Shown here one piece after another: positions 1 through 64,000 of a stretch of DNA of 64,000 nucleotides (positions are counted from its first letter, which is position 1; each line of letters opens with the position of its first letter). The position numbers and the translations under genes were made by a program. Below the pieces are notes generated by a model, which was not told where the DNA came from, made no database searches, and saw only the letters and a program-made list of their open reading frames with translations. The DNA is from an uncultured Anaerolineales bacterium (lineage in GTDB: Bacteria > Chloroflexota > Anaerolineae > Anaerolineales > UBA11858): contig CAZIFI010000003.1 in NCBI GenBank assembly GCA_964539105.1, positions 39,202 through 103,201 on the forward strand, written 5' to 3'.

Positions 1-71
1 TTTTCACCCTCGAATTGAGGGAGCAAATAAACCAGACCTTACACCATTAGCTATCGGAAAACGGACAAATT

Positions 72-824
72 ATGTGGGAATCGTTTATTACCTTAATGAT
101 CAACATCCTGCTATATATCTACACCCTGGTTGGCCAGAACTTCGGCGTGGCAATCATCCTGTTCACGATCCTGATTCGCGTCCTGATGTACCCCCTCACA
201 GCCCGCCAGGTGAAAAGCAGCAAAGCCATGCAGGACCTGCAGGGCTCAAAAAAATGGCAGGATATTCAGGAAAAATATAAAAACGACAAAGAGAAATTGG
301 CCCAGAAACAAATGGAGCTCTATCAAGAAATGGGAATCAGTCCCTTCGGCTCCTGTCTACCCCTATTGGTCCAGTTCCCCATCATCATCGGGCTGTACCA
401 GGCCATCATCCGCGCCCTGGCTGTAACCCCCGTGCAGCTGGTAAATCTTTCCAAGCACATCAGCAACGGGGCAGAACTCATTCCCATCAACAATCAGTTC
501 CTGTGGATGGACCTCAGTCTGCCAGAGCGGCTTCCCATCCTGGGCATCGGTGTTCCAATCCTGGCTATCCTGGTCGTCATCACCTCCTACGTGCAGACAA
601 AAATGGTCTCCACACCCACAACTGGAGGCGATGATGGAGGACAAGGCGCCCAGATGACAAAAGCCATGAGCCTGTACATGCCGTTCTTTATGGGCTATCT
701 GGCGCTGACCTTTGCCTCCGGCTTGGCGCTGTATTTCATTGCCACCAACTTGACAACGATCGCCCAGTACATCATCCTGGGACAGGCTGATTTCAAAAAT
801 TTGCTCCCCGATCAGTTGTCATAA
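72..824 (+). CDS. yidC: Membrane protein insertase YidC/Oxa1 (short, SpoIIIJ-like form)
   Basis: 250-aa polytopic ORF with the short Gram-positive-type YidC architecture. It is followed directly by jag, as in the conserved rnpA-yidC-jag cluster. Confidence 0.88.
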   Translation: MWESFITLMINILLYIYTLVGQNFGVAIILFTILIRVLMYPLTARQVKSSKAMQDLQGSKKWQDIQEKYKNDKEKLAQKQMELYQEMGISPFGSCLPLLVQFPIIIGLYQAIIRALAVTPVQLVNLSKHISNGAELIPINNQFLWMDLSLPERLPILGIGVPILAILVVITSYVQTKMVSTPTTGGDDGGQGAQMTKAMSLYMPFFMGYLALTFASGLALYFIATNLTTIAQYIILGQADFKNLLPDQLS

Positions 825-859
825 CGCACTTATAATGCTTATCGCATAGAAGAGGGATT

Positions 860-1588
860 ATGGATAATAGTCGTGCAACCCTGGAAGTGATTGCTCAATC
901 TGTGGATGAAGCGATTCAGAAAGGATTAGAGGAGCTGGGTTTACCCCGCGAAACAGTTGATGTTGAGGTCCTGGATGAAGGCAGCGGAGGGGTGTTCGGA
1001 ATTGGCTCCCGTCAAGCCCGGGTCCGCATTTCCCTGGCTTCACCGGATGAATCCGGACCTGCCGAAGAGCAAGTCGCAGCAAAACAGGAAGTTGAACCGG
1101 ATGTAGACCCGGAAGAGGCCCATGTTTTGACCATGGCGGAAGATGTGGTCAGGGAACTCCTTCAGAAAATGAACCTTTCAGCCCATGTTTCCGGTCAGTT
1201 TGGAGAGAAACCGGACAACCTGCCCTTCCATCCCATAAAAATTAACGTAACCGGGGATGACCTGAGCATGTTGATTGGAAAACGGGGCAAAACCCTCAAC
1301 GCGCTGCAGTATGTCACGCGGCTTATTCTGGGAAAGGAGCTGGAACGCGGCGTCCCGCTCTCCATCGACGTCGAAGGATATCGAAAGAGACGCGAACAGC
1401 AGGTGCGCCAAATCGCACGGCGGGTCGCTCAACAGGTGATCAACACCAACCGCCGGCAGGCACTGGAACCCATGCCGCCCAATGAACGCCGTTTTGTGCA
1501 CATCGAGCTCCGGGACAACTCCCAGGTCTACACAGAAAGCGCCGGAGAAGATCCCAACCGCAAGGTCGTCGTCTACCCTGAAGAGTAA
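860..1588 (+). CDS. khpB: RNA-binding protein KhpB/Jag (Jag_N, KH, R3H domains)
   Basis: N-terminal Jag_N-like segment, a KH-like motif (LIGKRGKTLNALQYV) and a C-terminal R3H region. Position immediately after yidC. Confidence 0.88.
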   Translation: MDNSRATLEVIAQSVDEAIQKGLEELGLPRETVDVEVLDEGSGGVFGIGSRQARVRISLASPDESGPAEEQVAAKQEVEPDVDPEEAHVLTMAEDVVRELLQKMNLSAHVSGQFGEKPDNLPFHPIKINVTGDDLSMLIGKRGKTLNALQYVTRLILGKELERGVPLSIDVEGYRKRREQQVRQIARRVAQQVINTNRRQALEPMPPNERRFVHIELRDNSQVYTESAGEDPNRKVVVYPEE

Positions 1589-1606
1589 ATCGAAAGGACA
1601 CTTACT

Positions 1607-1640
1607 AAACGCGGGCATATTTACCTGCCCGCGTTTTTCG
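1607..1640 (+). terminator. Rho-independent terminator after jag
   Basis: Stem aaacgcgggca / tgcccgcgttt with an 8-nt loop, followed by a TTTTT run. Confidence 0.7.
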
Positions 1641-1773
1641 TTTAAGAAGCACAGAACACGCCTCACCCTGTGTGTTCGGAGGTGCAGTCTGAGAAAAACG
1701 TTAACAGGGACATTGTCCCCCCGTATGCCAGACCCGCCTCGAAACAGGGATGTCTTTCAGGTATAATGCAACC

Positions 1774-2619
1774 ATGAATTTAGCGTCCCACAATGGCCAA
1801 ATTGAGTACCTCGTTGTCGGACATATCACCCGGGACATAACACCGAACGGGGACAGATTGGGAGGTACCGCCGCCTATGCCTCCCTGCTGGCACACAGGC
1901 TCGGGTTGCAGGTCGGATTGGTGACAGCTGTCTCCGGGGATGTCTCGCTGTGCGCCTTGAAGGGCATTGACATACACTCCCTGACATCCCAGCATACAAC
2001 AACCTTTGTCAATTCCTATCTGCCCGGTGGCAGACAGCAGGAAATCCGGCATGTTGCATCCCCCTTGAAGGAACACGACATCCCGGATTCGTGGCAAAAT
2101 GCCAGAACAGTCCACCTGGCTCCTGTAGTCCATGAAATAAACCCCGGTTTGATGGTAAAATTTCAACGGTCCTTTGTGGGGTTGTCATTACAGGGTTGGC
2201 TCCGGGCATGGGATGACTTCGGCCGTGTCTCTCCAGCACCAGGAAATGTCTCCCTGTCATCCTGCAGCGCGGCATCAGCTGTGGTGTTCAGCTATGAGGA
2301 TGTGGGACAGGACCCGAGAGTGGTACAGCACTATGCCTCAATATGCCCGCTCGTGATTGTAACCAAAGGACCGCAAGGCGCCGATTTATTCTTTCATGGC
2401 GAGAGGACGCATATCCCCACCTCCCCCCGGGAAGAAGTTGACCCCACAGGGGCAGGAGATATCTTTGCGGCTGCCTTCTTCATTCATTACCAGCAGCACG
2501 GGAACCAGCTGGAAGCGGCCCATTTCGCAACGTCCATCGCTGCCCTCTCCGTGACCCGGAAAGGCCTGCATGGCGTACCAACACGAAAAGAACTGCAAAC
2601 GCTGCAAGGGGTAACTTAA
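1774..2619 (+). CDS. PfkB-family carbohydrate kinase (ribokinase-like)
   Basis: C-terminal PfkB signature DPTGAGDIFAAAFF with ribokinase-like fold motifs. An alternative start at 1750 is possible. The TATAAT at 1759-1764 suggests a near-leaderless start at 1774. Confidence 0.72.
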   Translation: MNLASHNGQIEYLVVGHITRDITPNGDRLGGTAAYASLLAHRLGLQVGLVTAVSGDVSLCALKGIDIHSLTSQHTTTFVNSYLPGGRQQEIRHVASPLKEHDIPDSWQNARTVHLAPVVHEINPGLMVKFQRSFVGLSLQGWLRAWDDFGRVSPAPGNVSLSSCSAASAVVFSYEDVGQDPRVVQHYASICPLVIVTKGPQGADLFFHGERTHIPTSPREEVDPTGAGDIFAAAFFIHYQQHGNQLEAAHFATSIAALSVTRKGLHGVPTRKELQTLQGVT

Positions 2620-2623
2620 TCCT

Positions 2624-3409
2624 ATGGGAAAAATGTACACCATCGCCAATCAGAAGGGAGGCGTGGGCAAGACAACCACCACCATCAACCTGGGATCCTA
2701 CCTGGCTTACTACGGACAGCGGGTACTGCTGGCAGATGTGGACCCGCAGGCAAATGCCACGTCATCATTGGGATTGGATAAACACGACATCCAGGGAGGG
2801 ACCTACGAAGCCATCCTGGAAGATGAAAGCATAAAAAAATATATCCTTCGCAACCCGCAGCTGAAAATGTCAATCCTGCCGGCATCCCCCGATCTAGCTG
2901 GAGCCGAGGTGGAACTGGTCAATGAAGTGGGACGGGAAAATTTGTTAAAACGCACGCTGATGCCCCTGCATGAAGAGTACGACTACATTCTGATTGACTG
3001 TCCCCCCTCCCTGGGCCTTCTGACCCTGAACGGTCTTGTTTCCGCCAAAGATGGCATTCTCATCCCTGTGCAATGCGAGTATCTGGCTATGGAAGGGTTA
3101 GGCCAGTTGACTTCAACCATTGAACGCGTCAAACGGGCCCTTGCTCCCGACTTGGTTGTGCGGGGCGTGATCCTGACCATGTTCGACGGCAGGACAAATT
3201 TAGCCAGCGATGTCGTCCAGGAAGTCAAAAACCACTTTTCCACCCAGGTCTTTGAGGCCGTGATACCCCGCAGCGTACGCCTAGCAGAAGCCCCGTCTTA
3301 CGGTGTACCCATCTCCCTATACGCGCCGGACTCGAACGGCGCATTGGCTTACCAGGATCTGGCGAAAGAAATGCTTCAGCAAGACGGCGTCGCGATACCT
3401 GATGTATAA
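2624..3409 (+). CDS. parA: Chromosome partitioning ATPase ParA/Soj
   Basis: Deviant Walker A motif KGGVGKTTTTINLG and full-length ParA similarity. Directly followed by parB. Confidence 0.95.
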   Translation: MGKMYTIANQKGGVGKTTTTINLGSYLAYYGQRVLLADVDPQANATSSLGLDKHDIQGGTYEAILEDESIKKYILRNPQLKMSILPASPDLAGAEVELVNEVGRENLLKRTLMPLHEEYDYILIDCPPSLGLLTLNGLVSAKDGILIPVQCEYLAMEGLGQLTSTIERVKRALAPDLVVRGVILTMFDGRTNLASDVVQEVKNHFSTQVFEAVIPRSVRLAEAPSYGVPISLYAPDSNGALAYQDLAKEMLQQDGVAIPDV

Positions 3410-3486
3410 TACAAACGCTCTGACCTGGACAAATGGTCGGATACCCCTTTGGACATCCCGCATTTCAAGACAAGAGATGGTTGACT

Positions 3487-4362
3487 ATGGCTAAAAAACG
3501 ACCCGGTCTGGGAAAGGGATTAGACGCCCTCATCCCTTCCAAATCACAAAAAGAAGAAAGCATCGATCCGTCCTCCGTGATGGAAATCCCCCTTGAGTCG
3601 ATATCCACCAATCCGCACCAACCCCGGCGCGGATTCGACCAAGGTGAACTCAAGGAATTGGCCGCATCCATTGAAGAACACGGCATCATCCAACCCATCA
3701 TCGTCGTGCCAAAACAAGAAGGAGAGGATGATTTTGCCCTCATAGCAGGGGAGCGGCGCCTCAAAGCCGCCAAAATGGCGGGATTAAAGGCGGTACCGGC
3801 TATCCTGAGGGAAGCCTCAAATCAAGACCAACTGGTCGTGGCCTTGATTGAAAACGTCCAGCGGGCTGATCTAAACCCCCTGGAAACAGCCTCCGCCTAC
3901 CAGAAATTGTCCCAGGTCTTTGGCCTTTCCCACCAGGAAATCGGGGAACGCGTTGGGAAAAGCCGCACCACAGTGACCAACACCCTGCGCCTGCTGGACC
4001 TCCCGGATATCGTACAGCAGGCCCTGCGGAAAGGACAGATCAGCAATGGACATGCCCGTGCACTGCTCTCATTGGAAACCACAAAATCGCAGTCAGCTGC
4101 CCTGCAAACCATCCTGACCAAGGATCTCAACGTGCGCCAGACGGAATCTCTGGTGAAAAAGCTGCAGGGGGATAAGGAACAACGCAAACCGAAAAAAACC
4201 ACTCTCTCACCGGAAATGATGGATATTCAGGAACAATTGCAATCTTCCCTGGGAACAAAGGTTAACTTAAAACAGTCCAAATCTGGTAAAGGATCGATCA
4301 CAATCCATTTTTATTCCGATGAAGAGCTCAACTCCCTCCTGGAGCGATTCTTCGAGGATTAA
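3487..4362 (+). CDS. parB: Chromosome partitioning protein ParB/Spo0J
   Basis: ParB box (IAGERRLKAAKMAGL..VPAI), an HTH region and a C-terminal dimerisation region. Start chosen at MAKKRPGLGKGLDALIP (3487) rather than the longer ORF start at 3433. Confidence 0.93.
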   Translation: MAKKRPGLGKGLDALIPSKSQKEESIDPSSVMEIPLESISTNPHQPRRGFDQGELKELAASIEEHGIIQPIIVVPKQEGEDDFALIAGERRLKAAKMAGLKAVPAILREASNQDQLVVALIENVQRADLNPLETASAYQKLSQVFGLSHQEIGERVGKSRTTVTNTLRLLDLPDIVQQALRKGQISNGHARALLSLETTKSQSAALQTILTKDLNVRQTESLVKKLQGDKEQRKPKKTTLSPEMMDIQEQLQSSLGTKVNLKQSKSGKGSITIHFYSDEELNSLLERFFED

Positions 4363-4394
4363 CAACAACTGGATTTGAGCGGTGTAGCCTGTCC

Positions 4395-5984
4395 ATGTCC
4401 ACTCTCATACTCAACAACGCCCGCATATATACTTTAGATCCCTCCCGTCCCCGCGCCTCGGGAATGGTGATCTCTAATGGGGTCATCACCCGGCTCCTGG
4501 ACCGGGAAAGGAGCAGCGTTGACATCCCCGGGACTGAAAGGGAAGATATGGATGGCAAGACCATCCTTCCGGGATTGAGCGATGCCCACATCCATCTCAA
4601 AGAGTATGCCCTCAACCTGAAAAAAATCAACTGTGAAACCGGGACCAAAGACGCGTGCCTTCAGCGGGTTGCCCAACGCGCCGCCAAACAACCACCCGGG
4701 ACCTGGATCCTGGGCCACGGATGGAATCAAAACTCATGGCGGGATGGATATGGGACCCGGGCCGAGCTGGACGCGGTCGCCCCCCGGCATCCTGTGTATC
4801 TGACAGCCAAATCTCTGCATGCTGCCTGGGTTAACTCTGCTGCCCTGCAGGAAGCCGGGCTGCATGAGGACACGCCTGATCCAGCGGGAGGGAGATTGTC
4901 ACGGGACCCGCAGGGAAAACTGGGCGGACTTTTATTTGAGAAAGCCATCCCGCTTGTGGCAGATAACATCCCTGAACCGGATCTCCAGGAGATTAAATCC
5001 GCCATGCAGGACGCCCAGCGCTCCCTGTGGAAAATAGGTCTAACCGCTGTCCATGATTTCGACCGCCGGTTGAGCTTTTCAGCCCTTCAGGAACTCCACC
5101 AAGAGGGCAAACTGAAGCTGCGGGTGACGAAGAGCCTTCCCGTGGATGACCTGGACGGCGCCCTGCAAGTGGGGCTGAGAAGCGGATTTGGCACTCCTCT
5201 CCTCCATGTGGGCAGTATAAAAGCCTTCGCCGATGGCGCCCTGGGCCCCCAGACCGCAGCCATGATTGCCCCTTACCATGGTACAGACAAGGACCGGGGG
5301 ATTCAAATGCTGGAGGAAGAAGACATCCTGCAGTTCAGCTTGAAAGCCGCTGAACATGGTTTGAGTATGGCCATTCACGCCATCGGTGACCGCGCCAACC
5401 GCACGGTGTTGAACGCATTTCAGCGGGTGCGAGAACAAGAGGAAAAGCGAGATCTACCTTCCCTGCGGCACAGGATAGAACACGTGCAGCTGCTTCACCC
5501 GCAGGATGTGGGACGGCTGGCTGAGTTGAAAATTATCGCCTCCATGCAGCCCATCCACGCCACCTCAGATATGGATACCGCCCAACAGTACTGGGGAGAA
5601 AGAAGCCGGTACGCCTATGCCTGGCGGTCCTTGCTCGATCACGGCACCCGTCTGGCTTTCGGTTCGGATGCGCCGGTTGAGGTGCCAAATCCTTTCCTGG
5701 GGCTGTATGCTGCTGTCAGCAGGCGGAAACCTAACGGGGATACCGGGGGGGGAGAAGGCTGGGTTCCACAGCAGCGGATCAGCCTGATGGAAGCCCTACA
5801 GGCCTACACGACCGGCCCCGCCTATGCTGCCGGGAGGGAAGACCAACAGGGAAAGCTCATGCCCGGATACTGGGCAGATTGCATTGTTCTGGAGGAAGAC
5901 CCTTTTTCAACCCTCGCAGCACAGCTGCCTGATATGCAGCCGGTCCGGACCATGGTCAACGGCGAATGGGTCTGGCATCGTTAA
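4395..5984 (+). CDS. Metal-dependent amidohydrolase (Amidohydro_3 family)
   Basis: 529-aa ORF with N-terminal HxH metal ligands (SDAHIHLKEYA) and C-terminal amidohydrolase-3 motifs (AFGSDAPVE). Confidence 0.7.
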   Translation: MSTLILNNARIYTLDPSRPRASGMVISNGVITRLLDRERSSVDIPGTEREDMDGKTILPGLSDAHIHLKEYALNLKKINCETGTKDACLQRVAQRAAKQPPGTWILGHGWNQNSWRDGYGTRAELDAVAPRHPVYLTAKSLHAAWVNSAALQEAGLHEDTPDPAGGRLSRDPQGKLGGLLFEKAIPLVADNIPEPDLQEIKSAMQDAQRSLWKIGLTAVHDFDRRLSFSALQELHQEGKLKLRVTKSLPVDDLDGALQVGLRSGFGTPLLHVGSIKAFADGALGPQTAAMIAPYHGTDKDRGIQMLEEEDILQFSLKAAEHGLSMAIHAIGDRANRTVLNAFQRVREQEEKRDLPSLRHRIEHVQLLHPQDVGRLAELKIIASMQPIHATSDMDTAQQYWGERSRYAYAWRSLLDHGTRLAFGSDAPVEVPNPFLGLYAAVSRRKPNGDTGGGEGWVPQQRISLMEALQAYTTGPAYAAGREDQQGKLMPGYWADCIVLEEDPFSTLAAQLPDMQPVRTMVNGEWVWHR

Positions 5985-6053
5985 ACAAGCTGAGACCCTA
6001 TTTCTTTATATTCCAAAAATCGGAAAACGAACAATCAGACTTAAAAGCAGGGC

Positions 6054-7934
6054 TTACCGCAGCCGGCGAACGTCTCCCTCTCGCACAGTAATGCCCTGGG
6101 TATCAAGGTATTCCAGAAGAGCCAGGACATACCGCCGGCTGGAATCAAAGTGGTCCCGGGCCTCGGCAACGGTGAGGGTGGCGTTCTCCTCCAACCAGGA
6201 TCTGATCTCAGCCACCATGGACTGGTACGTGTCAGTCGTAAAGACCACGTCTTCAGACACCTGCTTTAGCCGCTGTAGAGAGATCAATGCCTGGTACACT
6301 TCCTCACCAACCTGCTCGACACATTCCTCCACAGTGGGCGGAGTGTGGGGGTCCTTTGAAAATTCCGCCATCAGCTGCTTGACCCGTTCTTCATCCTGCT
6401 CTGAAAACGTTATGGCGTGGTCAGGCAGAGCAGCAACTGGACCGTTTTGATCTAAACGTCCTTCCGCGACCAGGGTATTGACCGCTGCTTGAAACACAAA
6501 GTCTTCATACTCCAATTGACTTTTTATTTCCTCGAGCGGCATCCCCGGGCGCAAGGGAAAAGCGTGATGGTACTCCGCTACTTTCTCGAGGACGCCCTTC
6601 TGGATAGTGTCCCACTCCTGGTCATAGGTCACAAGCTGATCCGGAGAGGAATTGCTCAGCAGAAGTACCCTGCTCTGTTCCGTTAATCTATCAAGGGCTT
6701 TCTGGGCCCGTTCTGGATCCATATTTGACTGCAAGATGACCTCTTTTTTACGCACCACCCCCGAGCCCTGGATGATCTGATAGATAATCTCCTCCGCATC
6801 TCCCGCAGCCAGCGTGTGCAGCCGCTCAAGAACCTGGTCATCAAATCGTTTATGACGGTATTCAGGATGGGGATCAAGGACAATCCCTCCTCCCATGGTC
6901 TCTGAGGGAGATGGCCGGCGTAAAATGTATCGATCCCCCCGCAGGGCGACCACCGGGTCAGGGACTTCCAGTTGAAGCCAGCCCTCTTCTCCGGGTGCCA
7001 ATCGGTCTTGTCCCAGTAGTCGGATCCGGGCCATCACTTCGTCCGCGCCAAGGAACAATTTTGCCCGGCTATCATGGGTCAAAGGTTTCAGGGACTCCGG
7101 CAGTGAGGTATAGTGAACGTCCAGACGGCGTGTAGGCTGATAATCCCCCGGGTGAGCCACCACATCACCCCGATCGACCTCATCAACATGGACTCCAGAG
7201 ATATTGATCGCGGTGCGGGTTCCCGGAGAGGCGCTGGTTACCTTCTGGTCATGGACCTGCAAACCCCGAATCCTGCCTTTGATCTTTTTTGGCAGCAGGA
7301 CAATTTCTTCCCCCTCTTGAAACTCGCCATCCAGCAGGGTCCCCGTCACCACAGTGCCAAAGCCAGAGATGCTGAATGTGCGGTCCACTGAAAGGCGGGG
7401 GCGCCCGAGATCAGGCCGCGGCGGATGGGAAGCCAGACGCTCCTCTATGGTCTCAATCAGGGTATCCACCCCCTGCCCTGTTTTTCCGGAAACCCGAACG
7501 ATGGGGGCATTGCTCAAGGTGGTACCCTGCAGTGTTACCTGTAAATCCTCTTCAACGAGATCCAACCACTCGGAATCGGTTACCACGTCTACCTTTGTCA
7601 AAGCGACCACACCGTCGTCGATACCCAACAAATCAATAATGGCCAGGTGTTCTTCCGTTTGCGGCATTACTCCCTCATCGGCTGCGACCACAAACAACAC
7701 CGCATCGATCCCCCCGATTCCCGACAGCATATTTTCTATAAAATCGCGGTGTCCGGGGACATCAATGATGCCGACCTGCTCACCGCTCTCAAATGTCATG
7801 GAATCGAAACCCAGGACAATGCTTAATTCACGCTCTCGTTCTTCGGCTAAGCGATCCGGATGCCTGCCGGTAATGGCCTCAATCAGGGTTGATTTCCCGT
7901 GATCCACGTGGCCTGCCGTTCCGATGACATACAT
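6054..7934 (-). CDS. selB: Selenocysteine-specific elongation factor SelB
   Basis: N-terminal EF-Tu-like GTPase (MYVIGTAGHVDHGKSTLIEAITG) and a long winged-helix C-terminal extension. 626 aa, typical SelB length. Confidence 0.85.
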   Translation of the reverse strand: MYVIGTAGHVDHGKSTLIEAITGRHPDRLAEERERELSIVLGFDSMTFESGEQVGIIDVPGHRDFIENMLSGIGGIDAVLFVVAADEGVMPQTEEHLAIIDLLGIDDGVVALTKVDVVTDSEWLDLVEEDLQVTLQGTTLSNAPIVRVSGKTGQGVDTLIETIEERLASHPPRPDLGRPRLSVDRTFSISGFGTVVTGTLLDGEFQEGEEIVLLPKKIKGRIRGLQVHDQKVTSASPGTRTAINISGVHVDEVDRGDVVAHPGDYQPTRRLDVHYTSLPESLKPLTHDSRAKLFLGADEVMARIRLLGQDRLAPGEEGWLQLEVPDPVVALRGDRYILRRPSPSETMGGGIVLDPHPEYRHKRFDDQVLERLHTLAAGDAEEIIYQIIQGSGVVRKKEVILQSNMDPERAQKALDRLTEQSRVLLLSNSSPDQLVTYDQEWDTIQKGVLEKVAEYHHAFPLRPGMPLEEIKSQLEYEDFVFQAAVNTLVAEGRLDQNGPVAALPDHAITFSEQDEERVKQLMAEFSKDPHTPPTVEECVEQVGEEVYQALISLQRLKQVSEDVVFTTDTYQSMVAEIRSWLEENATLTVAEARDHFDSSRRYVLALLEYLDTQGITVREGDVRRLR

Positions 7935-8002
7935 GGCCTTACCTCACATTGCTCCACGCCGGGTCTGCAAACCTGCCCGGTCCTGTACAACTCTACTCTT
8001 AC

Positions 8003-9181
8003 CTAACGGATGCTGTCCATCACCCCTTCAAAATCTGTCACCCAATCACGCACCAGAGACTGCAGGGTCTGAAGCTGCTTTTCAGTATGTGTACTCAACT
8101 GCCGCACCTGATCCTGCATTTCCTGAGCCTCGTCTTCCAGGATCGTGATCCGCTCCGCTAATCCGCGGGAATGGCGTTCCATCTCACTCCGGTGCTCATT
8201 CTGGGAAAGCATGTAATTGGCCCACCGTTTCTGGTCATCGGCCTTGAAGGTGGTCCATTCCTGGCGGAAACGTTCCTCTGCCAGGCGCTGCATTTCCGTG
8301 ATTTCATTGATCCGTCGTTCGACCTGCTCGGCCACATCCTCGATTTCTTGCTGCATACGCTTCACTTCGCGGTGTGTGGTGTCAAGAGAACGGATTTGCC
8401 CTTTTACTTCCTGGGACCTTTTTTCAATCTCCGCGAACCTCGTCTCCCAGCCTTTCCATTTCTTCTCCCGTTCTGTGGACAGCAAGGATTGTGTTTCAAT
8501 AAACTCATTTTGTTCTTTCCGCAGCTCCCGCCGCACCCGCTCCAGATCCTCAACACGCGTGGTTAGCTTCTGCATATCAGCCTGACTTACATCCAGCCGA
8601 CCCCGTTGTTCATCCAGACGCTTTCGCAGGGCCGTCACTTCCCCCTGAAGATCTGTAATACGTTTCAATTCTTGCTGTCGTTCTTCTTTGGCAAGACGGG
8701 TTTGCCGCTTATGCTCTTCGGAGTTACGCTGGAGATCATTCAGTTTTTTCTGGAGTTCGTTGAGGGATGTGTTAATTGTGTTCTCCACCTCTTCCCGCAC
8801 AGACATTTGCTTTTCCAGCCCCTCAATGCGGGTTAATTCCTCCCTCATCGACTTCAACCTGGTATCCAGTCCATCATACTGGGACCGCAGAAGTTCCTTT
8901 GCATCCTCTATCCAGCCCTTGACCTCCTTCTCAAATTCATTGTCGCGGCGTCCCGTTTCAACCCGCAAATCCGCTAAAGAATCATCCAGTTCATCTACCC
9001 GAGCCAGGCTTGAACGCAGGCGCGTAACTTCACTATCCAGTTCCTGGTTCTTCTTATTTGCCGCGTCAAGCTCCCCCTCCAGGGAGGTGATTTTATCCTC
9101 CAGATCCTTGATTTTAGCGCTGTCCTTACGGTGCTCCTCATCCAACCACTCCACACGCTTGGTCAGTTGTTCTAGATCCAT
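8003..9181 (-). CDS. Long coiled-coil protein of unknown function (no TM segments)
   Basis: About 390 aa, almost entirely heptad-like charged sequence rich in E, K, R, L and Q. Start set at MDLEQL, which has an AGGAG Shine-Dalgarno 8 nt upstream. No recognisable catalytic motif. Confidence 0.6.
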   Translation of the reverse strand: MDLEQLTKRVEWLDEEHRKDSAKIKDLEDKITSLEGELDAANKKNQELDSEVTRLRSSLARVDELDDSLADLRVETGRRDNEFEKEVKGWIEDAKELLRSQYDGLDTRLKSMREELTRIEGLEKQMSVREEVENTINTSLNELQKKLNDLQRNSEEHKRQTRLAKEERQQELKRITDLQGEVTALRKRLDEQRGRLDVSQADMQKLTTRVEDLERVRRELRKEQNEFIETQSLLSTEREKKWKGWETRFAEIEKRSQEVKGQIRSLDTTHREVKRMQQEIEDVAEQVERRINEITEMQRLAEERFRQEWTTFKADDQKRWANYMLSQNEHRSEMERHSRGLAERITILEDEAQEMQDQVRQLSTHTEKQLQTLQSLVRDWVTDFEGVMDSIR

Positions 9182-9280
9182 GGTCGTAACTCCTGTATTG
9201 AAGGAAATCAAGCAAAGTGATTATAGCACGGAGAGAGTACGTTGTTCTCTAAACATGCCATGTCCCGCACCCCGCACTGA

Positions 9281-10666
9281 TCATTGAAAAATGGCTGTCA
9301 ACGGAGCAACCCAGTGAGACAGAATATGGGGAAAAAGTCCCGCCATAAGAAGCAAGAAGGAGCCTATGATCACGAAGACCCTCCCCGCAGATAATCTGGT
9401 TTGAGGTAAGCCGGACTCATGTCCTTCGTGGCTGAGCACGGACAACATCCGCAGCCCGCCCAGGATCAACCCCACATTTCCCAGAAAGAAAGGCCACAAG
9501 GGCCAATAGGCCCTTCCAATTAGCAAGGTCCCTAGATCCCAGTAGAGAGGAAAACCTCCCAGAAACGGCAAACCAGCCAGCGTGAAAAGCCCGCAGAACA
9601 TACCCACCGTAAGGATAGGATAGCGATTTCCCATCCCTTCCACCTCAGAATAAGACAGATCATCCCCATCCTGCCGATAAACAGCTAAAGCCATGGACCA
9701 CAACCCCAAGGATATCCCCTGCAGGACCAAGCCTCCAAAATACAAGTGCTGTCCTTCCGGGAATAAGCTGAAGATCACCAGTGAGCGTCCCAGTTCAGTG
9801 ATAACCGCAGCCCCTACCATCCGACCTAGATGAGAGACAAATATGGCAGATACACCACCCACCGCAATCATCAACAAACCAACCAATTGAACGGGTTTCA
9901 AGACGTCAAAGACATTCAACAACCAGTCCGTTTCCGTAAGGTATTTAAGGGCAAACAGCAAGACCCCGTTAAGGTAAATAATGAACACAAACGACACCAG
10001 ATAGGGGTGGTTGTCCTCGGAGATCATGGATATCCAGCTGGTAAAAGGAAAAATACCCAACAGGAAAGAAAACCCCAGCCCCATGAGCACCATGGTCCGT
10101 GATAATAAACTAATATCCACTGTGTCCACATCAACCCAGCTCAACAACCAGGCAGCAAAGAGTATGCTGATCATACCCAGCACCTGGAAAGCCATAAAAC
10201 GCAGCACCCCTTTGGAGGGCACGGATCCTGCGGGAGAGAGCAGGATAACGGATACCATCGCTAAAAACCCGAAAAAGATGGCCGCATAGTACACAGGCTC
10301 AACTGCATACCCGGTCAGAACCAGACATACGGAGACCAACCCCAGTGGATAGAGTTTCCGCGGAGCATGATGAAAAAAGCTGAATAAAAACCACAAGGCC
10401 AATAGTAGATAGATAAGGACCAGGAGAGGACGATCGGCGTTGTCCAGAAAAAATCGGCGGCCAAAGAATACCAGCTGCGGGGAAATCTCAAAGGACAAAG
10501 GCCCTAGGGTCAGAGTGCGGCCGATCGGGACCCATCGGGCTCCGAATGCCATCCCACACGAAACTGACATCGCCATCCCGCGCATCCACCTCTCATGTTC
10601 GGAGAGTAAAGCCAGTATGCCGGCGATCAGGACGGGAATCACGATCCACACCACAGGGGCACTCAT
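9281..10666 (-). CDS. Polytopic integral membrane protein, unknown function
   Basis: 461 aa with at least 12 predicted hydrophobic helices. Its start overlaps the stop of the upstream membrane ORF (ATGA), so translation is coupled. It lacks the HxWxPDAxEGPTPVSALIHAATMV antiporter motif. Confidence 0.6.
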   Translation of the reverse strand: MSAPVVWIVIPVLIAGILALLSEHERWMRGMAMSVSCGMAFGARWVPIGRTLTLGPLSFEISPQLVFFGRRFFLDNADRPLLVLIYLLLALWFLFSFFHHAPRKLYPLGLVSVCLVLTGYAVEPVYYAAIFFGFLAMVSVILLSPAGSVPSKGVLRFMAFQVLGMISILFAAWLLSWVDVDTVDISLLSRTMVLMGLGFSFLLGIFPFTSWISMISEDNHPYLVSFVFIIYLNGVLLFALKYLTETDWLLNVFDVLKPVQLVGLLMIAVGGVSAIFVSHLGRMVGAAVITELGRSLVIFSLFPEGQHLYFGGLVLQGISLGLWSMALAVYRQDGDDLSYSEVEGMGNRYPILTVGMFCGLFTLAGLPFLGGFPLYWDLGTLLIGRAYWPLWPFFLGNVGLILGGLRMLSVLSHEGHESGLPQTRLSAGRVFVIIGSFLLLMAGLFPHILSHWVAPLTAIFQ

Positions 10667-11256
10667 TCCCAGACCTCCAGGGTGGATATATTCAGGAGGT
10701 ATGCCCCCAGGAACGCCAATCCTATATGATTAACGGCGAGCAATGCCGTCATCAACACCGACGCTTCAACGGTAGCATACAAAATTTCAAACCCGGAAAG
10801 GACGGTCAATAAACCCACGATCAGCCGTGTGGGCTCCACAGCTAATCCTACCTGGATCAAGCCCAACCCAAACAGCAGCAACCCTCCCAGCACCTGCTGG
10901 CGGCTGGCACCGATAAACCACTTCAAAGCTACCGGGAGAAATGATGAGATAGACAATGCCGCCAGCACAGCTAACAAACTCCGGAAAAGCGGGGTGGGTA
11001 TTTTACGCGGCTCTCCAGTTACACGGTGTTCTGACATGTTGAGGTATGTCACCCCCAATACCGCTGCTGACATCCAACCAGCAACGACCTTTACCAGGGC
11101 AATTTCCGGAGGCCAGCTCTGCGAGATCAACAGCGTTACACCCACGTACTGTAAAGCCAATAAACTTATCATCCAGCGCCAATCATTCACCAGCAATAGG
11201 CCCAAAGAGAGAATAAATAGCAGGCTAACGGTCAGAGACGTCAAGACATCCAGCAT
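10663..11256 (-). CDS. Small integral membrane protein (about 5 TM), unknown function
   Basis: 197-aa hydrophobic ORF translationally coupled to the flanking membrane ORFs. Confidence 0.55.
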   Translation of the reverse strand: MLDVLTSLTVSLLFILSLGLLLVNDWRWMISLLALQYVGVTLLISQSWPPEIALVKVVAGWMSAAVLGVTYLNMSEHRVTGEPRKIPTPLFRSLLAVLAALSISSFLPVALKWFIGASRQQVLGGLLLFGLGLIQVGLAVEPTRLIVGLLTVLSGFEILYATVEASVLMTALLAVNHIGLAFLGAYLLNISTLEVWE

Positions 11257-11259
11257 GAT

Positions 11260-12804
11260 TTATCCACCTCCGGATGAAGTCAGGAGGGACAGCAGGAAAA
11301 ACACACCCACCAGAGCCCAGATCAATCCGGCCCTGCCTTCCAATATGTGAAAGGTTCCCATCACAATAGCGCTGAACAATCTTCCCATTTGCAGCACCCT
11401 GTTCGAAATGGATTCAGGGAGACCGGACAGCGAGTTTTTCAGTTGTGGGAACCATACTTCCGGGATCGAGATCCAGTTTATAGCCAGCAGAAAGGGGACA
11501 AAGATAATTGCGGGTAGAAGGAACCGCCATCCCTGATTCCAGAACTGCGCACTGGCCGGAGCCAATCCCTCCAGGAACGAAAACAATATATGAACGGATG
11601 CCAGAAAGATCACACTAGCCATATGCAAGACCAATTCCGGGCGTTTATAGTCGGAGCGGGGTGCATCTGAGCGCATGACATGCCGGAACCCACCGGCGAT
11701 AAACATCCCGAAACCCACTGCCCACACCACACCCCACAACCCCCGGGAAAAAAGAGCAGCACCCGGCCAGAGCGGTGTATACGGCCAGGCAAGTATGCCT
11801 AACCCAAACAAGCCAGCCGCTCCATATCTCAATATGTGATGAGAGGGCAAGAGAAACAATATATTCCCCGACAGCAACGCTGCCAGAGCCCAGCTTATAC
11901 TCACCATCTCCTGTCCATTGACAGCAGCCAGGGCGACGAACCCCAGCCACCCCGCCAACCAGGTATTTCTTCCTGCGGATAGATCCCGGGAAGTCAACCA
12001 CCACGATCCGCTAAAAATCAGTATGATCCCCAGCAGCCCATAAAACGGAGCTTTCCAGGTGTGCGGGACGCCGGAGGCTGCACCCCTGACGATGATCAGC
12101 ATGCTTACAGCGCCGGTTATGGAATGAATCAAAGTCAGTTGCCCGGCCTGAAGCCCGGCATGGTCTGTGGGAGATAATTTGGGCAGGGAAAAAAGATAGC
12201 GAATCCCGGAAGCCAGGATCAACAAACCAGCAATCCGGGGATCGATCACCTGGAAGGTAACCGGCAGGCCCTCAGCAAGGGAAAAATTGTGGGCATAGAC
12301 CACAAGGAAAGGTCCCCATAGCCGGAACGCGAACGAGAAAACAAACTGATCATGTCGTACATCAGGCGAGCGATTTCTAAAATGGAACCCGAACTGGAGC
12401 ACGTCGACCAACACCCAAGAAAAGAGCAGGGTGAGGATATTTCCAGCCAATACTCCCAACAAAGCTGCACACCCTAATCCCAGCACCCACACCAGTTCCC
12501 TGTTTAGCTCAGGAAAGATGACCGCATATGCCAGGATCAAACTCACCACAATCAGGAAAAACAACCAGGACACATGGTCGATGAGCAGCGCTGGCTGCGT
12601 GGTGAATGGACCGCGGGAAGACCAGGGTATGAGGGAGATAGCCATTGGCTGGACTGGCCGTCCTACAAACACCAGGATCCACACCACAAGCGCCCCACCC
12701 CCCAGGGCGTAGGGGGGTAGGACCAGGTCTGACCGGCGCCATGACAACACCCCGGCACTAATCACGATCAGATATAAAACTAAAAGCGCGATGAGGACAA
12801 TCAT
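11260..12804 (-). CDS. Polytopic integral membrane protein (about 14 TM), unknown function
   Basis: 514 aa, rich in W and G, hydrophobic throughout. Its start codon overlaps the folK stop (ATGA). Confidence 0.6.
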   Translation of the reverse strand: MIVLIALLVLYLIVISAGVLSWRRSDLVLPPYALGGGALVVWILVFVGRPVQPMAISLIPWSSRGPFTTQPALLIDHVSWLFFLIVVSLILAYAVIFPELNRELVWVLGLGCAALLGVLAGNILTLLFSWVLVDVLQFGFHFRNRSPDVRHDQFVFSFAFRLWGPFLVVYAHNFSLAEGLPVTFQVIDPRIAGLLILASGIRYLFSLPKLSPTDHAGLQAGQLTLIHSITGAVSMLIIVRGAASGVPHTWKAPFYGLLGIILIFSGSWWLTSRDLSAGRNTWLAGWLGFVALAAVNGQEMVSISWALAALLSGNILFLLPSHHILRYGAAGLFGLGILAWPYTPLWPGAALFSRGLWGVVWAVGFGMFIAGGFRHVMRSDAPRSDYKRPELVLHMASVIFLASVHILFSFLEGLAPASAQFWNQGWRFLLPAIIFVPFLLAINWISIPEVWFPQLKNSLSGLPESISNRVLQMGRLFSAIVMGTFHILEGRAGLIWALVGVFFLLSLLTSSGGG

Positions 12805-13304
12805 GATTCCCGTTCTACGAAAGGCTCAACCCCGTGCTGGTCGACATCCTGGAGCAAATCCGTGACCTTTTTCCCAAGTCCGGGATGCATCAGATCGGGA
12901 GCGATTTCCGCCAGGGGGATCAGCACAAAAGCCCGCTCTGCGATCCGGGGATGGGGAATTTGAAGCATTTCATCCTCATAGGTCCGACTTCCATAAAACA
13001 GGATATCTATATCGATCACCCGGGGGCCATAGCGGAACGTTTCCTCGCGTCCCATATGGTCTTCAATATCTTTCAAATACACCAGGAGTTCCGGGGGAGA
13101 AAGGGTTGTACGCCCCTGAATGACTTGATTCAGGAAGGCGGGTTGATCCTCATATCCCCAGGGCTCCGTCTCATAAATGGTAGAGGTTTTCAGCACGCGA
13201 ACCGGGGGCGGGAGATGCTGGATGGCTCGCTCGAGATACCTCCTTCTATCCCCCATATTCGACCCCAATGCAAGGTACACCTTCACAGCTTCTTTTTCGT
13301 CCAC
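12801..13304 (-). CDS. folK: 2-amino-4-hydroxy-6-hydroxymethyldihydropteridine pyrophosphokinase (HPPK)
   Basis: Motifs VYLALGSNMGDR, YETEPWGYEDQPAFLNQV and DIDILFYG are typical of FolK. Confidence 0.9.
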   Translation of the reverse strand: MDEKEAVKVYLALGSNMGDRRRYLERAIQHLPPPVRVLKTSTIYETEPWGYEDQPAFLNQVIQGRTTLSPPELLVYLKDIEDHMGREETFRYGPRVIDIDILFYGSRTYEDEMLQIPHPRIAERAFVLIPLAEIAPDLMHPGLGKKVTDLLQDVDQHGVEPFVERES

Positions 13305-13449
13305 AATATCTACCCACCTGTCCTTGATCGAAAACTTGGATTAAGGATATCATAAGGGAAGTAAATTGCCAAAATAACGCACAGGACCTACAATACACGT
13401 CCAGTACCCCAGCAGATCTGCTTCCTATAGCTGTATCCAAGGAGCGACT

Positions 13450-14775
13450 ATGGCACAGGCAAGCCTGAAATTCCCCCGGGGATTTTTATGGGGCAGCGCG
13501 ACCTCATCCCATCAGGTAGAAGGCCAGAATACCAACAACGACTGGCATACATGGCAGGAACAAGGGAATATCCTCAACGATGACCAAGCGGGACGGGCCT
13601 GCGACTGGTGGTCCGGACGCTGGAAGGACGATTTTGACCGGGCTGCTGAAGGGGGTCAATCAGCCCACCGCATGTCCATCGAGTGGAGCCGCATTCAACC
13701 CGGCCCCGGTCGTTGGGATGAAGACGCTCTGGACCATTACCGGGACATGGTGCGGGGACTGATGAACAGAAATATGACGCCGGTGGTCACCTTACACCAC
13801 TTCACCAATCCAAAATGGATCGCTGAACAAGGGGGTTGGGAAAACCCGGATACGATTCAATATTTCAAAGCGTATGTGGAAAAAGTGGTCGAAGCCCTGA
13901 ATGATTATGTCAAGCTGTGGTGTACGATCAACGAGCCCAATGTCTATGCCACGCTGGGCTACCTGAAAGGAGATTTCCCGCCCGGCAAACAGGAAATAGG
14001 GACCATGTATTCCGTGATGGAAAATCTGGTCAAGGGACATGCCGCCGCATACCACGCCATACACAGGATCCAGTTTGAAGCCCGGGCCGGATTAGCGGTA
14101 AACTACCGGGGAATGGAACCCGCCCGGAACTGGCATGCCCTGGATCATCTCATTGCCAGCCTATATTCCCGGACGTACAACGATTTTTTCCCCGCAGCGG
14201 CCAAAACAGGTCGTCTGCGGTTCCCATTTAGAATTACCAGGGTCCCGGAAGCGAAAGGTACCCAAGACTTCCTGGGCGTGAATTATTACACACAGGAACA
14301 GGTTTCATTTTCCCTACAACACGCGGATATGCTCTTCGGAGAACGGCGCTACGACCCCCACTCTCCCCTCAGCGAAACGGGGTTTATGGCCCACGAACCG
14401 GAGGGACTGATGAAGGCCTTACGCTGGGCGGATGGTTTTGATGTCCCCCTGATGATCACGGAGAACGGCGTAGAAGATTCGTCGGATCATCTCCGCCCCC
14501 GCTATATCGCGGAGCACCTCTATCAGGTGTGGCAGGGGTTGAATCATAACATCCCCATCAAAGCCTATTTTCATTGGACGCTGGTGGATAATTTCGAGTG
14601 GGAGCGGGGCTGGTCCCAACGGTTCGGATTGTGGGATCTGGATCCGGAAACACAGGTCCGGACCCGCAGGCCCAGTGCTGATTTTTACGAGAAAATCTGC
14701 CAAAACAATGCCCTGTCCTCAGAAATGGTCCGCAAGTACGCTCCACAAGCACACGACACGCTTTTTCCAGGGTAG
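13450..14775 (+). CDS. GH1 beta-glucosidase
   Basis: FLWGSATSSHQVEG N-terminal signature, the acid/base TINEP region and the nucleophile motif ITENG. Confidence 0.92.
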   Translation: MAQASLKFPRGFLWGSATSSHQVEGQNTNNDWHTWQEQGNILNDDQAGRACDWWSGRWKDDFDRAAEGGQSAHRMSIEWSRIQPGPGRWDEDALDHYRDMVRGLMNRNMTPVVTLHHFTNPKWIAEQGGWENPDTIQYFKAYVEKVVEALNDYVKLWCTINEPNVYATLGYLKGDFPPGKQEIGTMYSVMENLVKGHAAAYHAIHRIQFEARAGLAVNYRGMEPARNWHALDHLIASLYSRTYNDFFPAAAKTGRLRFPFRITRVPEAKGTQDFLGVNYYTQEQVSFSLQHADMLFGERRYDPHSPLSETGFMAHEPEGLMKALRWADGFDVPLMITENGVEDSSDHLRPRYIAEHLYQVWQGLNHNIPIKAYFHWTLVDNFEWERGWSQRFGLWDLDPETQVRTRRPSADFYEKICQNNALSSEMVRKYAPQAHDTLFPG

Positions 14776-14786
14776 AGAGGGACCGG

Positions 14787-14815
14787 TTGTCAGTTGATAA
14801 CCCATTTGGTATAAT
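14787..14815 (+). promoter_or_regulatory. Sigma-70-like promoter for tRNA-Ser (TTGTCA, 17 nt, TATAAT)
   Basis: TTGTCA at 14787-14792 and TATAAT at 14810-14815 with 17-nt spacing, about 20 nt upstream of the tRNA 5' end. Confidence 0.6.
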
Positions 14816-14835
14816 CGCGTCGCAGAAAACAACAT

Positions 14836-14922
14836 GGAGGGGTCGCATAGTTGGCCTAGTGCGCGCGCCTGGAGAGCGCGTATCCCTTCTGGGGATCGTG
14901 GGTTCGAATCCCACCCCCTCCG
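14836..14922 (+). tRNA. tRNA-Ser (anticodon GGA), class II with a long variable arm
   Basis: 7-bp acceptor stem GGAGGGG/CCCCTCC. T arm GTGGG-TTCGAAT-CCCAC. Anticodon stem CGCGC/GCGCG with loop CTGGAGA. Long variable arm ATCCC-TTCT-GGGAT. G at position 37 is atypical. Confidence 0.78.
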
Positions 14923-15027
14923 CCTCAGGATGACATCGCTCAGCTCGAGCTGGGCGATCCTCATTTTAATTGATCATATGGACCAATAAATAAAACCACA
15001 ATCCTCGTCAGAACTAGGGAGAGAGAC

Positions 15028-16134
15028 ATGCTTTTCACACCTGGAGAAATGGGATCCCTGATGCTCCATAATCGCGTGATACGCTCCGCGACCGCAGAGC
15101 GCATGGCGGATGAAGAGGGATTCCCCCGCAGCGAGCTGGGAGACATGTACCGGGAGCTTGTCCTGGGGGAAGTGGGGTTGATCATCACCGGACACATGTA
15201 CATCGATCAGCGGGGGAAATGTCATCCGGAAATGACCGGCATCTCCAGAGAGGACCATATTGCTGCCCTGAAAAAACTGACAGAACTCGTCCACGCCGAA
15301 GAAGGGCGGATCGCCGTCCAGATCAACCACGGCGGTGGTCAGTGCGCGGCAGAAACCGTTCCAACCCCTTTGGCCCCTTCGTCCCAGGTAGAGGGGGTGT
15401 TTAAGAGACAGCCCCAAGACATGACCTGTGAAGACATAGAAAACGCGATTCAGGCTTACGCACAGGCAGCCGGGCGGGCTGTAGAAGCCGGATTTGACGC
15501 CGTTCAAATCCACGCTGCCCACGGATACCTGATCAGCCAGTTTACCTCCCCGCTCAGCAATCACAGACAGGATCAATGGGGTGGTAGCACAAAAAATCGA
15601 GCCCGATTTTTACGGCGGGTTTGCCAGTCCATCCGCCAGAAAATCGGCTATGATTTTCCATTGTTCATTAAATACGGCATCGCGGATGGCAAAGAAAATG
15701 GACTCTCCCTGTCAGAAGGCGCGGATATCCTATCTCAATTTCAAAAGTGGGGGCTTGATGGCGTAGAAATCAGTGTGGGGTTCAGCGGGGAAAGCCTGAG
15801 GAGCATCCAAAAAGGGATCACAACTCCGGAGGAGGAAGGCTACTTGATGCCCCTGGTCAAGAAAGCCCGAGAGGTTACTGAGCTTCCCTTGATGGCTGTA
15901 GGCGGGTTCCGCTCCCGATCCGTCATGGAGCAAGTCCTGCTCGGGGGCTGGGCGGACTTTATATCCATGTCCAGACCGCTGATCCGGGAGCCGCAATTCC
16001 CGCGGCGGATGATGTCCGGGGATCAGGACCAATCCAAATGTATCTCTGCCAATCATTGTTGGCCGGAATCCGTCGGGGCAGGTATCGGGTGTAAATGCCC
16101 TCCCCTGCCGGAGGACAAGAGATCGGAGCCCTGA
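15028..16134 (+). CDS. NADH:flavin oxidoreductase (Old Yellow Enzyme family)
   Basis: OYE/TIM-barrel motifs (HGGGQ, HAAHGYLISQFTSPLSNHR, DQWGGS), 368 aa. Confidence 0.85.
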   Translation: MLFTPGEMGSLMLHNRVIRSATAERMADEEGFPRSELGDMYRELVLGEVGLIITGHMYIDQRGKCHPEMTGISREDHIAALKKLTELVHAEEGRIAVQINHGGGQCAAETVPTPLAPSSQVEGVFKRQPQDMTCEDIENAIQAYAQAAGRAVEAGFDAVQIHAAHGYLISQFTSPLSNHRQDQWGGSTKNRARFLRRVCQSIRQKIGYDFPLFIKYGIADGKENGLSLSEGADILSQFQKWGLDGVEISVGFSGESLRSIQKGITTPEEEGYLMPLVKKAREVTELPLMAVGGFRSRSVMEQVLLGGWADFISMSRPLIREPQFPRRMMSGDQDQSKCISANHCWPESVGAGIGCKCPPLPEDKRSEP

Positions 16135-16141
16135 GCTATAT

Positions 16142-17044
16142 TCACATCAAATCGGAAAACAGCTCCATGGGCACGGCAGCTACCCCCACAATCCCCGGGC
16201 CGGTGTGCACCCCCAGGACCGGCGTGACACGCATAATTTCTGTCCGGGCTACTTCCAGAGAATCTTCCAACCCGCTTTGCAAGCGGCGCGCCTCCTGTTC
16301 CATTTGACCGTGTAGAACAGTGACCCACAGGGGAGTTTCGCCGTACAGGGTCCGGAGGTGATCAACCATCATCCCCACAGCTCGCGGCAGCGTGCGGGCT
16401 TTATCCACGGTGGAATATTTCCCATCTGATTTGTCAACATGGATGAGGGGTTTGATATTCAAAAGGGAACTGACCAGGGACTGCACCCTTCCGATCCTGC
16501 CCCCGTGTTCCAGATACTCCAGAGTATCCAGGGTATAGATCACCTCAATTTCCTGCCGCATTTTATCCAAATGGGTCAAAATCTCATGCAGCGCCCAGCC
16601 TGCTTTAGCAGCCAGGGCCGCTGCAAAGACATGAAATCGCTGACCGCCCGACAGCGTCATGGAGTCAAAGGGAGTGACCACCGCATCCCGCAACTCCCTG
16701 GCAGCCATCTGGGCCGCTTGAAACGTCCCGCTCAACCCTGAGGAAAGGTGAATGGACAGGATCTCCTCATTATCCTCAAGCGCCTTCTGATACATTTCTT
16801 TCAGTAAGCCCGTGGAGGGTAAGGCCGTCGTGGGAATGGTTGGTTTCATTGCTTTCAGGCGCTCAAAAAGGTCATCCGGCTCCAAACTGGCCGATTCAAC
16901 CTCTTCTCCCGGAAACTGAATATACAGAGGGACTACAGACAAATCCAGGGAGCGTTCTTCTTCTGTCGTTAAATTTGCCGCGCGGTCGGTAAAGATTTGC
17001 ATCACACCTCTCCACAGATCATTAGTATTATCAGCTACCAGCAT
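16142..17044 (-). CDS. DegV family fatty-acid-binding protein
   Basis: N-terminal IFTDRAANL (DegV TDS.ADL-like) and the LSSGLSGTFQAA motif. Start set at MLVADNTNDL. The longer ORF start at 17140 is probably an upstream extension. Confidence 0.82.
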   Translation of the reverse strand: MLVADNTNDLWRGVMQIFTDRAANLTTEEERSLDLSVVPLYIQFPGEEVESASLEPDDLFERLKAMKPTIPTTALPSTGLLKEMYQKALEDNEEILSIHLSSGLSGTFQAAQMAARELRDAVVTPFDSMTLSGGQRFHVFAAALAAKAGWALHEILTHLDKMRQEIEVIYTLDTLEYLEHGGRIGRVQSLVSSLLNIKPLIHVDKSDGKYSTVDKARTLPRAVGMMVDHLRTLYGETPLWVTVLHGQMEQEARRLQSGLEDSLEVARTEIMRVTPVLGVHTGPGIVGVAAVPMELFSDLM

Positions 17045-17200
17045 CGCTACATATACTATCACGATTATGTCACAATGAACATTGTACCAGGTGTCAACCA
17101 GCTTTATTACATCTCTGTCCGGAAGCCCGAAAAAGGACATCCTGGTGGTGTATAATGAACCAGACGCAGCAAGTCAATGTTTTGCGGGGCAACACACAAT

Positions 17201-17461
17201 ATGAAACCTTCCCTCATCCTCATCATTGGGCTTCTTGTCTTCCTCCTCCTTGTTCTCTCTCTTGCCTCCCCAGATCCATTTCCCCCCTGGCAGGCAGATG
17301 CGCCGGATCAAACACCGCCTATCCCCACCCCCACCACCCAGGGGAATTCCCCTCCTTTGCACCGTCAATCCGGAGAAACCCGGGGGTTAAAAATCGGTGC
17401 AGGGGCAATCGTGCTCATCATCATTGGCGGCCTGCTGCTGCGGCAGGTGAATCAGCCTTAA
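17201..17461 (+). CDS. Small bitopic Pro/Thr-rich protein (signal/TM, PT-rich linker, C-terminal TM)
   Basis: 86 aa: an N-terminal hydrophobic helix, the low-complexity linker PPWQADAPDQTPPIPTPTT, and a C-terminal helix IGAGAIVLIIIGGLLL followed by RQ. An extended -10 (TGTATAAT, 17145-17152) lies upstream. Confidence 0.4.
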   Translation: MKPSLILIIGLLVFLLLVLSLASPDPFPPWQADAPDQTPPIPTPTTQGNSPPLHRQSGETRGLKIGAGAIVLIIIGGLLLRQVNQP

Positions 17462-17512
17462 TCTCCACCCGTTTATGACAAAAATTCTTACATCCCCGGA
17501 AAAGGCTATCCG

Positions 17513-17541
17513 TTGACATGCTTGTTCAGCTGCGGTATCAT
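17513..17541 (+). promoter_or_regulatory. Canonical sigma-70 promoter (TTGACA, 17 nt, TATCAT) driving the SRP RNA
   Basis: TTGACA at 17513-17518 and TATCAT at 17536-17541 with exactly 17-nt spacing. Confidence 0.7.
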
Positions 17542-17547
17542 GCCACC

Positions 17548-17650
17548 TAGCTTCGGGTGGGTCCGACGCGGCAGAGACCTATGAACCGTGTCAGGTCCGA
17601 GAGGAAGCAGCACTAAGTGGGATCCTCTGGGTGCCGTCGGTAAGCCTGCC
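17548..17650 (+). ncRNA. ffs: Signal recognition particle RNA (small 4.5S-type SRP RNA)
   Basis: Contains the near-universal domain IV motif GUCAGGUCCGAGAGGAAGCAGCA, matching the E. coli 4.5S GUCAGGUCCGGAAGGAAGCAGC. It lies directly downstream of a consensus promoter. The ends are approximate. Confidence 0.8.
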
Positions 17651-17684
17651 CGAGGCTGTTTCCCTTTGGTTCCCCGTACTTCCT

Positions 17685-19097
17685 ATGTCCAATCGCTCCC
17701 AACCCCTGTCCTTTCCCCTGAATAAAACGATTGTCATCCTGGCAGCAGCGGCCCTCATTCTGCTGGGGGTTGCGACATTGACCGTCAGCGCTCATAAGCA
17801 GGTCCACCTCATCATCAACGGGAAACAGGAAACGAAATCGACCTTTGCCTTCACCGTAGGTGGATTCCTGCACCAACAGCAGATCCCATGGGACGAAGAG
17901 GATGTGCTTTATCCCCCTCCGCAGCATGTATTGCGGGGGCAGGACACCATCGTCCTTCAAAACGGAAGTCACATCACGGTCCGTGCCGATCAGGAAACGA
18001 CCCGGCTGGTCACCACACAACGCAAGCCAGCCAATATTCTGGCAGAAGGGGACATCCCTCTCTTTCCCCAGGACCGGATCCTGGTCAATAACGAAGCTGT
18101 TGAACCTGACCACGAACTGGCTTATCACCCGCAATACACCATAGACATCGAGCGGGCTACCCCGGTCACCGTGTTTTCCGGAACGGACACAATCCAATTC
18201 ACCACCCACGCTCCTACCCTCGCGCAAGCCCTGTGGGAAGAGGGAATCCCGCTTTACGAAGGAGACCAACTGGTTCCACCCGCCCACACAGAACTGCAGG
18301 GCAAGCCGCTTGATGTTGACCTTCAACGTTCCAGACCGATAAACGTCACCCTGCCAACCCGCACCATGACAGGCCGCACCACAGCGGACACCGTGGGTGG
18401 TGCCCTTGCTGAACTGGGTTTAACCCTTCAAGGCCGGGACTATAGCACACCGGGTGAGGATCAGCCCATCCCATCCTCGGGAAACATTCAGGTAACGCGC
18501 GTTACCGAAGACGTCATCCTGCAACAGGAACCGATACCCTTCACGAACACATATCAGGCCGTCAACGACCTGGAAATAGATCAAAGGAAGATCGTAGAAG
18601 GAGGTCAGTACGGGCTTAAAGCCAGCCGTGTCCGGGTGGTGTATGAAGACGGGGTGGAAAAAGAACGGATCACAGAAAAAGAGTGGACCGCCAAAGAACC
18701 CCAGCCCAGGGTAATTGGCTACGGGACAAAGATCGTCAAGCACACAGAAAACACAAGGGACGGTCAGATTCAGTACTGGCGGAAGATCACCGCTTATGCC
18801 ACGTCATACGATGAAACCTGCCCGGGATGTGATGACACCACTTACAGCGGAGCTCCCCTCAAAAAAGGAAGCATCGCCGTCACGCGGGATTGGTACCAGT
18901 ACATGGCAGGATTGAGGGTTTACATTCCCGGATATGGTTTCGGCCGGATTGAAGACATCGGCGCAGGTGTCGTTGGCGAATACTGGGTTGATTTAGGCTA
19001 CCGCTCCGAAAACTATAAGCCCTGGAATAGAAATGTTGATGTGTATTTCCTGTGGCCTCCCCCTTCAGCCCAGAATATCATGTACGTCCTTTACTGA
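17685..19097 (+). CDS. YabE-like cell-wall protein (DUF348, G5, C-terminal 3D domain)
   Basis: N-terminal TM, then repeated DUF348/G5-like segments. The C-terminal 3D (MltA-like) domain shows YATSYDETCPGCDDTTYSGAPLKKGSIAV...RIEDIGAGV...WVDLG. Start set at MSNRSQ. Confidence 0.8.
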   Translation: MSNRSQPLSFPLNKTIVILAAAALILLGVATLTVSAHKQVHLIINGKQETKSTFAFTVGGFLHQQQIPWDEEDVLYPPPQHVLRGQDTIVLQNGSHITVRADQETTRLVTTQRKPANILAEGDIPLFPQDRILVNNEAVEPDHELAYHPQYTIDIERATPVTVFSGTDTIQFTTHAPTLAQALWEEGIPLYEGDQLVPPAHTELQGKPLDVDLQRSRPINVTLPTRTMTGRTTADTVGGALAELGLTLQGRDYSTPGEDQPIPSSGNIQVTRVTEDVILQQEPIPFTNTYQAVNDLEIDQRKIVEGGQYGLKASRVRVVYEDGVEKERITEKEWTAKEPQPRVIGYGTKIVKHTENTRDGQIQYWRKITAYATSYDETCPGCDDTTYSGAPLKKGSIAVTRDWYQYMAGLRVYIPGYGFGRIEDIGAGVVGEYWVDLGYRSENYKPWNRNVDVYFLWPPPSAQNIMYVLY

Positions 19098-20314
19098 TCC
19101 CCGGCATGACCATACGCTGGAGCATATTGAATCACCCCCCACCGGCCGTTGACCATCCAGCGTGGATCCTCTTCACGGACCCGGTCCACTGTATGCTGCG
19201 AAAGTCCAACAGCAACCTCTGCCTTCAGCGTCCGCAGTGCCAGGGATGGCACGGGGAGGTAATCCACCACCTCCGGAAATGGCGTATGATAAGGCCAATG
19301 CCGGTCCCCGACCAAGCGCCGGTAATTTGCATCGCCTTTGATGATCAGCAGGTCAGCCTCAACCAGTAAATCATGCACATTCTGGGGGTAATGCCAGAAC
19401 TCAAGTGGGGAGTTCCAGAAAAAATGCGGGTGAAGAGTCAGTCTGTTCTCACTCATGTGGTCAGCCAGGCGCCTGCCCAGGAGCGAAACGGGATCCTGGT
19501 CGCTGATGTGCATGGTGCGGAGGGTGTCCGTCACATCGGACTGAATCGCGTCAGACACAAAGGTGGGATGCGCCTTTACGTGAAAGCGCACGTTGTTGAC
19601 ATGCCCCACCGACAGGAGATAATCCGCCAGCGCCAGGTCGTGGACCAGTTCAACGCCCACGTTGTCAATCAGGAAATCAAGCCTTTCCACTTCCGCGGAT
19701 CGAAGGCCGGATAAGGCGGGCAAGCTGTCATCCACCAGGAGATATTCCTGGGCCTCATCCAGCTGGTCGTGATCGGGAGTTTCTTCACCATCTGCCGGCC
19801 ACAGGCTTAAATCCGCCTGATTGCCCCACAAATCAAGGTAGAGCAGGTGCTGCAGTTGGGATCTCGAAGGATTTATCTCGCTAATCCAGCCTTTGATCTG
19901 TTCTGACAGAGGTCGAACCCGGGGAACAGCCTGCCGGATCCCTTTTCCTTTCTGAACTTGAAAAGGGTCCGATCCGCCCTCAAAATACTCCACAGCTTCC
20001 ATGATCCGGCGGTAAAAATAATGTTCCGCAAAGAACCACGGCACCTCCAACCAATTCTGTCCTTCATAAGGTGCGATATAAGACTCCCACTGCTTAAAAT
20101 CCGGCGCGTGATGATTCTCAAGATGGCGGATCGGTCCCTGGGGGATGGTCTCCCGCAGCCTTTGCAGCCGGCTTTCTACAGACGATGGAAAATCATTCTC
20201 AGCCCTCGTCCGTTCCAGGATGTCCGGCAATCGTTCCCGGATGGTTGATTGGGCCCAGGTACCTTCTTCCCTTCCCCGTAGAGGCGTGGGAAGCTGGGTC
20301 TCATCAGGTGTCAT
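19091..20314 (-). CDS. DUF89 / ARMT1-like damage-control phosphatase family protein
   Basis: DUF89 motifs including LWGNQADLSL and an Asp-rich metal-site region. 407 aa. Confidence 0.72.
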   Translation of the reverse strand: MTPDETQLPTPLRGREEGTWAQSTIRERLPDILERTRAENDFPSSVESRLQRLRETIPQGPIRHLENHHAPDFKQWESYIAPYEGQNWLEVPWFFAEHYFYRRIMEAVEYFEGGSDPFQVQKGKGIRQAVPRVRPLSEQIKGWISEINPSRSQLQHLLYLDLWGNQADLSLWPADGEETPDHDQLDEAQEYLLVDDSLPALSGLRSAEVERLDFLIDNVGVELVHDLALADYLLSVGHVNNVRFHVKAHPTFVSDAIQSDVTDTLRTMHISDQDPVSLLGRRLADHMSENRLTLHPHFFWNSPLEFWHYPQNVHDLLVEADLLIIKGDANYRRLVGDRHWPYHTPFPEVVDYLPVPSLALRTLKAEVAVGLSQHTVDRVREEDPRWMVNGRWGVIQYAPAYGHAGDQ

Positions 20315-20403
20315 GTGTGATAAACCTCCAGCTTATTATGCAACACATCTTCATCGTACAGCCTGAAAGAGTGTACCATACAGAGTGTTATAATGAATCC
20401 GCT

Positions 20404-21240
20404 ATGGATGACATTTCACCAATCAACATTTCCTCCTTAATGGAAAAATATCAGATTCGGCCGGACCGCAGTCTGGGCCAAAACTTTCTGGTCAACCCCC
20501 ATGCGCTGGACCGGATCGTAGATGTTGCTGATATCACGCCCCGCGATACCGTGCTGGAGGTTGGCGCAGGCCTGGGCCACCTGACCCGGTATCTTGCAGC
20601 CCAAGCAGCTCAGGTGGTTGCCGTTGAATTCGATCAGAACTTGATTCCCCCCCTGAACGAAGTTCTGGACCGCTATCCCAATGTCACGATTGTGCAGGGA
20701 GATATCCTGTCCCTCGCCCCACAGGACTTGATCCACGAAACCGAATATATTGTCGTTGCCAACATCCCCTATTACATCACCTCCTCCATCATCCGCCACC
20801 TGCTTGAGGCACAACACAAACCGAAGCATGTCGTGCTTACCATCCAGCTCGAGGTGGCCAAACGGATTTGTGCTGTGTCGGGTGATATGAGCGTGCTGGC
20901 CCTCAGTGTCCAGGTGTACGGCGAGCCCTACATCACTTCCCGCATCCCGCGCACCGCATTCCATCCACCTCCCAAAGTGGACTCCGCATCTGTGCGGATT
21001 GACCTCTATCCTGAACCCATCGTTCCTGAAGATCAGATGGACACCTTTTTTCGGCTGGTAAAAGCCGGCTTTCAACACAAGCGGAAGACGCTCCGCAACT
21101 CCCTCTCTGCTGGTATGGGCTGGCCGAAAGATAAAACCGAGCAGCTGCTGGAAGAAGCCGGGATTGACTCCCGGCGGCGGGCAGAAACCCTGGCCCTGCC
21201 GGAATGGATCAATCTCATTTCCACCCATGATAAAATGTGA
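20404..21240 (+). CDS. rsmA: 16S rRNA (adenine1518/1519-N6)-dimethyltransferase RsmA/KsgA
   Basis: LGQNFLVNP, the SAM motif VLEVGAGLGHLT and NIPYYITS motifs. Start at MDDISPIN (20404). The ORF-track start at 20185 is an upstream extension overlapping the divergent gene. Confidence 0.9.
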   Translation: MDDISPINISSLMEKYQIRPDRSLGQNFLVNPHALDRIVDVADITPRDTVLEVGAGLGHLTRYLAAQAAQVVAVEFDQNLIPPLNEVLDRYPNVTIVQGDILSLAPQDLIHETEYIVVANIPYYITSSIIRHLLEAQHKPKHVVLTIQLEVAKRICAVSGDMSVLALSVQVYGEPYITSRIPRTAFHPPPKVDSASVRIDLYPEPIVPEDQMDTFFRLVKAGFQHKRKTLRNSLSAGMGWPKDKTEQLLEEAGIDSRRRAETLALPEWINLISTHDKM

Positions 21241-21273
21241 ATAACACCACATAACGCTTAGAAAGGACCCACC

Positions 21274-22377
21274 ATGACAGATCCCCGAAACAAGAAATTA
21301 GCCAATCTCCTTGTGAATTATTCCGTTGCCATCCAACCCGGAGATTGGGTCTACGTAAAAGGCAACACAGCAGCCGAACCTCTGGCCGTTGAAGTCAAGC
21401 GGGCCATCCTCGAAGCCGGCGGTCTGCCCACAATCATCCTGGAATCGGACGCCCGGGAAGAAACCCGCTACCGGTATGCGGATACGGATCAGCTGGAATG
21501 GATTTCTCCCACAACCCAGCTGATGTACGATGAGGTGGATGCTCTCATCAACCTGAGGGCCACGGAGAACACACGATCCCTTTCCGGCATTGATCCCAGC
21601 AAGCAGCAAATCCGGAAAAAAGCCCGGCGGGACCTGCTGGCAACCTATATGAAACGGTCTGCAGAAGGAGATCTAAAGTGGGTTTTGACCCAGTATCCCT
21701 GCCCGGCCTATGCCCAGGAAGCGGACATGAGCCTGGCCGAATATGAGGACTTTGTTTATCAGGCCACCTTTGTCAACCGGGATGATCCCGTAGCAGCCTG
21801 GCAGGAGGTGCATGAGGAACAACAAAAAGTGGTGGACTGGCTGAAAGGAAAGGATCAGGTCGAAGTTCGCAGTCCCAATGTGGACCTGACCCTATCCATT
21901 GCGGGCCGGACCTTCATCAACTCGGATGGAAAGCACAACATGCCCAGCGGGGAGGTGTTTACCGGTCCCGTTGAAGATTCCGCTAACGGCTGGGTTGAAT
22001 TCACATATCCGGCCATTGAGAGCGGCCGGGAGGTATCCGGTGTGCGTCTGGAATTCGAAGAGGGGAAGGTCGTTCACGCCAGCGCCAAGAAAAATGAGGA
22101 GTTTTTGCTCTCTCAGCTCGACAGCGATGACGGTGCCCGGTATCTGGGGGAATTCGCCATCGGCACAAATTACGGCATCCAACAGTTCACGAAAAGCATC
22201 CTGTATGATGAAAAGATCGGGGGTTCCTTCCACCTGGCCGTCGGTGCCGGATACCCAGAAACAGGAAGCAAAAACAAATCCAGCATTCACTGGGATTTCA
22301 TCTGTGATATCAAAAATGACAGTGAAATACGGGTGGACGGCGAAGTGCTCTACAAGGACGGAGAATTTCAGATTTAA
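21274..22377 (+). CDS. Aminopeptidase, M29 family (AmpS/PepS-like)
   Basis: Full-length similarity to thermophilic M29 aminopeptidases (NLLVNYSV, PSGEVFTGP, YLGEFAIGTN, SSIHWDF). Confidence 0.9.
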   Translation: MTDPRNKKLANLLVNYSVAIQPGDWVYVKGNTAAEPLAVEVKRAILEAGGLPTIILESDAREETRYRYADTDQLEWISPTTQLMYDEVDALINLRATENTRSLSGIDPSKQQIRKKARRDLLATYMKRSAEGDLKWVLTQYPCPAYAQEADMSLAEYEDFVYQATFVNRDDPVAAWQEVHEEQQKVVDWLKGKDQVEVRSPNVDLTLSIAGRTFINSDGKHNMPSGEVFTGPVEDSANGWVEFTYPAIESGREVSGVRLEFEEGKVVHASAKKNEEFLLSQLDSDDGARYLGEFAIGTNYGIQQFTKSILYDEKIGGSFHLAVGAGYPETGSKNKSSIHWDFICDIKNDSEIRVDGEVLYKDGEFQI

Positions 22378-22468
22378 CCCGGAGCACTACCAATTAAGGC
22401 TCGAAAGGTGTCAAAGACCTTTTGAGCTTTATTGCTTTAATCCGGACATGTCAGAAAGAGGATGAAGC

Positions 22469-24295
22469 TCACGACCTGCCGCTTTTGTGGGTCATATGCT
22501 TTGTTTCTTCCACATAATCCAGACTTTGATGACGGAAATAGGTGTTATACAGGTTTGCGTAATGTCCACCCGCTTCCAGCAGGCTTTCATGGTCTCCTTC
22601 CTCGATGATTTTTCCTTCCTCCAGAACCACAATCCGGTCTGCTGACTTGACCGTGGACAGGCGGTGGGCGATCAAGATGCTCGTGCTGTCTCTGAGAACC
22701 AGATCCAGGGCCTGTTGAATTTGCCATTCTGTAAAGGGATCAATGCTGGCGGTCGCTTCATCGAGGATAAAGATCGCCGGTTTCTCCGCCAGCACGCGCA
22801 GCAGGGCCACCAGCTGCCGCTGCCCCATGGACAATTGTCCTCCCCGTTCCCCTACCTCGGTCTCTAAACCGCCGGGCAGGGTTGCCAACCAGTCGCCTTC
22901 CCCGATTTCCATCGCCAGAGAGCGGATTTGATTTATCCCCATGTCCCGATTGGCGTAACGGATATTTTCAGCAATCGTGCCCGAAAACAAGAAAGGCACC
23001 TGGGAAATCATCCCCAGCTGGTCGCGGTAGGCTCGGAGATCCAGATCTCGAATATCATAATCATCGATCAAGATGGAACCGGATTGGAATTCATAAAAGC
23101 GGGCAATCAATTTGGCAATGGAGGATTTTCCAGCGCCAGTGTGCCCTACAAGTGCCACGCTCTCCCCGGGTTCGATGGACAGGTCAAAATCACGGAAAAC
23201 CCATTCATCCTTCTTATACTGAAAATTTAAGTCCGTGATGGTGACCCGGCCCGAGAGCCTCTCGGGTTCAATGTCATCGTTCTGAACCACTTCCGGTTCT
23301 GCATCGATCAATGCAAAGACCCGCTCCGAAGCCGACAGACCCTGCTGGATCTGGGCCCAGAAAGCTGACAAGTTGAGGACAGGGAAGAAAAAGCGATCTA
23401 AGCTGACCAGGAATAAATACCATGACCCGACTGTGACCACGCCTTGAGCTGCGTTCAACCCTCCTACATAGACCAGCATGGCTGTCCCCACACCGCCCAG
23501 GGCATTGAGGGCCGGAAAGACCAGGGATAAGACAAAGCCACGCTGTACATTCATGTGGTAAGAATCCTGGTTGGATTCATCAAAGTCCTCAAAGATGGCC
23601 TGTTCTTGACGGAAGTTTTTGGCCACCGCGATGCCGCTGATGGTCTCCTTGATGGTGGCATTAACTTTTGCCATGGCCCGCATCCCTTCACGCGTCACTT
23701 TACGGGCGATCCTGCGAAATCCAAGGGCGACAAAAAATAACAGGGGTAAAAACCCGATCACATACACAAAAAGTCGGAACTCGATCCGGGCCAGGACTAC
23801 CCCCAAAATCAGGGCCTGGGTCAGTTGAGACATCAAGTCCGTCATCAAGACGATTAAATTCCCAAATTCACGTGTATCGGACGTGGTCCGGGACACCACC
23901 CGGCCCGATGAAAATTTGTCGTAGAAAGACATGTCATGATTGGCCGCCGATCGAAAGGCATCGATGCGCAAGGTCATCACCACATCTGAAATAACGCGGA
24001 TGGATAATCGACGACGGAACCAGTTCGCCCCCCAGGTCACCACACCACTTAGAAAAACCAATCCCACCAACCACAAAACGGTTTCATCCTGCGCATTCCT
24101 GGATAGGCGGTCGATCCCATCAGAGACCAGAATGGGCAAAGCCGCCCCGGATCCCGCCACCGCAGCGATCAACAGCGCTGTCCACAGGAGCCGGATCCCG
24201 TGGGGCTTCAAATAGTTCAGGATGCGCGATACGAGCTCGCGGTCCTGATACTCCCGATCATACTCTTCCGTATCTAGTGATGAAAAAAATCCCAT
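22469..24295 (-). CDS. ABC exporter, fused permease/ATPase (type I exporter half-transporter)
   Basis: Six-TM domain followed by an NBD with Walker A GHTGAGKSS, signature LSMGQRQ and Walker B ILDEATAS. Confidence 0.9.
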   Translation of the reverse strand: MGFFSSLDTEEYDREYQDRELVSRILNYLKPHGIRLLWTALLIAAVAGSGAALPILVSDGIDRLSRNAQDETVLWLVGLVFLSGVVTWGANWFRRRLSIRVISDVVMTLRIDAFRSAANHDMSFYDKFSSGRVVSRTTSDTREFGNLIVLMTDLMSQLTQALILGVVLARIEFRLFVYVIGFLPLLFFVALGFRRIARKVTREGMRAMAKVNATIKETISGIAVAKNFRQEQAIFEDFDESNQDSYHMNVQRGFVLSLVFPALNALGGVGTAMLVYVGGLNAAQGVVTVGSWYLFLVSLDRFFFPVLNLSAFWAQIQQGLSASERVFALIDAEPEVVQNDDIEPERLSGRVTITDLNFQYKKDEWVFRDFDLSIEPGESVALVGHTGAGKSSIAKLIARFYEFQSGSILIDDYDIRDLDLRAYRDQLGMISQVPFLFSGTIAENIRYANRDMGINQIRSLAMEIGEGDWLATLPGGLETEVGERGGQLSMGQRQLVALLRVLAEKPAIFILDEATASIDPFTEWQIQQALDLVLRDSTSILIAHRLSTVKSADRIVVLEEGKIIEEGDHESLLEAGGHYANLYNTYFRHQSLDYVEETKHMTHKSGRS

Positions 24296-24357
24296 AAGGC
24301 TATACCAGTTTATCTAAATTCACCTGCTGTGATACCGGCCCAACCCATCCACCCCGG

Positions 24358-26223
24358 TTACTCACTGAAAATGCGGCGGTAGGCCGGCGAGGTCTCCATC
24401 AAATCATCATGGGTGCCGGAGGCCACGACCTTCCCTTTGCGAAGGACAAGGATGTGATCAGCCCAGCGAATTTGGGATAAGCGGTGGGTGATGATCAGCG
24501 TAGTCCGGCCTTCCGCGGCTGCAAAAATTGCCCGCTGGATATCATCTTCCGTTTCACTGTCAATGGAACTGGTGGAATCGTCCAGGATCAGGATGCGGGG
24601 ATCGGTTAAGAAAGCCCGCGCCAAAGCCAGCCGCTGACGTTGGCCGCCCGAGAGGGTCACCCCGCGCTCGCCCAGTTCAGTCTCATAGCCATTTTTAAAA
24701 GATAGAATGAATTCATGCGCCTGGGCATATTTTGCGGCTTCCTCAATTTCCGCCTGGGTGGCATCCGGCCGGCCAAAGGCGATGTTTTCTGCAATCGTAT
24801 CCGAAAAGAGGAAGATATCCTGTTCGATAATCGAAATTTGCCGTCTGAGTGCTTCCAAATTCCAATCCCTGACATCCACACCGTCCACCCGTACTCCCCC
24901 GTCGCTGACATCATAGGTGCGATTGACCAATTTCGCCAGCGTGGTTTTACCCGACCCCGTCTGACCCACAACGGCCACGGTTTCTCCCGGTTGAATGCTG
25001 AAGTCAATGTCAATCAGGGATAAATCATCCTCTGGATAAGCAAAATCTACATGCGCGAAAGTTAACTGCCCTTCCATGGGCTGATCATAACCTTCCACAT
25101 TTTGATCCAACTCAGTTTCTTTGTTGATCAACTCCAGAATCCTGCGCGCTCCCGCCACCCCTAAGGAAACCTGGGAATAAGCAAACAAAGATACAAAAGT
25201 CGGGAAACGGAAAAGAAGCAAAAGCCCGAAATATCCTACAATATCTCCCACCTGGATGGCTCCGGCCCGGAATAAGATAATGGCATGCACCAAACCTGCA
25301 CCTTGAGCCAGGCCCATTAAGAGCAAGGGTATGAAACGCGCCTCCACGTCCCCCTGGTGTACCCGCCGGTCACGAAACTGGCGTGCATTTTCGGCAAAGC
25401 GATTGACCTCTTCCCTTTCATTTGCCATCCCTTTCACAGTTTCAATACCGTCTACGGCTTCCGCCAGTCTTGTGTTCAGGTTTCCAAACGCTTTGCGGAC
25501 GGCGTCTGAGATCGGGCGCAGCTCATACAGATACTGCCACAGGGCAACCAAGTACAGCACAAGGAAAGCCAAGGGTGTGATCACCAGAGCAGGATGATAC
25601 TGCAGGGAGAATATGATGGGCATAAAGATAAAGTTGATGGATCCCACCACCAGGTTCAACCCGGGACTGAACATAAAATTGATCTCCCGGACATCGTTTG
25701 TGGCCCGGGCCATGACATCACCCACCGGCTGCAAACTATGATAGGTCATACTCTTTCCGAGTAAGTTTGTGTACAACTCATGCCGGATATCCCGCTCCAT
25801 GCGCTGTCCAGTGAGTTCAGCGCTGAAGTTCCGCCCCAGCTGTAGCACACCGCGGATAAATTGCGTCACCAGAATCAAAATGGCATACCGACCCAAAAGA
25901 TCCACTGCCGGAGGCTGCTGGAGCAGTGCATCCAGCGCCTGTCCGATATAAATCGGCACCACAGCCGCCAGGGCAGCATTGCCGACCGCACCCGCAAGCA
26001 TCCCAAGACCCAGGTACCAGTAGCGGACGGCATGGGCCAGAATCCAGGACACGGGTCCAGAACGAGCATCCCGAACCCGGTCGGGTACTTGTTTTTCCTC
26101 AGGTAAGGTAAATTCTGAGATCTGACCAGCTGTCTCTGCCATATTATGTGTCAAAATCCTCTCTAAACGCTGCCTGGTCTGCCCAGCAGCGCTGTATCGT
26201 TCCATATCATCGTTGGCGATCAC
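24358..26223 (-). CDS. ABC exporter, fused permease/ATPase (partner half-transporter)
   Basis: TMD followed by an NBD with Walker [10 protein letters not shown], signature LSGGQRQ and Walker B ILDDSTSS. Co-oriented with the adjacent exporter, as a likely heterodimer. Confidence 0.9.
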
Positions 26224-26368
26224 GGTACCGTACAGCGAGCCAGGACTGGAATCGGCACCGCATGCACACCGGCTCCGCTACAATCGGTCTGCCGGGTCAC
26301 TTCTGGCATTGTACACGATAGCTGCTGTTTTCGATAGATGGATGAAACCTGCTTTTCACTTCCCGATC

Positions 26369-27790
26369 TCAATCTGGATTTTGCTCCCCCAATCCCAGTG
26401 AGGCAGCGTAATCCAGCGCCTCTTTTCGAGATGAAATGCGGCCCAGAGCCTGTTCTTCCCGCAGCTTGTCTAACACCTCTCCGATCTCCGGACCGGGTGC
26501 CAGGCCAAAAGCTTCCATCAGGTCATGGCCATCGACCAACAGGGGGGGAGAGATGATTTCATCATGTTTTTCCCACCAGGCTTCCAGGCACGCTCTGGCC
26601 GCATTTAATAAACAGGGCCAAGAATCAAGGGGGGACGCTGTCCCATGATGGGCCAGAAGATCCGCCAGGGAGAGAAAGATACCATCCACTCCTTCTTGAC
26701 CGAAATCCAGAAAATAGCGGTATACCGCTTTTGGTGGCGGGGGATCCTCCCCTTGACGATAATCCCGGAAATTACTGAAGGCATGCAGCATGCGGTCCAC
26801 ACGATGAATCTCTTCATTGCTCAAACGCAGCATGGCTGCGGCCTCTTTGGCATCCTGGCGGGCGGACTGCACGGACAGCAGGTCCACATGCCGGGGCACG
26901 AAAAGGGCTGCGAAGGCCACCAGAGAGGATAGATTTCGTCCCGGCACGAGCATCCTCGCCCTGTATTCCCCGATCTGGCTGCGGTACCGGCCCAGCTTCA
27001 GAACTGCCAGGCCCATGGCCCAGCTCGCGGCTGCTTCCGGATCATGTTCCTCACCGAGTAAACCCCACAGTTGCTCTAAATACCTTACAATCCGCTGCTG
27101 GAAACTGGAAAGGGGAGCATATCCCGGCAGGACATGTGGCAGCAGATCCATCACAGAAAGAGCTTTCAGCCCTGCCGATCGATTCGGCCCCTCCAGGATG
27201 CGAAAGAATTCATCCCGCCGGCGTTCCGGGGATATCTGTTGCAAATGATCTTTTGCTTCTGTGATGAGCGTTTTCGTACGCTTCGTAATCCGGAAGTCAT
27301 ATTGGGCAGCCATTCTCACCGCCCGCAGCACCCGCAGCGGATCATCACGCAAAGCCTGATCTGTACAGGCTCGCAGGATCCCTTTCTGCAGATCGGAGAT
27401 CCCTCCCAGAGGATCAATCAAGCGCTGGGGTTGATCCACAGACACGGCCATAGCGGTGATTGTAAAATCCCGGGCCCGGAGGTCCTCTTCAATCCCTGCC
27501 CCCTGAAAGGTCGTAAAATCCAGCATATAGCGTTGATTATCACCACTATACACGATGGTTCGGGCCGCTTCCCGCTCTTCGTCCAGGATGTAAAAAGCAC
27601 CCCCCAGGGAATCCGCAGCTTTCCGGGCCATGGGGATGCTATCGGCGGGCACGGAAAAATCCAAATCGCGCGTTTCGAAACCCAAAACCGCGTCGCGCAC
27701 CGCACCTCCCACCAGATACACTTCGGAGGAAGGAAAAAGTGTTTGAATTTTTTCAAACAAAGGAGGAAACGAAAGGGAGGCAGACATCAT
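26369..27790 (-). CDS. cca: tRNA nucleotidyltransferase (CCA-adding enzyme) / poly(A) polymerase family
   Basis: Pol-beta NTase head motif LVGGAVRDAVLG..RDLDF and a tRNA-NT body. Start set at MMSASLSF. Confidence 0.82.
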   Translation of the reverse strand: MMSASLSFPPLFEKIQTLFPSSEVYLVGGAVRDAVLGFETRDLDFSVPADSIPMARKAADSLGGAFYILDEEREAARTIVYSGDNQRYMLDFTTFQGAGIEEDLRARDFTITAMAVSVDQPQRLIDPLGGISDLQKGILRACTDQALRDDPLRVLRAVRMAAQYDFRITKRTKTLITEAKDHLQQISPERRRDEFFRILEGPNRSAGLKALSVMDLLPHVLPGYAPLSSFQQRIVRYLEQLWGLLGEEHDPEAAASWAMGLAVLKLGRYRSQIGEYRARMLVPGRNLSSLVAFAALFVPRHVDLLSVQSARQDAKEAAAMLRLSNEEIHRVDRMLHAFSNFRDYRQGEDPPPPKAVYRYFLDFGQEGVDGIFLSLADLLAHHGTASPLDSWPCLLNAARACLEAWWEKHDEIISPPLLVDGHDLMEAFGLAPGPEIGEVLDKLREEQALGRISSRKEALDYAASLGLGEQNPD

Positions 27791-27934
27791 TCTTATACCC
27801 AAGTAAGTCCATGTGTCACAATCAAAGGAAAAGAAGTGGTTTCCACCGGGATGATGACAGGTAGGGATCGTGGGACACAACAGGTTCGAAATCTCAAGTC
27901 AATCCCTTTTCCTGCCTCAGGGTTCAAGGAAGGT

Positions 27935-28492
27935 TCACTTGGGCGGTGTATAGCGCTCCTCATTGACCACACCGATGAAGGGAAGTTCCCGGTAAAATTC
28001 ATCCAGGTCCAGGCCATATCCAAAGACAAATTTATTGGATATCTCAAACCCCACGTAATCCAAGGGCACATCCACTTCGCGCCGTTCCACCTTATCCAGC
28101 AGCGTGCATACCTGCAAAGTGGCTGGCCGCCGGGTAGCCAGCAGCTCAAGCACCGAGTTGAGGGTATTTCCGCTGTCCACAATATCCTCCACCAGAAGCA
28201 CATTGCGTCCCCGGATGTCGTCCTGCAGGTCCATCGTCAGCCGCACATCCCCCGAAGAGGTACGATCACCCACGCCATAGGAAGATATGGCCATGAAATC
28301 AATCGAGTGAGGAACGGTGATTTCCCGCATCAGGTCCGTCAAAAACATCACACCCCCTTTCAAAATACAAACAAGATGCAGGTCTTCTCCAGCGAAGTCC
28401 TGGCTGATGACCTCACCCAGCTCAACTACTTTATCCTTTACCTCCGCCTCGGTGAGCAGGACTTCCTTCAAAAATTCATGATAAGTCTGCAT
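27935..28492 (-). CDS. hpt: Hypoxanthine-guanine phosphoribosyltransferase
   Basis: PRPP-binding motif VLLVEDIVDSGNTL and the LKGG flexible loop. Confidence 0.9.
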   Translation of the reverse strand: MQTYHEFLKEVLLTEAEVKDKVVELGEVISQDFAGEDLHLVCILKGGVMFLTDLMREITVPHSIDFMAISSYGVGDRTSSGDVRLTMDLQDDIRGRNVLLVEDIVDSGNTLNSVLELLATRRPATLQVCTLLDKVERREVDVPLDYVGFEISNKFVFGYGLDLDEFYRELPFIGVVNEERYTPPK

Positions 28493-28495
28493 GGT

Positions 28496-29080
28496 TTATT
28501 CTTCCTTTTTACTGCGGGGGACTTCGTGATGTTCTCGGCAGCGGGCTTCGTACATTTCTGAAGCCCCCACGATGATCACCGGATCATCATAATCCGCCGG
28601 TTCCCCGTTTACCAATCGCTGTGTTCGTGTTGCCGGTTCACCACATTCCATACAAATCGCGTACAATTTATCCACCTCTTCTGCCTGGGCCAGCAATGTC
28701 GGCATCTGGCCGAAGGGTTCACCCCGGAAATCCATATCCAGGCCAGCCACAATCACCCGTACACCGCGCTCGACTAACTCCTGGCACACCGGGACCAGCC
28801 CCTCATCAAAAAATTGGGCCTCGTCAATTGCTGCTACAGTGACCTCTTCCGACGTGCGCTGCAGTATCTCAGAAGCGTTTTCGACCGGGATGGCGTCAAA
28901 CTCATTTCCGGCGTGGGAAATCACTTTTTCCCGCTCGTAACGGACATCAAACCCCGGTTTAAACACGAGCACATTTTGTTTGGCAATCGTTGCCCGGCGC
29001 AGCCTGCGGATCATTTCATCTGTCTTGCCACAAAACATGGGGCCTGTAATGACTTCCATTCGCCCCTGGTGGTGTATCAT
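28496..29080 (-). CDS. tdk: Thymidine kinase
   Basis: Walker [10 protein letters not shown] and zinc-ribbon cysteines (CMECGEPA...). Its start lies 4 nt downstream of the hpt stop on the same strand. Confidence 0.9.
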
Positions 29081-29179
29081 AATCGTTTTCCCTCTCCCTT
29101 GATTCGCCTTGGCCCAAAAATAAAAAACAGGCAGATAATAATCTGCCTGTATTTTATCAGAGAATGTGTTCGGCGATGA

Positions 29180-29653
29180 TCACACGGTAATTTCTTCCGC
29201 GGCTTCAGGGATCTCATACTCCGCGTTTCGCAGACCTTTCTTGATATCAATCAGCGACTTGCGGCCGATCCCTTTCACATCAAGCATGGCCTTTTCACCA
29301 CCTTCCAGCACCTCAAGAATATCTGCCACGGTCTCTATGTCCGCGTCATTGAGCGCATTTGTAACCCGGGTGCCCAGGTCGAGGGTCTCTATCGAGACAT
29401 CAGCCGACTTCTTCTTCTCTTTGCGCTCCTGTTTCTCTTTTTGAATTTCCTCATGGACCTTCATCTTCTTGTAGAAGCGATCCACCTGACCTTCAGTGTC
29501 CACAATACGCTGTTCACCCGTAAAGAAGGGGTGGCATTCTGAGCACACGTCAGTCCGAATGGTTTCCTGGGTCGAGCCCGTTGTCCATGTATTGCCACAG
29601 GCGCAGATGACCTTGGCTTCTGGATAGTATGTAGGATGAATTTCCTCTTTCAT
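29180..29653 (-). CDS. rpmE: 50S ribosomal protein L31 (type A, Zn-ribbon) with a C-terminal RpoA alpha-CTD-like HhH extension
   Basis: The N-terminal ~65 aa are MKEEIHPTYY...CACG...CSECHPFFTG, a canonical L31. The C-terminal ~90 aa read LDLGTRVTNALNDADIETVADILEV...LDVKGIGRKSLIDIKKGL. This aligns with the RNA polymerase alpha C-terminal domain ([24 protein letters not shown]...[14 protein letters not shown]). Confidence 0.8.
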   Translation of the reverse strand: MKEEIHPTYYPEAKVICACGNTWTTGSTQETIRTDVCSECHPFFTGEQRIVDTEGQVDRFYKKMKVHEEIQKEKQERKEKKKSADVSIETLDLGTRVTNALNDADIETVADILEVLEGGEKAMLDVKGIGRKSLIDIKKGLRNAEYEIPEAAEEITV

Positions 29654-29669
29654 AGTCCTTCCTATGTCA

Positions 29670-29927
29670 TTAATCAACCGGGATCACGTTAACCTGTTTC
29701 TTGCCGCCCCGGATGGTGCGGTAAGAAACCACGCCGTCAGCTGTGGCAAATAATGTGTCGTCCCCTCCCCGCCCGACGTTGAGACCCGGGTGGATGGGTG
29801 TGCCGCGTTGGCGTACCAGGATGTGGCCTGAGGTCACCTGCTGCCCGGCATATTTCTTGACACCTAATCGCTTTGATTCACTATCACGTCCGTTGCGGGT
29901 TGAGCCGCCGCCTTTTTTGTGAGCCAT
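29670..29927 (-). CDS. rpmA: 50S ribosomal protein L27
   Basis: [24 protein letters not shown] is the canonical L27 N-terminus. There is no Prp-cleaved extension. Confidence 0.95.
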
Positions 29928-29938
29928 CTTTCCACTCC

Positions 29939-30256
29939 CTATTCATTCACAATGTCATCAATTTTCAACAGCGTGTAACGCTGGCGATGACCTTGTCGTT
30001 TACGATATCGAACTTTTGGTTTATATTTGAAAACCAGTATTTTTCGACCTTTGATCTGGTCTTCTACCGTCGCCTTGACTTTGGTCTCTTCCAGGAAAGG
30101 CGTCCCGACTTGAAAATCATCGTCATCGGCCACAAACAATACGTCATCCATCTCTATTGTATCATCCACATCGAGGGATAAACGGTCGACACGGATCGTC
30201 TGGCCTGGCACAGCTTTATACTGCTTTCCACCGCTTTCTACTATGGCATATTTCAT
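29939..30256 (-). CDS. rplU: 50S ribosomal protein L21
   Basis: [24 protein letters not shown] is the canonical L21. Start at MKYAIV with a GGAGGAAAAAAG Shine-Dalgarno. Confidence 0.95.
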
Positions 30257-30637
30257 ACTTTTTTCCTCCAATCTTCACTTCACCGCCAGTGCTGCGTTTG
30301 GAGATTCCTCCCGCCGCACCCCGGGGAAGTTGGGGGGATTAACATCTTATTATGGCATTCAGGATCAGCTTTCCTAAATGCCGTGCCATTATACCAGGAA
30401 GGGAGATTCTGTCAATGAACCCCCTCCCATTCCTGCCAGACACGACAAAACAACACTGCCGTTTACACCAGCCTCCGCCCAAGTGACCTGATAATAGTTA
30501 GCCTGATACCTGAATCTTGTCACTACAGAAATCCGGCTTTTGTACGTATAATTCAGGGTGAGAAACAGGCATACATCAAACGCAGCATGGCTCCCTGCGG
30601 GCGAACCACTTTTCGGTTGTGATTATAAAGGAGGGGT

Positions 30638-30886
30638 TTGATGGCAGTTACAGGTTGGATTAAAGTGGATGAGAAATACTGCAAAGGCTGTGGCCTGTGT
30701 GTGGAAGCCTGTCCCCAGGGTGTCTTGCGCCTGGACATGGACCGTCTGACACCCAAAGGATACCACCCCGCATATATGATTGAAGACACCTGCACTGGAT
30801 GCGGCATTTGTGCCGTCGTGTGTCCAGATGCGGCAATTACTGTGTACCGTGAGACACCGCAGCGTAAAGCCAGAAGGAGGGCATAA
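30638..30886 (+). CDS. 2-oxoacid:ferredoxin oxidoreductase delta subunit (2x[4Fe-4S] ferredoxin)
   Basis: Two CxxCxxCxxxCP clusters (CKGCGLCVEACP, CTGCGICAVVCP). First gene of the delta-alpha-beta-gamma operon. Confidence 0.88.
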   Translation: MMAVTGWIKVDEKYCKGCGLCVEACPQGVLRLDMDRLTPKGYHPAYMIEDTCTGCGICAVVCPDAAITVYRETPQRKARRRA

Positions 30887-30889
30887 ACG

Positions 30890-32014
30890 GTGGTCAAGGA
30901 ATTATTGAAAGGAAACGAGGCCTTTGCCGAAGCTGCCATCCGGGCGGGCGTAGAAGCTTTTTTCGGTTATCCTATCACCCCCTCCACGGAATTCCTGGAG
31001 CACATGGCAAAGCGCATGCCGGATCTGGGACGCGCTTTTGTGCAGGCTGAAAGTGAAGTCTCCGCCATCAATATGGTCTACGGCGCTGCCTGCACGGGGA
31101 AGCGGGTCATGACAGCATCCTCCAGCCCCGGTTTAAGCCTGATGATGGAAGGCATCTCCTACATCGCTGGAACCGAAGTCCCGGCCGTGATCGTCAACGT
31201 GATGCGGGGCGGACCCGGTCTGGGAAACATCGCCCCTTCCCAGGGCGACTATTACCAGATGATCAAGGGCGGGGGACACGGGGATTATTTCCCTATCGTC
31301 CTGGCCCCGGCCACCGTCCAGGAGGCCATCGATTACATCTCCCTGGCCTTCGACCTGGCTGAAAAGTACCTTTCCATCGTGCATGTCATCGTGGACGGTA
31401 ACATGGGACAGATGATGGAGCCAGCTGAACTCCCCCCCATGCGCGACATACCGGAAGAGGTTCCTGAATGGGCGGTGACCGGGGCTAAGGGCCGGGACCC
31501 CAACACCCTGACGTCAATCTACATCGATCCGGAAGACGAAGAAGTCACCAACTTGCGACTGCTGCGGCGCTGGAAAGAGGTACAGCAGAACGAGGTCCGC
31601 TGTCAGGAATATCACATTGAGGAGGCAGAAATCCTGGTCATCGGATTCGGAACCGCCGGCCGGGTTGCATCCTCAGCCGTGCGGGACGCCCGGGCGGAAG
31701 GGATCCCCGTCGGCCTGCTGCGCCCCATCACCCTGGCTCCCTTCCCGGAAGAACGTCTTCAGGAACTGTGCCAGCAGGTAAGAAGAATTCTGGTTGTGGA
31801 AATGAATTCGGGCATGATGTTGGAAGATGTTCAGCGCATCGTCAAGGGCAAGGTGCCGGTCGAATTTTATGGACGCATGGGCGGGGTGACCCCGCTGCCG
31901 GATGAAATACTGGAAGAAATACAACGCGTGGCCCAAAATGAAGGGGACATCGATGGGGACCCCCGGGACGCGTGGATGGACCGCCTGGAACAAAAGATAT
32001 CGGGAGATCAATAA
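30890..32014 (+). CDS. 2-oxoacid:ferredoxin oxidoreductase alpha subunit (KorA/VorA/PorA-like)
   Basis: GTG start 3 nt after the delta stop. Typical alpha-subunit motifs ([21 protein letters not shown]). Confidence 0.88.
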
Positions 32015-32784
32015 TGGTAGAAACAACACAAACCATCTATCAACGGCCTGAATCCTTTACAGATGTGCATACCCATTACTGTCCGGGCTGCACCCACGGC
32101 GTCGCACACCGCCTGGTGGCAGAAGTGATTGATGAAATGGGGCTGCGGGAAAAGACCATCGGTGTCGCTCCCGTGGGCTGTTCGGTGTTCGCTTATAACT
32201 ACTTCAATATGGATTTTGTGGAAGCGGCCCACGGCCGGGCTCCGGCCATGGCCACCGGAATCAAACGCGTTCTGCCCGAAAATACGGTCTTTACCTATCA
32301 GGGCGACGGCGATTTGGCATCCATCGGCATGGCTGAGATCATGCACGCCGCAGCGCGGGGAGAAAATATCACTGTGATCTTCATTAACAATGCCATCTAC
32401 GGCATGACAGGGGGACAAATGGCCCCCACCACCCTGCCTGGCATGAAGACTACATCTTCTCCCTTTGGACGGGATGTGGAGCTGACAGGATACCCGCTTA
32501 AGATGGCTGAATTATTGGCGCTGATGGAAGGGTCCGGTTATGTCGTTCGCCGGAGCTTGCATGATGCCAGCAACATTCGAAAATCCAAAAAAGCCATCCG
32601 GCTGGCCTTCGAAGCCCAGGAGCGGGGTTTGGGATTCGCCCTGGTCGAGCTGCTGTCTTCCTGCCCCACAAACTGGGGTGTTTCCCCTCAAGAAGCCCTC
32701 AATTTCGTGGAAGAACAGATGCTACCGGTATATCCTCTGGGAGATTATAAAGTGACCTCCACCCTGGAAAACCTCCGGGTGTAA
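32014..32784 (+). CDS. 2-oxoacid:ferredoxin oxidoreductase beta subunit (TPP-binding)
   Basis: Start ATG overlaps the alpha stop (ATAATGG). TPP motif GDGD...N and the CPGC N-terminal Cys cluster. Confidence 0.88.
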
Positions 32785-32799
32785 GGAGAAGAATATCAC

Positions 32800-33357
32800 A
32801 TGGAAGAAACCAGCATCATCATCTCCGGTTTTGGTGGACAGGGAACGCTTTTTTCCGGTCAGGTTCTGGCCTATGCGGCTATGGATAACGGTTTTGAAGT
32901 GACCTGGATTCCCTCCTATGGCCCGGAAATGCGGGGGGGAACTGCCCACTGCACGGTGATCATATCACAGGAACCCATCGGCTCCCCCCTGGTCAGGAAT
33001 CCAGACATCGTCCTGGCCCTCAACCTGCCCTCTGTAGACAAATATGAGCCCCGCATGCCACCTCAGGGGGTATTGATCGGCAATGCATCCCTGGTGAACA
33101 GAGATTTCAACCGGCAGGACCTGCGCACCCTGCTCATCCCTGCCAATGAGATCGCAGAAGAGATCGGCATGTCCCGCCTGGCAAATATGATCATGGTAGG
33201 AGCCATGATCCACATGGAGCCCATTTTGACCATGGATATGGTAAAACAAGCGTTAGAAAAACATATCCCGGAGCGCCATCGGGAAACGCTCCCCATGAAT
33301 TTTAAAGCCCTGGACCGCGGCCATGCCTTTGCTGAAAAATCAGCCGTTCAGGTCTAA
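32800..33357 (+). CDS. 2-oxoacid:ferredoxin oxidoreductase gamma subunit
   Basis: [14 protein letters not shown]... is typical of the gamma subunit (Pyr_Fd_oxidored gamma). Confidence 0.88.
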
Positions 33358-33374
33358 ATTCAGCTCGACTGAAT

Positions 33375-33408
33375 AAAAAAAGCGATGCTTCAGGCATCGC
33401 TTTTTTTA
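33375..33408. terminator. Bidirectional Rho-independent terminator (kor operon / convergent membrane gene)
   Basis: Perfect hairpin gcgatgc-ttcagg-catcgc flanked by AAAAAA upstream and TTTTTTT downstream. Confidence 0.85.
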
Positions 33409-33423
33409 TTGATCTCGTGGGAA

Positions 33424-34107
33424 TTAGAGATCTTCAGCCGGAACGGCTTCAGCTTCCGAGAGCTGACCCGCTGCAGCCTTTCTGTAAGCCTGACCTGTCA
33501 AGTGGCCGCCTACGACCGCGGCATACGCACTTGTAAAGAGGACACCGATCACACACAGGATCACTCCCAGTGAAGCTACCAGACCCGCTAAAAGGTTGCC
33601 CAAGAAGACCAACGCAAATGAACCCAGATTGTTCCGAACCAGCGAGAACACCTTGCCGAAGCGGAAGGCTGCGCCAAACTCACCTTCGTCAGCGTAACGC
33701 CCCACTGCTGCAGGCAGAACCACACCCAGGAATACACTGTACAGGAGCACCAGGCAGCTGAAACACGCCGTGGCAACCGAAACCACAGCCGTAATCGCTT
33801 CCTGATCCGCATTCTCCAGAAAGGGAATAAATCCCAGGCTGCATCCCTGTATGAGGATGAGGGGCAGCGCATACACAAAGCCAATCACCACAACCAGAAA
33901 ACCATGAACCAGGTATCCCCCGAAATCACTCCAATCCGGAAGGGGCTCAGGATCCTCCCTGATTACACGCCGGATGACCTCAAACCCCCATCCGGCGACG
34001 ATAATGGTCCCGATGAAAGGAATCAGGGAAATAAGTCCAGCCACCCCAATCTTTTTGATCCACTCCTCATCATCAAAAACAAATGTAAATGCCTTGCCAA
34101 AGTCCAT
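33424..34107 (-). CDS. Integral membrane protein, DUF4013-like, unknown function
   Basis: 227 aa. N-terminal MDFGKAFTFVFDDEEWIKKIGVAGLISLIPFIGTIIVAGW followed by about 5 further TM helices. Confidence 0.5.
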   Translation of the reverse strand: MDFGKAFTFVFDDEEWIKKIGVAGLISLIPFIGTIIVAGWGFEVIRRVIREDPEPLPDWSDFGGYLVHGFLVVVIGFVYALPLILIQGCSLGFIPFLENADQEAITAVVSVATACFSCLVLLYSVFLGVVLPAAVGRYADEGEFGAAFRFGKVFSLVRNNLGSFALVFLGNLLAGLVASLGVILCVIGVLFTSAYAAVVGGHLTGQAYRKAAAGQLSEAEAVPAEDL

Positions 34108-34239
34108 GACATACTCCTTTATACTGGATAGAAATAAAGTTCAAAAATTTTCAGGATAACTATCTCAAATGGTATCATGATTCAGCTTCTTTGTCCGACC
34201 CGGTAGATTAAAATTTCCCATCTATCACTCTCCCATGAA

Positions 34240-34276
34240 ACAAAAAAGAGCAAGGCTGCTCGCCTTGCTCTTTTGA
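34240..34276 (-). terminator. Rho-independent terminator downstream of ppdK
   Basis: Hairpin gagcaaggc-tgct-cgccttgctc with an A-run on the plus strand upstream, giving a U-run on the minus-strand transcript. A T-run follows on the plus strand, so it is bidirectional. Confidence 0.8.
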
Positions 34277-34296
34277 ATTGCATCTTGGGAAATATG

Positions 34297-37041
34297 TTAG
34301 GACTCATCCCTGTGTTTCATGGCTACCTGGGCAGCCGCCAAACGGGCTACAGGCACGCGGAAGGGGGAACAGCTGACATAGTCCAATCCGATCAAATGGC
34401 ACCACTCGATCGAATCTGGATCACCACCGTGTTCTCCACAGATCCCGATCTCCAGGTCCGGACGCGCTTTCCGCCCTTTCTGAACCGTGATATCCATCAA
34501 CTGACCCACACCATTGCGGTCGATAGTCTGGAAGGGGTTCTCCGGCAGAATGCCATCTTCGATATAGTCCACCAAGAAATTCCGTTCCGCGTCATCCCGG
34601 CTGTAACCGAAGGTGAACTGCGTCAAGTCATTGGTCCCGAAGGAGAAAAATTCTGCCGTTTGGGCGATCTCGTCTGCCGTCAAACCAGCCCGGGGGATCT
34701 CAATCATGGTCCCGAATTTGTACTCAAACTCTACCCCTTTTTCTTCCATGACCTTTTCAGCGATCTCTTCCAGGTCGGGCTGGATGACCTTAAGCTCATT
34801 GACGTGGCCGGTTAGGGGAATCATCACTTCTGGATGAGGGTCAAACCCTCTCAGCTTGACATCCGCCGCGGCCTCGAATATGGCCCGCACCTGCATCTCG
34901 ACGATTTCCGGCATGACCACGCTCAGCCGCACACCCCGCAGTCCCATCATGGGGTTGCTCTCATGCAGGTTCTGCACGCTGGCCAACAGCTCTTCCTTCT
35001 CGCTGACATCTTTTTCCTGCAAGCGACCTGTAATCACCTCTTCCAGCAGTTCACGCTCATCGGGCATGAATTCATGCAGCGGAGGGTCAATCAGCCGCAC
35101 GATGACCGGCAGGCCGGTCATGGCCTCGAAAAGGCCGTCAAAATCTTCCCGCTGATAGGGCAGCAGCTTATCCAGGGCTTCCTGCCGTTTTTCAACGCTA
35201 TCAGCCAGGATCATGTCCTGCACGATGGGCAGGCGCTCGGGCTCAAAGAACATGTGCTCCGTGCGGCACAACCCGATGCCCCGGGCCCCGTAGGAGCGAG
35301 CCCGCTCCGCATCCTCGGGATAATCCGCGTTGGCCCACACCTGGAGCCCACGGGTGGGACCTGCATCCGGAGCCTTGCGGAGGCCTTCCTGATCGGCGAT
35401 CTTATCCGCCCAGGTCAGGAGTTCCAGGAGTTCCGTTTGTTCATCCAGCGAGGGAGACACAGAATCGATCTTACCGGTAAATACTTCCCCGGTCGTCCCG
35501 TCCACCGAAATGAAATCTCCTTCCTTTACAGTCACGCCGTTGGCTGTCAGCTGGCGCTGTTCGCGATTGATATTCACATCAGACGCCCCCACCACACAGG
35601 GAATACCAAACTGGCGGGCAACCACAGCAGCATGAGAGGTCGCTCCGCCTTCGCTGGTCAGAATGCCTTTTGAGGCCAGCATGCCGTGAACATCATCGGG
35701 CTTGGTGAAGGGACGGACCATGATCACATCCTGCCCTTCTTCTTTAGATTTGATCTCAGCGGTGTCCGCGTCAAAATAGACCCGGCCGATGGCTGCTCCC
35801 GGGGAGGCATTCACGCCGGTTGCAAAGCGCCGGCCGTCATCCTTCGCCGCCTGTTTGGCTTCTTCCACAAATCGGGGATGAAGCAGGGTATCCACCTGAG
35901 ATGGATCAACCCGACTCACAGCTTCTTCCCATGAAATCAGACCCTCGTTCGCAAAATCAACGGCAATTTTTACAGCAGCCTTTGCTGTGCGTTTACCATC
36001 CCGGGTCTGCAGCATCCACAGTTTTCCATTTTCAATCGTGAATTCGACATCCTGCACTTCACGGTAATGGTTTTCCAGTTTTTCTGAAATGTCCAGGAAC
36101 TCTTCGAAAACCTGGGGCATATCATCCTTGAGATGATGGATTTCTTCCGCGTTTCGGATGCCTGCCACCACATCCTCGCCCTGCGCGTTAAGCAGGTACT
36201 CTCCCCACACTTCCTTTTCTCCGGTGGAAGGATTACGAGTGAAAGCTACCCCGGTTCCGGAATCTTTGCCCATGTTGCCAAATACCATAGTCATTATATT
36301 GACCGCTGTACCTAAATCATGGGAAATACCCGTGGCATTGCGGTAATCCACCGCGCGCTTCACGTTCCAGGAGCTGAACACCGCTTCTGTCGACTTCCGG
36401 AGCTGTTCATAGGGATCATCCGGAAACGCCATCCCTTTCTCGGCAATGATCTCTTTGAACTCCTGGGTCAGACGCTTCATATCATCAGCGGACAGTTCTG
36501 TGTCTAACTCGACCCCTTTTTCTTCCTTATACTCATCAAGCACGTCTTCAAAAGCTTCATCATCGACCCCGAGGACGACAGATCCAAACATCTGGACCAG
36601 GCGCCGGTAGGAGTCGTACACGAAGCGGGGATCATCTGTGAGATTGATCATCCCTTTTGCGGTTTCATCGTTCAGGCCGATATTGAGTACGGTATCCATC
36701 ATGCCCGGCATGGAAACCACAGCACCCGACCGGCTCGAGACAAGCAAAGGATTATCCGGATCACCAAATCCCTTTCCGGTAGCCTTTTCGATTGCCTTCA
36801 TGGCTTCCAGTTCTTGTTCCCACAACCCCTGCGGGAATTCTTCGCCCGCTTCCAGGAATGCGTTACAGGCCTCAGTTGTCACAGTAAACCCGGGTGGAAC
36901 AGGGATGCCGATGCGCGTCATTTCTGCCAGGTTTGCACCTTTGCCGCCCAGCAAGGCCCGCACCTCATCCCAATCTCCCCCCACGTGTTCCTCCGCCTCT
37001 TCGACTTCGCTGAACAAATAGACCCACTTTCGATCTGCCAT
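34297..37041 (-). CDS. ppdK: Pyruvate, phosphate dikinase
   Basis: About 914 aa. ATP-grasp N-terminal domain, the phospho-His domain motif GGATSHAAVVAR, and a PEP-utilising C-terminal domain. Full-length PPDK similarity. Confidence 0.95.
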   Translation of the reverse strand: MADRKWVYLFSEVEEAEEHVGGDWDEVRALLGGKGANLAEMTRIGIPVPPGFTVTTEACNAFLEAGEEFPQGLWEQELEAMKAIEKATGKGFGDPDNPLLVSSRSGAVVSMPGMMDTVLNIGLNDETAKGMINLTDDPRFVYDSYRRLVQMFGSVVLGVDDEAFEDVLDEYKEEKGVELDTELSADDMKRLTQEFKEIIAEKGMAFPDDPYEQLRKSTEAVFSSWNVKRAVDYRNATGISHDLGTAVNIMTMVFGNMGKDSGTGVAFTRNPSTGEKEVWGEYLLNAQGEDVVAGIRNAEEIHHLKDDMPQVFEEFLDISEKLENHYREVQDVEFTIENGKLWMLQTRDGKRTAKAAVKIAVDFANEGLISWEEAVSRVDPSQVDTLLHPRFVEEAKQAAKDDGRRFATGVNASPGAAIGRVYFDADTAEIKSKEEGQDVIMVRPFTKPDDVHGMLASKGILTSEGGATSHAAVVARQFGIPCVVGASDVNINREQRQLTANGVTVKEGDFISVDGTTGEVFTGKIDSVSPSLDEQTELLELLTWADKIADQEGLRKAPDAGPTRGLQVWANADYPEDAERARSYGARGIGLCRTEHMFFEPERLPIVQDMILADSVEKRQEALDKLLPYQREDFDGLFEAMTGLPVIVRLIDPPLHEFMPDERELLEEVITGRLQEKDVSEKEELLASVQNLHESNPMMGLRGVRLSVVMPEIVEMQVRAIFEAAADVKLRGFDPHPEVMIPLTGHVNELKVIQPDLEEIAEKVMEEKGVEFEYKFGTMIEIPRAGLTADEIAQTAEFFSFGTNDLTQFTFGYSRDDAERNFLVDYIEDGILPENPFQTIDRNGVGQLMDITVQKGRKARPDLEIGICGEHGGDPDSIEWCHLIGLDYVSCSPFRVPVARLAAAQVAMKHRDES

Positions 37042-37190
37042 CATTGAATAACCTCCTGCTAACGTCTCTGTCTGTCTTATTTTCTGTTTCGGAAGCTGAT
37101 TGATAATTGCCCTTCCTCCAAGCGTATTATTTTACCATCAAAACTCGTACAATATTTCACAATAGGTTAAGATAGTATTAACATCTCCTT

Positions 37191-38582
37191 TTAAAAAATC
37201 CACTCTCCACTCCAAGGATCCAGGGTCAGATTCAGCGTCTCGCCGGACACCACATATTCTTTATCGGACAGGGCCTCTTCCACGATGCGCCCATCCTCCC
37301 ACCCCACATCCGCCACATTGACCTTCAGGTGACGCCGGGAGGAGCTGGCATTGAAAGCAGCCAAAAATCCTGCCTTTCCCAGTTTCCGCCCAAAGGTGTA
37401 TGTACTCCGCCTGGGATCCACATCCAGGACTTGATAGGTCCCACGCCGCAAAACGGGATTTCGTTTCCGGATATCAATTAGCGCCTTGATAAATTCCCGC
37501 AGTTCAAGATCCCATTTGTCTTCTTGCCAGGGAAAGGCCCTCCGGCAGTCGGGGTCTTTCCCGCCTTTCATCCCGATTTCATCCCCGTAATAAATAGCCG
37601 GGGCACCCGGAATTGCAAACTGGAACAAAAAAGCCATCCTTACTTTCGATTTGTCTTCATCCAGTGCCGTAGCGAGACGCTCGGTATCATGAGAACCCAG
37701 CGGCAGATACATGGCATATACGTTATTTTCAGCATACCGGCTCAGGAGGTCATCAATCCTATCCGCAAACTCCCGGGAAGATATTTCTTCAGACAGAAAT
37801 TGGAGCAGTCCTTCCCGCAGGGGATAGTTCATCAATCCGTCAAAGTGGTTTTCTCCCACCCAGCGCGGGTTGCCATCCCAAATCTCCCCCACCAAATATG
37901 CGTCCTTGTTGGCTGATTTTACCGTCTCCCGAAAGGCAGCCCAGAAGGAATCATCATCAATCTCATTAGGCACATCCAGACGCCAACCGTCCGCTCCCTG
38001 TTCAATCCAGAATCGAGCCACATCCAGCAAATAGGACCGCACCCGCGGATTGGATGTATTAAATTTTGGCAGGCTTTTATGCTTCCACCAGCCTTCATAA
38101 TCGGACGCTTCACCCGGCGAATATGCATCGGGGGGGACATGATTGAGATGGAACCAATCGAGATATGGGGAATGTTGCTTGTTTTCAAGAACATCGTTGA
38201 AGGCAAAAAAGCCCCGACCGCAGTGGTTGAACACGCCATCCAGGATGACCCTGACATCATTTTTGTGGGCCACATCCAGCAGGGCACAAAAATCGCCCAT
38301 ATCCCCCAGCTTACGGTCAATGTGGAAATAATCGCTGATGTTATAACGGTGATTCGAGGTAGCCCGGAAAATGGGATTGAAGTACAGGGCATTGATGCCC
38401 AGGTCCAGTAAGTAATCAAATTTGTTGATCACACCCCGCAGATCCCCACCCTGAAATCCCCAGATGGTGGGCCTGGCACCCCAGCGTTGTACGTTAGGCG
38501 GGTCATTCTCAGGGATTCCGTTGGCAAATCGATCAGGAAAAATCTGATAAAAAACGGCGTCTTGTACCCAGTATGGAACCAT
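37191..38582 (-). CDS. GH13 alpha-amylase family glycoside hydrolase (alpha-glucosidase / neopullulanase-like)
   Basis: N-terminal DAVFYQIFPDRFANG and the GH13 catalytic regions GWRLDVPNE, EIWD and LGSHD. Confidence 0.85.
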   Translation of the reverse strand: MVPYWVQDAVFYQIFPDRFANGIPENDPPNVQRWGARPTIWGFQGGDLRGVINKFDYLLDLGINALYFNPIFRATSNHRYNISDYFHIDRKLGDMGDFCALLDVAHKNDVRVILDGVFNHCGRGFFAFNDVLENKQHSPYLDWFHLNHVPPDAYSPGEASDYEGWWKHKSLPKFNTSNPRVRSYLLDVARFWIEQGADGWRLDVPNEIDDDSFWAAFRETVKSANKDAYLVGEIWDGNPRWVGENHFDGLMNYPLREGLLQFLSEEISSREFADRIDDLLSRYAENNVYAMYLPLGSHDTERLATALDEDKSKVRMAFLFQFAIPGAPAIYYGDEIGMKGGKDPDCRRAFPWQEDKWDLELREFIKALIDIRKRNPVLRRGTYQVLDVDPRRSTYTFGRKLGKAGFLAAFNASSSRRHLKVNVADVGWEDGRIVEEALSDKEYVVSGETLNLTLDPWSGEWIF

Positions 38583-38751
38583 GTGCGTTTATTTTCCTTT
38601 ACTCGCTAATTTAGGTTTCTTGACCTTCAACGATCTCATAACAGGGACCTCATATGTAAACAAGACGCCCATTCTGCAGGCTCCTGATCTCAGAGACCGT
38701 TTGTCCGGGGAAGGATCCTCTGCCATCCCAATACGATTTCGGACCACCCCT

Positions 38752-39651
38752 TCAGGCATACTTTTTCAGTACAGTCCGAACCTGCGACAGATACCCCCCA
38801 CCAAACAGGTTGACATGGTTCAGGAGATGATACAAATTGTAAACCGGGAATCGGTCCCGATATCCCGCTTCCAAGGATGCGTGTTCTTCATAGCCCTCAT
38901 AGAACGCGGGCGGAAAACCCCCGAACAAGCTTGTCATCGCTAACTCAGCCTCAGCCCAACCATAATATGCGGCAGGGTCGATGATGGCAGGACTGCCATC
39001 CTGATCGCTGATAGCATTCCCACTCCACAAGTCCCCATGAATCAGGGAAGGGTGCTGACCGGGAACCAGAGATTCCAGACGGTGGGCCAGCCGCTCCACA
39101 GCCTGCACATCCGCCCGGGACAATTTTCCGGTTTCCCGGCCCAACCGGGCCTGATACAACAAGCGGTGCTGGGCGAAAAAAACGAAACCATCATCCTCCC
39201 AGGCATTGATTTGAGGGGTGCTTCCGATGTAATTATTGTGGGGAAACCCGAATCGGTCATTCGTGTGTTGATGGAGACAGGCCAGCTCTTTCCCGAACCT
39301 GATCCAATATCCTTCTTTTTTCGGGGCGGGACATAGGTTTTCCAGAAGGATAAACCTTTCTTCGGCATGATACACCCGGGGCACGGTCGGGCCATCATCC
39401 ACCGCCAATTTTTGCAACCCTTCCGCCTCCCTGGGAAACATATCAGGCGGTGCGTTGCGGTTGGTCTTCACGAAGAATGACCGGCCTTGTTCGGTTTCAA
39501 TCACAGCCCCGTCATTGATGCAGCCGCCGCCAACAGGATTTACTGACTGGATAGCACCATAGCCGTGGTCTTCGCACCAAGTCTGGACAGCCCTATATTT
39601 CCTCTCCACCTTCCAAGGCCTCCAACAATTCACGGGTCGAACGTTCCACAA
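38752..39651 (-). CDS. Fructosamine/ketosamine-3-kinase family protein
   Basis: APH-like kinase motifs including HGDLWSGN. Full-length similarity to the bacterial FN3K (YniA) family. The annotated start overlaps the upstream gene by 59 nt, so the true start may be internal. Confidence 0.8.
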   Translation of the reverse strand: MWNVRPVNCWRPWKVERKYRAVQTWCEDHGYGAIQSVNPVGGGCINDGAVIETEQGRSFFVKTNRNAPPDMFPREAEGLQKLAVDDGPTVPRVYHAEERFILLENLCPAPKKEGYWIRFGKELACLHQHTNDRFGFPHNNYIGSTPQINAWEDDGFVFFAQHRLLYQARLGRETGKLSRADVQAVERLAHRLESLVPGQHPSLIHGDLWSGNAISDQDGSPAIIDPAAYYGWAEAELAMTSLFGGFPPAFYEGYEEHASLEAGYRDRFPVYNLYHLLNHVNLFGGGYLSQVRTVLKKYA

Positions 39652-40069
39652 TATCGAACACCCGATGGAACCCTTTCATACCGCCGTAGTAAGGATCTGG
39701 CACACCGTCATCCGGCTGGGCCTGGGGATCGAACTCCCGCATCAATCTGATTTTGTTTGCGTCCTGGGGCGAATCAGCCAGGCGCTCCAGCGCTCGGCGA
39801 TTATCTGTATCCATGGCAATAATCAAATCAAACCTTTCAAAGTCCTCTTTTTGAAATTGCCGGGCACTGCCGCTGTATGTCAATCCCCGTTCCCTGGCCA
39901 CTTTCCTCATCCGGGAGTCAGGTTTTTCCCCCACATGATAGGCTGAGGTCCCGGCGGAATCCACATCATACTTTTCCCCCACCCCATTTTTTTCCGCCAC
40001 ATGCCGGAACATATTTTCAGCCAGGGGGCTGCGGACGATGTTTCCCAAACAGACAAAACAAATCTTCAT
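39593..40069 (-). CDS. Low-molecular-weight protein-tyrosine phosphatase
   Basis: P-loop CLGNIVRS (CX5R) at the N-terminus and a DPYY motif near the C-terminus. Confidence 0.85.
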
Positions 40070-40233
40070 CAGTATACCTCCACGGGATATATACTACCAT
40101 CAACAGGGGGTTCATGTCACCCTTTCCCCGCCCCAAGGTCTTGCCAGCCAGACCCCCATCCGCTACACTGAAAAGAGAAAACATGGCTGCCGCTGTTTTC
40201 CTCATCCCTCACATGGAAGGAGAGTCAAAAACG

Positions 40234-41128
40234 ATGGATGTCATCCCAACGGGGTCTTTATTTCTGGACCGTTCCCTGGGTACAGGGGGACTTCCCAGAG
40301 GATGGATCACGGAACTGTATGGACCTCCCTCTTCGGGAAAAACAACCCTGGCTCTGTATATCCTGGCTGAAGCGCAGCACATTGGCCTGACAGCGGCCTT
40401 CCTGGACATCGAAAGCGGCCTCGACCCCGCTTACGCCGAACGCTGCGGGGTCGTCAAACCCGGACCGGGCCCTGATCGCATCTCCCGAAAGCGGCACCAA
40501 GGCCCTCACCCTGTGCCGTTTGCTGCTCGAATCAGGCGATGTCCATCTGGTGGTGCTGGACTCCCTGGCAGGGTTGGCATCCAACCGGGAACTGGAAATC
40601 GGGTTCTATCCCGATCGCTATGGAGAGCTCAACCCCTTGTTGGCCTCCCATCTTAGAAAGATCGACCGGATTTGCCGGTTAACAGGCGGAACCTTACTGT
40701 GTACCAATCAACTCCGCACCCGGACCAGGAAGGGCTACGGTACCCCGGAAACAACGCCCGGTGGGTTGACCATCAAATTCCACGCAGCAGTCAGAATTGC
40801 CCTGAAGGTAATCTGCCCCCTGGGAAGGAAAGGTCATTACCACGGAGTACGGATTAACGCTACCGTAAACAAGAACCGCTTTCACCCCAAAGAGCATAGC
40901 GCACAGATCGAGATCGTGTATAATAAAGGTATAAATAAGGAAAGGGAATTAATTTCCCTGGGCAAAGAAGTTAAATTGATTACTAAACATGGCTCCATGT
41001 ATCAGTATCGGGGCCAAAACCTTGGACAGGGACAACAAGCTGCCTATCAGACACTGCAGGTGAATGAACATGTGGCACAAGCTCTGGAAAGAGACCTGCG
41101 GGCAATGATACTTCCCCCCATACGCTAG
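40234..41128 (+). pseudogene. recA: recA: divergent, N-terminally truncated and interrupted by a +1 frameshift near 40450-40458
   Basis: Frame 1 (40234-40458) encodes [38 protein letters not shown]...[20 protein letters not shown], which corresponds to RecA residues ~35-110. Frame 2, from about 40457 to 41128, continues ..[36 protein letters not shown]...NQLRTRTRKGYGTPETTPGG...KFHAAVRIALK.. to a normal C-terminus. Removing one A from CAAACC at 40455-40457 restores a single ORF. No ORF upstream encodes the canonical N-terminal ~33-aa helix. An AAGGAGAG Shine-Dalgarno sits 10 nt before ATG 40234. Confidence 0.7.
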
Positions 41129-41395
41129 ACCCTGTCAGGACACGGCCGGAAACTGAACGACCACGGCCGACCGCGGTGTAACATAATATATTGATCTCAA
41201 AACCACATTTGTGGGTTAGTAAAAATAGCGCTTTGTTAAATTCGACTACTGCATTTAGAAGATTAGGATAACCATATAGTTTGGATTTAATCGCTTCCTG
41301 ATAAACGCGTATCTCAGCGCATTCCATCAGGTGTTAAAGAGATCAATAGCCATGTATACAGCCGCGGTCCTGCAAGGAAAAGCCGCGGCTGTAAT

Positions 41396-42025
41396 ATGTT
41401 TAAGATTACCAACCTGGAACCACAAAAACACGACCCGCAGCGCCTGAACGTGTATCTGGATGGAGAATTTGCTTTTGGCGTGGCGCGCGCTGTCGCTCCC
41501 TGGCTGCAGGTGGGGATGGAACTCAGCAGGAAAAAAATCGATAAGCTAAAAGCCCAGGACGATGAGGAAAAAGCCTACCAGAGGGCATTAAATTTTCTCA
41601 GCTATCGGGACCGTTCTTGTGCAGAAGTCGAGCGCAATCTCCGCAAACACGATGCCCCTGAAACAGCAATTGAAGCGGTCATCCAGCGCCTTCTGGACAA
41701 CAAGCTCTTGGACGACCTTGATTTTGCCCGGAAGTGGGTTGAAAACAGAGCCGCTTTTCATCCCCGGGGGCGTCGGGCCCTGGCCTCGGAGCTGAGGCAG
41801 AAAGGCGTCTCACGCCAGGTAATCGATAAAGTGCTTGAAGATGTCGATGAGCGCAAAATGGCGTATAAAGTGGCTCAAAATAAACTGCGCCGCATAAAGA
41901 ATCTTGACCGATCTGACTTCAATAAAAAGCTGTACGGTTACCTCTCACGTCGGGGGTTTCACTACGGGATCTGCAAAGAAACCGCAGATAGGGTTTGGGC
42001 CGAGCTGCATGACAACCCGCAGTGA
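41396..42025 (+). CDS. recX: Regulatory protein RecX
   Basis: Three-repeat helical RecX fold (LSYRDRSCAEVERNLRKH..., ALASELRQKG...). Positioned downstream of recA, as is common. Confidence 0.85.
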   Translation: MFKITNLEPQKHDPQRLNVYLDGEFAFGVARAVAPWLQVGMELSRKKIDKLKAQDDEEKAYQRALNFLSYRDRSCAEVERNLRKHDAPETAIEAVIQRLLDNKLLDDLDFARKWVENRAAFHPRGRRALASELRQKGVSRQVIDKVLEDVDERKMAYKVAQNKLRRIKNLDRSDFNKKLYGYLSRRGFHYGICKETADRVWAELHDNPQ

Positions 42026-42114
42026 ATGAGATCACTCCCGGCAAGGATGGAATTATTTTTGTAGGACATAACAACTCACGGCTGCAAGCCGATTAGTGAA
42101 AACGAGGTCTGACC

Positions 42115-43641
42115 ATGATAAATAATCCGCTCTTCATCAGTCTAAGTGCCCTCGTTTTAGGACTGGCAATAGGGTACTTTGTAAAACATTACATCATTAC
42201 AAAACAGAACGAAAGAAAACAGAATCAAGCCAATCGCATTCTCAGTGAGGCCGAAAAGAAATCAGCCAGGATCATCAAAGAAGCCCAGGAACGGGCCCTG
42301 GAAATCACACAATCGGCCGAAAATGAGTCTTCCCGGAGAAGGATGGAGCTCAACCGGTATGAAGAACGCCTGCAAAGCCGCAGCGATCAACTGGACCGCA
42401 GGGCGGAAAAATTGGAGGACCGGGAACATGCCATCAGCAAGCGCCAGAGTTCCCTGGACAAAAAGGCCAATGAGATCCAGAAAAAATACGATCAAGCCTC
42501 CCAGGAACTGGAACGCATCAGCCAGCTCACCAAGGAACAAGCCCGTGATATCCTCTTCAAGCGTGTGGAGGAAGAGGCCCGGCACGATATGTCCCGTATC
42601 GTGCGGGAAATCGAAGCTGAAGCCCGTGAGGAAGGGGAAAGAAAAGCCCGGAAGCTGATCGCAGATGCCGTGCAGCGCGTCGCGTCCGACCACGTAGATG
42701 AAGTGACATCTTCCACGGTTTCCTTGCCCTCGGATGACATGAAAGGGCGCATCATCGGCCGCAACGGACGCAATATAAGAGCCTTTGAAAAGGCCGCTGG
42801 CGTGGATGTCATCGTGGATGACACCCCGGAAGCGGTGACCATCTCCTGTTTTGACTCCGTGCGGCGGGAAATTGCCACCCAGGCTATGAAAAAATTGGTA
42901 TTGGATGGACGGATACACCCTGCGCACATCGAACAAATCATTGAAAAGGAAAAAGAGAATATCGAGGAAATCATCCGCGAGGCTGGCGAACAGGCAGCCT
43001 TCGAGGCCGGCGTTCCCGGCCTCCACACCGAAATCACGAAAAAAATGGGACGCCTGAAATTCCGCACATCGTACGGTCAGAACCAGCTTGCTCACGCGGT
43101 GGAAACCGCCCAGTTGGCATCTGTTCTGGCCTCGGAAATAGGCGCGGATATCGAAACATCCAAAGCCGGAGGGCTGCTGCACGACCTGGGAAAGGCCATG
43201 GACCATAACGTAGAAGGGACGCACGCCCAGATCGGGGCTGAATTTGCAGAACGCCACGGGGTCCCCCAGAAAGTAGTCAACGCCATCGCTTCCCACCACC
43301 ATGAAGTTGAACAACAGAGCGTGGAAGCGGTCATTGTAGAAGCCGCTGATGCCATCTCCGGCGCTCGGCCTGGAGCCCGTCGTGAGAGCCTGGAACAATA
43401 CCTGAAACGGGTCCGGGCCCTGGAAGACGTCGCCAATTCTTTCGATGGCGTAAAAAAGTCTTATGCCCTGCAGGCCGGCCGTGAAGTGCGCATCTTTGTC
43501 AAACCCCAAAAGATTGATGATCTGGCAGCATCGCGGTTAGCGCGGGAGATTTCTAAAAATATCGAAGAAACCATGCAGTATCCCGGAAAAATCAAGGTCA
43601 CCGTCATCCGCGAGACGCGGGCTATTGACTACGCGAAATAA
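42115..43641 (+). CDS. rny: Ribonuclease Y
   Basis: N-terminal TM, a coiled-coil region, a KH domain (GRIIGRNGRNIRAFE) and an HD domain (LLHDLGKA...H). 508 aa. Confidence 0.95.
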   Translation: MINNPLFISLSALVLGLAIGYFVKHYIITKQNERKQNQANRILSEAEKKSARIIKEAQERALEITQSAENESSRRRMELNRYEERLQSRSDQLDRRAEKLEDREHAISKRQSSLDKKANEIQKKYDQASQELERISQLTKEQARDILFKRVEEEARHDMSRIVREIEAEAREEGERKARKLIADAVQRVASDHVDEVTSSTVSLPSDDMKGRIIGRNGRNIRAFEKAAGVDVIVDDTPEAVTISCFDSVRREIATQAMKKLVLDGRIHPAHIEQIIEKEKENIEEIIREAGEQAAFEAGVPGLHTEITKKMGRLKFRTSYGQNQLAHAVETAQLASVLASEIGADIETSKAGGLLHDLGKAMDHNVEGTHAQIGAEFAERHGVPQKVVNAIASHHHEVEQQSVEAVIVEAADAISGARPGARRESLEQYLKRVRALEDVANSFDGVKKSYALQAGREVRIFVKPQKIDDLAASRLAREISKNIEETMQYPGKIKVTVIRETRAIDYAK

Positions 43642-43678
43642 ACCCGGCCCCTCAGCCCTGAACCACGGACGACGACTT

Positions 43679-43715
43679 CCCTCCCGGAAGGATGTACCCG
43701 GGAGGGTTCCGTTTT
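43679..43715 (+). terminator. Rho-independent terminator after rny
   Basis: Stem ccctcccgg / ccgggaggg with a 9-10 nt loop, followed by TTCCGTTTT. Confidence 0.75.
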
Positions 43716-43731
43716 GTACACAACCCAGAGA

Positions 43732-44376
43732 TCAAATCAGAAAAGGATTTCGCTCGCGTTCCCGTCCCACAGTCGTGGGAGGACCATGTCCGCTGTGGAC
43801 CTGGGTGTGATCCGGAAGAGGCAGGATCTGGGTCTGGATGGATTGCAAGAGCCTTTGATGGTTCCCCCCCGGCAAATCCGTCCGGCCAATACCGCCCCGG
43901 AATAAGACATCGCCACTGAACAGCACCCTCTCTTCCCCACAATAAAACATGACATGTCCCGGGGTGTGGCCGGGGGCATAGCGGACCTCGAAACGGTACC
44001 CCCCGACGCGTAGTTCCTGGCCGTGCTGGAAGGATACATTCGGCCTGGGGCCGGGATCAATATCCATCCCAAAACTGGGCGCTCCCCCTTTCCGCTCCCA
44101 TAAAACCATATCATCGTCATGCAGGCCAATTTGGAAGGATGATCCCCCTTCCTCGTTGATCAGATCCACCAGCTCCGCTACCCCTCCCAGGTGGTCAAAA
44201 TGAGCGTGTGTCAGCCAGATGGCCTGGATCTCCCACCCGGTTTCCTGAGCCGTGCTGGCTATGTACGCCCCATCCCAGGCAGGATCAATCACCACCGCTG
44301 CCTCCTGCTCGGTATCAGCCACGAGATATGTATTGGTCTGAACGGGTCCCAGGGTAAACATTTGGATCTCAAGCAT
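43732..44376 (-). CDS. MBL-fold metallo-hydrolase (glyoxalase II-like)
   Basis: THAHFDHLGG metal-binding motif with downstream His and Asp ligands. Start set at MLEIQMF. Confidence 0.8.
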   Translation of the reverse strand: MLEIQMFTLGPVQTNTYLVADTEQEAAVVIDPAWDGAYIASTAQETGWEIQAIWLTHAHFDHLGGVAELVDLINEEGGSSFQIGLHDDDMVLWERKGGAPSFGMDIDPGPRPNVSFQHGQELRVGGYRFEVRYAPGHTPGHVMFYCGEERVLFSGDVLFRGGIGRTDLPGGNHQRLLQSIQTQILPLPDHTQVHSGHGPPTTVGRERERNPFLI

Positions 44377-44498
44377 AGGTATCCTCAATCTAATGGCTTA
44401 ATTCGGTTCTCTATTTCTAGAACTGTATTTTATCACTTGGGACGACAGGATGGTCATGATAAACTTTCCATTAAGTTCTCACGACCCAGGGAGACCCC

Positions 44499-45884
44499 AT
44501 GACCGAACATCCTCCAGAACCGTTCCGCATCAAAATGGTCGAACCCATCTCTCTGATTGACCGCGAGCAGCGGGATAAGGCGCTCCAAGAGGTGGGATAT
44601 AACGTGTTTGGACTGAGGTCTGACCAGATCTTCATCGATCTACTGACCGATTCTGGAACGGGGGCCATGAGTCAGGATCAATGGTCCGGGATGATGAAAG
44701 GGGATGAATCCTACGCTGGCGCCCGTTCCTATCACCGCTTAGCATCTGTGATCGACGATATTTTCGGCTTTAAGTATTTCTTGCCCACCCATCAGGGTCG
44801 GGCTGCGGAAAATATTCTGTGCAGCGTTTTATTGAAGCGGGATGATTGTATCCCTTCGAACATGCACTTTGATACTACCGAAGGCAACATCAGAGCCAGA
44901 GGAGGCAGGCCGACAAACCTGGTCATCGATCAGGCCTTTGATACCACTTCCCGGCATCCATTCAAGGGCAACATGGACCCTGAAAAACTGAAAGCATTTA
45001 TCCGGGAAAAAGGTCCAGAAAAGATCCCCTTTGGCATGCTGACTATCACCAACAATGCCGGGGGAGGACAACCCGTCTCCCTCAAAAACATCCATGCCGT
45101 GTCCGACATCTACCGCAGGCATAACATCCCTTTCTTCATCGATGCCTGTCGTTTCGCGGAGAACGTGTATTTCATCAAGCTGCGAGAAGAAGGCTACCAG
45201 GATCACAGTACCCTGGAAATTGCCCGGGAAATCTTTTCTGTCGCAGATGGTGCCACCATGAGCGCCAAAAAGGACGGTCTGGCCAATATAGGCGGATTTC
45301 TAGCCATGAATGACCAGGCCCTTTACCAACAGGCCGGCAATGAACTCATCCTCAGGGAAGGGTTCCTGACGTACGGCGGTCTATCCGGCCGAGATCTGGA
45401 CGCCATGGCAGTCGGCCTGCAGGAAGCTCTTGCTGAATCCTATCTTTCCTACCGGCTGGAACAGACCGCCTACCTCGCTGCGGAACTCAAGGAGAACAGG
45501 ATTCCCATCATTGAACCTCCCGGGGGGCATGCCGTGTATATCGACGCTGGCCAACTGCTGCCCCATATTCCCCAACATCAATTTCCAGGCCAGGCTCTGG
45601 TGGTTGCCCTTTATCTGGAGGGGGGAGTTCGCGCTGTCGAGTTAGGGTCTGTGGCCTTTGCCCACTCCGATCCGGACAGCGGTGAGATGGTTTACCCGGA
45701 GATGGAACTTGTCCGACTAGCCCTCCCCCGTCGAACATATACACAGAGCCATCTGGATTTTGTGGTGGATGTTCTGGCAAGGATCACAGCCCGGAAAGAC
45801 GAGCTAACGGGATATGAGATTACTTACCAACCGGAGTTGATGCGGCATTTTACAGCCCGTTTCCAGCCGCTGGGATCATCCTGA
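44499..45884 (+). CDS. Tryptophanase / tyrosine phenol-lyase family beta-eliminating lyase
   Basis: Full-length match to the TnaA/TPL family. Conserved N-terminus FRIKMVEP, a PLP-Lys region (SAKKDGLANIGG) and a length of 461 aa. Confidence 0.85.
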   Translation: MTEHPPEPFRIKMVEPISLIDREQRDKALQEVGYNVFGLRSDQIFIDLLTDSGTGAMSQDQWSGMMKGDESYAGARSYHRLASVIDDIFGFKYFLPTHQGRAAENILCSVLLKRDDCIPSNMHFDTTEGNIRARGGRPTNLVIDQAFDTTSRHPFKGNMDPEKLKAFIREKGPEKIPFGMLTITNNAGGGQPVSLKNIHAVSDIYRRHNIPFFIDACRFAENVYFIKLREEGYQDHSTLEIAREIFSVADGATMSAKKDGLANIGGFLAMNDQALYQQAGNELILREGFLTYGGLSGRDLDAMAVGLQEALAESYLSYRLEQTAYLAAELKENRIPIIEPPGGHAVYIDAGQLLPHIPQHQFPGQALVVALYLEGGVRAVELGSVAFAHSDPDSGEMVYPEMELVRLALPRRTYTQSHLDFVVDVLARITARKDELTGYEITYQPELMRHFTARFQPLGSS

Positions 45885-45889
45885 CGGGG

Positions 45890-46975
45890 TTAATCCAGGA
45901 CTTCAAGGTTGACCATCCTCTTCCGCCTGGGTGTGAAATAAACCCGGTACATTCTTCCGTTTTCAAAGGCTTCGTAGGCCTTTTTGTTTACTCTGAATTC
46001 CTTCCCCCCAATCACATAGTAATATTTCGTACGGGTTGAGCTGTCGGTATCGGTGTTCTGGCGGTATGTCCGCAACCCGCGGCCCTCCCAGGATTCAACA
46101 CTTCTGGAAAACAGATCTTGTAGGGATGTAATCAAGAGATAAATCCCCCCTACCCCTGCTCCAACCACGGCTGCCATGATAATCAGTGTGCCCGTATTAA
46201 CTCGCTTGACAAATTCCAGCACGTTGTGGCTGCCCGATATAGCCCGCGAAACTTCATTGTCCCGGGTCAGGGCGAAATAGCTGACCCCCAAGGTAAACAG
46301 CATCAGGAAAGCGCCCAGAAGCACCGGTTCCAGCAATTTACTGGTCTGGCTTTTGCTGAGAATTCCCCTCCTGTTCTCATGCAGCGCCTCTTTATCTAAC
46401 GAATTGGCGTCCGCCAGGACATCATTTAACCCTGTGATCGCTTCCAGTTCAGGGTTGATGCTCAGGGCTTCAGCAGACAGCACAAAGCCGCTTTCCTGTA
46501 AATAGTAAAAGCGATAGGTCACACCCGGTTCTAACCCCGATCTGTTGTCAAAGGGCAGTTTGAGGTTTTTCCCCGGGACAGAAATCCGGTATGCTGAACC
46601 CTGGAAAACCACAACACCGGCATCAGAGCGGATGTCATGTCGGGTCAAATCTCGCTGCAGGGCTTCTTTTTTCTGCAAAAACGCCCGTCGCTGATAAAGG
46701 ATCAACCCCCCGAATACGACCACACCCAACAGGAAAAAAAGAAGCACATTCCAAGGAGAAACCTCCAGGGAAAGCAGGCCAGCTGCCAGAAAAAATATCC
46801 CCCAGCCCATCACTTGCAAGGTTCGTAAACGATTCGTCCGTTTCAAAAAAGTTTGGAAACTGGCCGTTATTTTTTGTAATACGGCTTTCTGCTCCCCGGT
46901 CACCCGCCCATCCTGGTTTGCTTCCAGGTAAGCAGGGTGGTCAAAACGGTAGTCTTGAAATAATTCAGAAAACAT
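45890..46975 (-). CDS. Hypothetical membrane protein (about 4 TM)
   Basis: ORF with two pairs of hydrophobic helices and no recognisable domain. Start uncertain: it could be MFSELFQ at 46975 or 47125. Confidence 0.45.
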   Translation of the reverse strand: MFSELFQDYRFDHPAYLEANQDGRVTGEQKAVLQKITASFQTFLKRTNRLRTLQVMGWGIFFLAAGLLSLEVSPWNVLLFFLLGVVVFGGLILYQRRAFLQKKEALQRDLTRHDIRSDAGVVVFQGSAYRISVPGKNLKLPFDNRSGLEPGVTYRFYYLQESGFVLSAEALSINPELEAITGLNDVLADANSLDKEALHENRRGILSKSQTSKLLEPVLLGAFLMLFTLGVSYFALTRDNEVSRAISGSHNVLEFVKRVNTGTLIIMAAVVGAGVGGIYLLITSLQDLFSRSVESWEGRGLRTYRQNTDTDSSTRTKYYYVIGGKEFRVNKKAYEAFENGRMYRVYFTPRRKRMVNLEVLD

Positions 46976-47156
46976 ATCCTTCCCTCCTGCAGGACGATCG
47001 CGTCTCCCACCTGTACCATAGCCCTCCCGTGCTGGATTATAGCAATCTTTATGATGAAAACCTATAGGGTACTGAATCACCCTTTTTAATGACCCCCCTG
47101 GTAAGATCAAACTGCGGTCCGCCAATCCGGAAAAACAAAAACCGCCCGAAGGCGGT

Positions 47157-47240
47157 CAATGGAAATGCGCTGGGCGGGAATCGAACCCGCACGCCTGTGA
47201 AGGCATATGGCCCTCAACCATACCTGTCTGCCAGTTCCAG
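47157..47240 (-). tRNA. tRNA-Leu (anticodon GAG), class II
   Basis: The reverse complement reads GCGCTGG-TG-CTGGAACTGGCAG-A-CAGGTATGG-TTGAGGG-CCATATG-(variable arm GCCTTCACAGGCGT)-GCGGG-TTCGATT-CCCGC-CCAGCGC-A. The T-loop is GTTCGATTC, the anticodon loop is TTGAGGG and position 37 is G. Confidence 0.82.
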
Positions 47241-47373
47241 CACCAGCGCGTGTGAAATATTGACAGCTCGTCAAGGGGGATTTTCCTGTCCCGCTGCGAG
47301 CAGTGGTATTATAATCTCCCACACAAGGATGTCAAGAGAAGCAGGCCCGGGGACATGATCGAGGAGAGTCATT

Positions 47374-48369
47374 ATGCATATTGTATTGGATGCTATGGGA
47401 AGCGACAATTACCCTCACCCTGAGGTGGAGGCTGCCTACCAGGCAGCCCATCAATTCGAGGCAGACATTACCCTGGTAGGACAAGAGAAAAAGGTTGTCC
47501 CGCTTATGAAACAAAAAGGCCCTCATCCCAGGCTGCACTTCGAACACGCCCCTGAAATCCTGGAGATGACAGACAAACCAGCCCGTAACGCCAGGCGGAA
47601 ATCAGATAATTCCATGGCTGTGGGACTGGACCTGGTTAAATCCGGCCAGGCGCAGGCGTTCGTGACCGCCGGAAACACAGGGGGAGCGATGGTCAACGCC
47701 CTTTTCAGGCTGGGGCGCATCAAAGGTGTCAAGCGTCCTGCCCTGACAACCATGGTGCCCACCGAGTCAGGCCATACCATCACGGTAGATATTGGCGCGA
47801 ACGCTGACTGCAAACCGCCTTTCCTGCTCCAATTTGCCATCATGGGCTCCCTCTACGCGGAGCAGATTCTGGGAATTGAAACCCCGCGCGTGGGGATACT
47901 TTCCAATGGAGAAGAAGAAGGAAAAGGAAATCAACTCGTGAAAGACACCTTTCCCATCCTGAAGAACAGCAGCCTGAATTTCATCGGCAACGTTGAACCC
48001 AAAGAACTCTTCACGGGCGGAGCCGACGTAGTCGTAACCGACGGTTTTACCGGAAATGTGTTGATCAAAACCAGCGAAGCCGTATCCAAGCTGCTGCTTG
48101 ATATCCTAAAAACGGAACTGAGCGGCAGCCTGAGGACTAAAATCGGCGCCGGCCTGGCCATGCCTGCTTTCCAGCGGGTTCGCGACTTGCTGGACCCCCG
48201 CCAGATTGGCGCCGCTCCCCTTTTGGGCGTGGACGGCCTGGTGTTTGTAGCCCACGGCCGGTCAGACCATGTGGCCCTGGTCAATGCCCTAAAACTCGCC
48301 AGGCAGTCCGTGCAGGCGGAATTGCTGACTAATTTGAAATCAGCTATTCAGGAACAGCTCACCGAATAA
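47374..48369 (+). CDS. plsX: Phosphate acyltransferase PlsX
   Basis: MHIVLDAMGSDNYPHPEVEA..., FVTAGNTGG and VVVTDGFTGNVLIKT, all typical of PlsX. Confidence 0.95.
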   Translation: MHIVLDAMGSDNYPHPEVEAAYQAAHQFEADITLVGQEKKVVPLMKQKGPHPRLHFEHAPEILEMTDKPARNARRKSDNSMAVGLDLVKSGQAQAFVTAGNTGGAMVNALFRLGRIKGVKRPALTTMVPTESGHTITVDIGANADCKPPFLLQFAIMGSLYAEQILGIETPRVGILSNGEEEGKGNQLVKDTFPILKNSSLNFIGNVEPKELFTGGADVVVTDGFTGNVLIKTSEAVSKLLLDILKTELSGSLRTKIGAGLAMPAFQRVRDLLDPRQIGAAPLLGVDGLVFVAHGRSDHVALVNALKLARQSVQAELLTNLKSAIQEQLTE

Positions 48370-48405
48370 GGTGTGATTACCCGCACCACAGGAGACAGTT
48401 CAACT

Positions 48406-49098
48406 ATGCACATTTACCGGGATGATCAAAAAATCAACCTCCGAGCGAGATTTGGTAAGTATGCCGGCATCGCCTCCCTGCTCATCTTGGGCGGCGGGAT
48501 GTATCTCAGTTTCAAATTCCAATCCCAGGTATGGTATTCTCTGATCGCCCTCATTCTGGGCTTCGTGCTGTCCCAGATCAGCATTTATTACACCAATCAA
48601 TACGGCCGCTCTCCCCGCCCGGATCAGGAATTGGATGACGCATTAAAGGGATTGGATGATCGCTATGCGCTGTACCATTACGCGTCACCTGTCTCTCATC
48701 TCCTGGTCGGACCGGCAGGGATCTGGATCCTCTTTCCCTTTCATCAGAAAGGAAAGATCACGTATCTGGAGGAAAAAGGACGCTGGGACCGAAAGGGAGG
48801 AAATCTTTATCTCAAGTTTTTTGCCCAGGACAGCATCGGCCGCCCCGCCATGGAAATTGAAGCGGCGAAAGACAGACTGGCATCCTTCCTGGAGAAAATT
48901 CCGGAGTTCGATCTTCCCACCCTTCATGCTGCTCTGGTTTTCACGCACGAGGATGCGAAAGTGGAAGCCGATAACGCTCCCTCCCCCACGCTGCATGCCT
49001 TGCAGTTCAAGAAATTTATCCGGAAACAGGAAAAAGGGGAACGATCCCTTTCCATGTCCAAAGTTCGCACCGTACAGGATGCCATGGGGGAATTGTAA
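48406..49098 (+). CDS. NERD-domain-like membrane protein
   Basis: Two N-terminal TM helices followed by a nuclease-related-domain-like region (YALYHYASP..HLLVGPAGIWIL...ALVFTHEDA). Alternative start at 48373. Confidence 0.5.
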   Translation: MHIYRDDQKINLRARFGKYAGIASLLILGGGMYLSFKFQSQVWYSLIALILGFVLSQISIYYTNQYGRSPRPDQELDDALKGLDDRYALYHYASPVSHLLVGPAGIWILFPFHQKGKITYLEEKGRWDRKGGNLYLKFFAQDSIGRPAMEIEAAKDRLASFLEKIPEFDLPTLHAALVFTHEDAKVEADNAPSPTLHALQFKKFIRKQEKGERSLSMSKVRTVQDAMGEL

Positions 49099-49110
49099 TA
49101 TTTGCTGCAT

Positions 49111-49144
49111 AAAAAACTGACCCGGGCTGATTGGCCCGGGTCAG
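49111..49144 (-). terminator. Rho-independent terminator for the minus-strand SPFH operon
   Basis: 11-bp stem ctgacccgggc / gcccgggtcag. The plus-strand A6 run upstream becomes a U-run on the minus-strand transcript. Confidence 0.75.
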
Positions 49145-49175
49145 ATACATGCAGCTTGCAGGGGGGGAAATTTGA

Positions 49176-50237
49176 TTACTCGTTTAAAAAGGATTTCAAG
49201 GATTCACGGCTGATGCGGTAAGCCTTGCCCAGCTTTTTCGCCTTTAAATCACCCGCTTCAATGGCCGCCATGACATCCTCTTCCGCAACTTTAAGGAACG
49301 AAGCCGCTTCGGAAGGCGTCATCACTTCAGGCATGGATCCACCGCCGCCTCCGGATGCCCCTCCTCCTGCGCCAGCTTTCGCGCCTCCGCCGCCGGTCAT
49401 ATCCTGCAGGGAGCGGTTGAGGATATTGCCCACGCCCATCCCGGCACCAATACCGGCCGTCAGCCCTGCCCCGCCGCTCGGATTCTGGGCCGCTTCCAGC
49501 ATCGCGTCAGCAGCCTGAAGGCGTGTATAAGTCTCTGTGTCCAGAACGCCCATGTCTCGCAGCTCACGGATCGACTTCTCGGACGGCCGCAGGCTGGAAA
49601 TCAGGAATGATTTCAAGTCCAGACCTACGGATTGGAACTGTTCCCCGGCCTTTGCCCGCACGCCGGCACTCAGCTCGTTGACCAAAGACGTGAGGTCAGT
49701 GACATCATGCTCGCGCGATGTCTCACCCAAGAGATCGGTCAGGACGGTCAGCAGAATACTCCGCAAACGACCTTCAATATCATCCGTGCGGAACACACCC
49801 TGGGCCCCTACCAGCTGGGTCACAAACTGCTGGGCATCTGAAATTTGATATCCGTAGGTTCCAAACCCCTTTAACAGTGCAATGCCCAGGCCCATGCCCG
49901 GATTGCGGACAATTATCGGTTGAGGGGTACCCCATTTTTGATCGGGAAACTCACGACGGGAAACAAAATACACTTCAGCTGTAAACGGTGTCTGATCCGA
50001 GAAGGCTTTTTCAACAATATCAATCACAAGGGGAATGTTTGCTGTGGTGATCGTATGGCGCCCGGGACCAAAACTATCCAGCGCCTTCCCGTCGCGGAAG
50101 AATACAGCCGTCTGGGACTCCCGCACGATGAGCTGGGAGCCAATCCGAAAATCCCCCGATTCACCCTCCGGGAAGCGGTGAATCAACTCATCCTTCATCT
50201 CATTGGGATATTCAATGACATCAAATATTCTGGCCAT
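49176..50237 (-). CDS. SPFH/Band-7 family protein (YdjI-like) with a Gly-rich linker and a C-terminal excisionase/MerR-type HTH
   Basis: N-terminal SPFH-like domain (MARIFDVIEYPNE...), a low-complexity GGGGAKAGAGGGASGGGGGS linker, and a C-terminal HTH_17-like segment (MTPSEAASFLKVAEEDVMAAIEAGDLKAKKLGKAYRISRESL). Confidence 0.65.
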   Translation of the reverse strand: MARIFDVIEYPNEMKDELIHRFPEGESGDFRIGSQLIVRESQTAVFFRDGKALDSFGPGRHTITTANIPLVIDIVEKAFSDQTPFTAEVYFVSRREFPDQKWGTPQPIIVRNPGMGLGIALLKGFGTYGYQISDAQQFVTQLVGAQGVFRTDDIEGRLRSILLTVLTDLLGETSREHDVTDLTSLVNELSAGVRAKAGEQFQSVGLDLKSFLISSLRPSEKSIRELRDMGVLDTETYTRLQAADAMLEAAQNPSGGAGLTAGIGAGMGVGNILNRSLQDMTGGGGAKAGAGGGASGGGGGSMPEVMTPSEAASFLKVAEEDVMAAIEAGDLKAKKLGKAYRISRESLKSFLNE

Positions 50238-50251
50238 AACTCAGCCTCCTT

Positions 50252-50791
50252 TTAATCGCTATCTTCGGGTTCTTCACTATCGCCGATGATGACTTCTTTT
50301 CGCCGGTCTCCACGCTGGATAGCCTTGCGGGCCAGTTTATCAATCTCCTTCACCCGGCGCTCCATCTCCTCTTCTTCCTCAGCGTCTTCCAGCGCCTGCA
50401 GCAGCTCTTTAAACTCTTCCACCCCGTCCAGCAGCGCGTTGTCATACTCATACAATTTGTCCAACCGCTCCTGATCGATCTTCATGGCAGAAAAGAATCC
50501 CGCATATCCGTATGACGCACGTCGGATGCGGTCGATGAATGTGCGCAGCTTCACCCCGACAGATTCCAGGTCATCCTGGATTTCGATCATCCCTTCGTCC
50601 ACACACTCACGCTGAATGGCAAATAACCAGTCCAGGAGTTCATTATAACGATTGGCGATCGTTTCACGCAGAACCTTATCCGCAGACCTGCGGTCTTCTT
50701 TTTCAATATACCCTTTGAACCCGGGCACCTGGGTTAATAATCTCTTTAAACCACCTCGCTGGGATTCAATTTCTTCTCGGTAGTCTTTCAT
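50252..50791 (-). CDS. Helical acidic protein of unknown function
   Basis: 179 aa, predicted helical, with an acidic C-terminal tail (EEEEEME...EEPEDSD). 14 nt upstream of the SPFH gene on the same strand. Not alignable to PspA by eye. Confidence 0.45.
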   Translation of the reverse strand: MKDYREEIESQRGGLKRLLTQVPGFKGYIEKEDRRSADKVLRETIANRYNELLDWLFAIQRECVDEGMIEIQDDLESVGVKLRTFIDRIRRASYGYAGFFSAMKIDQERLDKLYEYDNALLDGVEEFKELLQALEDAEEEEEMERRVKEIDKLARKAIQRGDRRKEVIIGDSEEPEDSD

Positions 50792-51081
50792 TCAATTCCT
50801 CCTCCTACATTGGAAACATCCGTTCATACCCCATATTATACCTTGCAGAAACAAAAAAACAATTCACCCGTGCCCGTCACAGGCTTGATTTCTCCTCCCA
50901 GAGGATATCTCATCTCAAGCTGTGACTATTACGGACCCCGCAATCCCCCATACCCGTGGGGAAGGAATGACATCCGGAATACACCACACATCGAGACAAC
51001 TTGCAGAGCTCAAGTAAAGGTTTATAATCATATCATGATCAAAGGAAATGATGCAACAATCCAGAGTGACGAGGAGAAATC

Positions 51082-52506
51082 ATGAAAACAGATATTCAGA
51101 ACAACCTGCTGAAACTTCTCGATGGGGGTGCTGTACTCCAGGATGGGGACATTATCATTCAAGACAGCGAAAAAATCCAACAGCACATTGAAAAACTAGT
51201 CAGACAGGCTGTCCTGGCAGAGGAAGAACAGGAACGCTACATGGCCCGCTTCCTGATCCGCAGGATCGCCCAGGCGCTGGACATCATTCCCAGCTCCATC
51301 CATGACCTGTACATCGCCCGCGGCCGGGGTGATGTTCCAAACACCTTCACAACCCCCGCCATCAACCTGCGCGCCTTACCCTTTTTTGCAGCCCGCACCA
51401 TCTTCAGCATTGTCCAGGAAATCGACGCCGGGGCCTTTATCTTTGAAATTGCCCGCTCGGAAACAGGCTACACGGACCAGCGGCCGTCGGAATACGCAGC
51501 CAACATTCTCGGCGCAGCCATCGCTGAAGGATACACCGGACCAATCTTTATTCAGGGCGATCATTATCAGGTATCCCCCTCCCGCTATGCCCAGGACCCG
51601 GAAGCCGAACTGGATGTGGTGAGAGATCTGACAGACGAAGCCCTGCAGGCAGGTTTTTTCAACATTGACGTGGATGCTTCTACCCTGGTTGACCTGAGTC
51701 AAGACACCGTACCCCGACAACAGGAAGAAAATATCGCCATCACAGCCCTCTTTACAGACTTCATACGGGAGCGGGAACCGGAAGGGATCACAGTTTCCAT
51801 TGGCGGTGAGATCGGTGAGGTGGGCGGTCACAATTCAACAGAAGAAGAACTGCGGGCCTTTGTTGATGGCTACAACACAAAACTTGAAGCAGATACCCCG
51901 GGCCGGATTGGCCTGAGCAAGATCAGTATCCAAACGGGAACGTCTCATGGGGGTGTGGTACTTCCCGATGGCAGTATTAAAGAGGTTTCTGTAGATTTCG
52001 ATACCCTGCAGCACCTCAGCCGGGTGGCCCGCACCAGCTATGGTCTGGGAGGAGCTGTGCAGCACGGCGCCTCAACCTTGCCGGAAAGCGCCTTCAACAA
52101 ATTCGTGGATTCAGAAGCCGTTGAGGTCCATCTGGCGACCAACTTCCAGAACATCATGTTCGACCGCCTTCCCCACAACCTGGTGGACGAAATTTACGCC
52201 CATCTCGACCAGCATTTCGCGGACCGCAAGAAGCCCGAGCAAACCGATGAGCAATTTTACTACAACAACCGGAAGCGGGCCCTGGGAACCTACAAGGATA
52301 AAATCTGGAACCTGCCCCAGGAAAAAATAGATGAAATCTGCGCTGCCTGGGAAGAACAGTTTAGGAACCTGTTCGAACGGCTGAGCATCGCCGATACGCG
52401 GAAATATGTCGAACAGCAGGTCTCCCCTATCAAAGTCCAACCGCAACTGGAAGGGTACCTGCTGGGAGGGCTGGAACCGGAAGACACCACAGACCTGGCA
52501 GATTGA
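51082..52506 (+). CDS. Class II fructose/ketose-bisphosphate aldolase family protein (long form, N-terminal extension)
   Basis: Class II aldolase motifs PAINLRA, IFIQGDHYQ (Zn His), FFNIDVDAS, SIGGEIGEVGG and GTSHGG. About 80 extra N-terminal residues and 474 aa in total. A TTGCAG, 16 nt, TATAAT promoter and a GAGGAG Shine-Dalgarno lie upstream. Confidence 0.72.
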   Translation: MKTDIQNNLLKLLDGGAVLQDGDIIIQDSEKIQQHIEKLVRQAVLAEEEQERYMARFLIRRIAQALDIIPSSIHDLYIARGRGDVPNTFTTPAINLRALPFFAARTIFSIVQEIDAGAFIFEIARSETGYTDQRPSEYAANILGAAIAEGYTGPIFIQGDHYQVSPSRYAQDPEAELDVVRDLTDEALQAGFFNIDVDASTLVDLSQDTVPRQQEENIAITALFTDFIREREPEGITVSIGGEIGEVGGHNSTEEELRAFVDGYNTKLEADTPGRIGLSKISIQTGTSHGGVVLPDGSIKEVSVDFDTLQHLSRVARTSYGLGGAVQHGASTLPESAFNKFVDSEAVEVHLATNFQNIMFDRLPHNLVDEIYAHLDQHFADRKKPEQTDEQFYYNNRKRALGTYKDKIWNLPQEKIDEICAAWEEQFRNLFERLSIADTRKYVEQQVSPIKVQPQLEGYLLGGLEPEDTTDLAD

Positions 52507-52507
52507 T

Positions 52508-53020
52508 ATGCCTGTCTCAGATCAAGGCTTGAACAAGGAGCGGTACACGCTGATTCCCCGCACCCTGATTTTCATCATCCGCGGAGATTCAGTGCTCCTC
52601 CTGCGGGGGGACCCGGGGAAGCGAATCTGGGCCGAAGAATATAACGGCGTAGGGGGACATGTAGAAGAAGGAGAAGATGTCCTCACAGCAGCCCGGAGAG
52701 AGCTGAAGGAAGAAACCGGACTGAAAGGCCAGGGCATCCACCTGGTGGGTACAGTGACCATAGACACAAACCAGAATCCGGGCATTGGGCTGTATATCTT
52801 TCTGGGAAAGTACCAGGGAGGACAAATATCGGCCTCCCGGGAGGGTCAATTGAACTGGGTCAAAATATCAGACCTCAGCTCGCTTCCCCTTGTAGAGGAT
52901 CTCCCCTCTCTTTTGCCCCGGGTGCTGGATTATCAAAAGGGGGACTCTCCCTTTTCTGCCCATTATTATTATGATCAAGATGGAAACCTGATGATCAAGT
53001 TTGCAGATTCCCCGCCCTAG
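52508..53020 (+). CDS. NUDIX hydrolase
   Basis: Nudix box GGHVEEGEDVLTAARRELKEETGL. Start at MPVSDQ, 1 nt after the upstream stop. Confidence 0.82.
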   Translation: MPVSDQGLNKERYTLIPRTLIFIIRGDSVLLLRGDPGKRIWAEEYNGVGGHVEEGEDVLTAARRELKEETGLKGQGIHLVGTVTIDTNQNPGIGLYIFLGKYQGGQISASREGQLNWVKISDLSSLPLVEDLPSLLPRVLDYQKGDSPFSAHYYYDQDGNLMIKFADSPP

Positions 53021-53041
53021 ACCGGCCGCAGGACGGAAGCG

Positions 53042-53620
53042 CTACGCCATTTCCCCCTCTTCAAAATTTGGCACAAACATCAATAAGGCCGTACTGCCGT
53101 ATTCCCGCTTGTCAAAAAGTTTAAGATTCTGGAGTGAAAACGGTTCGATCTCAACCGGATCAATCTGAACGAAGACCCAGGTATCGTACACCATCCATGC
53201 CGGGTTGCGGTCCAGGACTTCCAGAGTTTTGACCCACAGCCTTTCATACTGGGGAGGCGCGACATAAATAAAATCGAACTGGCGGTCAGGGGTCTGTTCC
53301 AGGACCTGAAAGGCATTTCCGTGCCAAACTTCAGCCTCTTCCTCCAGGTCTGTATGAGCCAGGTTTTCGTGGATGGTCTTGATCGCTGCCCGGTGGATAT
53401 CCACAAAGCGTACAAAACGAGCTCCCCGGCTTAATGCCTCAATCCCCACACTGCCCGTACCGGCGAACAAATCCAGCCAGGAAGAGTCATACACATAGGG
53501 GGTGGCGATATCGAAGACCGCTTTCTTGACTTTGGCCATGATGGGCCGTGTAATATTTCCGGGTACAGATTTGAGATTGAATCCCCCGGCTTTCCCGCCG
53601 ATGACAGATAGTTCACCCAT
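53042..53620 (-). CDS. rsmD: 16S rRNA (guanine966-N2)-methyltransferase RsmD
   Basis: SAM motif LDLFAGTGSVGIEALSRGA, the YVAPPQYE-type DPPY-like motif and about 190 aa. Confidence 0.85.
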   Translation of the reverse strand: MGELSVIGGKAGGFNLKSVPGNITRPIMAKVKKAVFDIATPYVYDSSWLDLFAGTGSVGIEALSRGARFVRFVDIHRAAIKTIHENLAHTDLEEEAEVWHGNAFQVLEQTPDRQFDFIYVAPPQYERLWVKTLEVLDRNPAWMVYDTWVFVQIDPVEIEPFSLQNLKLFDKREYGSTALLMFVPNFEEGEMA

Positions 53621-53635
53621 GGTTAAACCCTCCCT

Positions 53636-54868
53636 TCATTTCTCCCCATCATCGGTAATGACACGTTCCAGCGTATCCACGACCAGTTTGGTCTCGCTGC
53701 TCTGATCTTCGATATACTTTTCGATGAACGGCGACTGGCGCAGCCGGAGAGCCATGGGTGCCACAGCGCGCAAATCTACCAGCGTGACTTCCTCCCGGGC
53801 ATCCGCCACCGCATGGGCCCGGGCCGCCTCAAAGAGAGTTATTTCCGCCCTGAGAGAATCAATTTCCAGTTTTTCGACCAGATCCAACCCGGACCGGGCT
53901 ACATCCTGGGGTAGTGAGACGTTCTGAATTTTATCCCGGCAGGTTTGAATCTCTTCCCTCAGCTGGCGGGTTTCCTCCCAGTACCTTCCGGAAAAGCGGC
54001 GCTTGTTTTCCTGGTAGGCACGGGCCCGGTTATAGGCTTCCAGGCGATCATCTTTCTCGGTCAAACCTTCCACCACCACCCGCAGGCCAAAGCGGTCCAT
54101 AATCTGGGGTCGCAGCCGTCCTTCCTCCGGATTCATGGAGCCGATCAGTGTGAAATCTGAACGGTATGTGGCTGACATGGCTCCCCGGCGGACGGTGTAC
54201 TGGCCCTGGGCAGCCGCGTCCAGGATGGCGTCTACCACCTGGTCAGACAGCATGTTAACCTCATCGACATAAAGTAGGTTGCGGTCTGCCCGGGATAAAA
54301 TACCCCGTTTTAACCGCATTCTCTCGTGAACCTCAGCCCGGGGATCAAGCCCGCCCACCACATCCTCCAGGGTGGAGTTCAAGGGCAGCTCCACCAGACG
54401 GACCTTTTCCAGCTTCGATAAAGAATCACCGTGGCCGTACTTTTCCGCACACTCCGGACAAACAGCATCGATCCCACCCGCTTCAATATCCTCTTCCAGG
54501 CACCCAAAGTAACACAGGCTGCGCCTGACCTTGGGCAGCAGATCAATCAGGCTCCGCACAGCTGTCGTCTTGCCCGTCCCGCGCGGACCCACCAGCAGTA
54601 CGCCGCCCAGATTGGGGTTGATCAAGGAAAGCATCAGCGCCAGCTTCATTTCCTTCTGGTCCACCATGGCCAGAAAGGGAAAGGGAATATTTTCAGCGAT
54701 ACCGCTGTCCTCAAAGTCAGCCTGGGAGAGGGAAGACACTCCCGAAGCCCGCTCCAACAATTCCTGCAAAGAACTCACCTCAGATATCAATTCCGGTTCC
54801 GTATCCTGAGGAGATTGATGCATTGTTTTGTCCACCTCGTCGTTCATCTTCCCCACCTCTCTACCCAT
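53636..54868 (-). CDS. ChlI/BchI-family AAA+ ATPase (Mg-chelatase subunit I-like) with a Cys4 insert
   Basis: FPFLAMVDQKEMKLALMLSLINPNLGGVLLVGPRGTGKTTAVRSL (Walker A), sensor and arginine-finger regions, and a CxxC...CPEC insertion. No ChlD- or ChlH-like partner in the window. Confidence 0.8.
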   Translation of the reverse strand: MGREVGKMNDEVDKTMHQSPQDTEPELISEVSSLQELLERASGVSSLSQADFEDSGIAENIPFPFLAMVDQKEMKLALMLSLINPNLGGVLLVGPRGTGKTTAVRSLIDLLPKVRRSLCYFGCLEEDIEAGGIDAVCPECAEKYGHGDSLSKLEKVRLVELPLNSTLEDVVGGLDPRAEVHERMRLKRGILSRADRNLLYVDEVNMLSDQVVDAILDAAAQGQYTVRRGAMSATYRSDFTLIGSMNPEEGRLRPQIMDRFGLRVVVEGLTEKDDRLEAYNRARAYQENKRRFSGRYWEETRQLREEIQTCRDKIQNVSLPQDVARSGLDLVEKLEIDSLRAEITLFEAARAHAVADAREEVTLVDLRAVAPMALRLRQSPFIEKYIEDQSSETKLVVDTLERVITDDGEK

Positions 54869-55031
54869 GCTTCTCTCATTTTAGTATTATACTCAATCCA
54901 GCGTCTTCAGGACGGGACGGTTAACAGCAACCTGTAGACGTTTTTCTACCTCTGGACCTGTAACAAACACAACCCTTGCCAACCCCCCATATAGCAATAA
55001 ATACAGGGCCTGAACGCTCTCATCACAGGAG

Positions 55032-55551
55032 GTGGCTATGCTGTGTGCCCTGGCAGGAGACATCATCGGCTCCGTTTATGAAGGGGAACCGATCAAAACC
55101 ACAGAATTCCCGCTATTTCAGGACGGATCCCGTTTTACAGATGACACCGTCCTCACCCTGGCAGTCGCAGAAGCCATCTTGGGGAATGGGAACTATGGCC
55201 GAAAGCTGAAGGAGTTTGGCCGCCAGTATCCGGGCAGGATACGGGGGACACTTTTACCAGTAGGTTTTCCAGGATGAAATTCAGCCGTACAACAGGTGGG
55301 GAAACGGGGCTGCCATGCGGGTCAGCCCGGTGGGATTCGCCTTTGATACGGAAAATGGTGTGCTGCGGGAAGCGCAGGCCAGCGCTGAAGTCTCCCGCAA
55401 CCATCCTGAAGGCATCAAAGGAGCCCAGTCTGCTGCCCTGGCTGTCTTTCTGGCCCGGACGGGCATGGAAAACACCTTCCCAATAGGTTTAATGTCGGAA
55501 TTCTGGAAAACCATCCTCAATCGACGTCATTATAGGTCCAGTAGCGGTTGA
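55032..55551 (+). pseudogene. ADP-ribosylglycohydrolase family gene, decayed (frameshift, in-frame TAG, 3' truncation)
   Basis: Frame 0 encodes ALAGDIIGSVYEGEP...FTDDTVLTLAVAEAIL...GRQYPG. Frame 1 then continues AGYGGHFYQ-TAG-VFQDEIQPYNRWGNGAAMRVSPVGFAF...EVSRNHPEGIKGAQSAALAVFLAR. Inserting 2 nt at about 55233 restores the consensus YPDAGYGG. TAG at 55261 is probably a former TGG (Trp). The reading frame ends where the convergent gtrA gene begins, after about 173 aa where about 300 are expected. Confidence 0.7.
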
Positions 55552-55987
55552 CAAAAAAGTTCCAGAACATGACCACCACAACAGCCACGCCCAGAGCAAA
55601 GGTGTATCCCAGGCGATCCGGGGTCACAATCCAGATCGGTAAAAATGAAAATCCGGCAAAGAATCGGCGCAGCGGATACTGCAAAGCAGCGAAGAGGGGT
55701 GTGCGGATGCCAAGACCGATGATGTTGACCACAAAAAACGTCACCACCTGGTGATGAATGGGTTTGGACCGTGAGTCGGGATATGTCCAGAACCGGTTCC
55801 ACAGGAAATTACTGGTGATAGCAGCGATAAAAGAAAATACACTGGCCCACACCGCCCGGACTCCGATCACGCTTTCCAGGAAATGAAAGGTGCTGAAATC
55901 TACCACAGCCCCGATGGTGCCCACCACCGTGAAGCGCATAAACCTCACCCTTTCCCGTTGATCCGTGACAATGCTCGTGAAGATCAT
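55517..55987 (-). CDS. GtrA-family polyprenol-phosphate-sugar flippase-like membrane protein
   Basis: About 157 aa with 4 TM and the paired GtrA motifs NFLWNRFWTY and NFFVNRYWTY. Start at MIFTSIV, 8 nt downstream of the UXS stop. The longer ORF-track start overlaps the UXS gene. Confidence 0.75.
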   Translation of the reverse strand: MIFTSIVTDQRERVRFMRFTVVGTIGAVVDFSTFHFLESVIGVRAVWASVFSFIAAITSNFLWNRFWTYPDSRSKPIHHQVVTFFVVNIIGLGIRTPLFAALQYPLRRFFAGFSFLPIWIVTPDRLGYTFALGVAVVVVMFWNFFVNRYWTYNDVD

Positions 55988-55994
55988 GTCCACC

Positions 55995-56948
55995 CTAAAT
56001 ATTTTGTTTGAAATAGGGCAGCGTTTTTCGCAACCCTTCTTCCAGCGACACCTTGGGTGCCCAATCAAGGACATCTTTCGCCCGGCTGATATCCGGACGT
56101 CTGCGCTCCGGATCACCTTCCCCCCGCTTTTCCGGAAAAATACTGACTTCTTCCGGGTTATCCAGCAGCTCATTAACGGTGTGCGCCAGTTCCAGAATCG
56201 ATATTTCATCCGGATTGCCAATATTGACAGGACGATGTTCATCCGCCAGCAATAAACGATATATGCCCTCGATCAGGTCGTCCACAAAACAGAAGCTGCG
56301 TGTCTGGCTGCCGTCCCCATACACCGTGAGTGGTTTGCCGTGCAAGGCTTGCTTGATGAAGTTGGGCACGACCCGTCCGTCGTCCAGACGCATGCGGGGA
56401 CCGTAGGTATTAAATATGCGCACAATGCGGGTATCTATATCGTGATAACGTTGGTAGGCAAACGTCAGCGCTTCTGCAAAGCGTTTTGCCTCGTCATACA
56501 CGGATCGTTCCCCGATGGGATTGACATGGCCCCAATAACCCTCATGCTGGGGATGGACCTCTGGGTCACCGTAAATTTCGCTCGTGGATGCCAGCATGAA
56601 GCGGGCTCCAAAGGCCCGGGCCACCCCGAGCGTGTTATGCGTTCCCAGCGCACCGGCTTTCATGGTCTGGATGGGCAGATTTACATAGCCATAAGGCGAG
56701 TTCGGGTTGGGGCTGGCAGGCGAAGCAAAGTGCATCACCGCATGCAGTTCATCTCCCGGAACAAAGATATACTGGGAGACATCATGGCGGATGAATGAAA
56801 ATCGTTCATGACCGGATAAATGGGCTAAATTTTCCCTCCTGCCGGTGATGAAATTATCCATCCCAATCACCTCATGCCCTTCTTTGATCAAGCGGTCACA
56901 GAGATGTGAACCCAAAAATCCTGCCGCACCTGTGATAAGTATTCTCAT
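55995..56948 (-). CDS. UDP-glucuronate decarboxylase (UDP-xylose synthase) / NAD-dependent SDR
   Basis: [20 protein letters not shown] Rossmann motif, the Yxxx K catalytic region and close resemblance to the UXS/ArnA-decarboxylase subfamily ([20 protein letters not shown]). Confidence 0.85.
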
Positions 56949-57010
56949 TGGTTGTCCTTTTCAGTTTCATAAATGACCTGTTTATCTAAACAATCGGCCG
57001 TCCCGGCTGC

Positions 57011-58621
57011 TTACTTCCAATCCATGCGCTGCACGCGGCCATCACCGGTCACGGGCCAGGATTCACCTGTGTCCGGATCGATCACGTGAATATTCCCTTC
57101 ATAAAGCACAGCCAGCAGATCCTGGTTACCATTTTCTACATTCCCTGGTGCCCATACACCCCAGTGTCTGCTGGGTTCAATCCCGGGTTCTTCCTGGGCG
57201 GGGAACACTGTGCGCTGATTGGATCCATCGCGATCCATGACGTTCACGCGGTATTTACTGGAGTCACTCTGGCGGGGAAACACCGCCTGCAGATATGCCA
57301 CCCGGTATTCTCCCTCTGTAAGGGGACTGGAACGTTTGGGAGAAACCAGAGGGTAAGCAAACATGCCCACTTCTCTCACTAGCGCCGTCGATCTCCCTTC
57401 GGCCAGAGACACAGCAGCCAAATTAAACAGGGGTGATTCCTCTGCAGAACCAGCTCCCTCCAGCGGGACATGCTCCACCGTGAAAAGATGATCCCCGTTT
57501 GGACCCAAGCTTATGCCCGGCATCCAGGCCCAGTCGCCGCGGGTTTTATAGGGCAGAATATCAAGTAACGTTCCTACTTCACCGGTATCGCTGTCAATTG
57601 TGCCTACCCGATCCGGGCTGGAAAACAAAAATCTCTTATCCCCTTCCAGATGCCTGAAATCTGTTCCCCACCATCCGTATACACTGATAATAGATTCCAC
57701 CAGGGTCTCCTGCTCCTGAATACCGGTGGAGTCGAATCTGGTGAGCTTGAGATCATTGCTGGCCTGCCAGCCAGGAGAGGCAACCCGGGATTCCACGGTC
57801 GAAAAAGCAACATTCTCAACTGACCCGGGAGCCCAATCAGCGAAATGGATAATGTTTTCCGCTTCAAGATCGATTAATTCTCCATCTTGGGCAGTAATAT
57901 TTTTCGCCCACAGGGTGTTAATGACATCCTCATCCCCCTCTTCCTGGCGGGTAAATAAGAGCCATGAGCCATCATCCGAAACAGAAAAAATACGCCCGTC
58001 CAGATCGCCCGTAGCTACGACCAGGGACCGGTTAGCGGTCGATTCCTCCATCATCCAAGCATTTCCATCCGACAGGTAAACGATCCGTCCGGGAATGGTA
58101 AGGGGGGAGACGAAAGACTGCTTTCCTACCAGCACAATTTCGTCCACGGACTCCTCAACAACGACACTGTTGACCTCCTCATAGGATACTTCTTCCCCAT
58201 TTTCAAAAACCCGCACGTGGGTCACCTGCCGCAGACCGTTCTCTCCCGCTTGAAGCAGCTGTTCTTCCCCTTCGGGCAGGCTTTCACTCGACTGGCAGAT
58301 AACCTGATAGGGAATCGCTTCTTCTTCTGTGTTAAATTCCTCCCTGACACGCACAACCTCCACTGTTGTGTCGCGCTCCAGGACCGTGGAAGGAACTGGA
58401 TTTACACGATCCTTGCCTTCCAGCGTAACTTGAGCAGCCTCCAGCACGTCGCCCACGGTGCTGCCTGAAGGCAGACTCACCGTTTGCCGGGCACCATCTG
58501 CTAAAATTTCAACCTGGATCTCGCCCCCGGAAGACGATAACTGGGATGGGCTGCATCCCGCGCTCAAGATGAGGACGGCAAGGACAAAAAAAGACAAAAG
58601 AGAATAATGGTATAATCTCAT
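57011..58621 (-). CDS. Secreted lipoprotein with probable beta-propeller (TolB/PD40-like) region
   Basis: Signal peptide with the lipobox LSAGC, a Ser/Gly linker, and repeated beta-strand-rich segments. No catalytic motif recognised. Confidence 0.55.
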   Translation of the reverse strand: MRLYHYSLLSFFVLAVLILSAGCSPSQLSSSGGEIQVEILADGARQTVSLPSGSTVGDVLEAAQVTLEGKDRVNPVPSTVLERDTTVEVVRVREEFNTEEEAIPYQVICQSSESLPEGEEQLLQAGENGLRQVTHVRVFENGEEVSYEEVNSVVVEESVDEIVLVGKQSFVSPLTIPGRIVYLSDGNAWMMEESTANRSLVVATGDLDGRIFSVSDDGSWLLFTRQEEGDEDVINTLWAKNITAQDGELIDLEAENIIHFADWAPGSVENVAFSTVESRVASPGWQASNDLKLTRFDSTGIQEQETLVESIISVYGWWGTDFRHLEGDKRFLFSSPDRVGTIDSDTGEVGTLLDILPYKTRGDWAWMPGISLGPNGDHLFTVEHVPLEGAGSAEESPLFNLAAVSLAEGRSTALVREVGMFAYPLVSPKRSSPLTEGEYRVAYLQAVFPRQSDSSKYRVNVMDRDGSNQRTVFPAQEEPGIEPSRHWGVWAPGNVENGNQDLLAVLYEGNIHVIDPDTGESWPVTGDGRVQRMDWK

Positions 58622-58702
58622 CCTAGTGAAAACCTAACTGACCAATCGCTATTGCGTATATGTTGCAGTCGGAAAACCATCTATCTGAACTCAAATTATA
58701 GC

Positions 58703-59287
58703 ATGTCAGATAACTCTTCCCCTCCCGACAAAAAAAACCATGCTCTGGATCTGACCTCCAAGGTCGAGGCCCTGTTATTCGTCTCCCCGGACCCCATCAC
58801 ACCCTACCAGTTGGGCACCATCCTGGAGGTTACCGCACACAGAATCAAGGGCTGTCTGGAGGAGTTGGCGGACCAATATCGGGATCGGGGTATTCGTCTC
58901 CAGACCCATGACGGTGCTGTGCAGCTCACTTCTGCCCCCGAAGCAGCAGACCTGATCGAACGCTTTCTCGACATCGAAACCACCACCACCCTCAGCCAGG
59001 CTGCTTTAGAGACCCTGTCTATCGTCGCCTACCAGCAGCCCGTGACCCGCCCCCAGGTCGATGACATCCGGGGCGTAAACAGTGACGGCGTGCTGCGCAC
59101 CCTGCTCAGTAAGGGGCTGATCGAAGAAGTAGGTCGGGCTGAAGGTCCCGGACGACCCATTCTGTACAGCGCGACCCAGGAATTCCTGAAATATTTTGGG
59201 CTGTCTTCCTTTGACGATCTGCCGCCCCTCGATATTGAGGACCTTGAAGACCGAAAACTCAAAGACCCCAAAGTGCTCAAAGGATGA
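58703..59287 (+). CDS. scpB: Segregation and condensation protein B
   Basis: Winged-helix ScpB motifs (VEALLFVSPDPIT, C-terminal GRAEGPGRPILYSATQEFLKYFGL). Start at MSDNSS. No scpA is adjacent. Confidence 0.85.
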   Translation: MSDNSSPPDKKNHALDLTSKVEALLFVSPDPITPYQLGTILEVTAHRIKGCLEELADQYRDRGIRLQTHDGAVQLTSAPEAADLIERFLDIETTTTLSQAALETLSIVAYQQPVTRPQVDDIRGVNSDGVLRTLLSKGLIEEVGRAEGPGRPILYSATQEFLKYFGLSSFDDLPPLDIEDLEDRKLKDPKVLKG

Positions 59288-59355
59288 GCCGCCTTGCATG
59301 AACGGGTCTAGGAACCATCCGCACACGATTTTAGTTCATTCAATTGTCTATACCT

Positions 59356-60063
59356 ATGGGAAAGAGACTGCAAAAAATTTTGGCCCGATCCGGTTATGGG
59401 TCCCGCAGAACCTGTGAAGAGATGATCGAAAATAAGCGGGTCAAGGTCAACGGGCAAGTCGCTGCGCTGGGCACAAAGGCGGATCGCCAGCAAGATGATA
59501 TTACCGTGGATGGCCAGCCTATCCCCCGCCCAGAGCCGCTGAAATATATCGCCCTCCACAAACCCCCCGGGGTGCTGTCCACCGTGAAATCACCCGGTGA
59601 TCGACCAACAGTGCGGGATTATGTACACGTTCACGGTCGCTTATATCCGGTGGGACGTCTGGATGTGGGCAGCGAGGGCTTAATCCTGATGACAAATGAT
59701 GGTAAACTAACCAACCGCCTGACCCATCCTCGCTACGAGCACGAAAAGGAATACCGGGTATATGTCACAGGGCATCCCACGCAGGACCAACTGAAAAAGT
59801 GGCGGGATGGCGTCCATCTCCAGGACGGGTACCGCACCCAGCCTGCAGGGGTTGAGGTTGAATCCCGGGACAAGGCTGGAGCCTGGCTGCGCGTCATTCT
59901 CCGGGAAGGAAAAAAACGCCAGATTCGCCGTATGGGAGACCAGACATGTCTGCCGGTGGAACGTATCATCCGGGTCAGGATCGCTGACCTCACCCTGGGC
60001 GACCTCCAGGCAGGTGAATGGCGGCACCTCACGGAACAAGAAGTCCAGAAGTTAAAGTCATGA
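59356..60063 (+). CDS. rluB: Pseudouridine synthase, RluB/RsuA family
   Basis: N-terminal S4 domain (RLQKILARSGYGSRR) and the catalytic motif GRLDVGSEGLILMTNDG. Confidence 0.85.
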   Translation: MGKRLQKILARSGYGSRRTCEEMIENKRVKVNGQVAALGTKADRQQDDITVDGQPIPRPEPLKYIALHKPPGVLSTVKSPGDRPTVRDYVHVHGRLYPVGRLDVGSEGLILMTNDGKLTNRLTHPRYEHEKEYRVYVTGHPTQDQLKKWRDGVHLQDGYRTQPAGVEVESRDKAGAWLRVILREGKKRQIRRMGDQTCLPVERIIRVRIADLTLGDLQAGEWRHLTEQEVQKLKS

Positions 60064-63000
60064 AAGAGAATAAGGAAACAGCAAACATGGAAAAAGAATC
60101 CTCCCAGGAAAAAAAGTCGTGGCTTGAAAAACCCGTCATTTCCGATCTGAGCATTTCATGGGAAAGTCTACTCTTTGGTGTGATCCTGCTTCTGGCTGTA
60201 TTGTCCCGGTTCTATGATGTCGGAGCCCGTGTCATCAGCCACGATGAAACCTCCCATGTTTATTATGCCTGGCGCTTATTCAAGGGGTGGGGTTATGCTC
60301 ACGATCCCATCACCCACGGACCGCTGCAGTTTCATGCTCTGGCTCTGACCTATTTTATCTTCGGTGCCAGCGATTTCACGGCCCGCATTCCGACCATCCT
60401 GGCCGGGATCGCCACCCTGGCTTTTCTGTGGAAATACCGGCGTTATCTGGGGCGCTGGGGAACGCTGGCTGCGGCCCTGATGACCCTGATTTCCCCTTTT
60501 ATGCTCTTTTACAGCCGGTACGTGCGCAATGAAGCGTATGTAGCGCTCTTCGGCGTGGTCACCATCTGGGCCCTATTACGCTATCTGGAAACCCGGTCCC
60601 CCCGATTCCTGTACTGGCTGACAGCAGCCACCGTGCTGCACTTTACAGCCAAGGAAACCGCTTTCATTTACACGGCTCAGGCCATGGTGTTGTTGGGCTT
60701 GATCTTCGTCACCCGCGTTACCCAACGGAAATGGCAGGACAATAACCTGCGGTCCATCTTCCTGACAGCCCTCATTTTGGCTGCCCTGTTGATCACGATT
60801 GGCTTTGTGATGCAAACGGTGTCAGCCCCTGTCTCGGAGGCAGAAGAGGCAGCATCCATCATGCCCCGCAGCACACTGATCTTCCTGGGGCTGAGTCTGA
60901 TCAGCCTGATCTTTGCCCTCTTTACCGCCATCCGGGGATATACCTGGGAAAAATTGACAGCCATGCCATCTTTTAGTGCCATGCTGCTGCTGGGAACCCT
61001 GGTTCTGCCCCAGCTGGCTGCCTTTCCGGTGCGGATGATCGGCTGGAACCCGCTGGATTACAGCCAGACAGGGATGCTGCGCACAGGCGGATTTGTCATT
61101 TTTCTGACCCTCATCGCGGCCGGCATCGGCTACGCCTGGAATTTCCGGCTGTGGTTGACCTGCATGGCCATCTTCTATATCCCCTTTACGGTCCTGTACA
61201 CCACCGTATTTACCAATGGGACAGGGTTTTTCACCGGGCTGGTCGGCTCCCTGGGGTACTGGTTAGAGCAGCAGGGAGTGGAACGGGGCAGCCAGCCCTG
61301 GTATTACTACTGGCTGATCCAGATCCCGATATATGAATATCTACCCGCCCTGGGCAGCATGGCCGCCCTGATTGGAATGGGCATAAAACAATTGTTTTCC
61401 CCGGATCGATACCTAAAGAAGCATGAACTGCAGCAGGAAGATGAGGAATTGCCCTCAGATGAAGAACATCATGGTGCTCCGGTCTTCGCTGTGCTGGCAT
61501 TCTGGGTCTTGACCAGCCTCATTGCCTATCCCATCGCCGGGGAAAAAATGCCCTGGCTCACCGTGCACATTGCCTGGCCCATGATCTTACTATCTGGCTG
61601 GGGATTCCAGAAATGGATCAATCACTTTGACCCGGTTCAATTTCGCGAAAAGCGGGGATGGGTGGTTGCCATCCTCAGCCTGCTGTTTATCATCAGCCTC
61701 AGCAGGGTCCTCGGCACATTGCTTTCCCCAGATCAGCCCTTCCAGGGTCAACAGTTGAGCCAGCTCAGGCAGACCGGCACATTCTTTACCACCCTGATCT
61801 TTACCCTAGCTGCGGGGGCGTTCCTCTTCAACCTCATCAAGGGCTGGCGTCTCAAACAATTTGCCCTGACAGGAAGCCTGACCATATTTCTGATCCTGGT
61901 CGTCTTGACCACTCACACCTCCGTTCAGGCTTCATACATAAACTATGATAGCCCGGAGGAATATCTGGTTTATGCCCACAGCGCGCGGGGAGTCAAGGTG
62001 GCCCTGGATCAGATCGAAGAAGTCTCGGAACGGCTCACCGGCGGCCTGTCCGCCACCGTGGCCTTTGATAATGAAACCACGTACCCGTACTGGTGGTATC
62101 TCCGAGATTACCCCAACCAGAAATACTATGCCGAAAACCCCACCCGCGAACAGCGCGAGGCTCCCCTGATCCTGGTCGGGAATAACAATTACGGCAAAAT
62201 CGAACCTGTGGTTGGAAATGCGTATTACCAATTCGAATATAACCGCATCGTGTGGCCCAACCAGGACTATTACAACCTGACCTGGGAGCGGATCTGGAAC
62301 GCGGTCCGCAACCCCGAGATGCGGGAAGCCATTTTCAATATCTGGCTCAACCGGGACTACACCAAATATGCCAACCTTAAAAACCAGGATATGAGCCTGG
62401 AAAACTGGAGTCCCGTCGATGAAATGCGGCTCTATGTCCGCAAAGACGTGGCTGCCAGGGTATGGAACTACGGCTCCTTTGAACAGGGGCTGGATGAGCT
62501 TTCCGCAGATCCCTATGAGGGCAAAGAGCAAACCCTTACGGCGGATTTTGTCATCAACCAGCCTGCCCTCAATAACCCCCGCAATCTGGCCCTGGCCCCG
62601 GACGGCTCCCTGTATGCTCTGGATACCGGGAACCACCAGGTGCTGCATGTTTCACCTTCGGGTGAACTCCTAAATTCCTGGGGTTCCTTCAGCGGAACAG
62701 AAAACGAGACTATCCCCCCCGGGACCTTTAACGAACCGTGGGGAATTGATGTCGGACCACAAGGCAATGTGTTTGTGGCGGACACCTGGAATCACCGCAT
62801 TCAGAAATTCACACCGGATGGGGAATACCTGCTCAGCTGGGGCCATTTCGGTCAACGCGAAACACCGGACGCTTTCTGGGGGCCCAGAGACGTGGCCGTG
62901 GACCCCAATGGTCATGTCTATGTCACGGATACCGGGAACAAACGAATTGCCATTTTCGATGGTGAGGGGAATTTTGTGGACGAGTTCGGAGAAGCCGGTC

Positions 63001-63410
63001 TGGGCGAAGGACAGTTCGATGAACCGGTGGGATTGGCCGTGGACGGTAGCGGCAACCTGTACGTGGCCGACACCTGGAACCAGCGGGTGCAGGTCTTCGC
63101 CCCTGACGAGCAGGGGGTCGCCCGCAATTTCATGACCAGCTGGGAGATCGCCGGCTGGTACGGGCAATCTCTGGATAATAAACCCTACCTGGCTGCAGCC
63201 GGGGACCGGGTGTATGTCACAGATCCGGAAGGGACCCGGGTTGTGGTCTTTTCATCCCAGGGAGAAATCCAATACTTCTGGGGCACATTCGGGACCGGTC
63301 AGGACCAGTTCAACCTGCCCACAGGAATTGCAGCAAGCCTGGAGGGTGGTGTGTGGGTCAGCGACACCAAAAACAACCGCTTGATGCATTTCACCTTGCC
63401 CACAGAATAA
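60060..63410 (+). CDS. Fusion protein: GT-C fold (PMT/ArnT-like, family 39/83) glycosyltransferase plus C-terminal NHL-repeat beta-propeller
   Basis: Start ATG overlaps the rluB stop (ATGA). The N-terminal about 700 aa are polytopic, with the PMT_2/ArnT-like first-loop region HDETSHVYYAWRL...DPITHGPL and many TM segments. The C-terminal about 330 aa contain at least 6 NHL repeats (VADTWNHRIQKF, YVTDTGNKRIAIF, YVADTWNQRVQVF, VSDTKNNRLMHF). Confidence 0.75.
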   Translation: MKENKETANMEKESSQEKKSWLEKPVISDLSISWESLLFGVILLLAVLSRFYDVGARVISHDETSHVYYAWRLFKGWGYAHDPITHGPLQFHALALTYFIFGASDFTARIPTILAGIATLAFLWKYRRYLGRWGTLAAALMTLISPFMLFYSRYVRNEAYVALFGVVTIWALLRYLETRSPRFLYWLTAATVLHFTAKETAFIYTAQAMVLLGLIFVTRVTQRKWQDNNLRSIFLTALILAALLITIGFVMQTVSAPVSEAEEAASIMPRSTLIFLGLSLISLIFALFTAIRGYTWEKLTAMPSFSAMLLLGTLVLPQLAAFPVRMIGWNPLDYSQTGMLRTGGFVIFLTLIAAGIGYAWNFRLWLTCMAIFYIPFTVLYTTVFTNGTGFFTGLVGSLGYWLEQQGVERGSQPWYYYWLIQIPIYEYLPALGSMAALIGMGIKQLFSPDRYLKKHELQQEDEELPSDEEHHGAPVFAVLAFWVLTSLIAYPIAGEKMPWLTVHIAWPMILLSGWGFQKWINHFDPVQFREKRGWVVAILSLLFIISLSRVLGTLLSPDQPFQGQQLSQLRQTGTFFTTLIFTLAAGAFLFNLIKGWRLKQFALTGSLTIFLILVVLTTHTSVQASYINYDSPEEYLVYAHSARGVKVALDQIEEVSERLTGGLSATVAFDNETTYPYWWYLRDYPNQKYYAENPTREQREAPLILVGNNNYGKIEPVVGNAYYQFEYNRIVWPNQDYYNLTWERIWNAVRNPEMREAIFNIWLNRDYTKYANLKNQDMSLENWSPVDEMRLYVRKDVAARVWNYGSFEQGLDELSADPYEGKEQTLTADFVINQPALNNPRNLALAPDGSLYALDTGNHQVLHVSPSGELLNSWGSFSGTENETIPPGTFNEPWGIDVGPQGNVFVADTWNHRIQKFTPDGEYLLSWGHFGQRETPDAFWGPRDVAVDPNGHVYVTDTGNKRIAIFDGEGNFVDEFGEAGLGEGQFDEPVGLAVDGSGNLYVADTWNQRVQVFAPDEQGVARNFMTSWEIAGWYGQSLDNKPYLAAAGDRVYVTDPEGTRVVVFSSQGEIQYFWGTFGTGQDQFNLPTGIAASLEGGVWVSDTKNNRLMHFTLPTE

Positions 63411-63438
63411 GGTTCCCGAGTGACTCTCCATGTTGATC

Positions 63439-63475
63439 CACTCCCTGCCAGTCAAATGCAGGGAGTGTTTTATTA
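63439..63475 (+). terminator. Rho-independent terminator after the GT-C/NHL gene
   Basis: Stem cactccctgc / gcagggagtg with loop cagtcaaat, followed by TTTTATT. Confidence 0.75.
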
Positions 63476-63813
63476 GTGGATACCATGACAGCGGTTGAAA
63501 ATCGTTGAAAATTTGGTCCCTTCCCTTCTTCGTCGATCTCCAGCATTGAGGACCTTTGATCAATATCGCATGAAAATAGGCCCTTCAATTCTTGACGAGG
63601 AACTTTCATCCTTCCTACAATCCACCCAGCACCCAAAGGTAGTTTTTCCCTGCACGACTTGGGGGGTATTTATATCACTCCTTATTGACAATCAAAAATC
63701 ATGGGGAATGCGAACAAAAGAGATGTCTTCAGGATAAGCTGCGAGACATGACTTCTGCTGCTATCAGAATAACCGTCATCTGACAACGCTCATCATCTAC
63801 AAAAGGATGAAAA

Positions 63814-64000
63814 ATGTTGCGATCCATGAACAACAAACACAAATTAATCCTCCTTTTCAGCGTTCTGTTATTGGTTGCCTTAGCGTGCGGTTTACCGTTC
63901 TCGCTTGGTGAACCATCTTCCGGGGTTTCCACTCCCAACCAGGGATCGCCCGCAGCAACGGAATCGAAAAGCAGTCCTGAGCTCCAGTTAGACTGCGAGA
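63814..64000 (+). CDS. Putative lipoprotein, 5' partial (runs off the window end)
   Basis: AAGGA Shine-Dalgarno 6 nt before ATG 63814. The encoded protein begins MLRSMNNKHKLILLFSVLLLVALACG, a lipobox, followed by a Ser/Pro/Thr-rich segment. No stop codon before the window ends. Confidence 0.4.
   Translation, partial: MLRSMNNKHKLILLFSVLLLVALACGLPFSLGEPSSGVSTPNQGSPAATESKSSPELQLDCE

What the first reader, a model, noticed from the sequence alone, without database searches (positions are those of the whole stretch)
29180..29653. Ribosomal protein L31 fused to an RNA polymerase alpha-CTD-like helix-hairpin-helix domain
The rpmE ORF encodes a canonical Zn-ribbon L31 of about 65 aa. It continues without a stop into a roughly 90-aa extension whose core reads LDLGTRVTNALNDADIETVADILEV..LDVKGIGRKSLIDIKKGL. 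This aligns convincingly with the DNA/UP-element-binding C-terminal domain of RpoA ([38 protein letters not shown]). A charged linker (KEKQERKEKKKSADVS) separates the two parts. L31 sits at the subunit interface near where mRNA exits, so a tethered nucleic-acid-binding or RNAP-interacting HhH module would be a new ribosome accessory feature. It could bear on transcription-translation coupling.
Basis: partly seen in the sequence, partly recalled or inferred. Interest (0 to 1): 0.62.

Follow-up and report, generated by a model that had tools for sequence, protein, structure and literature searches.

The report
Ribosomal protein L31 carrying RNA-polymerase αCTD
In this Chloroflexota bacterium and hundreds of its relatives, the ordinary ribosomal protein L31 has a real copy of the DNA- and partner-binding end domain of RNA polymerase's alpha subunit fused to it, a conserved combination that databases record but no searchable paper describes and whose job is untested.

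Summary

It is not a sequencing artefact. At least 259 distinct full-length versions exist in independent assemblies, all labelled Chloroflexota (Anaerolineae, Ardenticatenaceae). It always sits in the rplU-rpmA-rpmE operon, where other Chloroflexota have plain L31. The extension is under purifying selection (ω ≈ 0.04-0.1).

The best-conserved polar residues of the extension are the equivalents of E. coli R265, G296 and K298, the αCTD DNA-contact residues. Spacer length is fixed (33 aa in 238/259) although spacer sequence drifts.

Function is untested. My best guess (~0.35) is a ribosome-anchored nucleic-acid/partner-binding module on the 30S head that links ribosomes to DNA or the transcription machinery. 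The main rival is docking on the ribosome itself.

Its "near the mRNA exit" placement is wrong: bL31's C-terminus ends on the 30S head at uS14/h41.

Public databases already record both domains, and some pipelines miscall the gene. I found no literature on it. I rate it a new variant of known parts, of moderate-high interest.

The parts
30388..30415 (-). Sigma-70-type promoter of the rplU-rpmA-rpmE operon (TTGACA-16-TATAAT, 12/12 matches, TG before the -10)
   Evidence: Consensus scan. Equivalent TTGACA/TATAAT pairs are visible upstream of rplU in L081, L004, L005 and L006. Function inferred, not shown.
30257..30381 (-). Structured 5' leader of the operon. It has an invariant outer helix that pairs CCAA with the UUGG next to the SD, and a variable inner hairpin
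   Evidence: Single-sequence fold z = -3.0. The motif is conserved in 9 loci. RNAalifold finds 9 pairs with compensatory changes. No Rfam match at E<=1.
29939..30271 (-). rplU (bL21). The likely true start is the ATG at 30256, preceded by GGAGG
   Evidence: ORF list. Pfam Ribosomal_L21p is recorded on the syntenic genes in L081, L082 and L083. tblastn synteny.
29670..29927 (-). rpmA (bL27). Its stop lies 16 nt before the L31 start
   Evidence: ORF list and sequence. Pfam Ribosomal_L27 on the syntenic genes.
29180..29653 (-). rpmE-αCTD: the whole 157-codon CDS plus stop codon
   Evidence: Identical protein in an independent assembly.
29465..29653 (-). Residues 1-63: bL31 type A domain with Zn ribbon C17-x-C19...C37-x-x-C40
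   Evidence: Pfam PF01197 E 3.3e-28. TIGR00105 87.9 bits (cut-off 38.35). PDB bL31 E 2e-20. Foldseek bL31 chains.
29405..29464 (-). Residues 64-83: charged K/E/R/Q-rich spacer, part of one long predicted α-helix (residues 56-83). Length is conserved, sequence is not
   Evidence: AF2 models predict helix 57-79 and 56-83, with pLDDT 86 at residues 61-70 in the second model. There are 33 residues between F60 and L93 in 238/259 family members, against mean column conservation of 0.44.
29228..29431 (-). Residues 75-142: RpoA αCTD-type double helix-hairpin-helix domain. It carries R96, N99, G130, K132 and S133, equivalent to E. coli R265, N268, G296, K298 and S299. It has a 3-4 aa insertion between the two HhH motifs
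29183..29227 (-). Residues 143-157: the G(F/Y)xΦP end of the domain and the acidic tail EIPEAAEEITV (net charge -5), predicted disordered
   Evidence: tail net charge median -4 across 259 sequences. pLDDT below 50 at residues 149-157. ω = 0 for the tail in L001 vs L003.
29127..29150 (-). Intrinsic-terminator-like hairpin (10 bp, 5 GC) followed by TTTTTTATTTT, closing the three-gene operon before tdk
   Evidence: Sequence.

Best explanation
Shown (confidence about 0.97): this is the housekeeping rpmE gene of a Chloroflexota (Anaerolineae-type) bacterium. Its product is a complete zinc-binding bL31 extended by a ~28-residue charged α-helix, a genuine RpoA-family αCTD (double helix-hairpin-helix) domain and a short acidic disordered tail. 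It is transcribed with rplU and rpmA from a strong promoter. The fusion is old, is confined to Chloroflexota as far as I could see, and is kept by purifying selection.

Inferred mechanism (the confidence value below applies to this part):
1. The bL31 part sits in the ribosome as usual, N-domain on the central protuberance and residues ~54-63 on the 30S head.
2. The fixed-length helix therefore projects the αCTD roughly 40 Å away from the uS13/uS19/uS14-h41 region of the head.
3. There the αCTD uses the same surface that RNA polymerase's αCTD uses on promoter DNA: R96, the G128-x-G130-x-K132-S133 hairpin, K138 and R142.
4. With that surface it holds double-stranded nucleic acid, most likely DNA, and/or a partner that normally recognises αCTD. 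This would physically link translating ribosomes to the transcribed chromosome or the transcription complex.
5. The acidic tail may mask the basic patch until a partner is met.
For: Identity:
- Pfam, NCBIfam and PDB sequence matches.

Housekeeping orthologue:
- The same rplU-rpmA-rpmE operon occurs in 17 species representatives, in L081-L084, and in non-fused Chloroflexota L018 and L019.
- A promoter and a terminator frame the operon.

Selection:
- ω for the CTD is 0.064 and for the tail 0 (L001 vs L003). ω for the whole extension is 0.035 (L004 vs L006).

Nucleic-acid surface kept:
- Across 259 unique family members chosen only by whole-protein similarity, the best-conserved non-hydrophobic positions of the extension are R96 0.94 (= Eco R265), G128 0.98, G130 0.99 (= G296), K132 0.93 (= K298), K138 0.92 and R142 0.84.

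Geometry:
- bL31's C-terminus ends at uS14/h41 on the 30S head (PMC9966373).
- From established 30S structures, uS14 clusters with uS3 and uS10, proteins listed among the RNAP-contacting ribosomal proteins of the expressome (bioRxiv 10.64898/2026.09.09.750377).

Choice of domain:
- A folded, net-acidic αCTD with an acidic tail (net -3 and -5) is unlike the basic disordered tails that r-proteins usually use on rRNA.
- Fusion of a ribosomal protein to a piece of RNA polymerase suggests a functional link between the two machines (inference).
Against: - There is no experimental or structural evidence for any partner.
- The N268 equivalent is only 63% conserved. One clade (L008-L013) has Q at the R265 position, with an R two residues earlier.
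- A strictly fixed spacer length (33 aa in 92% of sequences) is not needed for a loose DNA tether. It fits a defined docking site, which could be on the ribosome itself.
- Distances on the ribosome were reasoned from published descriptions, not measured on coordinates.
- I could not check that RpoA in these genomes keeps its own αCTD, or whether these bacteria couple transcription and translation at all.
- HhH domains can also serve purely as protein-protein modules.
Confidence: 0.35

Rival explanations
1. Ribosome-internal role. The αCTD docks at a fixed site on the ribosome itself: a 16S head helix, the A-site finger/5S region, or a neighbouring protein. There it reinforces or tunes bridge B1b and head swivel, much as lineage-specific r-protein extensions and mitoribosomal add-on proteins do.
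For: - Spacer length is invariant (33 aa in 238/259) while spacer sequence is free. That is the signature of a ruler reaching a fixed site.
- The local concentration of rRNA is very high for a ribosome-anchored domain (inference).
- The conserved basic residues could contact an RNA backbone.
- bL31 is already a bridge and stability element (PMC10931766, PMC9966373).
Against: - The domain and tail are net acidic.
- αCTD-type HhH motifs are known to read the B-DNA minor groove and phosphates, not A-form RNA (established knowledge of RpoA αCTD-UP element complexes).
- The AF2 models show no packing of the CTD against the L31 part (pTM 0.27-0.42). This says nothing about packing against rRNA.
Confidence: 0.25
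2. Moonlighting or decoy role. Free, unassembled L31-αCTD acts off the ribosome. It would compete with RNAP αCTD for UP-like DNA or activators, or bind the operon's own leader, so that r-protein surplus feeds back on transcription or translation.
For: - bL31 is a known autogenous repressor in gamma-proteobacteria (PMC7297116, as summarised in PMC10931766).
- The operon has a conserved structured leader that pairs with the SD region.
- The DNA-contact residues of αCTD are retained.
Against: - Nothing links the leader to this protein rather than to L21 or L27.
- The regex search matched the leader motif only in the nine loci of the 157-aa clade (window, L001-L006, L081, L082). The fusion is far wider.
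- A fixed-length rigid spacer is hard to explain for a free regulator.
- bL31's repressor activity in E. coli maps to its N-terminal segment, not to a C-terminal add-on.
Confidence: 0.12
3. Artefact or two genes: a sequencing or assembly error, or an internal start, so that L31 and a small αCTD protein are really made separately.
For: - Some NCBI records annotate only an 80- or 94-aa 'RNA polymerase alpha CTD domain-containing protein' at this locus.
- The window has an ATG at codon 64.
Against: - In those very records (L081, L082) the full 157-aa frame is open from the L31 ATG. The short products are start-site miscalls.
- Codon 64 is Leu in 96% of the family and has no SD in front.
- Hundreds of independent assemblies keep one frame.
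- No plain L31 is encoded elsewhere in the operon or the window.
Confidence: 0.02

Closest known systems
Bacterial ribosomal protein bL31, zinc-binding type A (E. coli RpmE, T. thermophilus L31; e.g. PDB 9t0z_4, 4v87_A4)
   Same: Residues 1-63 match end to end (E 2e-20, ~55-60% identity). They carry the CxC...CxxC zinc ribbon and the C-terminal GQVDRF segment that binds the 30S head. The gene lies in a ribosomal-protein operon.
   Different: Canonical bL31 ends at ~66-70 aa. This one continues for 90 more residues with a rigid helix, a folded αCTD and an acidic tail. In the family, 24 of 259 members have lost the zinc cysteines yet keep the αCTD.
C-terminal domain of RNA polymerase alpha subunit (RpoA αCTD; Pfam PF03118; B. 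subtilis 1z3e_B, T. thermophilus 1doq, E. coli 1lb2)
   Different: It is attached to a ribosomal protein instead of the α N-terminal domain, through a rigid fixed-length helix instead of a flexible linker. It has a 3-4 residue insertion between the two HhH motifs, an acidic tail, and no conservation of K271. By sequence it is closer to the Bacillota, Thermus and cyanobacterial αCTDs than to E. coli's (27 vs 13 bits).
Transcription-translation coupling bridges (NusG/RfaH KOW-uS10, NusA-uS2/uS5 in the expressome)
   Same: Only the proposed logic: one polypeptide that touches the 30S head on one side and the transcription machinery or DNA on the other.
   Different: There is no NGN, KOW or NusA domain. 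Here the bridge would be a permanent ribosomal subunit rather than a transcription factor. Nothing is demonstrated.
Other extended L31 proteins found in this search (long disordered tails of up to 290 aa; L31+DUF4332, P0162)
   Same: They share the same attachment point (after the 30S-head-binding segment) and a charged helix at the start of the extension. DUF4332 is also an HhH-type module (Pfam HHH_5 E 3e-11). Only one of them (P0256) carries a taxon label, Chloroflexi.
   Different: These have different or no folded domains. L018 (Anaerolineales) has only a charged helix plus an acidic tail, with no αCTD.
'DNA-directed RNA polymerase subunit alpha C-terminal domain-containing protein' (80-94 aa) in NCBI annotations of Anaerolineae MAGs (P0121, P0122, P0124...)
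   Same: It is the same gene, with 63-83% identity over the αCTD and tail.
   Different: These records start at an internal Leu or Met codon and drop the L31 part. The complete 157-aa frame is open in the DNA.

Membership tests
bL31 type A (zinc-binding L31) | Sequence match to the curated L31 models above their cut-offs | tested here: met
   PF01197 98.1 bits (cut-off 27). TIGR00105 87.9 bits (38.35). NF000612 96.4 bits (70)..
bL31 type A (zinc-binding L31) | Four-cysteine zinc ribbon (CxC...CxxC) | tested here: met
   C17, C19, C37 and C40 in the translation. Present in 235/259 family members.
bL31 type A (zinc-binding L31) | bL31 fold | tested here: met
   Foldseek top hits are bL31 chains of 70S structures, probability 1.00. 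The N-domain strands are predicted in both AF2 models.
bL31 type A (zinc-binding L31) | It is the genome's L31 at the orthologous locus (r-protein operon) | tested here: met
   rplU-rpmA-rpmE synteny is shared with the non-fused Chloroflexota L018 and L019. No second L31 in the 64-kb window. The whole genome could not be checked.
bL31 type A (zinc-binding L31) | Incorporated in the 70S ribosome as bridge B1b | not testable with these tools
   Needs ribosome proteomics or cryo-EM.
RpoA αCTD domain family (PF03118) | Sequence match above Pfam's gathering score over the whole domain | tested here: met
   50.9 bits against 23.8, profile positions 2-66 of 67. Also met in the divergent members P0135, P0137, P0138 and P0146, but below threshold in P0136.
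RpoA αCTD domain family (PF03118) | Compact four/five-helix double HhH fold of αCTD | tested here: met
RpoA αCTD domain family (PF03118) | DNA-binding '265 determinant' (E. coli R265, N268, C269, G296, K298, S299) | tested here: met
   In the window: R96, N99, A100, G130, K132, S133. In the family: R 0.94, N 0.63, G 0.99, K 0.93, S/A 0.92. The E. coli numbering rests on my recalled P0A7Z4 sequence, checked for R265, N268, G296, K298, S299 and E261.
RpoA αCTD domain family (PF03118) | Actually binds DNA (UP elements), activators or sigma | not testable with these tools
   Needs EMSA, pull-downs or a structure.
RNA polymerase alpha subunit (RpoA) itself | α N-terminal dimerisation/assembly domain preceding the CTD | tested here: not met
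   No RNA_pol_A_bac or RNA_pol_L match. The rpoA equivalog models are hit only over their last ~90 positions and far below cut-off. It is therefore not an RpoA.
NusG/RfaH- or NusA-type coupling factors | NGN+KOW or NusA S1/KH/AR domains | tested here: not met
   No such Pfam or NCBIfam hits. Any resemblance is functional hypothesis only.

The most novel reading that the evidence does not exclude
Anaerolineae-type Chloroflexota have built an RNA-polymerase αCTD into the ribosome. The domain is held at a fixed distance from the uS14/uS10/uS3 side of the 30S head. There it binds DNA or an αCTD partner (sigma region 4, an activator, NusA-like factor or RNAP itself). This would give these bacteria a ribosome-encoded, NusG-independent physical coupling of translation to transcription or to the nucleoid.
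Probability: 0.2. Interest if true: 0.85.

Novelty: new variant of a known kind. Interest (0 to 1): 0.58.

Why it matters
How ribosomes and RNA polymerase are physically connected in bacteria other than E. coli is an open question. The known connectors are transcription factors (NusG, RfaH, NusA) that bind the 30S head. Here a whole bacterial lineage has permanently attached a piece of RNA polymerase, the very domain that reads promoter DNA and receives activators, to a ribosomal protein whose C-terminus ends on that head. The residues αCTD uses on DNA are conserved in it. That gives a concrete, testable handle:
- a 75-residue domain to test for DNA, RNAP and rRNA binding;
- two point mutants (R96A, K132A);
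- one cryo-EM target.

If instead the domain docks on the ribosome, it is a clear case of a transcription-machinery domain recruited as a ribosome structural element.

There is also a practical consequence. Annotation pipelines sometimes call only the αCTD half, so L31 goes 'missing' from these genomes and a spurious small 'RNAP alpha CTD protein' appears.

Tried and rejected
- **Sequencing error or read-through.** Rejected: identical protein in an independent assembly, and hundreds of full-length homologues.
- **Separate αCTD protein from an internal start.** Rejected. The annotated 94- and 80-aa products (P0121, P0122) lie inside intact 157-aa frames. Codon 64 is Leu in 96% of the family.
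- **Extra paralogue rather than the housekeeping L31.** Rejected by synteny with plain L31 in L018 and L019. A second L31 elsewhere in the genome could not be excluded.
- **rpoA in the window or fetched loci.** I looked for it to test whether RpoA keeps its own CTD. tblastn with E. coli RpoA found nothing, only the fusion's own CTD in three loci. The weak hit at 5307-5405 lies inside a 529-aa ORF that I did not characterise further, and I treated it as noise.
- **Tracing the origin of the domain.** The CTD-only search returned just truncated versions of the same gene and no RpoA. Whether the domain was duplicated from Chloroflexota rpoA therefore remains open.
- **Fusions outside Chloroflexota.** In the exhaustive representative search, only about five 50%-identity clusters plus fragments cover both domains. 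Every one that carries a taxon name is Chloroflexota.
- **Rfam leader or other RNA at the locus.** None found at E<=1.
- **Literature.** Eight completed full-text searches, combining L31/bL31/rpmE with αCTD, fusion, Chloroflexi, expressome and the Pfam accessions, found no description of the fusion. Yutin et al. 2012 does not mention it.
- **First conservation count discarded.** That count selected sequences with a GxGxK regex and was circular. I redid it without that filter.

Full report
**1. What is in the sequence**

On the minus strand, window 29653-29180 is a single ORF of 157 codons plus a stop. It starts at an ATG with an AGGAAGGA Shine-Dalgarno 4-5 nt upstream, 16 nt after the stop of the preceding gene.

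Pfam gives two domains above their curated cut-offs:
- Ribosomal_L31, residues 1-63, E 3.3e-28.
- RNA_pol_A_CTD, residues 75-142, E 1.3e-13, 50.9 bits against a cut-off of 23.8, covering 65 of the model's 67 positions.

NCBIfam L31 equivalogs pass their cut-offs. The rpoA equivalogs match only over their C-terminal ~90 positions. A sequence search of PDB chains finds bL31 of many ribosome structures (E 2e-20) and, separately, the αCTD of B. subtilis RpoA (E 4e-6).

**2. Structure**

I made two AlphaFold2 models, from a 30-sequence and a 118-sequence alignment. Both give the same secondary structure:
- the three short strands of the L31 zinc ribbon;
- a low-confidence stretch at residues ~45-55, which in real ribosomes is the segment crossing the subunit gap;
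- four short helices (95-103, 109-117, 120-124, 131-143);
- a disordered tail (149-157, pLDDT below 50).

**3. Not an artefact, and not a side copy**

The identical protein is encoded on an independently assembled contig, Logan SRR7048227.

A search of 5.8 billion protein clusters lists 120 full-length (157-168 aa) homologues at 73-97% identity. All have both Pfam domains precomputed, and they come from ENA, JGI, NCBI and Logan. A profile of four divergent members lists another ~115 proteins of 147-183 aa. Every hit that carries a taxon name is Chloroflexota: Anaerolineae, Anaerolineales, Ardenticatenaceae or 'Chloroflexi bacterium'.

An exhaustive HMMER scan of 1.84 billion cluster representatives finds only about five 50%-identity clusters, plus fragments, that cover both domains. 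The family is thus numerous but phylogenetically compact.

In the GTDB species-representative genomes, 17 loci (L001-L017), all Chloroflexota MAGs, carry the fusion.

In all of these, and in L081-L084, the gene follows rplU and rpmA. In most it is followed by tdk and hpt, as in the window. Two Chloroflexota without the fusion have their L31 at exactly the same place after rplU-rpmA: L019 (Dehalococcoidia, 68 aa) and L018 (Anaerolineales, 127 aa with a charged helix and acidic tail only). The fused gene is therefore the orthologue of ordinary rpmE.

In the window the three genes are framed by two elements:
- a perfect TTGACA-16-TATAAT promoter at 30415-30388;
- a hairpin plus T-run terminator at 29150-29127.

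**4. Selection and anatomy of the extension**

Where synonymous divergence is not saturated, ω is low:

| Pair | L31 part | Spacer | αCTD | Tail | Whole extension |
|---|---|---|---|---|---|
| L001 vs L003 | 0.026 | 0.33 | 0.064 | 0 | 0.105 |
| L004 vs L006 | not computable | 0.045 | not computable | not computable | 0.035 |

I took 259 unique family members chosen only by whole-protein similarity. An earlier selection that used a motif regex was discarded as circular. Results:
- Weighted column conservation is 0.80 for L31, 0.44 for the spacer, 0.62 for the αCTD and 0.50 for the tail.
- The number of residues between F60 and L93 is exactly 33 in 238 of the 259 sequences.
- The tail is always acidic: net charge median -4, range -15 to 0.
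- 235 sequences have the four zinc cysteines. The 24 that lack them, such as P0146 in L083/L084, still carry the αCTD.

Apart from hydrophobic core positions, the best-conserved residues of the extension are R96 (0.94), G128 (0.98), G130 (0.99), K132 (0.93), K138 (0.92) and R142 (0.84).

I aligned the family to E. coli, B. subtilis and T. thermophilus αCTDs. The E. coli sequence was recalled from memory, and its landmark residues were checked. The equivalences are R96 = R265, N99 = N268, G130 = G296, K132 = K298 and S133 = S299. Together these form the '265 determinant' through which αCTD contacts UP-element DNA (established knowledge of RpoA).

Three points weaken or qualify this:
- N99 is only 63% conserved.
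- One clade (L008-L013) has Q at position 96, with an R two residues earlier.
- K271, conserved in the three reference RpoA sequences, is not conserved here.

The family also has a 3-4 residue insertion between the two HhH motifs.

**5. Where the domain would sit**

According to published descriptions, bL31's N-domain binds 5S rRNA and uL5 on the central protuberance. Its C-terminal part binds the 30S head, passing uS13 and uS19 to uS14, and its C-terminus lies on 16S helix 41 (PMC9966373; PMC10931766).

The segment that does this in E. coli (GRVDRFNKRF) corresponds to residues 55-64 here (GQVDRFYKKM). The long helix therefore leaves the head near uS14. A 28-residue helix is about 40 Å long.

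From established 30S structures, uS14 clusters with uS3 and uS10. These are among the ribosomal proteins reported to contact RNAP or NusG in expressomes (as listed in bioRxiv 10.64898/2026.09.09.750377).

The start point is the top of the head, nearer the entry and RNAP-docking side. I could not measure distances on coordinates.

**6. Mechanism: what I commit to and how firmly**

Shown:
- the gene's identity, architecture and operon;
- its phyletic spread and the purifying selection on it;
- retention of the αCTD DNA-contact residues;
- the fixed spacer length and the acidic tail.

Inferred: the function.

I rank first, at about 0.35, that the ribosome-anchored αCTD binds double-stranded nucleic acid, most likely DNA, and/or a protein that normally recognises αCTD. 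This would tie translating ribosomes to the transcription complex or nucleoid, with the acidic tail as a possible intramolecular mask. The reasons are:
- the conserved surface is exactly the DNA-reading one;
- the domain is net acidic (-3, tail -5), unlike typical rRNA-binding extensions;
- the start point is next to the head proteins used in coupling;
- fusion of parts of two machines usually signals a functional link.

A moonlighting or decoy regulator is possible (about 0.12). An artefact or two-gene reading is essentially excluded (0.02). The remaining probability is for functions I have not thought of.

**7. Comparison with what is known, and novelty**

As a family member, the N-terminal part is a bona fide type-A bL31. 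The C-terminal part is a bona fide member of the RpoA αCTD domain family. The protein is not an RpoA, because it has no α N-terminal domain. It is not related to NusG, RfaH or NusA.

The combination is already visible in public data:
- both Pfam domains are stored for these proteins;
- NCBI and JGI name them L31;
- some NCBI records call only the last 80-94 residues, as 'RNA polymerase subunit alpha C-terminal domain-containing protein'. I showed this to be a start-site miscall inside an intact 157-aa frame.

Eight full-text searches and a check of the 2012 phylogenomic survey of r-proteins found no description or discussion of the fusion. Subscription-only papers are not covered.

I therefore classify it as a new variant of known kinds: real, conserved, undescribed as far as I can tell, and with a testable but unproven link to transcription-translation coupling.

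**8. Side observations**

Other L31 proteins recovered by the representative search carry other C-terminal extensions:
- disordered tails of up to 290 aa;
- one L31+DUF4332 (another HhH-type module) fusion, P0162.
Only one of these (P0256) carries a taxon label, Chloroflexi.

The operon's 5' UTR is a conserved structured leader with compensatory base changes and no Rfam match. It is a candidate new r-protein leader.

Noticed in passing
window 30257-30381 (-); also L001 3325-3391, L003 3325-3392, L004 3269-3338, L005 3328-3397, L006 3269-3337, L081 5124-5192, L082 594-661: A conserved structured 5' leader lies in front of rplU: CCCCAACUUCCCC, then a ~40-nt variable hairpin, then GG(U/C)GAAGUGAAG(A/C)UUGGAG, then 5-9 nt, then AUG. 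The invariant outer helix pairs CCAA with the UUGG abutting the Shine-Dalgarno. The inner hairpin shows compensatory changes at 9 of the 23 predicted pairs (8 sequences). Single-sequence fold z = -3.0. No Rfam family matches at E<=1. It is a candidate new ribosomal-protein autoregulatory leader.
   Followed up: partly
L081 5812-6285 and L082 1270-1743: Public annotations call only a 94-aa (P0121) or 80-aa (P0122) 'RNA polymerase subunit alpha C-terminal domain-containing protein' here, starting at an internal codon. The full 157-aa L31-αCTD frame is open. L31 is therefore silently missing from those genome annotations.
   Followed up: yes
P0162 (240 aa, JGI metagenome protein; no locus fetched): This is an L31 fused to DUF4332 (PF14229, E 2.6e-40), another helix-hairpin-helix-type module (HHH_5 E 2.8e-11). 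It suggests HhH domains were added to the L31 C-terminus more than once.
   Followed up: partly
P0148, P0155, P0159, P0164, P0165, P0168, P0178, P0218, P0256 (190-290 aa): Many L31 proteins closely related to the query carry long low-complexity K/R/P/A/E-rich C-terminal tails with no Pfam domain. P0256 is labelled Chloroflexi. The L31 C-terminus seems to be a hot spot for extensions among these relatives.
   Followed up: partly
L083 / L084 8001-8450 (P0146, 149 aa): This is a divergent subfamily in which the L31 part has lost all four zinc cysteines but the αCTD is kept. The gene overlaps the rpmA stop by 4 nt. The operon lies next to a divergently transcribed relA/spoT-family gene instead of the oxidoreductase cluster seen in the window.
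   Followed up: partly
L018 1355-1738 (Anaerolineales MAG): At the same rplU-rpmA-rpmE locus, this 127-aa L31 has the charged helix and a long acidic tail but no αCTD. This is either a secondary loss of the domain or the ancestral state into which the αCTD was inserted.
   Followed up: no
window 30388-30415 (-): A 12/12 match to the sigma-70 consensus (TTGACA-16-TATAAT, with TG before the -10) drives the r-protein operon. Similar TTGACA/TATAAT pairs precede rplU in L081, L004, L005 and L006.
   Followed up: partly
window 17555-17654 (+) and 14836-14922 (+): A bacterial small SRP RNA (65.9 bits) and an 87-nt tRNA hit (coordinates only; the isotype was not determined).
   Followed up: no
L008-L017, downstream of tdk: These more distant fusion-bearing genomes have two tandem hpt (phosphoribosyltransferase) copies after tdk. 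The window and L001-L007 have one copy followed by a gene whose L081 counterpart carries poly(A)-polymerase/tRNA-nucleotidyltransferase (CCA-adding-type) Pfam domains.
   Followed up: no

Follow-up and report, generated by a model that had tools for sequence, protein, structure and literature searches.

A short, divergent RecA at the recA-recX-rny locus of an uncultured Anaerolineales lineage, encoded in one contig by a gene split by a 4-nt insertion

The short recA gene and its neighbours

The stretch of DNA analysed here (termed the window) comprises 64,000 nt from an uncultured Anaerolineales bacterium (NCBI GenBank assembly GCA_964539105.1, contig CAZIFI010000003.1). It carries a short recA-like gene that is divided between two reading frames and is followed on the same strand by recX. 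An earlier note on this DNA, made from the sequence alone, had described this gene as the only recA-like gene present and had placed recX downstream of it. Both statements hold, in that tblastn of the 64-kb window finds no second recA, and recX (41396-42025) is in turn followed by rny. The features of the locus, numbered by their position in the window, are given below.

39593-40069, minus strand: LMW phosphotyrosine phosphatase gene (Pfam LMWPc, 9.7e-45), divergent from the short recA
40141-40169, plus strand: promoter-like TTGCCA-17 nt-TACACT, located by a consensus scan, 5′ of the short recA
40216-40225, plus strand: Shine-Dalgarno-like GGAAGGAGAG, read from the sequence, 8 nt 5′ of the start codon
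40234-40452, plus strand: 5′ part of the short recA, native codons 1-73 (MDVIPTGSL...AERCGV), with Walker A and the catalytic Glu (E. coli E96)
40453-40456, plus strand: GTCA insertion of 4 nt, its placement ambiguous within 40450-40458, which shifts the frame by +1
40457-41128, plus strand: 3′ part of the short recA in the shifted frame, native codons 74-296 (...ILPPIR), with the stop codon at 41126-41128
41189-41391, plus strand: conserved, AT-rich element in the recA-recX spacer
41396-42025, plus strand: recX, intact, 209 aa, with three RecX HTH domains (RecX_HTH1/2/3)
42115-43641, plus strand: rny (RNase Y), intact, 508 aa, the third gene of a conserved recA-recX-rny triplet

Walker B, L1, L2 and the C-terminal domain are all encoded by the 3′ part of the short recA (40457-41128). 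The LMW phosphatase gene lies upstream also in the related loci L001, L005, L006, L008, L009 and L011 and is conserved in all short-recA loci, whose common gene order is phosphatase (minus strand), short recA, recX, rny, a gene for a metallo-β-lactamase (MBL) fold protein and a gene for a beta-eliminating lyase. Neither imuB nor dnaE2 occurs in the neighbourhood of the short recA.

Both hexamers of the TTGCCA-17 nt-TACACT sequence are invariant in L001 and L005, and we consider it a putative recA promoter. The occurrence of GGAAGGAGAG 8 nt before the ATG supports 40234 as the true start of recA. Upstream of the gene a LexA/Cheo box of the form GAAC-N4-GTTC is absent, and a CAAC-N5-GTTC sequence is present with the wrong spacing. 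Between recA and recX, the element at 41189-41391 has a 10-bp closing helix (TATTGATCTC/GAGATCAATA), and its terminal hairpin stops 4 nt 5′ of the recX ATG. This spacer element is probably structured and finds no match in Rfam, even at E≤1.

A clade of short RecA proteins

The Pfam RecA model (PF00154) matches the frame-repaired protein at 1.1e-55, across model positions 31-262 only, and the RecA C-terminal domain (PF21096) matches residues 238-291 (3e-12). The recA equivalog TIGR02012 is matched over positions 34-320 of 321 with a score of 249.7 bits, against a cutoff of 325.3. When compared by phmmer with RecA chains of the PDB, residues 2-292 align without a gap to E. coli residues 39-329 (numbered from Met) at ~40% identity, and residue 1 of the short RecA therefore equals mature E. 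coli residue ~37. The earlier note had begun the gene at MDVIPTGSL, corresponding to E. coli residue ~35. The ATG at 40234 is upheld and only the residue shifts to ~37, while the HMM alignment that the same note had proposed bears out the N-terminal deletion, with TIGR02012 matched from position 34.

No counterpart of helix A, of strand 0 or of the acidic tail at the C terminus of RecA is seen when the short RecA is aligned with the E. coli protein. The N-terminal helix and strand had also been said to be encoded by no upstream frame, and this proved correct. A tblastn search with a canonical 346 aa RecA finds nothing 5′ of the short recA, in-frame upstream translation at 15 loci is equally empty, and the 164-nt upstream spacer of the window corresponds in relatives to sequence with non-3n indels and in-frame stops. 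Indeed, such stops or non-3n indels are found just 5′ of the start in every short-recA locus. The possibility that the helix is encoded upstream was therefore rejected.

What the short RecA does retain is the RecA-family ATPase core, with K72, E96, D144 and Q194 (E. coli numbering) invariant in 16/16 short RecAs. An AlphaFold model built with a 15-sequence family alignment reached only moderate confidence (pLDDT 66); homology to RecA is plain from the sequence alone. Core-only ATPases of the RecA fold that lack the N-terminal polymerisation/DNA-binding domain are known in archaeal RadB, phage Sak4 and ImuA, which are thought to be accessory proteins rather than primary recombinases. The short RecA resembles them in being an ATPase of this fold that lacks the N-terminal domain, but differs in being a bacterial RecA derivative that has the RecA C-terminal domain and occupies the primary recA locus. 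A core-only paralog of the RadB or ImuA type was ruled out by HMM scores below the respective cutoffs (RadB, 46.1 bits against 172.4; ImuA, 21.5 against 150) and by the absence of imuB and dnaE2 nearby.

A homologue search over 5.8 billion proteins recovered intact short RecAs of 294-311 aa; in all, ~19 related lineages encode such proteins at the same locus (LMW phosphatase, recA, recX, rny). Their identity to the window protein is 84% for P0001, 80% for P0002 and P0003, and 48-57% for P0005-P0016, and P0121 is conspecific. All named homologues are from Anaerolineales or Chloroflexota MAGs, as are seven further carriers found by a scan of GTDB species representatives. Helix A and strand 0 are missing throughout the family, in which a 311 aa subgroup begins near E. 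coli residue 28. When 16 short proteins and 105 canonical RecAs are placed on a neighbour-joining tree, all the short ones group in a single clade. A literature search found no paper on N-terminally truncated RecA in Anaerolineae.

Two canonical Chloroflexota RecAs, P0017 (346 aa) and P0337 (338 aa), are likewise encoded in recA-recX-rny, and this shared placement makes the short gene recA's positional ortholog rather than an obvious extra copy. The suggestion that the gene is a degenerate paralog is not supported by its position, which is that of canonical Chloroflexota recA. No second recA was detected by tblastn within the ±6-10 kb that flank each of 20 related loci. Most hits of a broader profile search were canonical RecAs from other lineages; of these, P0337 was checked and is the protein just mentioned. 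An exhaustive profile search of 1.84 billion representatives yielded RecA-like proteins of ~295-320 aa that begin at an (I/L)PTGS motif, in at least 15 additional clusters at 50% identity, several of them with a badly eroded L2 (examples are P0134, P0135, P0141, P0143, P0187, P0196, P0199, P0231, P0236, P0247 and P0269). Some of these clusters could reflect mis-called starts.

The departure from canonical RecA is not confined to the N terminus. For K72, E96, Q194, K248/K250, L1 (157-164), L2 (195-209) and site II we take the roles assigned by established RecA structural work. We identified 118 alignment positions at which the 105 canonical RecAs are at least 90% conserved and checked each in 16 members of the short family, which keeps 64/118 and has changed 54/118. 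The kept positions include K72, T74, E96, D144, Q194, R196, K216, R222, K248, N249 and the PETT-P-GG end of L2. The changed ones include R60 (to W, E or V), E68 (P), H97 (N), A98 (G), E123, R134, G157, G160, A168 (N), M171 (L), F191 (C, invariant), K198 (R), G200 (K or R), M202 (G), R227, K232, K250 (R or T), P254, F255 and F260. Most or all members differ at G157, G160, G200 and R227. Only 8/16 members keep R169, a position occupied by Pro in the subclade of the window, and F217 is kept in most short RecAs. At site II, gapless alignment places N/T at R243/K245 in the window protein and Q/E in P0006. The divergence of L1 and L2 that had been pointed out previously is therefore real, and many other near-invariant positions have changed as well.

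Strand exchange is abolished in E. coli by the substitutions R60C (recA56) and G160D (recA1), both of them null alleles (PMC6472873). The main protomer interface is built from helix A (D3-F21), strand 0 (I26-R28) and strand 3 (L114-Q118) (PMC6237804). In the short family, strand 3 has Ala at S117 in 14/16 members and is variable at Q118. With helix A and strand 0 lost and strand 3 altered, both halves of the protomer interface have drifted.

The delta33RecA protein (Mikawa 1995, cited in PMC6237804) and a non-polymerising RecA (Shinohara et al. 2018) are laboratory constructs whose self-assembly is reduced or abolished. Among such proteins, delta33RecA can still form multimers when its concentration is high, an N-truncated RecA with C116M/S117V/Q118R shows no activity as a monomer, and homologous joints are formed by an engineered RecA dimer that does not make filaments (PMC6237804). 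The short RecA is like these constructs in lacking the N-terminal polymerisation segment and, as in the non-polymerising construct, in being altered at S117 and Q118 of strand 3. It is unlike them in being natural, in being kept under purifying selection and in carrying many additional substitutions.

Set against canonical RecA (TIGR02012; E. coli P0A7G6; PDB 2REB and 3CMW), the short protein shares a gapless alignment of core and C-terminal domain, Walker A/B, E96, Q194, K248, PETT(P)GG and, with the canonical genes of Chloroflexota, the recA-recX-rny placement. It differs in having neither residues 1-36 nor the acidic tail, in its sub-cutoff TIGR02012 score and in the 54 changed positions. 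By sequence and by position the short protein is a RecA, yet it falls short in three RecA-defining features, namely the N-terminal domain, the equivalog score and the DNA-binding/site-II residues.

Selection on the locus was estimated by the Nei-Gojobori method among five close genomes, between which dS of the short recA is ~0.3-0.6. The dN/dS values are listed below.

short recA: 0.15-0.23
recX: 0.06-0.10
rny: 0.02-0.03
phosphatase gene: 0.08-0.13
MBL-fold gene: 0.11-0.16
amylase gene: 0.09
PPDK gene: 0.04

Across the clade, conservation at the locus is invariably lowest for the short recA, whose rate is roughly 5-10x that of neighbouring housekeeping genes. Between the window and L009, for example, identity is 55% for RecA, 70% for RecX and 86% for RNase Y, and across the depth of the clade RNase Y identity falls to 77%. 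Mean identity is 56% within the short family versus 62% among canonical RecAs of many phyla. The short recA is under purifying selection, but this selection is strongly relaxed or redirected. A dN/dS of ~0.2 means that the family is not neutral, and the word "degenerate" may understate a new function. The N-terminal loss and loop divergence that had been viewed as damage are traits shared by a clade of intact, selected genes, and the short form is very probably a conserved, selected trait of this clade.

The frame break and a second inactivated gene

The reading frame from the ATG at 40234 extends to codon 73 (GTC, 40450-40452) and then runs out of frame to a stop at 40654-40656. The predicted 5′ product is therefore 140 aa in length, of which 73 residues, including Walker A, are native and 67 are aberrant. 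RecA-like reading resumes in the +1 frame at 40457 and would give a 3′ product of at best 192-202 aa; the public annotation has only a protein of 192 aa, from a GTG at 40550 (P0004). The switch, previously placed at about 40450-40460, is confirmed within GTCGTCAAACCCGGAC, which begins at 40450, with the changes at 40453-40458.

A cluster mate of the C-terminal fragment P0004 is P0121, an intact protein of 296 aa. It is encoded by L008, a contig of 8,408 bp from Logan run SRR7048227 that is independent of the window. Over window positions 38784-47195, L008 has 99.76% identity to the window, and the 8,412 columns of the alignment contain 16 mismatches and a single gap. This sole gap is the insertion, where the window reads GGGGTC[GTCA]AACCC against GGGGTCAACCC or, in longer context, GGGGTC[GTCA]AACCCGG against GGGGTCAACCCGG in L008. 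The inserted allele of the window is thus GTCGTCAAACCC and the intact allele GGGGTCAACCC. The four bases are likewise absent from L001 and L005. Comparison with close relatives, which the earlier note had recommended, accordingly reveals an intact, single-frame recA in L008, L001 and L005. The insertion can alternatively be read as an in-frame duplication of GTC plus one extra A. The earlier note had proposed that deleting one A at 40455-40457 restores the gene. This deletion does give a continuous ORF of 297 aa, but the run of A residues is at 40456-40458 and the true difference is 4 nt. A single-A homopolymer slip is rejected as a full description of the lesion because the conspecific comparison shows 4 extra bases.

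Apart from the insertion, recA of the window differs from that of L008 by two substitutions, at 40438 (Glu/Lys) and at 40600 (synonymous), a density equal to that of the flanks. The comparison with the conspecific shows neither secondary lesions in recA nor neutral evolution after the frame break. Given a 99.76%-identical strain without the insertion and no further lesions, the event would be very recent, if it is real.

A second copy of the family has also been broken. Relative to the 96%-identical L016, the short recA of L025 (JAWODY010000032.1) has two 1-nt deletions and one 6-nt deletion, and it carries two stops in the ancestral frame, one of which is a CAA to TAA change. The nine genes around it are intact. 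For the L025/L016 pair, dN/dS is 0.37 for recA and 0.068 for recX. This recurrence of gene-specific loss makes a real knock-out in the window more credible, and at least two independent inactivations in the family suggest that the short recA is dispensable.

A similar pattern is known from the symbionts of Calyptogena clams, in which recA has been independently and repeatedly inactivated by indels of a few bases in close lineages, with recX adjacent (PMC3202245). The short-recA family shares with these symbionts recurrent small-indel inactivation of recA beside recX. The Calyptogena symbionts, however, have reduced endosymbiont genomes from which a canonical recA of 344 aa is being lost (PMC3202245), whereas the neighbourhood of the short recA is intact, dense and constrained, with no sign of genome reduction, and the broken gene was already atypical.

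Possible roles of the short RecA and origin of the insertion

The reading that we favour, and consider reasonably likely, is that the gene encodes a dispensable, degenerate RecA derivative that remains at the ancestral locus and has recently been inactivated here. The recA gene of the recA-recX-rny locus in this Anaerolineales lineage has become a 294-311 aa derivative by loss of helix A and strand 0, and with them of the main protomer interface, and of the acidic C-terminal tail. The acceptor strand (S117A, Q118 variable), most of the basic residues of site II, L1, half of L2, R60 and G160 have been altered as well. With the ATP-binding and hydrolysis residues K72, E96, D144, Q194 and K248, the PETTPGG end of L2 and the C-terminal domain retained, the product would still be a selected ATPase, although under markedly relaxed constraint. 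By analogy with E. coli mutant data, from which loss of filament formation is deduced, the short RecA is most likely no longer a classical filament-forming strand-exchange protein. By falling after codon 73, the insertion would leave Walker A on one side and Walker B and Q194 on the other, and loss of function is expected. From the recurrent inactivation in the family we infer that the short recA is dispensable.

This account leaves room for a second RecA. It is about an even choice whether the short RecA is an accessory or regulatory protein in genomes where a canonical full-length recA elsewhere, derived by duplication or transfer, carries out recombination and makes loss of the short copy harmless. 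Such an arrangement is compatible with the favoured reading, as it concerns the genomic background. It agrees with relaxed constraint and recurrent inactivation, and the many divergent N-truncated RecA-like clusters resemble a paralog family. RecA is nearly universal in free-living bacteria, and this points the same way. The constraint on recX (dN/dS 0.068) beside a dead short recA is most easily understood if RecX has another RecA target, and it hints that one exists. The position of the gene, however, is the ancestral one beside recX-rny, as for canonical recA in two Chloroflexota lineages, so that no duplication is needed, and no second recA occurs in the window or in the ±6-10 kb flanks of the 20 related loci. 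Also, strand 3, which accepts a partner protomer's N-terminal domain, has itself diverged.

The opposite proposal, that the clade has no RecA other than the short one, which would recombine or repair by a non-canonical assembly (core-core or ATP-mediated contacts, or a dimer), seems to us unlikely. Positional orthology would be expected of such a protein, as would retention of the trans-acting residues K248, F217 (in most members) and R222, of all ATPase residues, and purifying selection across a clade deep enough for RNase Y identity to fall to 77%. The engineered non-filament dimer that makes homologous joints (PMC6237804) offers a precedent. Against this proposal stand the loss of R227, R243 and K245 from site II, the substitutions at R60, G160 and G200 and the lack of conservation at R169; in addition, the gene has been knocked out twice independently and evolves faster than every neighbour.

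A separate question is whether the insertion is genuine. The organism might have an intact short recA of 296-297 aa, with the extra bases introduced during assembly or polishing of a mixed-strain metagenome. The window does appear to be a metagenome-assembled contig, and the conspecific contig has the intact frame. The SNP at 40438, only 15 nt 5′ of the insertion, marks a strain-variable spot, and recA is free of secondary lesions. Yet a 4-nt insertion outside a homopolymer is atypical of read errors, and only one gap interrupts the 8.4 kb shared with L008. The split recA is the only such gene found among the ~58 of the window (Pfam domain coverage was checked for ~50 ORFs), and the remaining ORFs tile densely without comparable gaps. 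Error-prone assembly in general was rejected, as the overlapping ORFs that looked suspicious all proved to hold distinct Pfam domains, each of full length. Together with the independent, gene-specific inactivation in L025, these observations render an artefact rather improbable, and we infer that the insertion is probably biological.

The first reading offered in the earlier note, that recA is truly a pseudogene and a sign of genome decay, is upheld in part. Recent inactivation at the level of the strain is supported by the intact conspecific, by a 4-nt non-homopolymer insertion in the only split gene and by L025; decay is not supported, as the neighbouring genes are all intact and under purifying selection. 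A programmed +1 ribosomal frameshift, in whose favour speaks only that a full RecA-like protein results when both frames are joined, is effectively refuted by the intact orthologs, because the shift site is an insertion and not a conserved feature, is absent from the conspecific and all relatives, which use a single frame, and is accompanied by no conserved slippery or stimulatory element.

The interest of the frameshift itself is purely local, in that it marks the strain, or the assembly, as null for the short recA. The family has a practical consequence, since genes that score below the TIGR02012 cutoff will be recorded as missing or partial recA by completeness and marker-gene pipelines. 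RecA is among the most conserved of bacterial proteins and serves as a phylogenetic marker, and its N-terminal helix is the textbook polymerisation element. The presence or absence of another, canonical recA in these genomes, for which we see the chances as evenly balanced, determines which of two outcomes holds, an accessory RecA-like protein or a free-living clade that lacks canonical RecA. We can entertain only tentatively the latter outcome in its full form, a free-living Anaerolineales clade whose sole recA descendant is a non-polymerising ATPase lacking site II, with a different or reduced role, open to loss and possibly part of a wider N-truncated set. Long retention of an ancestral recA without its polymerisation element, and with substitutions at positions where E. 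coli mutants are null, would amount to a natural experiment in the capabilities of a RecA core that lacks classical filaments or, alternatively, would be evidence that RecA-mediated recombination is dispensable to free-living bacteria.

A probable structured element between recA and recX

The short recA, the clade-wide variant without the N-terminal segment, is separated from the downstream recX by an AT-rich yet conserved spacer.

41129-41395 (core 41189-41391), recA-recX spacer, 267 nt

Its GC content is 35% (positions 41181-41350) against 53% window-wide and, despite this AT-richness, it retains 83-85% identity to relatives in which the flanking genes have diverged to dS values of 0.5-0.8. 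Structure prediction with RNAalifold on eight sequences yielded an invariant 10 bp closing helix (TATTGATCTC/GAGATCAATA) whose arms lie approximately 150 nt apart, a CCAC/GTGG hairpin as second element, and a terminal hairpin (CAGCCGCGG...CCGCGGCTG) that stops 4 nt 5′ of the recX ATG. Within this terminal hairpin, the same alignment contains a compensatory change from C-G to U-A. Pairing holds in 95.5% of cells, compared with approximately 40% for slid controls.

The element occurs once in the window, canonical recA-recX loci lack it, and an Rfam search of the spacer returned no match. It may serve as a leader RNA of recX, or it may be an inverted repeat that is bound by protein.

Cysteines, decay and diversity among truncated RecA proteins

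All 16 short RecA members carry Cys at the positions equivalent to E. coli 182 and 191 (C146 and C155 of P0121, an intact short RecA of 296 aa). In canonical RecAs the former is occupied by I, V or L, and the latter is invariably Phe. A third residue, C71 of P0121, is likewise an invariant Cys across the family.

A second short-recA pseudogene is present on a related contig.

6001-6890 of L025 (JAWODY010000032.1, Anaerolineales bacterium BLK5-2.bin.74), short-recA pseudogene

With the related locus L016 as reference, this copy has suffered two 1-nt deletions, one 6-nt deletion and two stops, and its neighbours are all intact (9/9).

Numerous additional divergent RecA-like clusters of approximately 295-320 aa also lack the N-terminal domain (proteins P0134, P0135, P0141, P0143, P0187, P0196, P0199, P0231, P0236, P0247 and P0269); in some of them the PETTxGG motif is no longer present. 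One protein of 643 aa, P0132, carries two degenerate RecA-like modules in tandem, and their Walker A motifs are non-canonical.

Other genes and RNAs of the window

72-4362, yidC-jag-...-parA-parB
6054-7934 (-), selB, selenocysteine elongation factor
8003-12804 (-), four consecutive ORFs of 402, 461, 197 and 514 aa
12801-13304 (-), HPPK (folK)
14836-14924, tRNA-Ser(GGA)
17555-17654, small SRP RNA
29180-29677 (-), ORF of 165 aa
47166-47249, tRNA-Leu(GAG)
60018-63410 (+), ORF of 1130 aa

The four-ORF run, with folK directly upstream, gave no Pfam match at 1e-5 for any member. The 165 aa ORF, adjoined by the L27 and L21 genes, carries an L31 ribosomal protein domain at residues 9-71 and, at residues 83-150, a segment resembling the RNA polymerase alpha C-terminal domain. 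The 1130 aa protein has a PMT_2 glycosyltransferase-like membrane domain at its N-terminus and NHL beta-propeller repeats at its C-terminus. Because yidC-jag-...-parA-parB stands at the window start, the gene order suggests that this region lies near the origin.

What the first reader, a model, noticed from the sequence alone, without database searches (positions are those of the whole stretch)
60060..63410. 1116-aa GT-C glycosyltransferase fused to an NHL-repeat beta-propeller, translationally coupled to scpB-rluB
The N-terminal about 700 aa resemble PMT/ArnT-type GT-C glycosyltransferases that use polyprenyl-phosphate sugar donors on the extracytoplasmic face. The C-terminal about 330 aa are a six-bladed NHL propeller, typically a ligand- or substrate-binding module. 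This fusion suggests an enzyme that recognises a protein or glycan substrate outside the membrane and glycosylates it, for example O-mannosylation-like or pentosylation of S-layer or cell-wall proteins. Its ATG overlaps the rluB stop, linking it to chromosome-segregation and rRNA-modification genes. That operon context is odd.
Basis: partly seen in the sequence, partly recalled or inferred. Interest (0 to 1): 0.6.

Follow-up and report, generated by a model that had tools for sequence, protein, structure and literature searches.

The report
Membrane glycosyltransferase fused to NHL propeller
This is a real, intact gene for a large membrane protein that joins an ArnT/PMT-like sugar-transferase fold to an outward-facing six-bladed NHL propeller. 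It is a standard gene of Anaerolineae bacteria, already auto-annotated as a TIGR03663/Agl23-family protein, and its place behind scpB-rluB is inherited gene order, not a functional oddity.

The parts
60060..63410 (+). ORF of the TIGR03663-NHL fusion protein. It is 1116 aa from ATG 60060, and the stop codon is at 63408-63410.
60087..60089 (+). Probable true start codon (Met10 of the 1116-aa reading, giving 1107 aa). An AAGGA Shine-Dalgarno-like box lies at 60072-60076.
   Evidence: Homologue N-termini align here, and P0001 (91% identity) is 1107 aa. Sequence. The rluB-to-start spacer is about 23-30 nt in 24 species.
60060..61934 (+). Membrane module (residues 1-625): about 17 predicted TM helices, N-terminus inside, GT-C fold, with the PMT_2 match at residues 86-242.
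60240..60248 (+). Codons for H61-D62-E63, the invariant acidic motif at the start of the first extracytoplasmic loop. This is the candidate catalytic site.
   Evidence: Invariant in alignments A1 and A2. The D-E pair was found by pattern in 116/120 close homologues, 114/150 distant representatives and 105/120 archaeal Agl23-like proteins. Most of the remainder are truncated or missed by the pattern.
61935..62519 (+). Extracytoplasmic alpha/beta 'mid' domain (residues 626-820). The fold is not assignable.
62556..63407 (+). Six-bladed NHL beta-propeller (residues 833-1116), predicted to be extracytoplasmic.
   Evidence: Pfam NHL 1.5e-43; PDB NHL domains 9e-54 to 1e-33; six repeats of the YV.D..N.R(I/V).F motif
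63439..63474 (+). Intrinsic-terminator-like hairpin (10-bp GC-rich stem, 63439-63467) followed by UUUUAUU, 29 nt after the stop codon.
   Evidence: Fold of -25.8 kcal/mol, z -5.1; 0 of 200 shuffles fold as well. The consensus scanner missed it because the loop is 9 nt.
59344..60063 (+). RsuA/RluB-family pseudouridine synthase (S4 + PseudoU_synth_2), immediately upstream.
   Evidence: TIGR00093 163 bits passes its cutoff; the RluB equivalog model scores 152 against a cutoff of 290
58652..59287 (+). scpB (SMC-Scp complex subunit B).
57011..58621 (-). Predicted lipoprotein with DUF348 + G5 domains, transcribed divergently from scpB.
   Evidence: lipobox-like LSAGCSP in the translation
55995..56948 (-). 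UDP-glucuronate decarboxylase (UDP-xylose synthase).
   Evidence: E 5e-110 to human UXS1 structures, next family 3e-40; Pfam
55517..55987 (-). GtrA-family small membrane protein (156 aa). Its start is 7 nt after the UXS stop. It is a possible lipid-linked-sugar flippase partner.
   Evidence: Pfam GtrA_DPMS_TM 5.5e-22; sequence; homologues of 156 aa in L001 and L002

Best explanation
The gene encodes an integral-membrane GT-C-fold protein of the TIGR03663 (Agl23) family. Most likely it transfers a sugar from a polyprenyl-phosphate-sugar donor to an acceptor on the outer face of the cytoplasmic membrane. The invariant Asp62-Glu63 pair after TM1 would be the catalytic acid/base site. Other invariant outer-face motifs (R153/Y154/R156/N157, K198-E199, the 397-426 loop, E495-K496-P498-W499) would bind the lipid phosphate and sugar. 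The C-terminal alpha/beta domain and six-bladed NHL propeller sit outside the cell membrane and would recognise or position the acceptor, a cell-envelope protein or glycan. CBM, MIR or TPR domains play this role in other GT-C enzymes.

What is shown: the ORF, the domain order, the fold of the model, motif conservation, and conservation of the fusion across Anaerolineae. What is inferred: topology, catalysis, the role of the propeller, and donor and acceptor identity.

The gene is probably co-transcribed with scpB-rluB in this lineage simply because of compact, conserved gene order.

For: Motif. H61-D62-E63 is invariant in 65- and 19-sequence alignments down to 37% identity. The D-E pair is also kept in archaeal Agl23-like proteins.

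Topology. There are 17 TM helices. The positive-inside rule is satisfied throughout (27 K+R in 122 inner-loop residues against 10 in 162 outer-loop residues). Nearly all invariant polar residues fall on the outer face, together with the C-terminal domains.

Fusion under selection. The NHL and mid domains are as conserved as, or more conserved than, the membrane part in 80 species. NHL is contiguous in at least 68 of 74 loci. Among the 102 distant representatives that hold both the N-terminal start and a complete mid domain, 84 keep the propeller.

Three-component logic in relatives. On Halogeometricum plasmid pHBOR02 the Agl23 gene overlaps a GtrA gene. On metagenome contig L086 the order is Agl23 homologue, GT2, GtrA, all on one strand. 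In the window a UXS-GtrA operon lies 4 kb away and is kept near the gene in 28 of 52 testable genomes.

Precedent. GT-C enzymes with extracytoplasmic acceptor-binding modules are known, namely EmbC, AftD and GT136 ORF12 (PMC11127046; PMC8035078).
Against: The only experimental work on this family calls Agl23 a flippase. H. hispanica Agl23 is described as a putative hexose-P-Dol flippase, and the purified protein translocates M5GN2-PP-Dol in liposomes (PMC11182771).

No GT2 polyprenyl-phosphate-sugar synthase was found among 46 ORFs of the window scanned with Pfam. Six of eight archaeal loci show no GtrA or GT2 neighbour.

The equivalence of D62/E63 with the catalytic Asp of ArnT, PMT or PglB rests on position after TM1 and conservation only.

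The fold evidence comes from a predicted model, not a solved structure. No acceptor or donor is identified.
Confidence: 0.55

Rival explanations
1. It works like its named relative Agl23. It would be a flippase or scramblase (or flippase-associated factor) that moves polyprenyl-phosphate- or pyrophosphate-linked sugars across the membrane, with the propeller docking the exporter to an envelope partner. The GT-C fold would be retained as a lipid-binding scaffold only.
For: The NCBIfam TIGR03663 match scores 213.5 bits against a cutoff of 126.25. Profile-profile homology to archaeal Agl23-annotated proteins has probability 99.8% and E 1.9e-28 over the membrane core. Published flipping activity exists for H. 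hispanica Agl23 (PMC11182771).
Against: The acidic motif typical of GT-C active sites, and a set of outer-face polar motifs, are invariant across bacteria and archaea. A mere scramblase would not need them. In two relatives the gene sits next to GtrA, the protein usually credited with flipping in three-component systems, which leaves the transferase role vacant (PMC8035078). From my own recollection of Lu 2020, which is not held in the library, the published agl23 knockout phenotype is loss of a hexose added from Dol-P-hexose; that is also what loss of a Dol-P-hexose-dependent GT-C transferase would give. A large extracytoplasmic propeller has no obvious role in flipping.
Confidence: 0.22
2. 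It is a non-catalytic envelope sensor or scaffold. The NHL propeller would bind an extracellular ligand (as proposed for the PknD sensor domain), and the polytopic domain would be an anchor derived from a dead GT-C enzyme.
For: The NHL domain matches the PknD extracellular propeller (E 2e-15). NHL domains are usually binding modules.
Against: A dead enzyme would not keep H-D-E and about 100 other invariant positions in the membrane part over 37-91% identity. There is no output domain on the cytoplasmic side: the inner loops are short.
Confidence: 0.08
3. The protein would be functionally tied to chromosome segregation or rRNA modification because it is translationally coupled to scpB-rluB.
For: ATG 60060 overlaps the rluB stop. 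rluB is immediately upstream in 33 of 65 species loci. No terminator-like site was found between the genes.
Against: The conserved start is 60087, not 60060. In 16 loci rluB is 0.16-2.3 kb away with inserted genes, for example a BrnT toxin in L003. In 16 loci (Anaerolineaceae, Leptolinea, Longilinea) it is absent, and the neighbours are other housekeeping genes. Archaeal relatives sit between ribH and purK. The pattern is decaying synteny.
Confidence: 0.03

Closest known systems
Agl23 / TIGR03663 family (Haloarcula hispanica Agl23; 'flippase activity-associated protein')
   Same: The curated family model is passed (213.5 bits). The membrane core is homologous (hhalign 99.8%). Shared motifs include R-x-x-x-D-E after TM1, HGP, YSR-x-x-R, KE(T/S) and (E)-x-x-PW-T-VH. 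There is occasional linkage to GtrA.
   Different: The archaeal proteins are 550-650 aa and have no propeller. The bacterial protein has extra TM helices (residues about 255-385 align poorly) and a 300-aa NHL domain. The Pfam Agl23_C domain (PF26681) is listed for archaeal homologues but for none of the bacterial ones. The assigned function (flippase) differs from what the fold suggests.
ArnT (GT83, undecaprenyl-phosphate-L-Ara4N:lipid A transferase)
   Different: Identity is 12% and a family profile finds no PDB sequence at all. There is no arn operon: only a UXS-like decarboxylase is nearby, with no ArnB, C, D, E or F. From general knowledge, not tested here, Chloroflexota lack lipid A, so the acceptor must differ. 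ArnT has 13 TM helices and no propeller.
Protein O-mannosyltransferases PMT/POMT (GT39), and TMTC/TMEM260
   Different: There is no PF02366 PMT match and no MIR domain. The accessory domain is C-terminal NHL rather than loop-5 MIR or C-terminal TPR. The donor sugar is unknown.
Three-component (multi-component) extracytoplasmic glycosylation systems: GtrA/GtrB/GtrC, CsbB/GtcA/YfhO, GT136 ORF12 with C-terminal CBM
   Same: The logic is GT2 synthase, then small GtrA flippase, then GT-C transferase (PMC8035078). GT-C enzymes with an extracytoplasmic acceptor-binding module are known (PMC11127046). A complete Agl23-GT2-GtrA cluster exists in relative L086. A GtrA gene lies 4 kb from the window gene.
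   Different: In the window the three parts are not clustered. No GT2 was found in 64 kb. GtrA is on the other strand behind three unrelated genes.
Extracellular NHL propellers (PknD sensor domain, ScyF, PAL)
   Same: Six-bladed NHL propeller on the outside of the membrane.
   Different: Here it is fused to a GT-C membrane module, not to a kinase, a PEP-CTERM anchor or a monooxygenase. The ScyF model scores 152 bits against a cutoff of 350.

Membership tests
GT-C glycosyltransferase superfamily | Polytopic membrane protein whose fold superposes on solved GT-C enzymes | tested here: met
GT-C glycosyltransferase superfamily | Conserved acidic residue(s) at the start of the first extracytoplasmic loop, directly after TM1 | tested here: met
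   D62-E63 are invariant and lie at the TM1/outer-loop boundary. Structural equivalence to the catalytic Asp was not checked by superposition.
GT-C glycosyltransferase superfamily | Sequence membership of a Pfam GT-C clan family | tested here: met
   PMT_2 PF13231, 56.3 bits against a cutoff of 26.1
GT-C glycosyltransferase superfamily | Transfers sugar from a polyprenyl-(pyro)phosphate donor | not testable with these tools
   Needs biochemistry.
TIGR03663 / Agl23 | Score above the curated NCBIfam cutoff | tested here: met
   213.5 bits against 126.25
TIGR03663 / Agl23 | Homology to archaeal Agl23-annotated proteins over the membrane core | tested here: met
   hhalign probability 99.8%, E 1.9e-28, 435 columns; BLASTP 30% identity over residues 42-231
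TIGR03663 / Agl23 | Agl23_C (PF26681) C-terminal domain | tested here: inconclusive
   The precomputed Pfam lists show PF26681 for archaeal homologues but for none of 120 bacterial homologues. The local Pfam copy lacks the model. hhalign reaches only the first 30 or so residues of the mid domain.
TIGR03663 / Agl23 | Single-module architecture of about 550-650 aa | tested here: not met
   The window protein is 1107-1116 aa, with extra TM helices and an NHL propeller.
TIGR03663 / Agl23 | Lipid-linked sugar flipping activity | not testable with these tools
   Reported only for H. hispanica Agl23 (PMC11182771).
PMT (GT39) protein O-mannosyltransferase | PF02366 PMT domain and a MIR domain in the large lumenal loop | tested here: not met
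   Only PMT_2 is found. There is no PMT or MIR hit, even at E up to 10.
ArnT (GT83) | Sequence similarity to ArnT and arn-operon context | tested here: not met
   The family profile has no PDB sequence hit at E up to 10. No arnB, C, D, E or F was found in the window.
Three-component Gtr-like glycosylation system | GT-C gene clustered with a GtrA-type flippase gene | tested here: inconclusive
   GtrA lies 4 kb away on the opposite strand. The linkage is kept in 28 of 52 genomes but lost in the rest. It is directly adjacent in 2 of 8 archaeal loci.
Three-component Gtr-like glycosylation system | GT2 polyprenyl-phosphate-sugar synthase gene in the cluster | tested here: not met
   No Glycos_transf_2 hit among 46 window ORFs or by tblastn in 80 related loci. 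It is present only in L086.
NHL-repeat beta-propeller | Six NHL repeats matching Pfam PF01436 and solved NHL domains | tested here: met
   NHL 145 bits, 5 stretches; six motif repeats; PDB hits 9e-54 to 1e-33

The most novel reading that the evidence does not exclude
The whole TIGR03663/Agl23 family, currently named after a flippase activity, would really be a family of GT-C glycosyltransferases. Its NHL-fused branch would be a lineage-wide Anaerolineae envelope-glycosylating enzyme. It would use a polyprenyl-phosphate-pentose (xylose) donor made from the product of the neighbouring UDP-xylose synthase and flipped by the neighbouring GtrA, with the propeller selecting the protein or glycan acceptor.
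Probability: 0.12. Interest if true: 0.65.

Novelty: new variant of a known kind. Interest (0 to 1): 0.35.

Why it matters
The gene is conserved in every Anaerolineae lineage sampled here, so it probably makes a basic feature of the cell envelope in a large, poorly studied bacterial class. Which glycan or glycoprotein that is remains unknown.

The analysis also exposes a tension that matters beyond this window. The family is named for a flippase activity, and that activity has been used as supporting evidence in the Rft1 debate. Yet its members have a complete GT-C fold, an invariant active-site-like D-E pair, and in some genomes sit in classical GT2-GtrA-GT-C clusters.

Resolving whether these proteins transfer, flip, or do both would affect how archaeal glycosylation pathways and the Agl23-based complementation results are read.

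A GT-C enzyme with an NHL propeller would add a new type of acceptor-recognition module to the CBM, MIR and TPR domains already known.

Tried and rejected
(1) Misassembly or chimera. Rejected: the fusion is contiguous in at least 68 of 74 species loci and in 120 protein clusters, and GC content is uniform.

(2) Sequence-level link to solved structures for the membrane part. A 19-sequence profile found nothing in the PDB at E up to 10, so only fold comparison works.

(4) Conserved functional partners in the Anaerolineaceae clade, which lacks rluB. The recurrent neighbours are GNAT, a beta-lactamase-like protein, a holin-like 4-TMS protein, ClpB/C-type ATPase, Gmd, HAD and MFS. That is housekeeping synteny with no glycosylation cluster.

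(5) A GT2 partner in the window. None among 46 ORFs.

(6) General Agl23-GtrA linkage in archaea. Only 2 of 8 loci show it. The chromosomal orthologues sit between ribH and purK or other housekeeping genes.

(7) Literature on TIGR03663 or GT-C+NHL fusions. Nothing relevant was found. The primary Agl23 paper (Lu 2020) is not held.

(8) The consensus terminator scan missed the hairpin after the gene because of its 9-nt loop. Folding found it.

(9) A mis-framed GtrA query was discarded. The correct frame was used.
Full report
OBSERVATION

A single + strand ORF runs to the stop codon at 63408-63410. It gives 1130 aa from the first ATG (60018) and 1116 aa from ATG 60060. ATG 60060-62 does overlap the TGA (60061-63) of the upstream pseudouridine synthase gene. 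However, the N-termini of 16 homologues align with Met10 of this reading (ME(K/N)E...SWL(D/E)KP), and the closest relative (P0001, 91% identity) is 1107 aa. ATG 60087 is also preceded by AAGGA at 60072-76. In 24 related species the distance from the end of rluB to this conserved Met is 23-30 nt. The likely product is therefore 1107 aa, starting 23 nt after the rluB stop. The four-base overlap is an ORF-reading possibility, not a conserved feature. GC content is even across the gene. A strong hairpin (10-bp stem at 63439-63467, then UUUUAUU; -25.8 kcal/mol, z -5.1) follows the stop codon and probably ends the transcription unit.

DOMAIN CONTENT

Pfam finds PMT_2 at residues 86-242 (56.3 bits, cutoff 26.1) and NHL repeats (145 bits, five stretches) near the C-terminus. 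NCBIfam places the protein in TIGR03663, 'flippase activity-associated protein Agl23' (213.5 bits, cutoff 126.25). PDB sequence hits are confined to the C-terminus and are NHL propellers: Thin 9e-54, TRIM71 2e-49, PAL, and the PknD sensor domain. Six blades carrying the YV.D..N.R(I/V).F signature can be read between residues 833 and 1116.

FOLD OF THE MEMBRANE PART

TOPOLOGY

I combined the helices of the model with hydropathy and the positive-inside rule. This gives 17 TM helices with the N-terminus inside and the C-terminus outside. Inner loops carry 27 K+R in 122 residues, and outer loops carry 10 in 162. Almost all invariant polar residues fall on the outer face. They are H61-D62-E63 directly after TM1, R153/Y154/R156/N157, K198-E199-T200, the loop 397-426 (S..YW..Q....R..QPWYYY), and E495-K496-M-P498-W499. 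The D-E pair is kept in the large majority of sequences checked by pattern: 116 of 120 close homologues, 114 of 150 distant representatives and 105 of 120 archaeal proteins. Most of the pattern misses are N-terminal fragments or spelling variants that still show the D-E pair by eye; P0265 (SSDAS) and P0243 do not show it. An acidic motif at this position is the hallmark of GT-C active sites. PMC7801869 describes an active-site DD motif in EL1 of related GT-C families. That the D-E pair is the PMT 'DE motif' is from my own knowledge (Lommel 2011, seen here only as a reference title).

THE OTHER TWO MODULES

IS THE FUSION REAL AND HOW COMMON IS IT?

Yes, it is real. The 120 best protein clusters (54-91% identity) are all about 1100 aa and cover 98-100% of the query. 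Sources name them 'TIGR03663 family protein' or 'predicted membrane-bound mannosyltransferase/beta-propeller', from Anaerolineales and Chloroflexota MAGs. A scan of one genome per GTDB species found 80 loci at 40-74% identity, nearly all titled as Chloroflexota, mostly Anaerolineae. The NHL part is contiguous with the mid domain in at least 68 of the 74 loci long enough to tell. An exhaustive HMMER search with residues 1-815 found 5049 50%-identity representatives at E up to 1e-3, and 865 at E up to 1e-30. Of the best 150, 96 carry the NHL domain. Of the 102 that contain both the N-terminal start and a complete mid domain, 84 carry the propeller and 18 end just after the mid domain. The NHL domain evolves no faster than the membrane part.

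GENOMIC CONTEXT

Upstream on the same strand lie scpB (58652-59287) and an RsuA/RluB-family pseudouridine synthase (59344-60063). Divergently transcribed are three genes:
- a DUF348-G5 lipoprotein (57011-58621);
- a UDP-glucuronate decarboxylase, i.e. UDP-xylose synthase (55995-56948; E 5e-110 to human UXS1);
- a 156-aa GtrA-family protein (55517-55987) starting 7 nt after the UXS stop.

The rest of the window is housekeeping: yidC, jag, parA and parB at the start, then selB, ABC exporters, PPDK, RNase Y, plsX, aldolase and others. None of the 46 ORFs scanned is a GT2.

Across species, rluB is directly upstream in 33 of 65 testable loci. In 16 it is 0.16-2.3 kb upstream with other genes inserted (for example a BrnT toxin pair in L003). 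In 16 it is absent; these are mostly the most divergent loci, including those titled Anaerolineaceae, Leptolinea and Longilinea, along with L004 and L044. Where rluB is lost, the neighbours are other housekeeping genes (sucCD, GNAT, clpB, Gmd, MFS) with no common glycosylation partner. The scpB-rluB linkage is therefore decaying, lineage-specific synteny in compact genomes, not evidence of shared function. The UXS-GtrA pair accompanies the gene in 28 of 52 testable loci.

RELATION TO AGL23

A tblastn search of plasmids found one hit, the Agl23-annotated gene of Halogeometricum borinquense pHBOR02 (30% identity over residues 42-231, with the D-E pair conserved). Its stop overlaps the start of a GtrA-family gene. 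A related metagenomic contig (L086) has Agl23 homologue, GT2, then GtrA in a row on one strand, which is the classical three-component layout (PMC8035078). Six other archaeal loci (L087-L092) show the gene alone among housekeeping genes, so the linkage is occasional (2 of 8). Profile-profile comparison of the bacterial and archaeal alignments gives probability 99.8% and E 1.9e-28 over the membrane core and the first part of the C-terminal domain. The bacterial residues of roughly 255-385 are unmatched, which means extra helices. The Pfam Agl23_C domain is recorded for archaeal but not for bacterial homologues, and I could not test it directly.

The published function of Agl23 is 'putative flippase' for hexose-P-dolichol, and the purified protein translocates M5GN2-PP-Dol in liposomes (PMC11182771). 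The primary paper (Lu et al. 2020) is not in the library.

MECHANISM

Most likely (0.55) the protein is a polyprenyl-phosphate-sugar-dependent glycosyltransferase acting at the outer face of the membrane. D62/E63 would form the catalytic site, and the mid domain plus NHL propeller would bind or position the acceptor. This is analogous to the CBMs of EmbC, AftD and GT136 ORF12 (PMC11127046), the MIR domain of PMTs, and the TPR domains of TMTC and TMEM260. The fold, the motif and the domain order are shown. Topology, catalysis, donor and acceptor are inferred.

The main rival (0.22) is that it flips lipid-linked sugars like its namesake. The two readings are not exclusive. A non-catalytic sensor or scaffold (0.08) and a functional tie to chromosome segregation or rRNA modification (0.03) are unlikely.

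The UXS-GtrA operon nearby suggests, weakly, a UDP-xylose-derived lipid-linked donor. I put about 0.12 on that full scenario.

NOVELTY AND VERDICT

The gene is an ordinary, correctly assembled member of a very large, already auto-annotated subfamily. What is undescribed in the searchable literature is the subfamily itself, namely a GT-C module with extra helices fused to an NHL propeller, and its biochemical role. I rate it a new variant of a known kind, with interest 0.35. The most useful by-product is the observation that the 'flippase' family Agl23 has every sequence and fold hallmark of a GT-C transferase.

Noticed in passing
window 55038-55524 (+): This looks like an ADP-ribosylglycohydrolase pseudogene. 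The match to the intact 255-aa orthologue of L001 is split between two frames at about 55231 and stops at residue 163, where the convergent GtrA gene ends.
   Followed up: partly
window 40219-41113 (+): recA appears split between two reading frames near 40452-40463. E. coli RecA residues 31-110 match frame 1 at 60% identity, and residues 113-329 match frame 2 at only 32%. This could be a frameshift, an assembly indel or an unusual recA. Together with the ARH remnant it suggests indel errors or real gene decay in this assembly.
   Followed up: partly
window 55517-56948 (-): A UDP-xylose synthase (E 5e-110 to human UXS1) and a 156-aa GtrA-family protein form a tight two-gene unit with a 7-nt spacer. 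The unit is conserved in at least 28 related genomes. A UXS-GtrA pairing hints at a lipid-linked xylose pathway. I did not find this pairing described, but I did not search for it specifically.
   Followed up: partly
L085 5917-8288 and L086 4662-7963: Archaeal Agl23-annotated genes are directly followed by GtrA (with stop/start overlap) in L085, or by GT2 then GtrA in L086. This is a textbook three-component glycosylation cluster in which Agl23 occupies the GT-C transferase slot, at odds with its 'flippase' name.
   Followed up: partly
window 57011-58621 (-) and 17631-19097 (+): There are two DUF348-G5 proteins in one 64-kb window. The first has a lipoprotein-like signal (LSAGCSP) and an unassigned C-terminal region of about 350 aa. 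It is conserved next to scpB in many Anaerolineales.
   Followed up: no
window 72-4362 (+): yidC, jag (KhpB), a PfkB-family kinase, parA and parB lie at the start of the window. This suggests the window sits next to the chromosomal replication-origin region.
   Followed up: no
window 6054-7934 (-): A SelB selenocysteine-specific elongation factor is present, so the organism probably makes selenoproteins.
   Followed up: no
window 8003-13304 (-): A run of five same-strand ORFs (402, 461, 197, 514 and 167 aa). The three that were scanned (402, 461 and 514 aa) have no significant Pfam match, and the 402-aa one has only coiled-coil-like sub-threshold hits. The 197-aa and 167-aa ORFs were not scanned.
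   Followed up: no
L083 3137-9969: In one species (MFD09779.bin.1.231) the membrane part and the mid/NHL part of the homologue are separated by about 3.5 kb. This could be an insertion into the gene or an assembly problem.
   Followed up: no
window 63815-64000 (+): A new ORF starts with a signal/lipobox-like sequence (MLRSMNNKHKLILLFSVLLLVALACG...) and runs off the end of the window. In relatives this position is occupied by sucCD instead.
   Followed up: no
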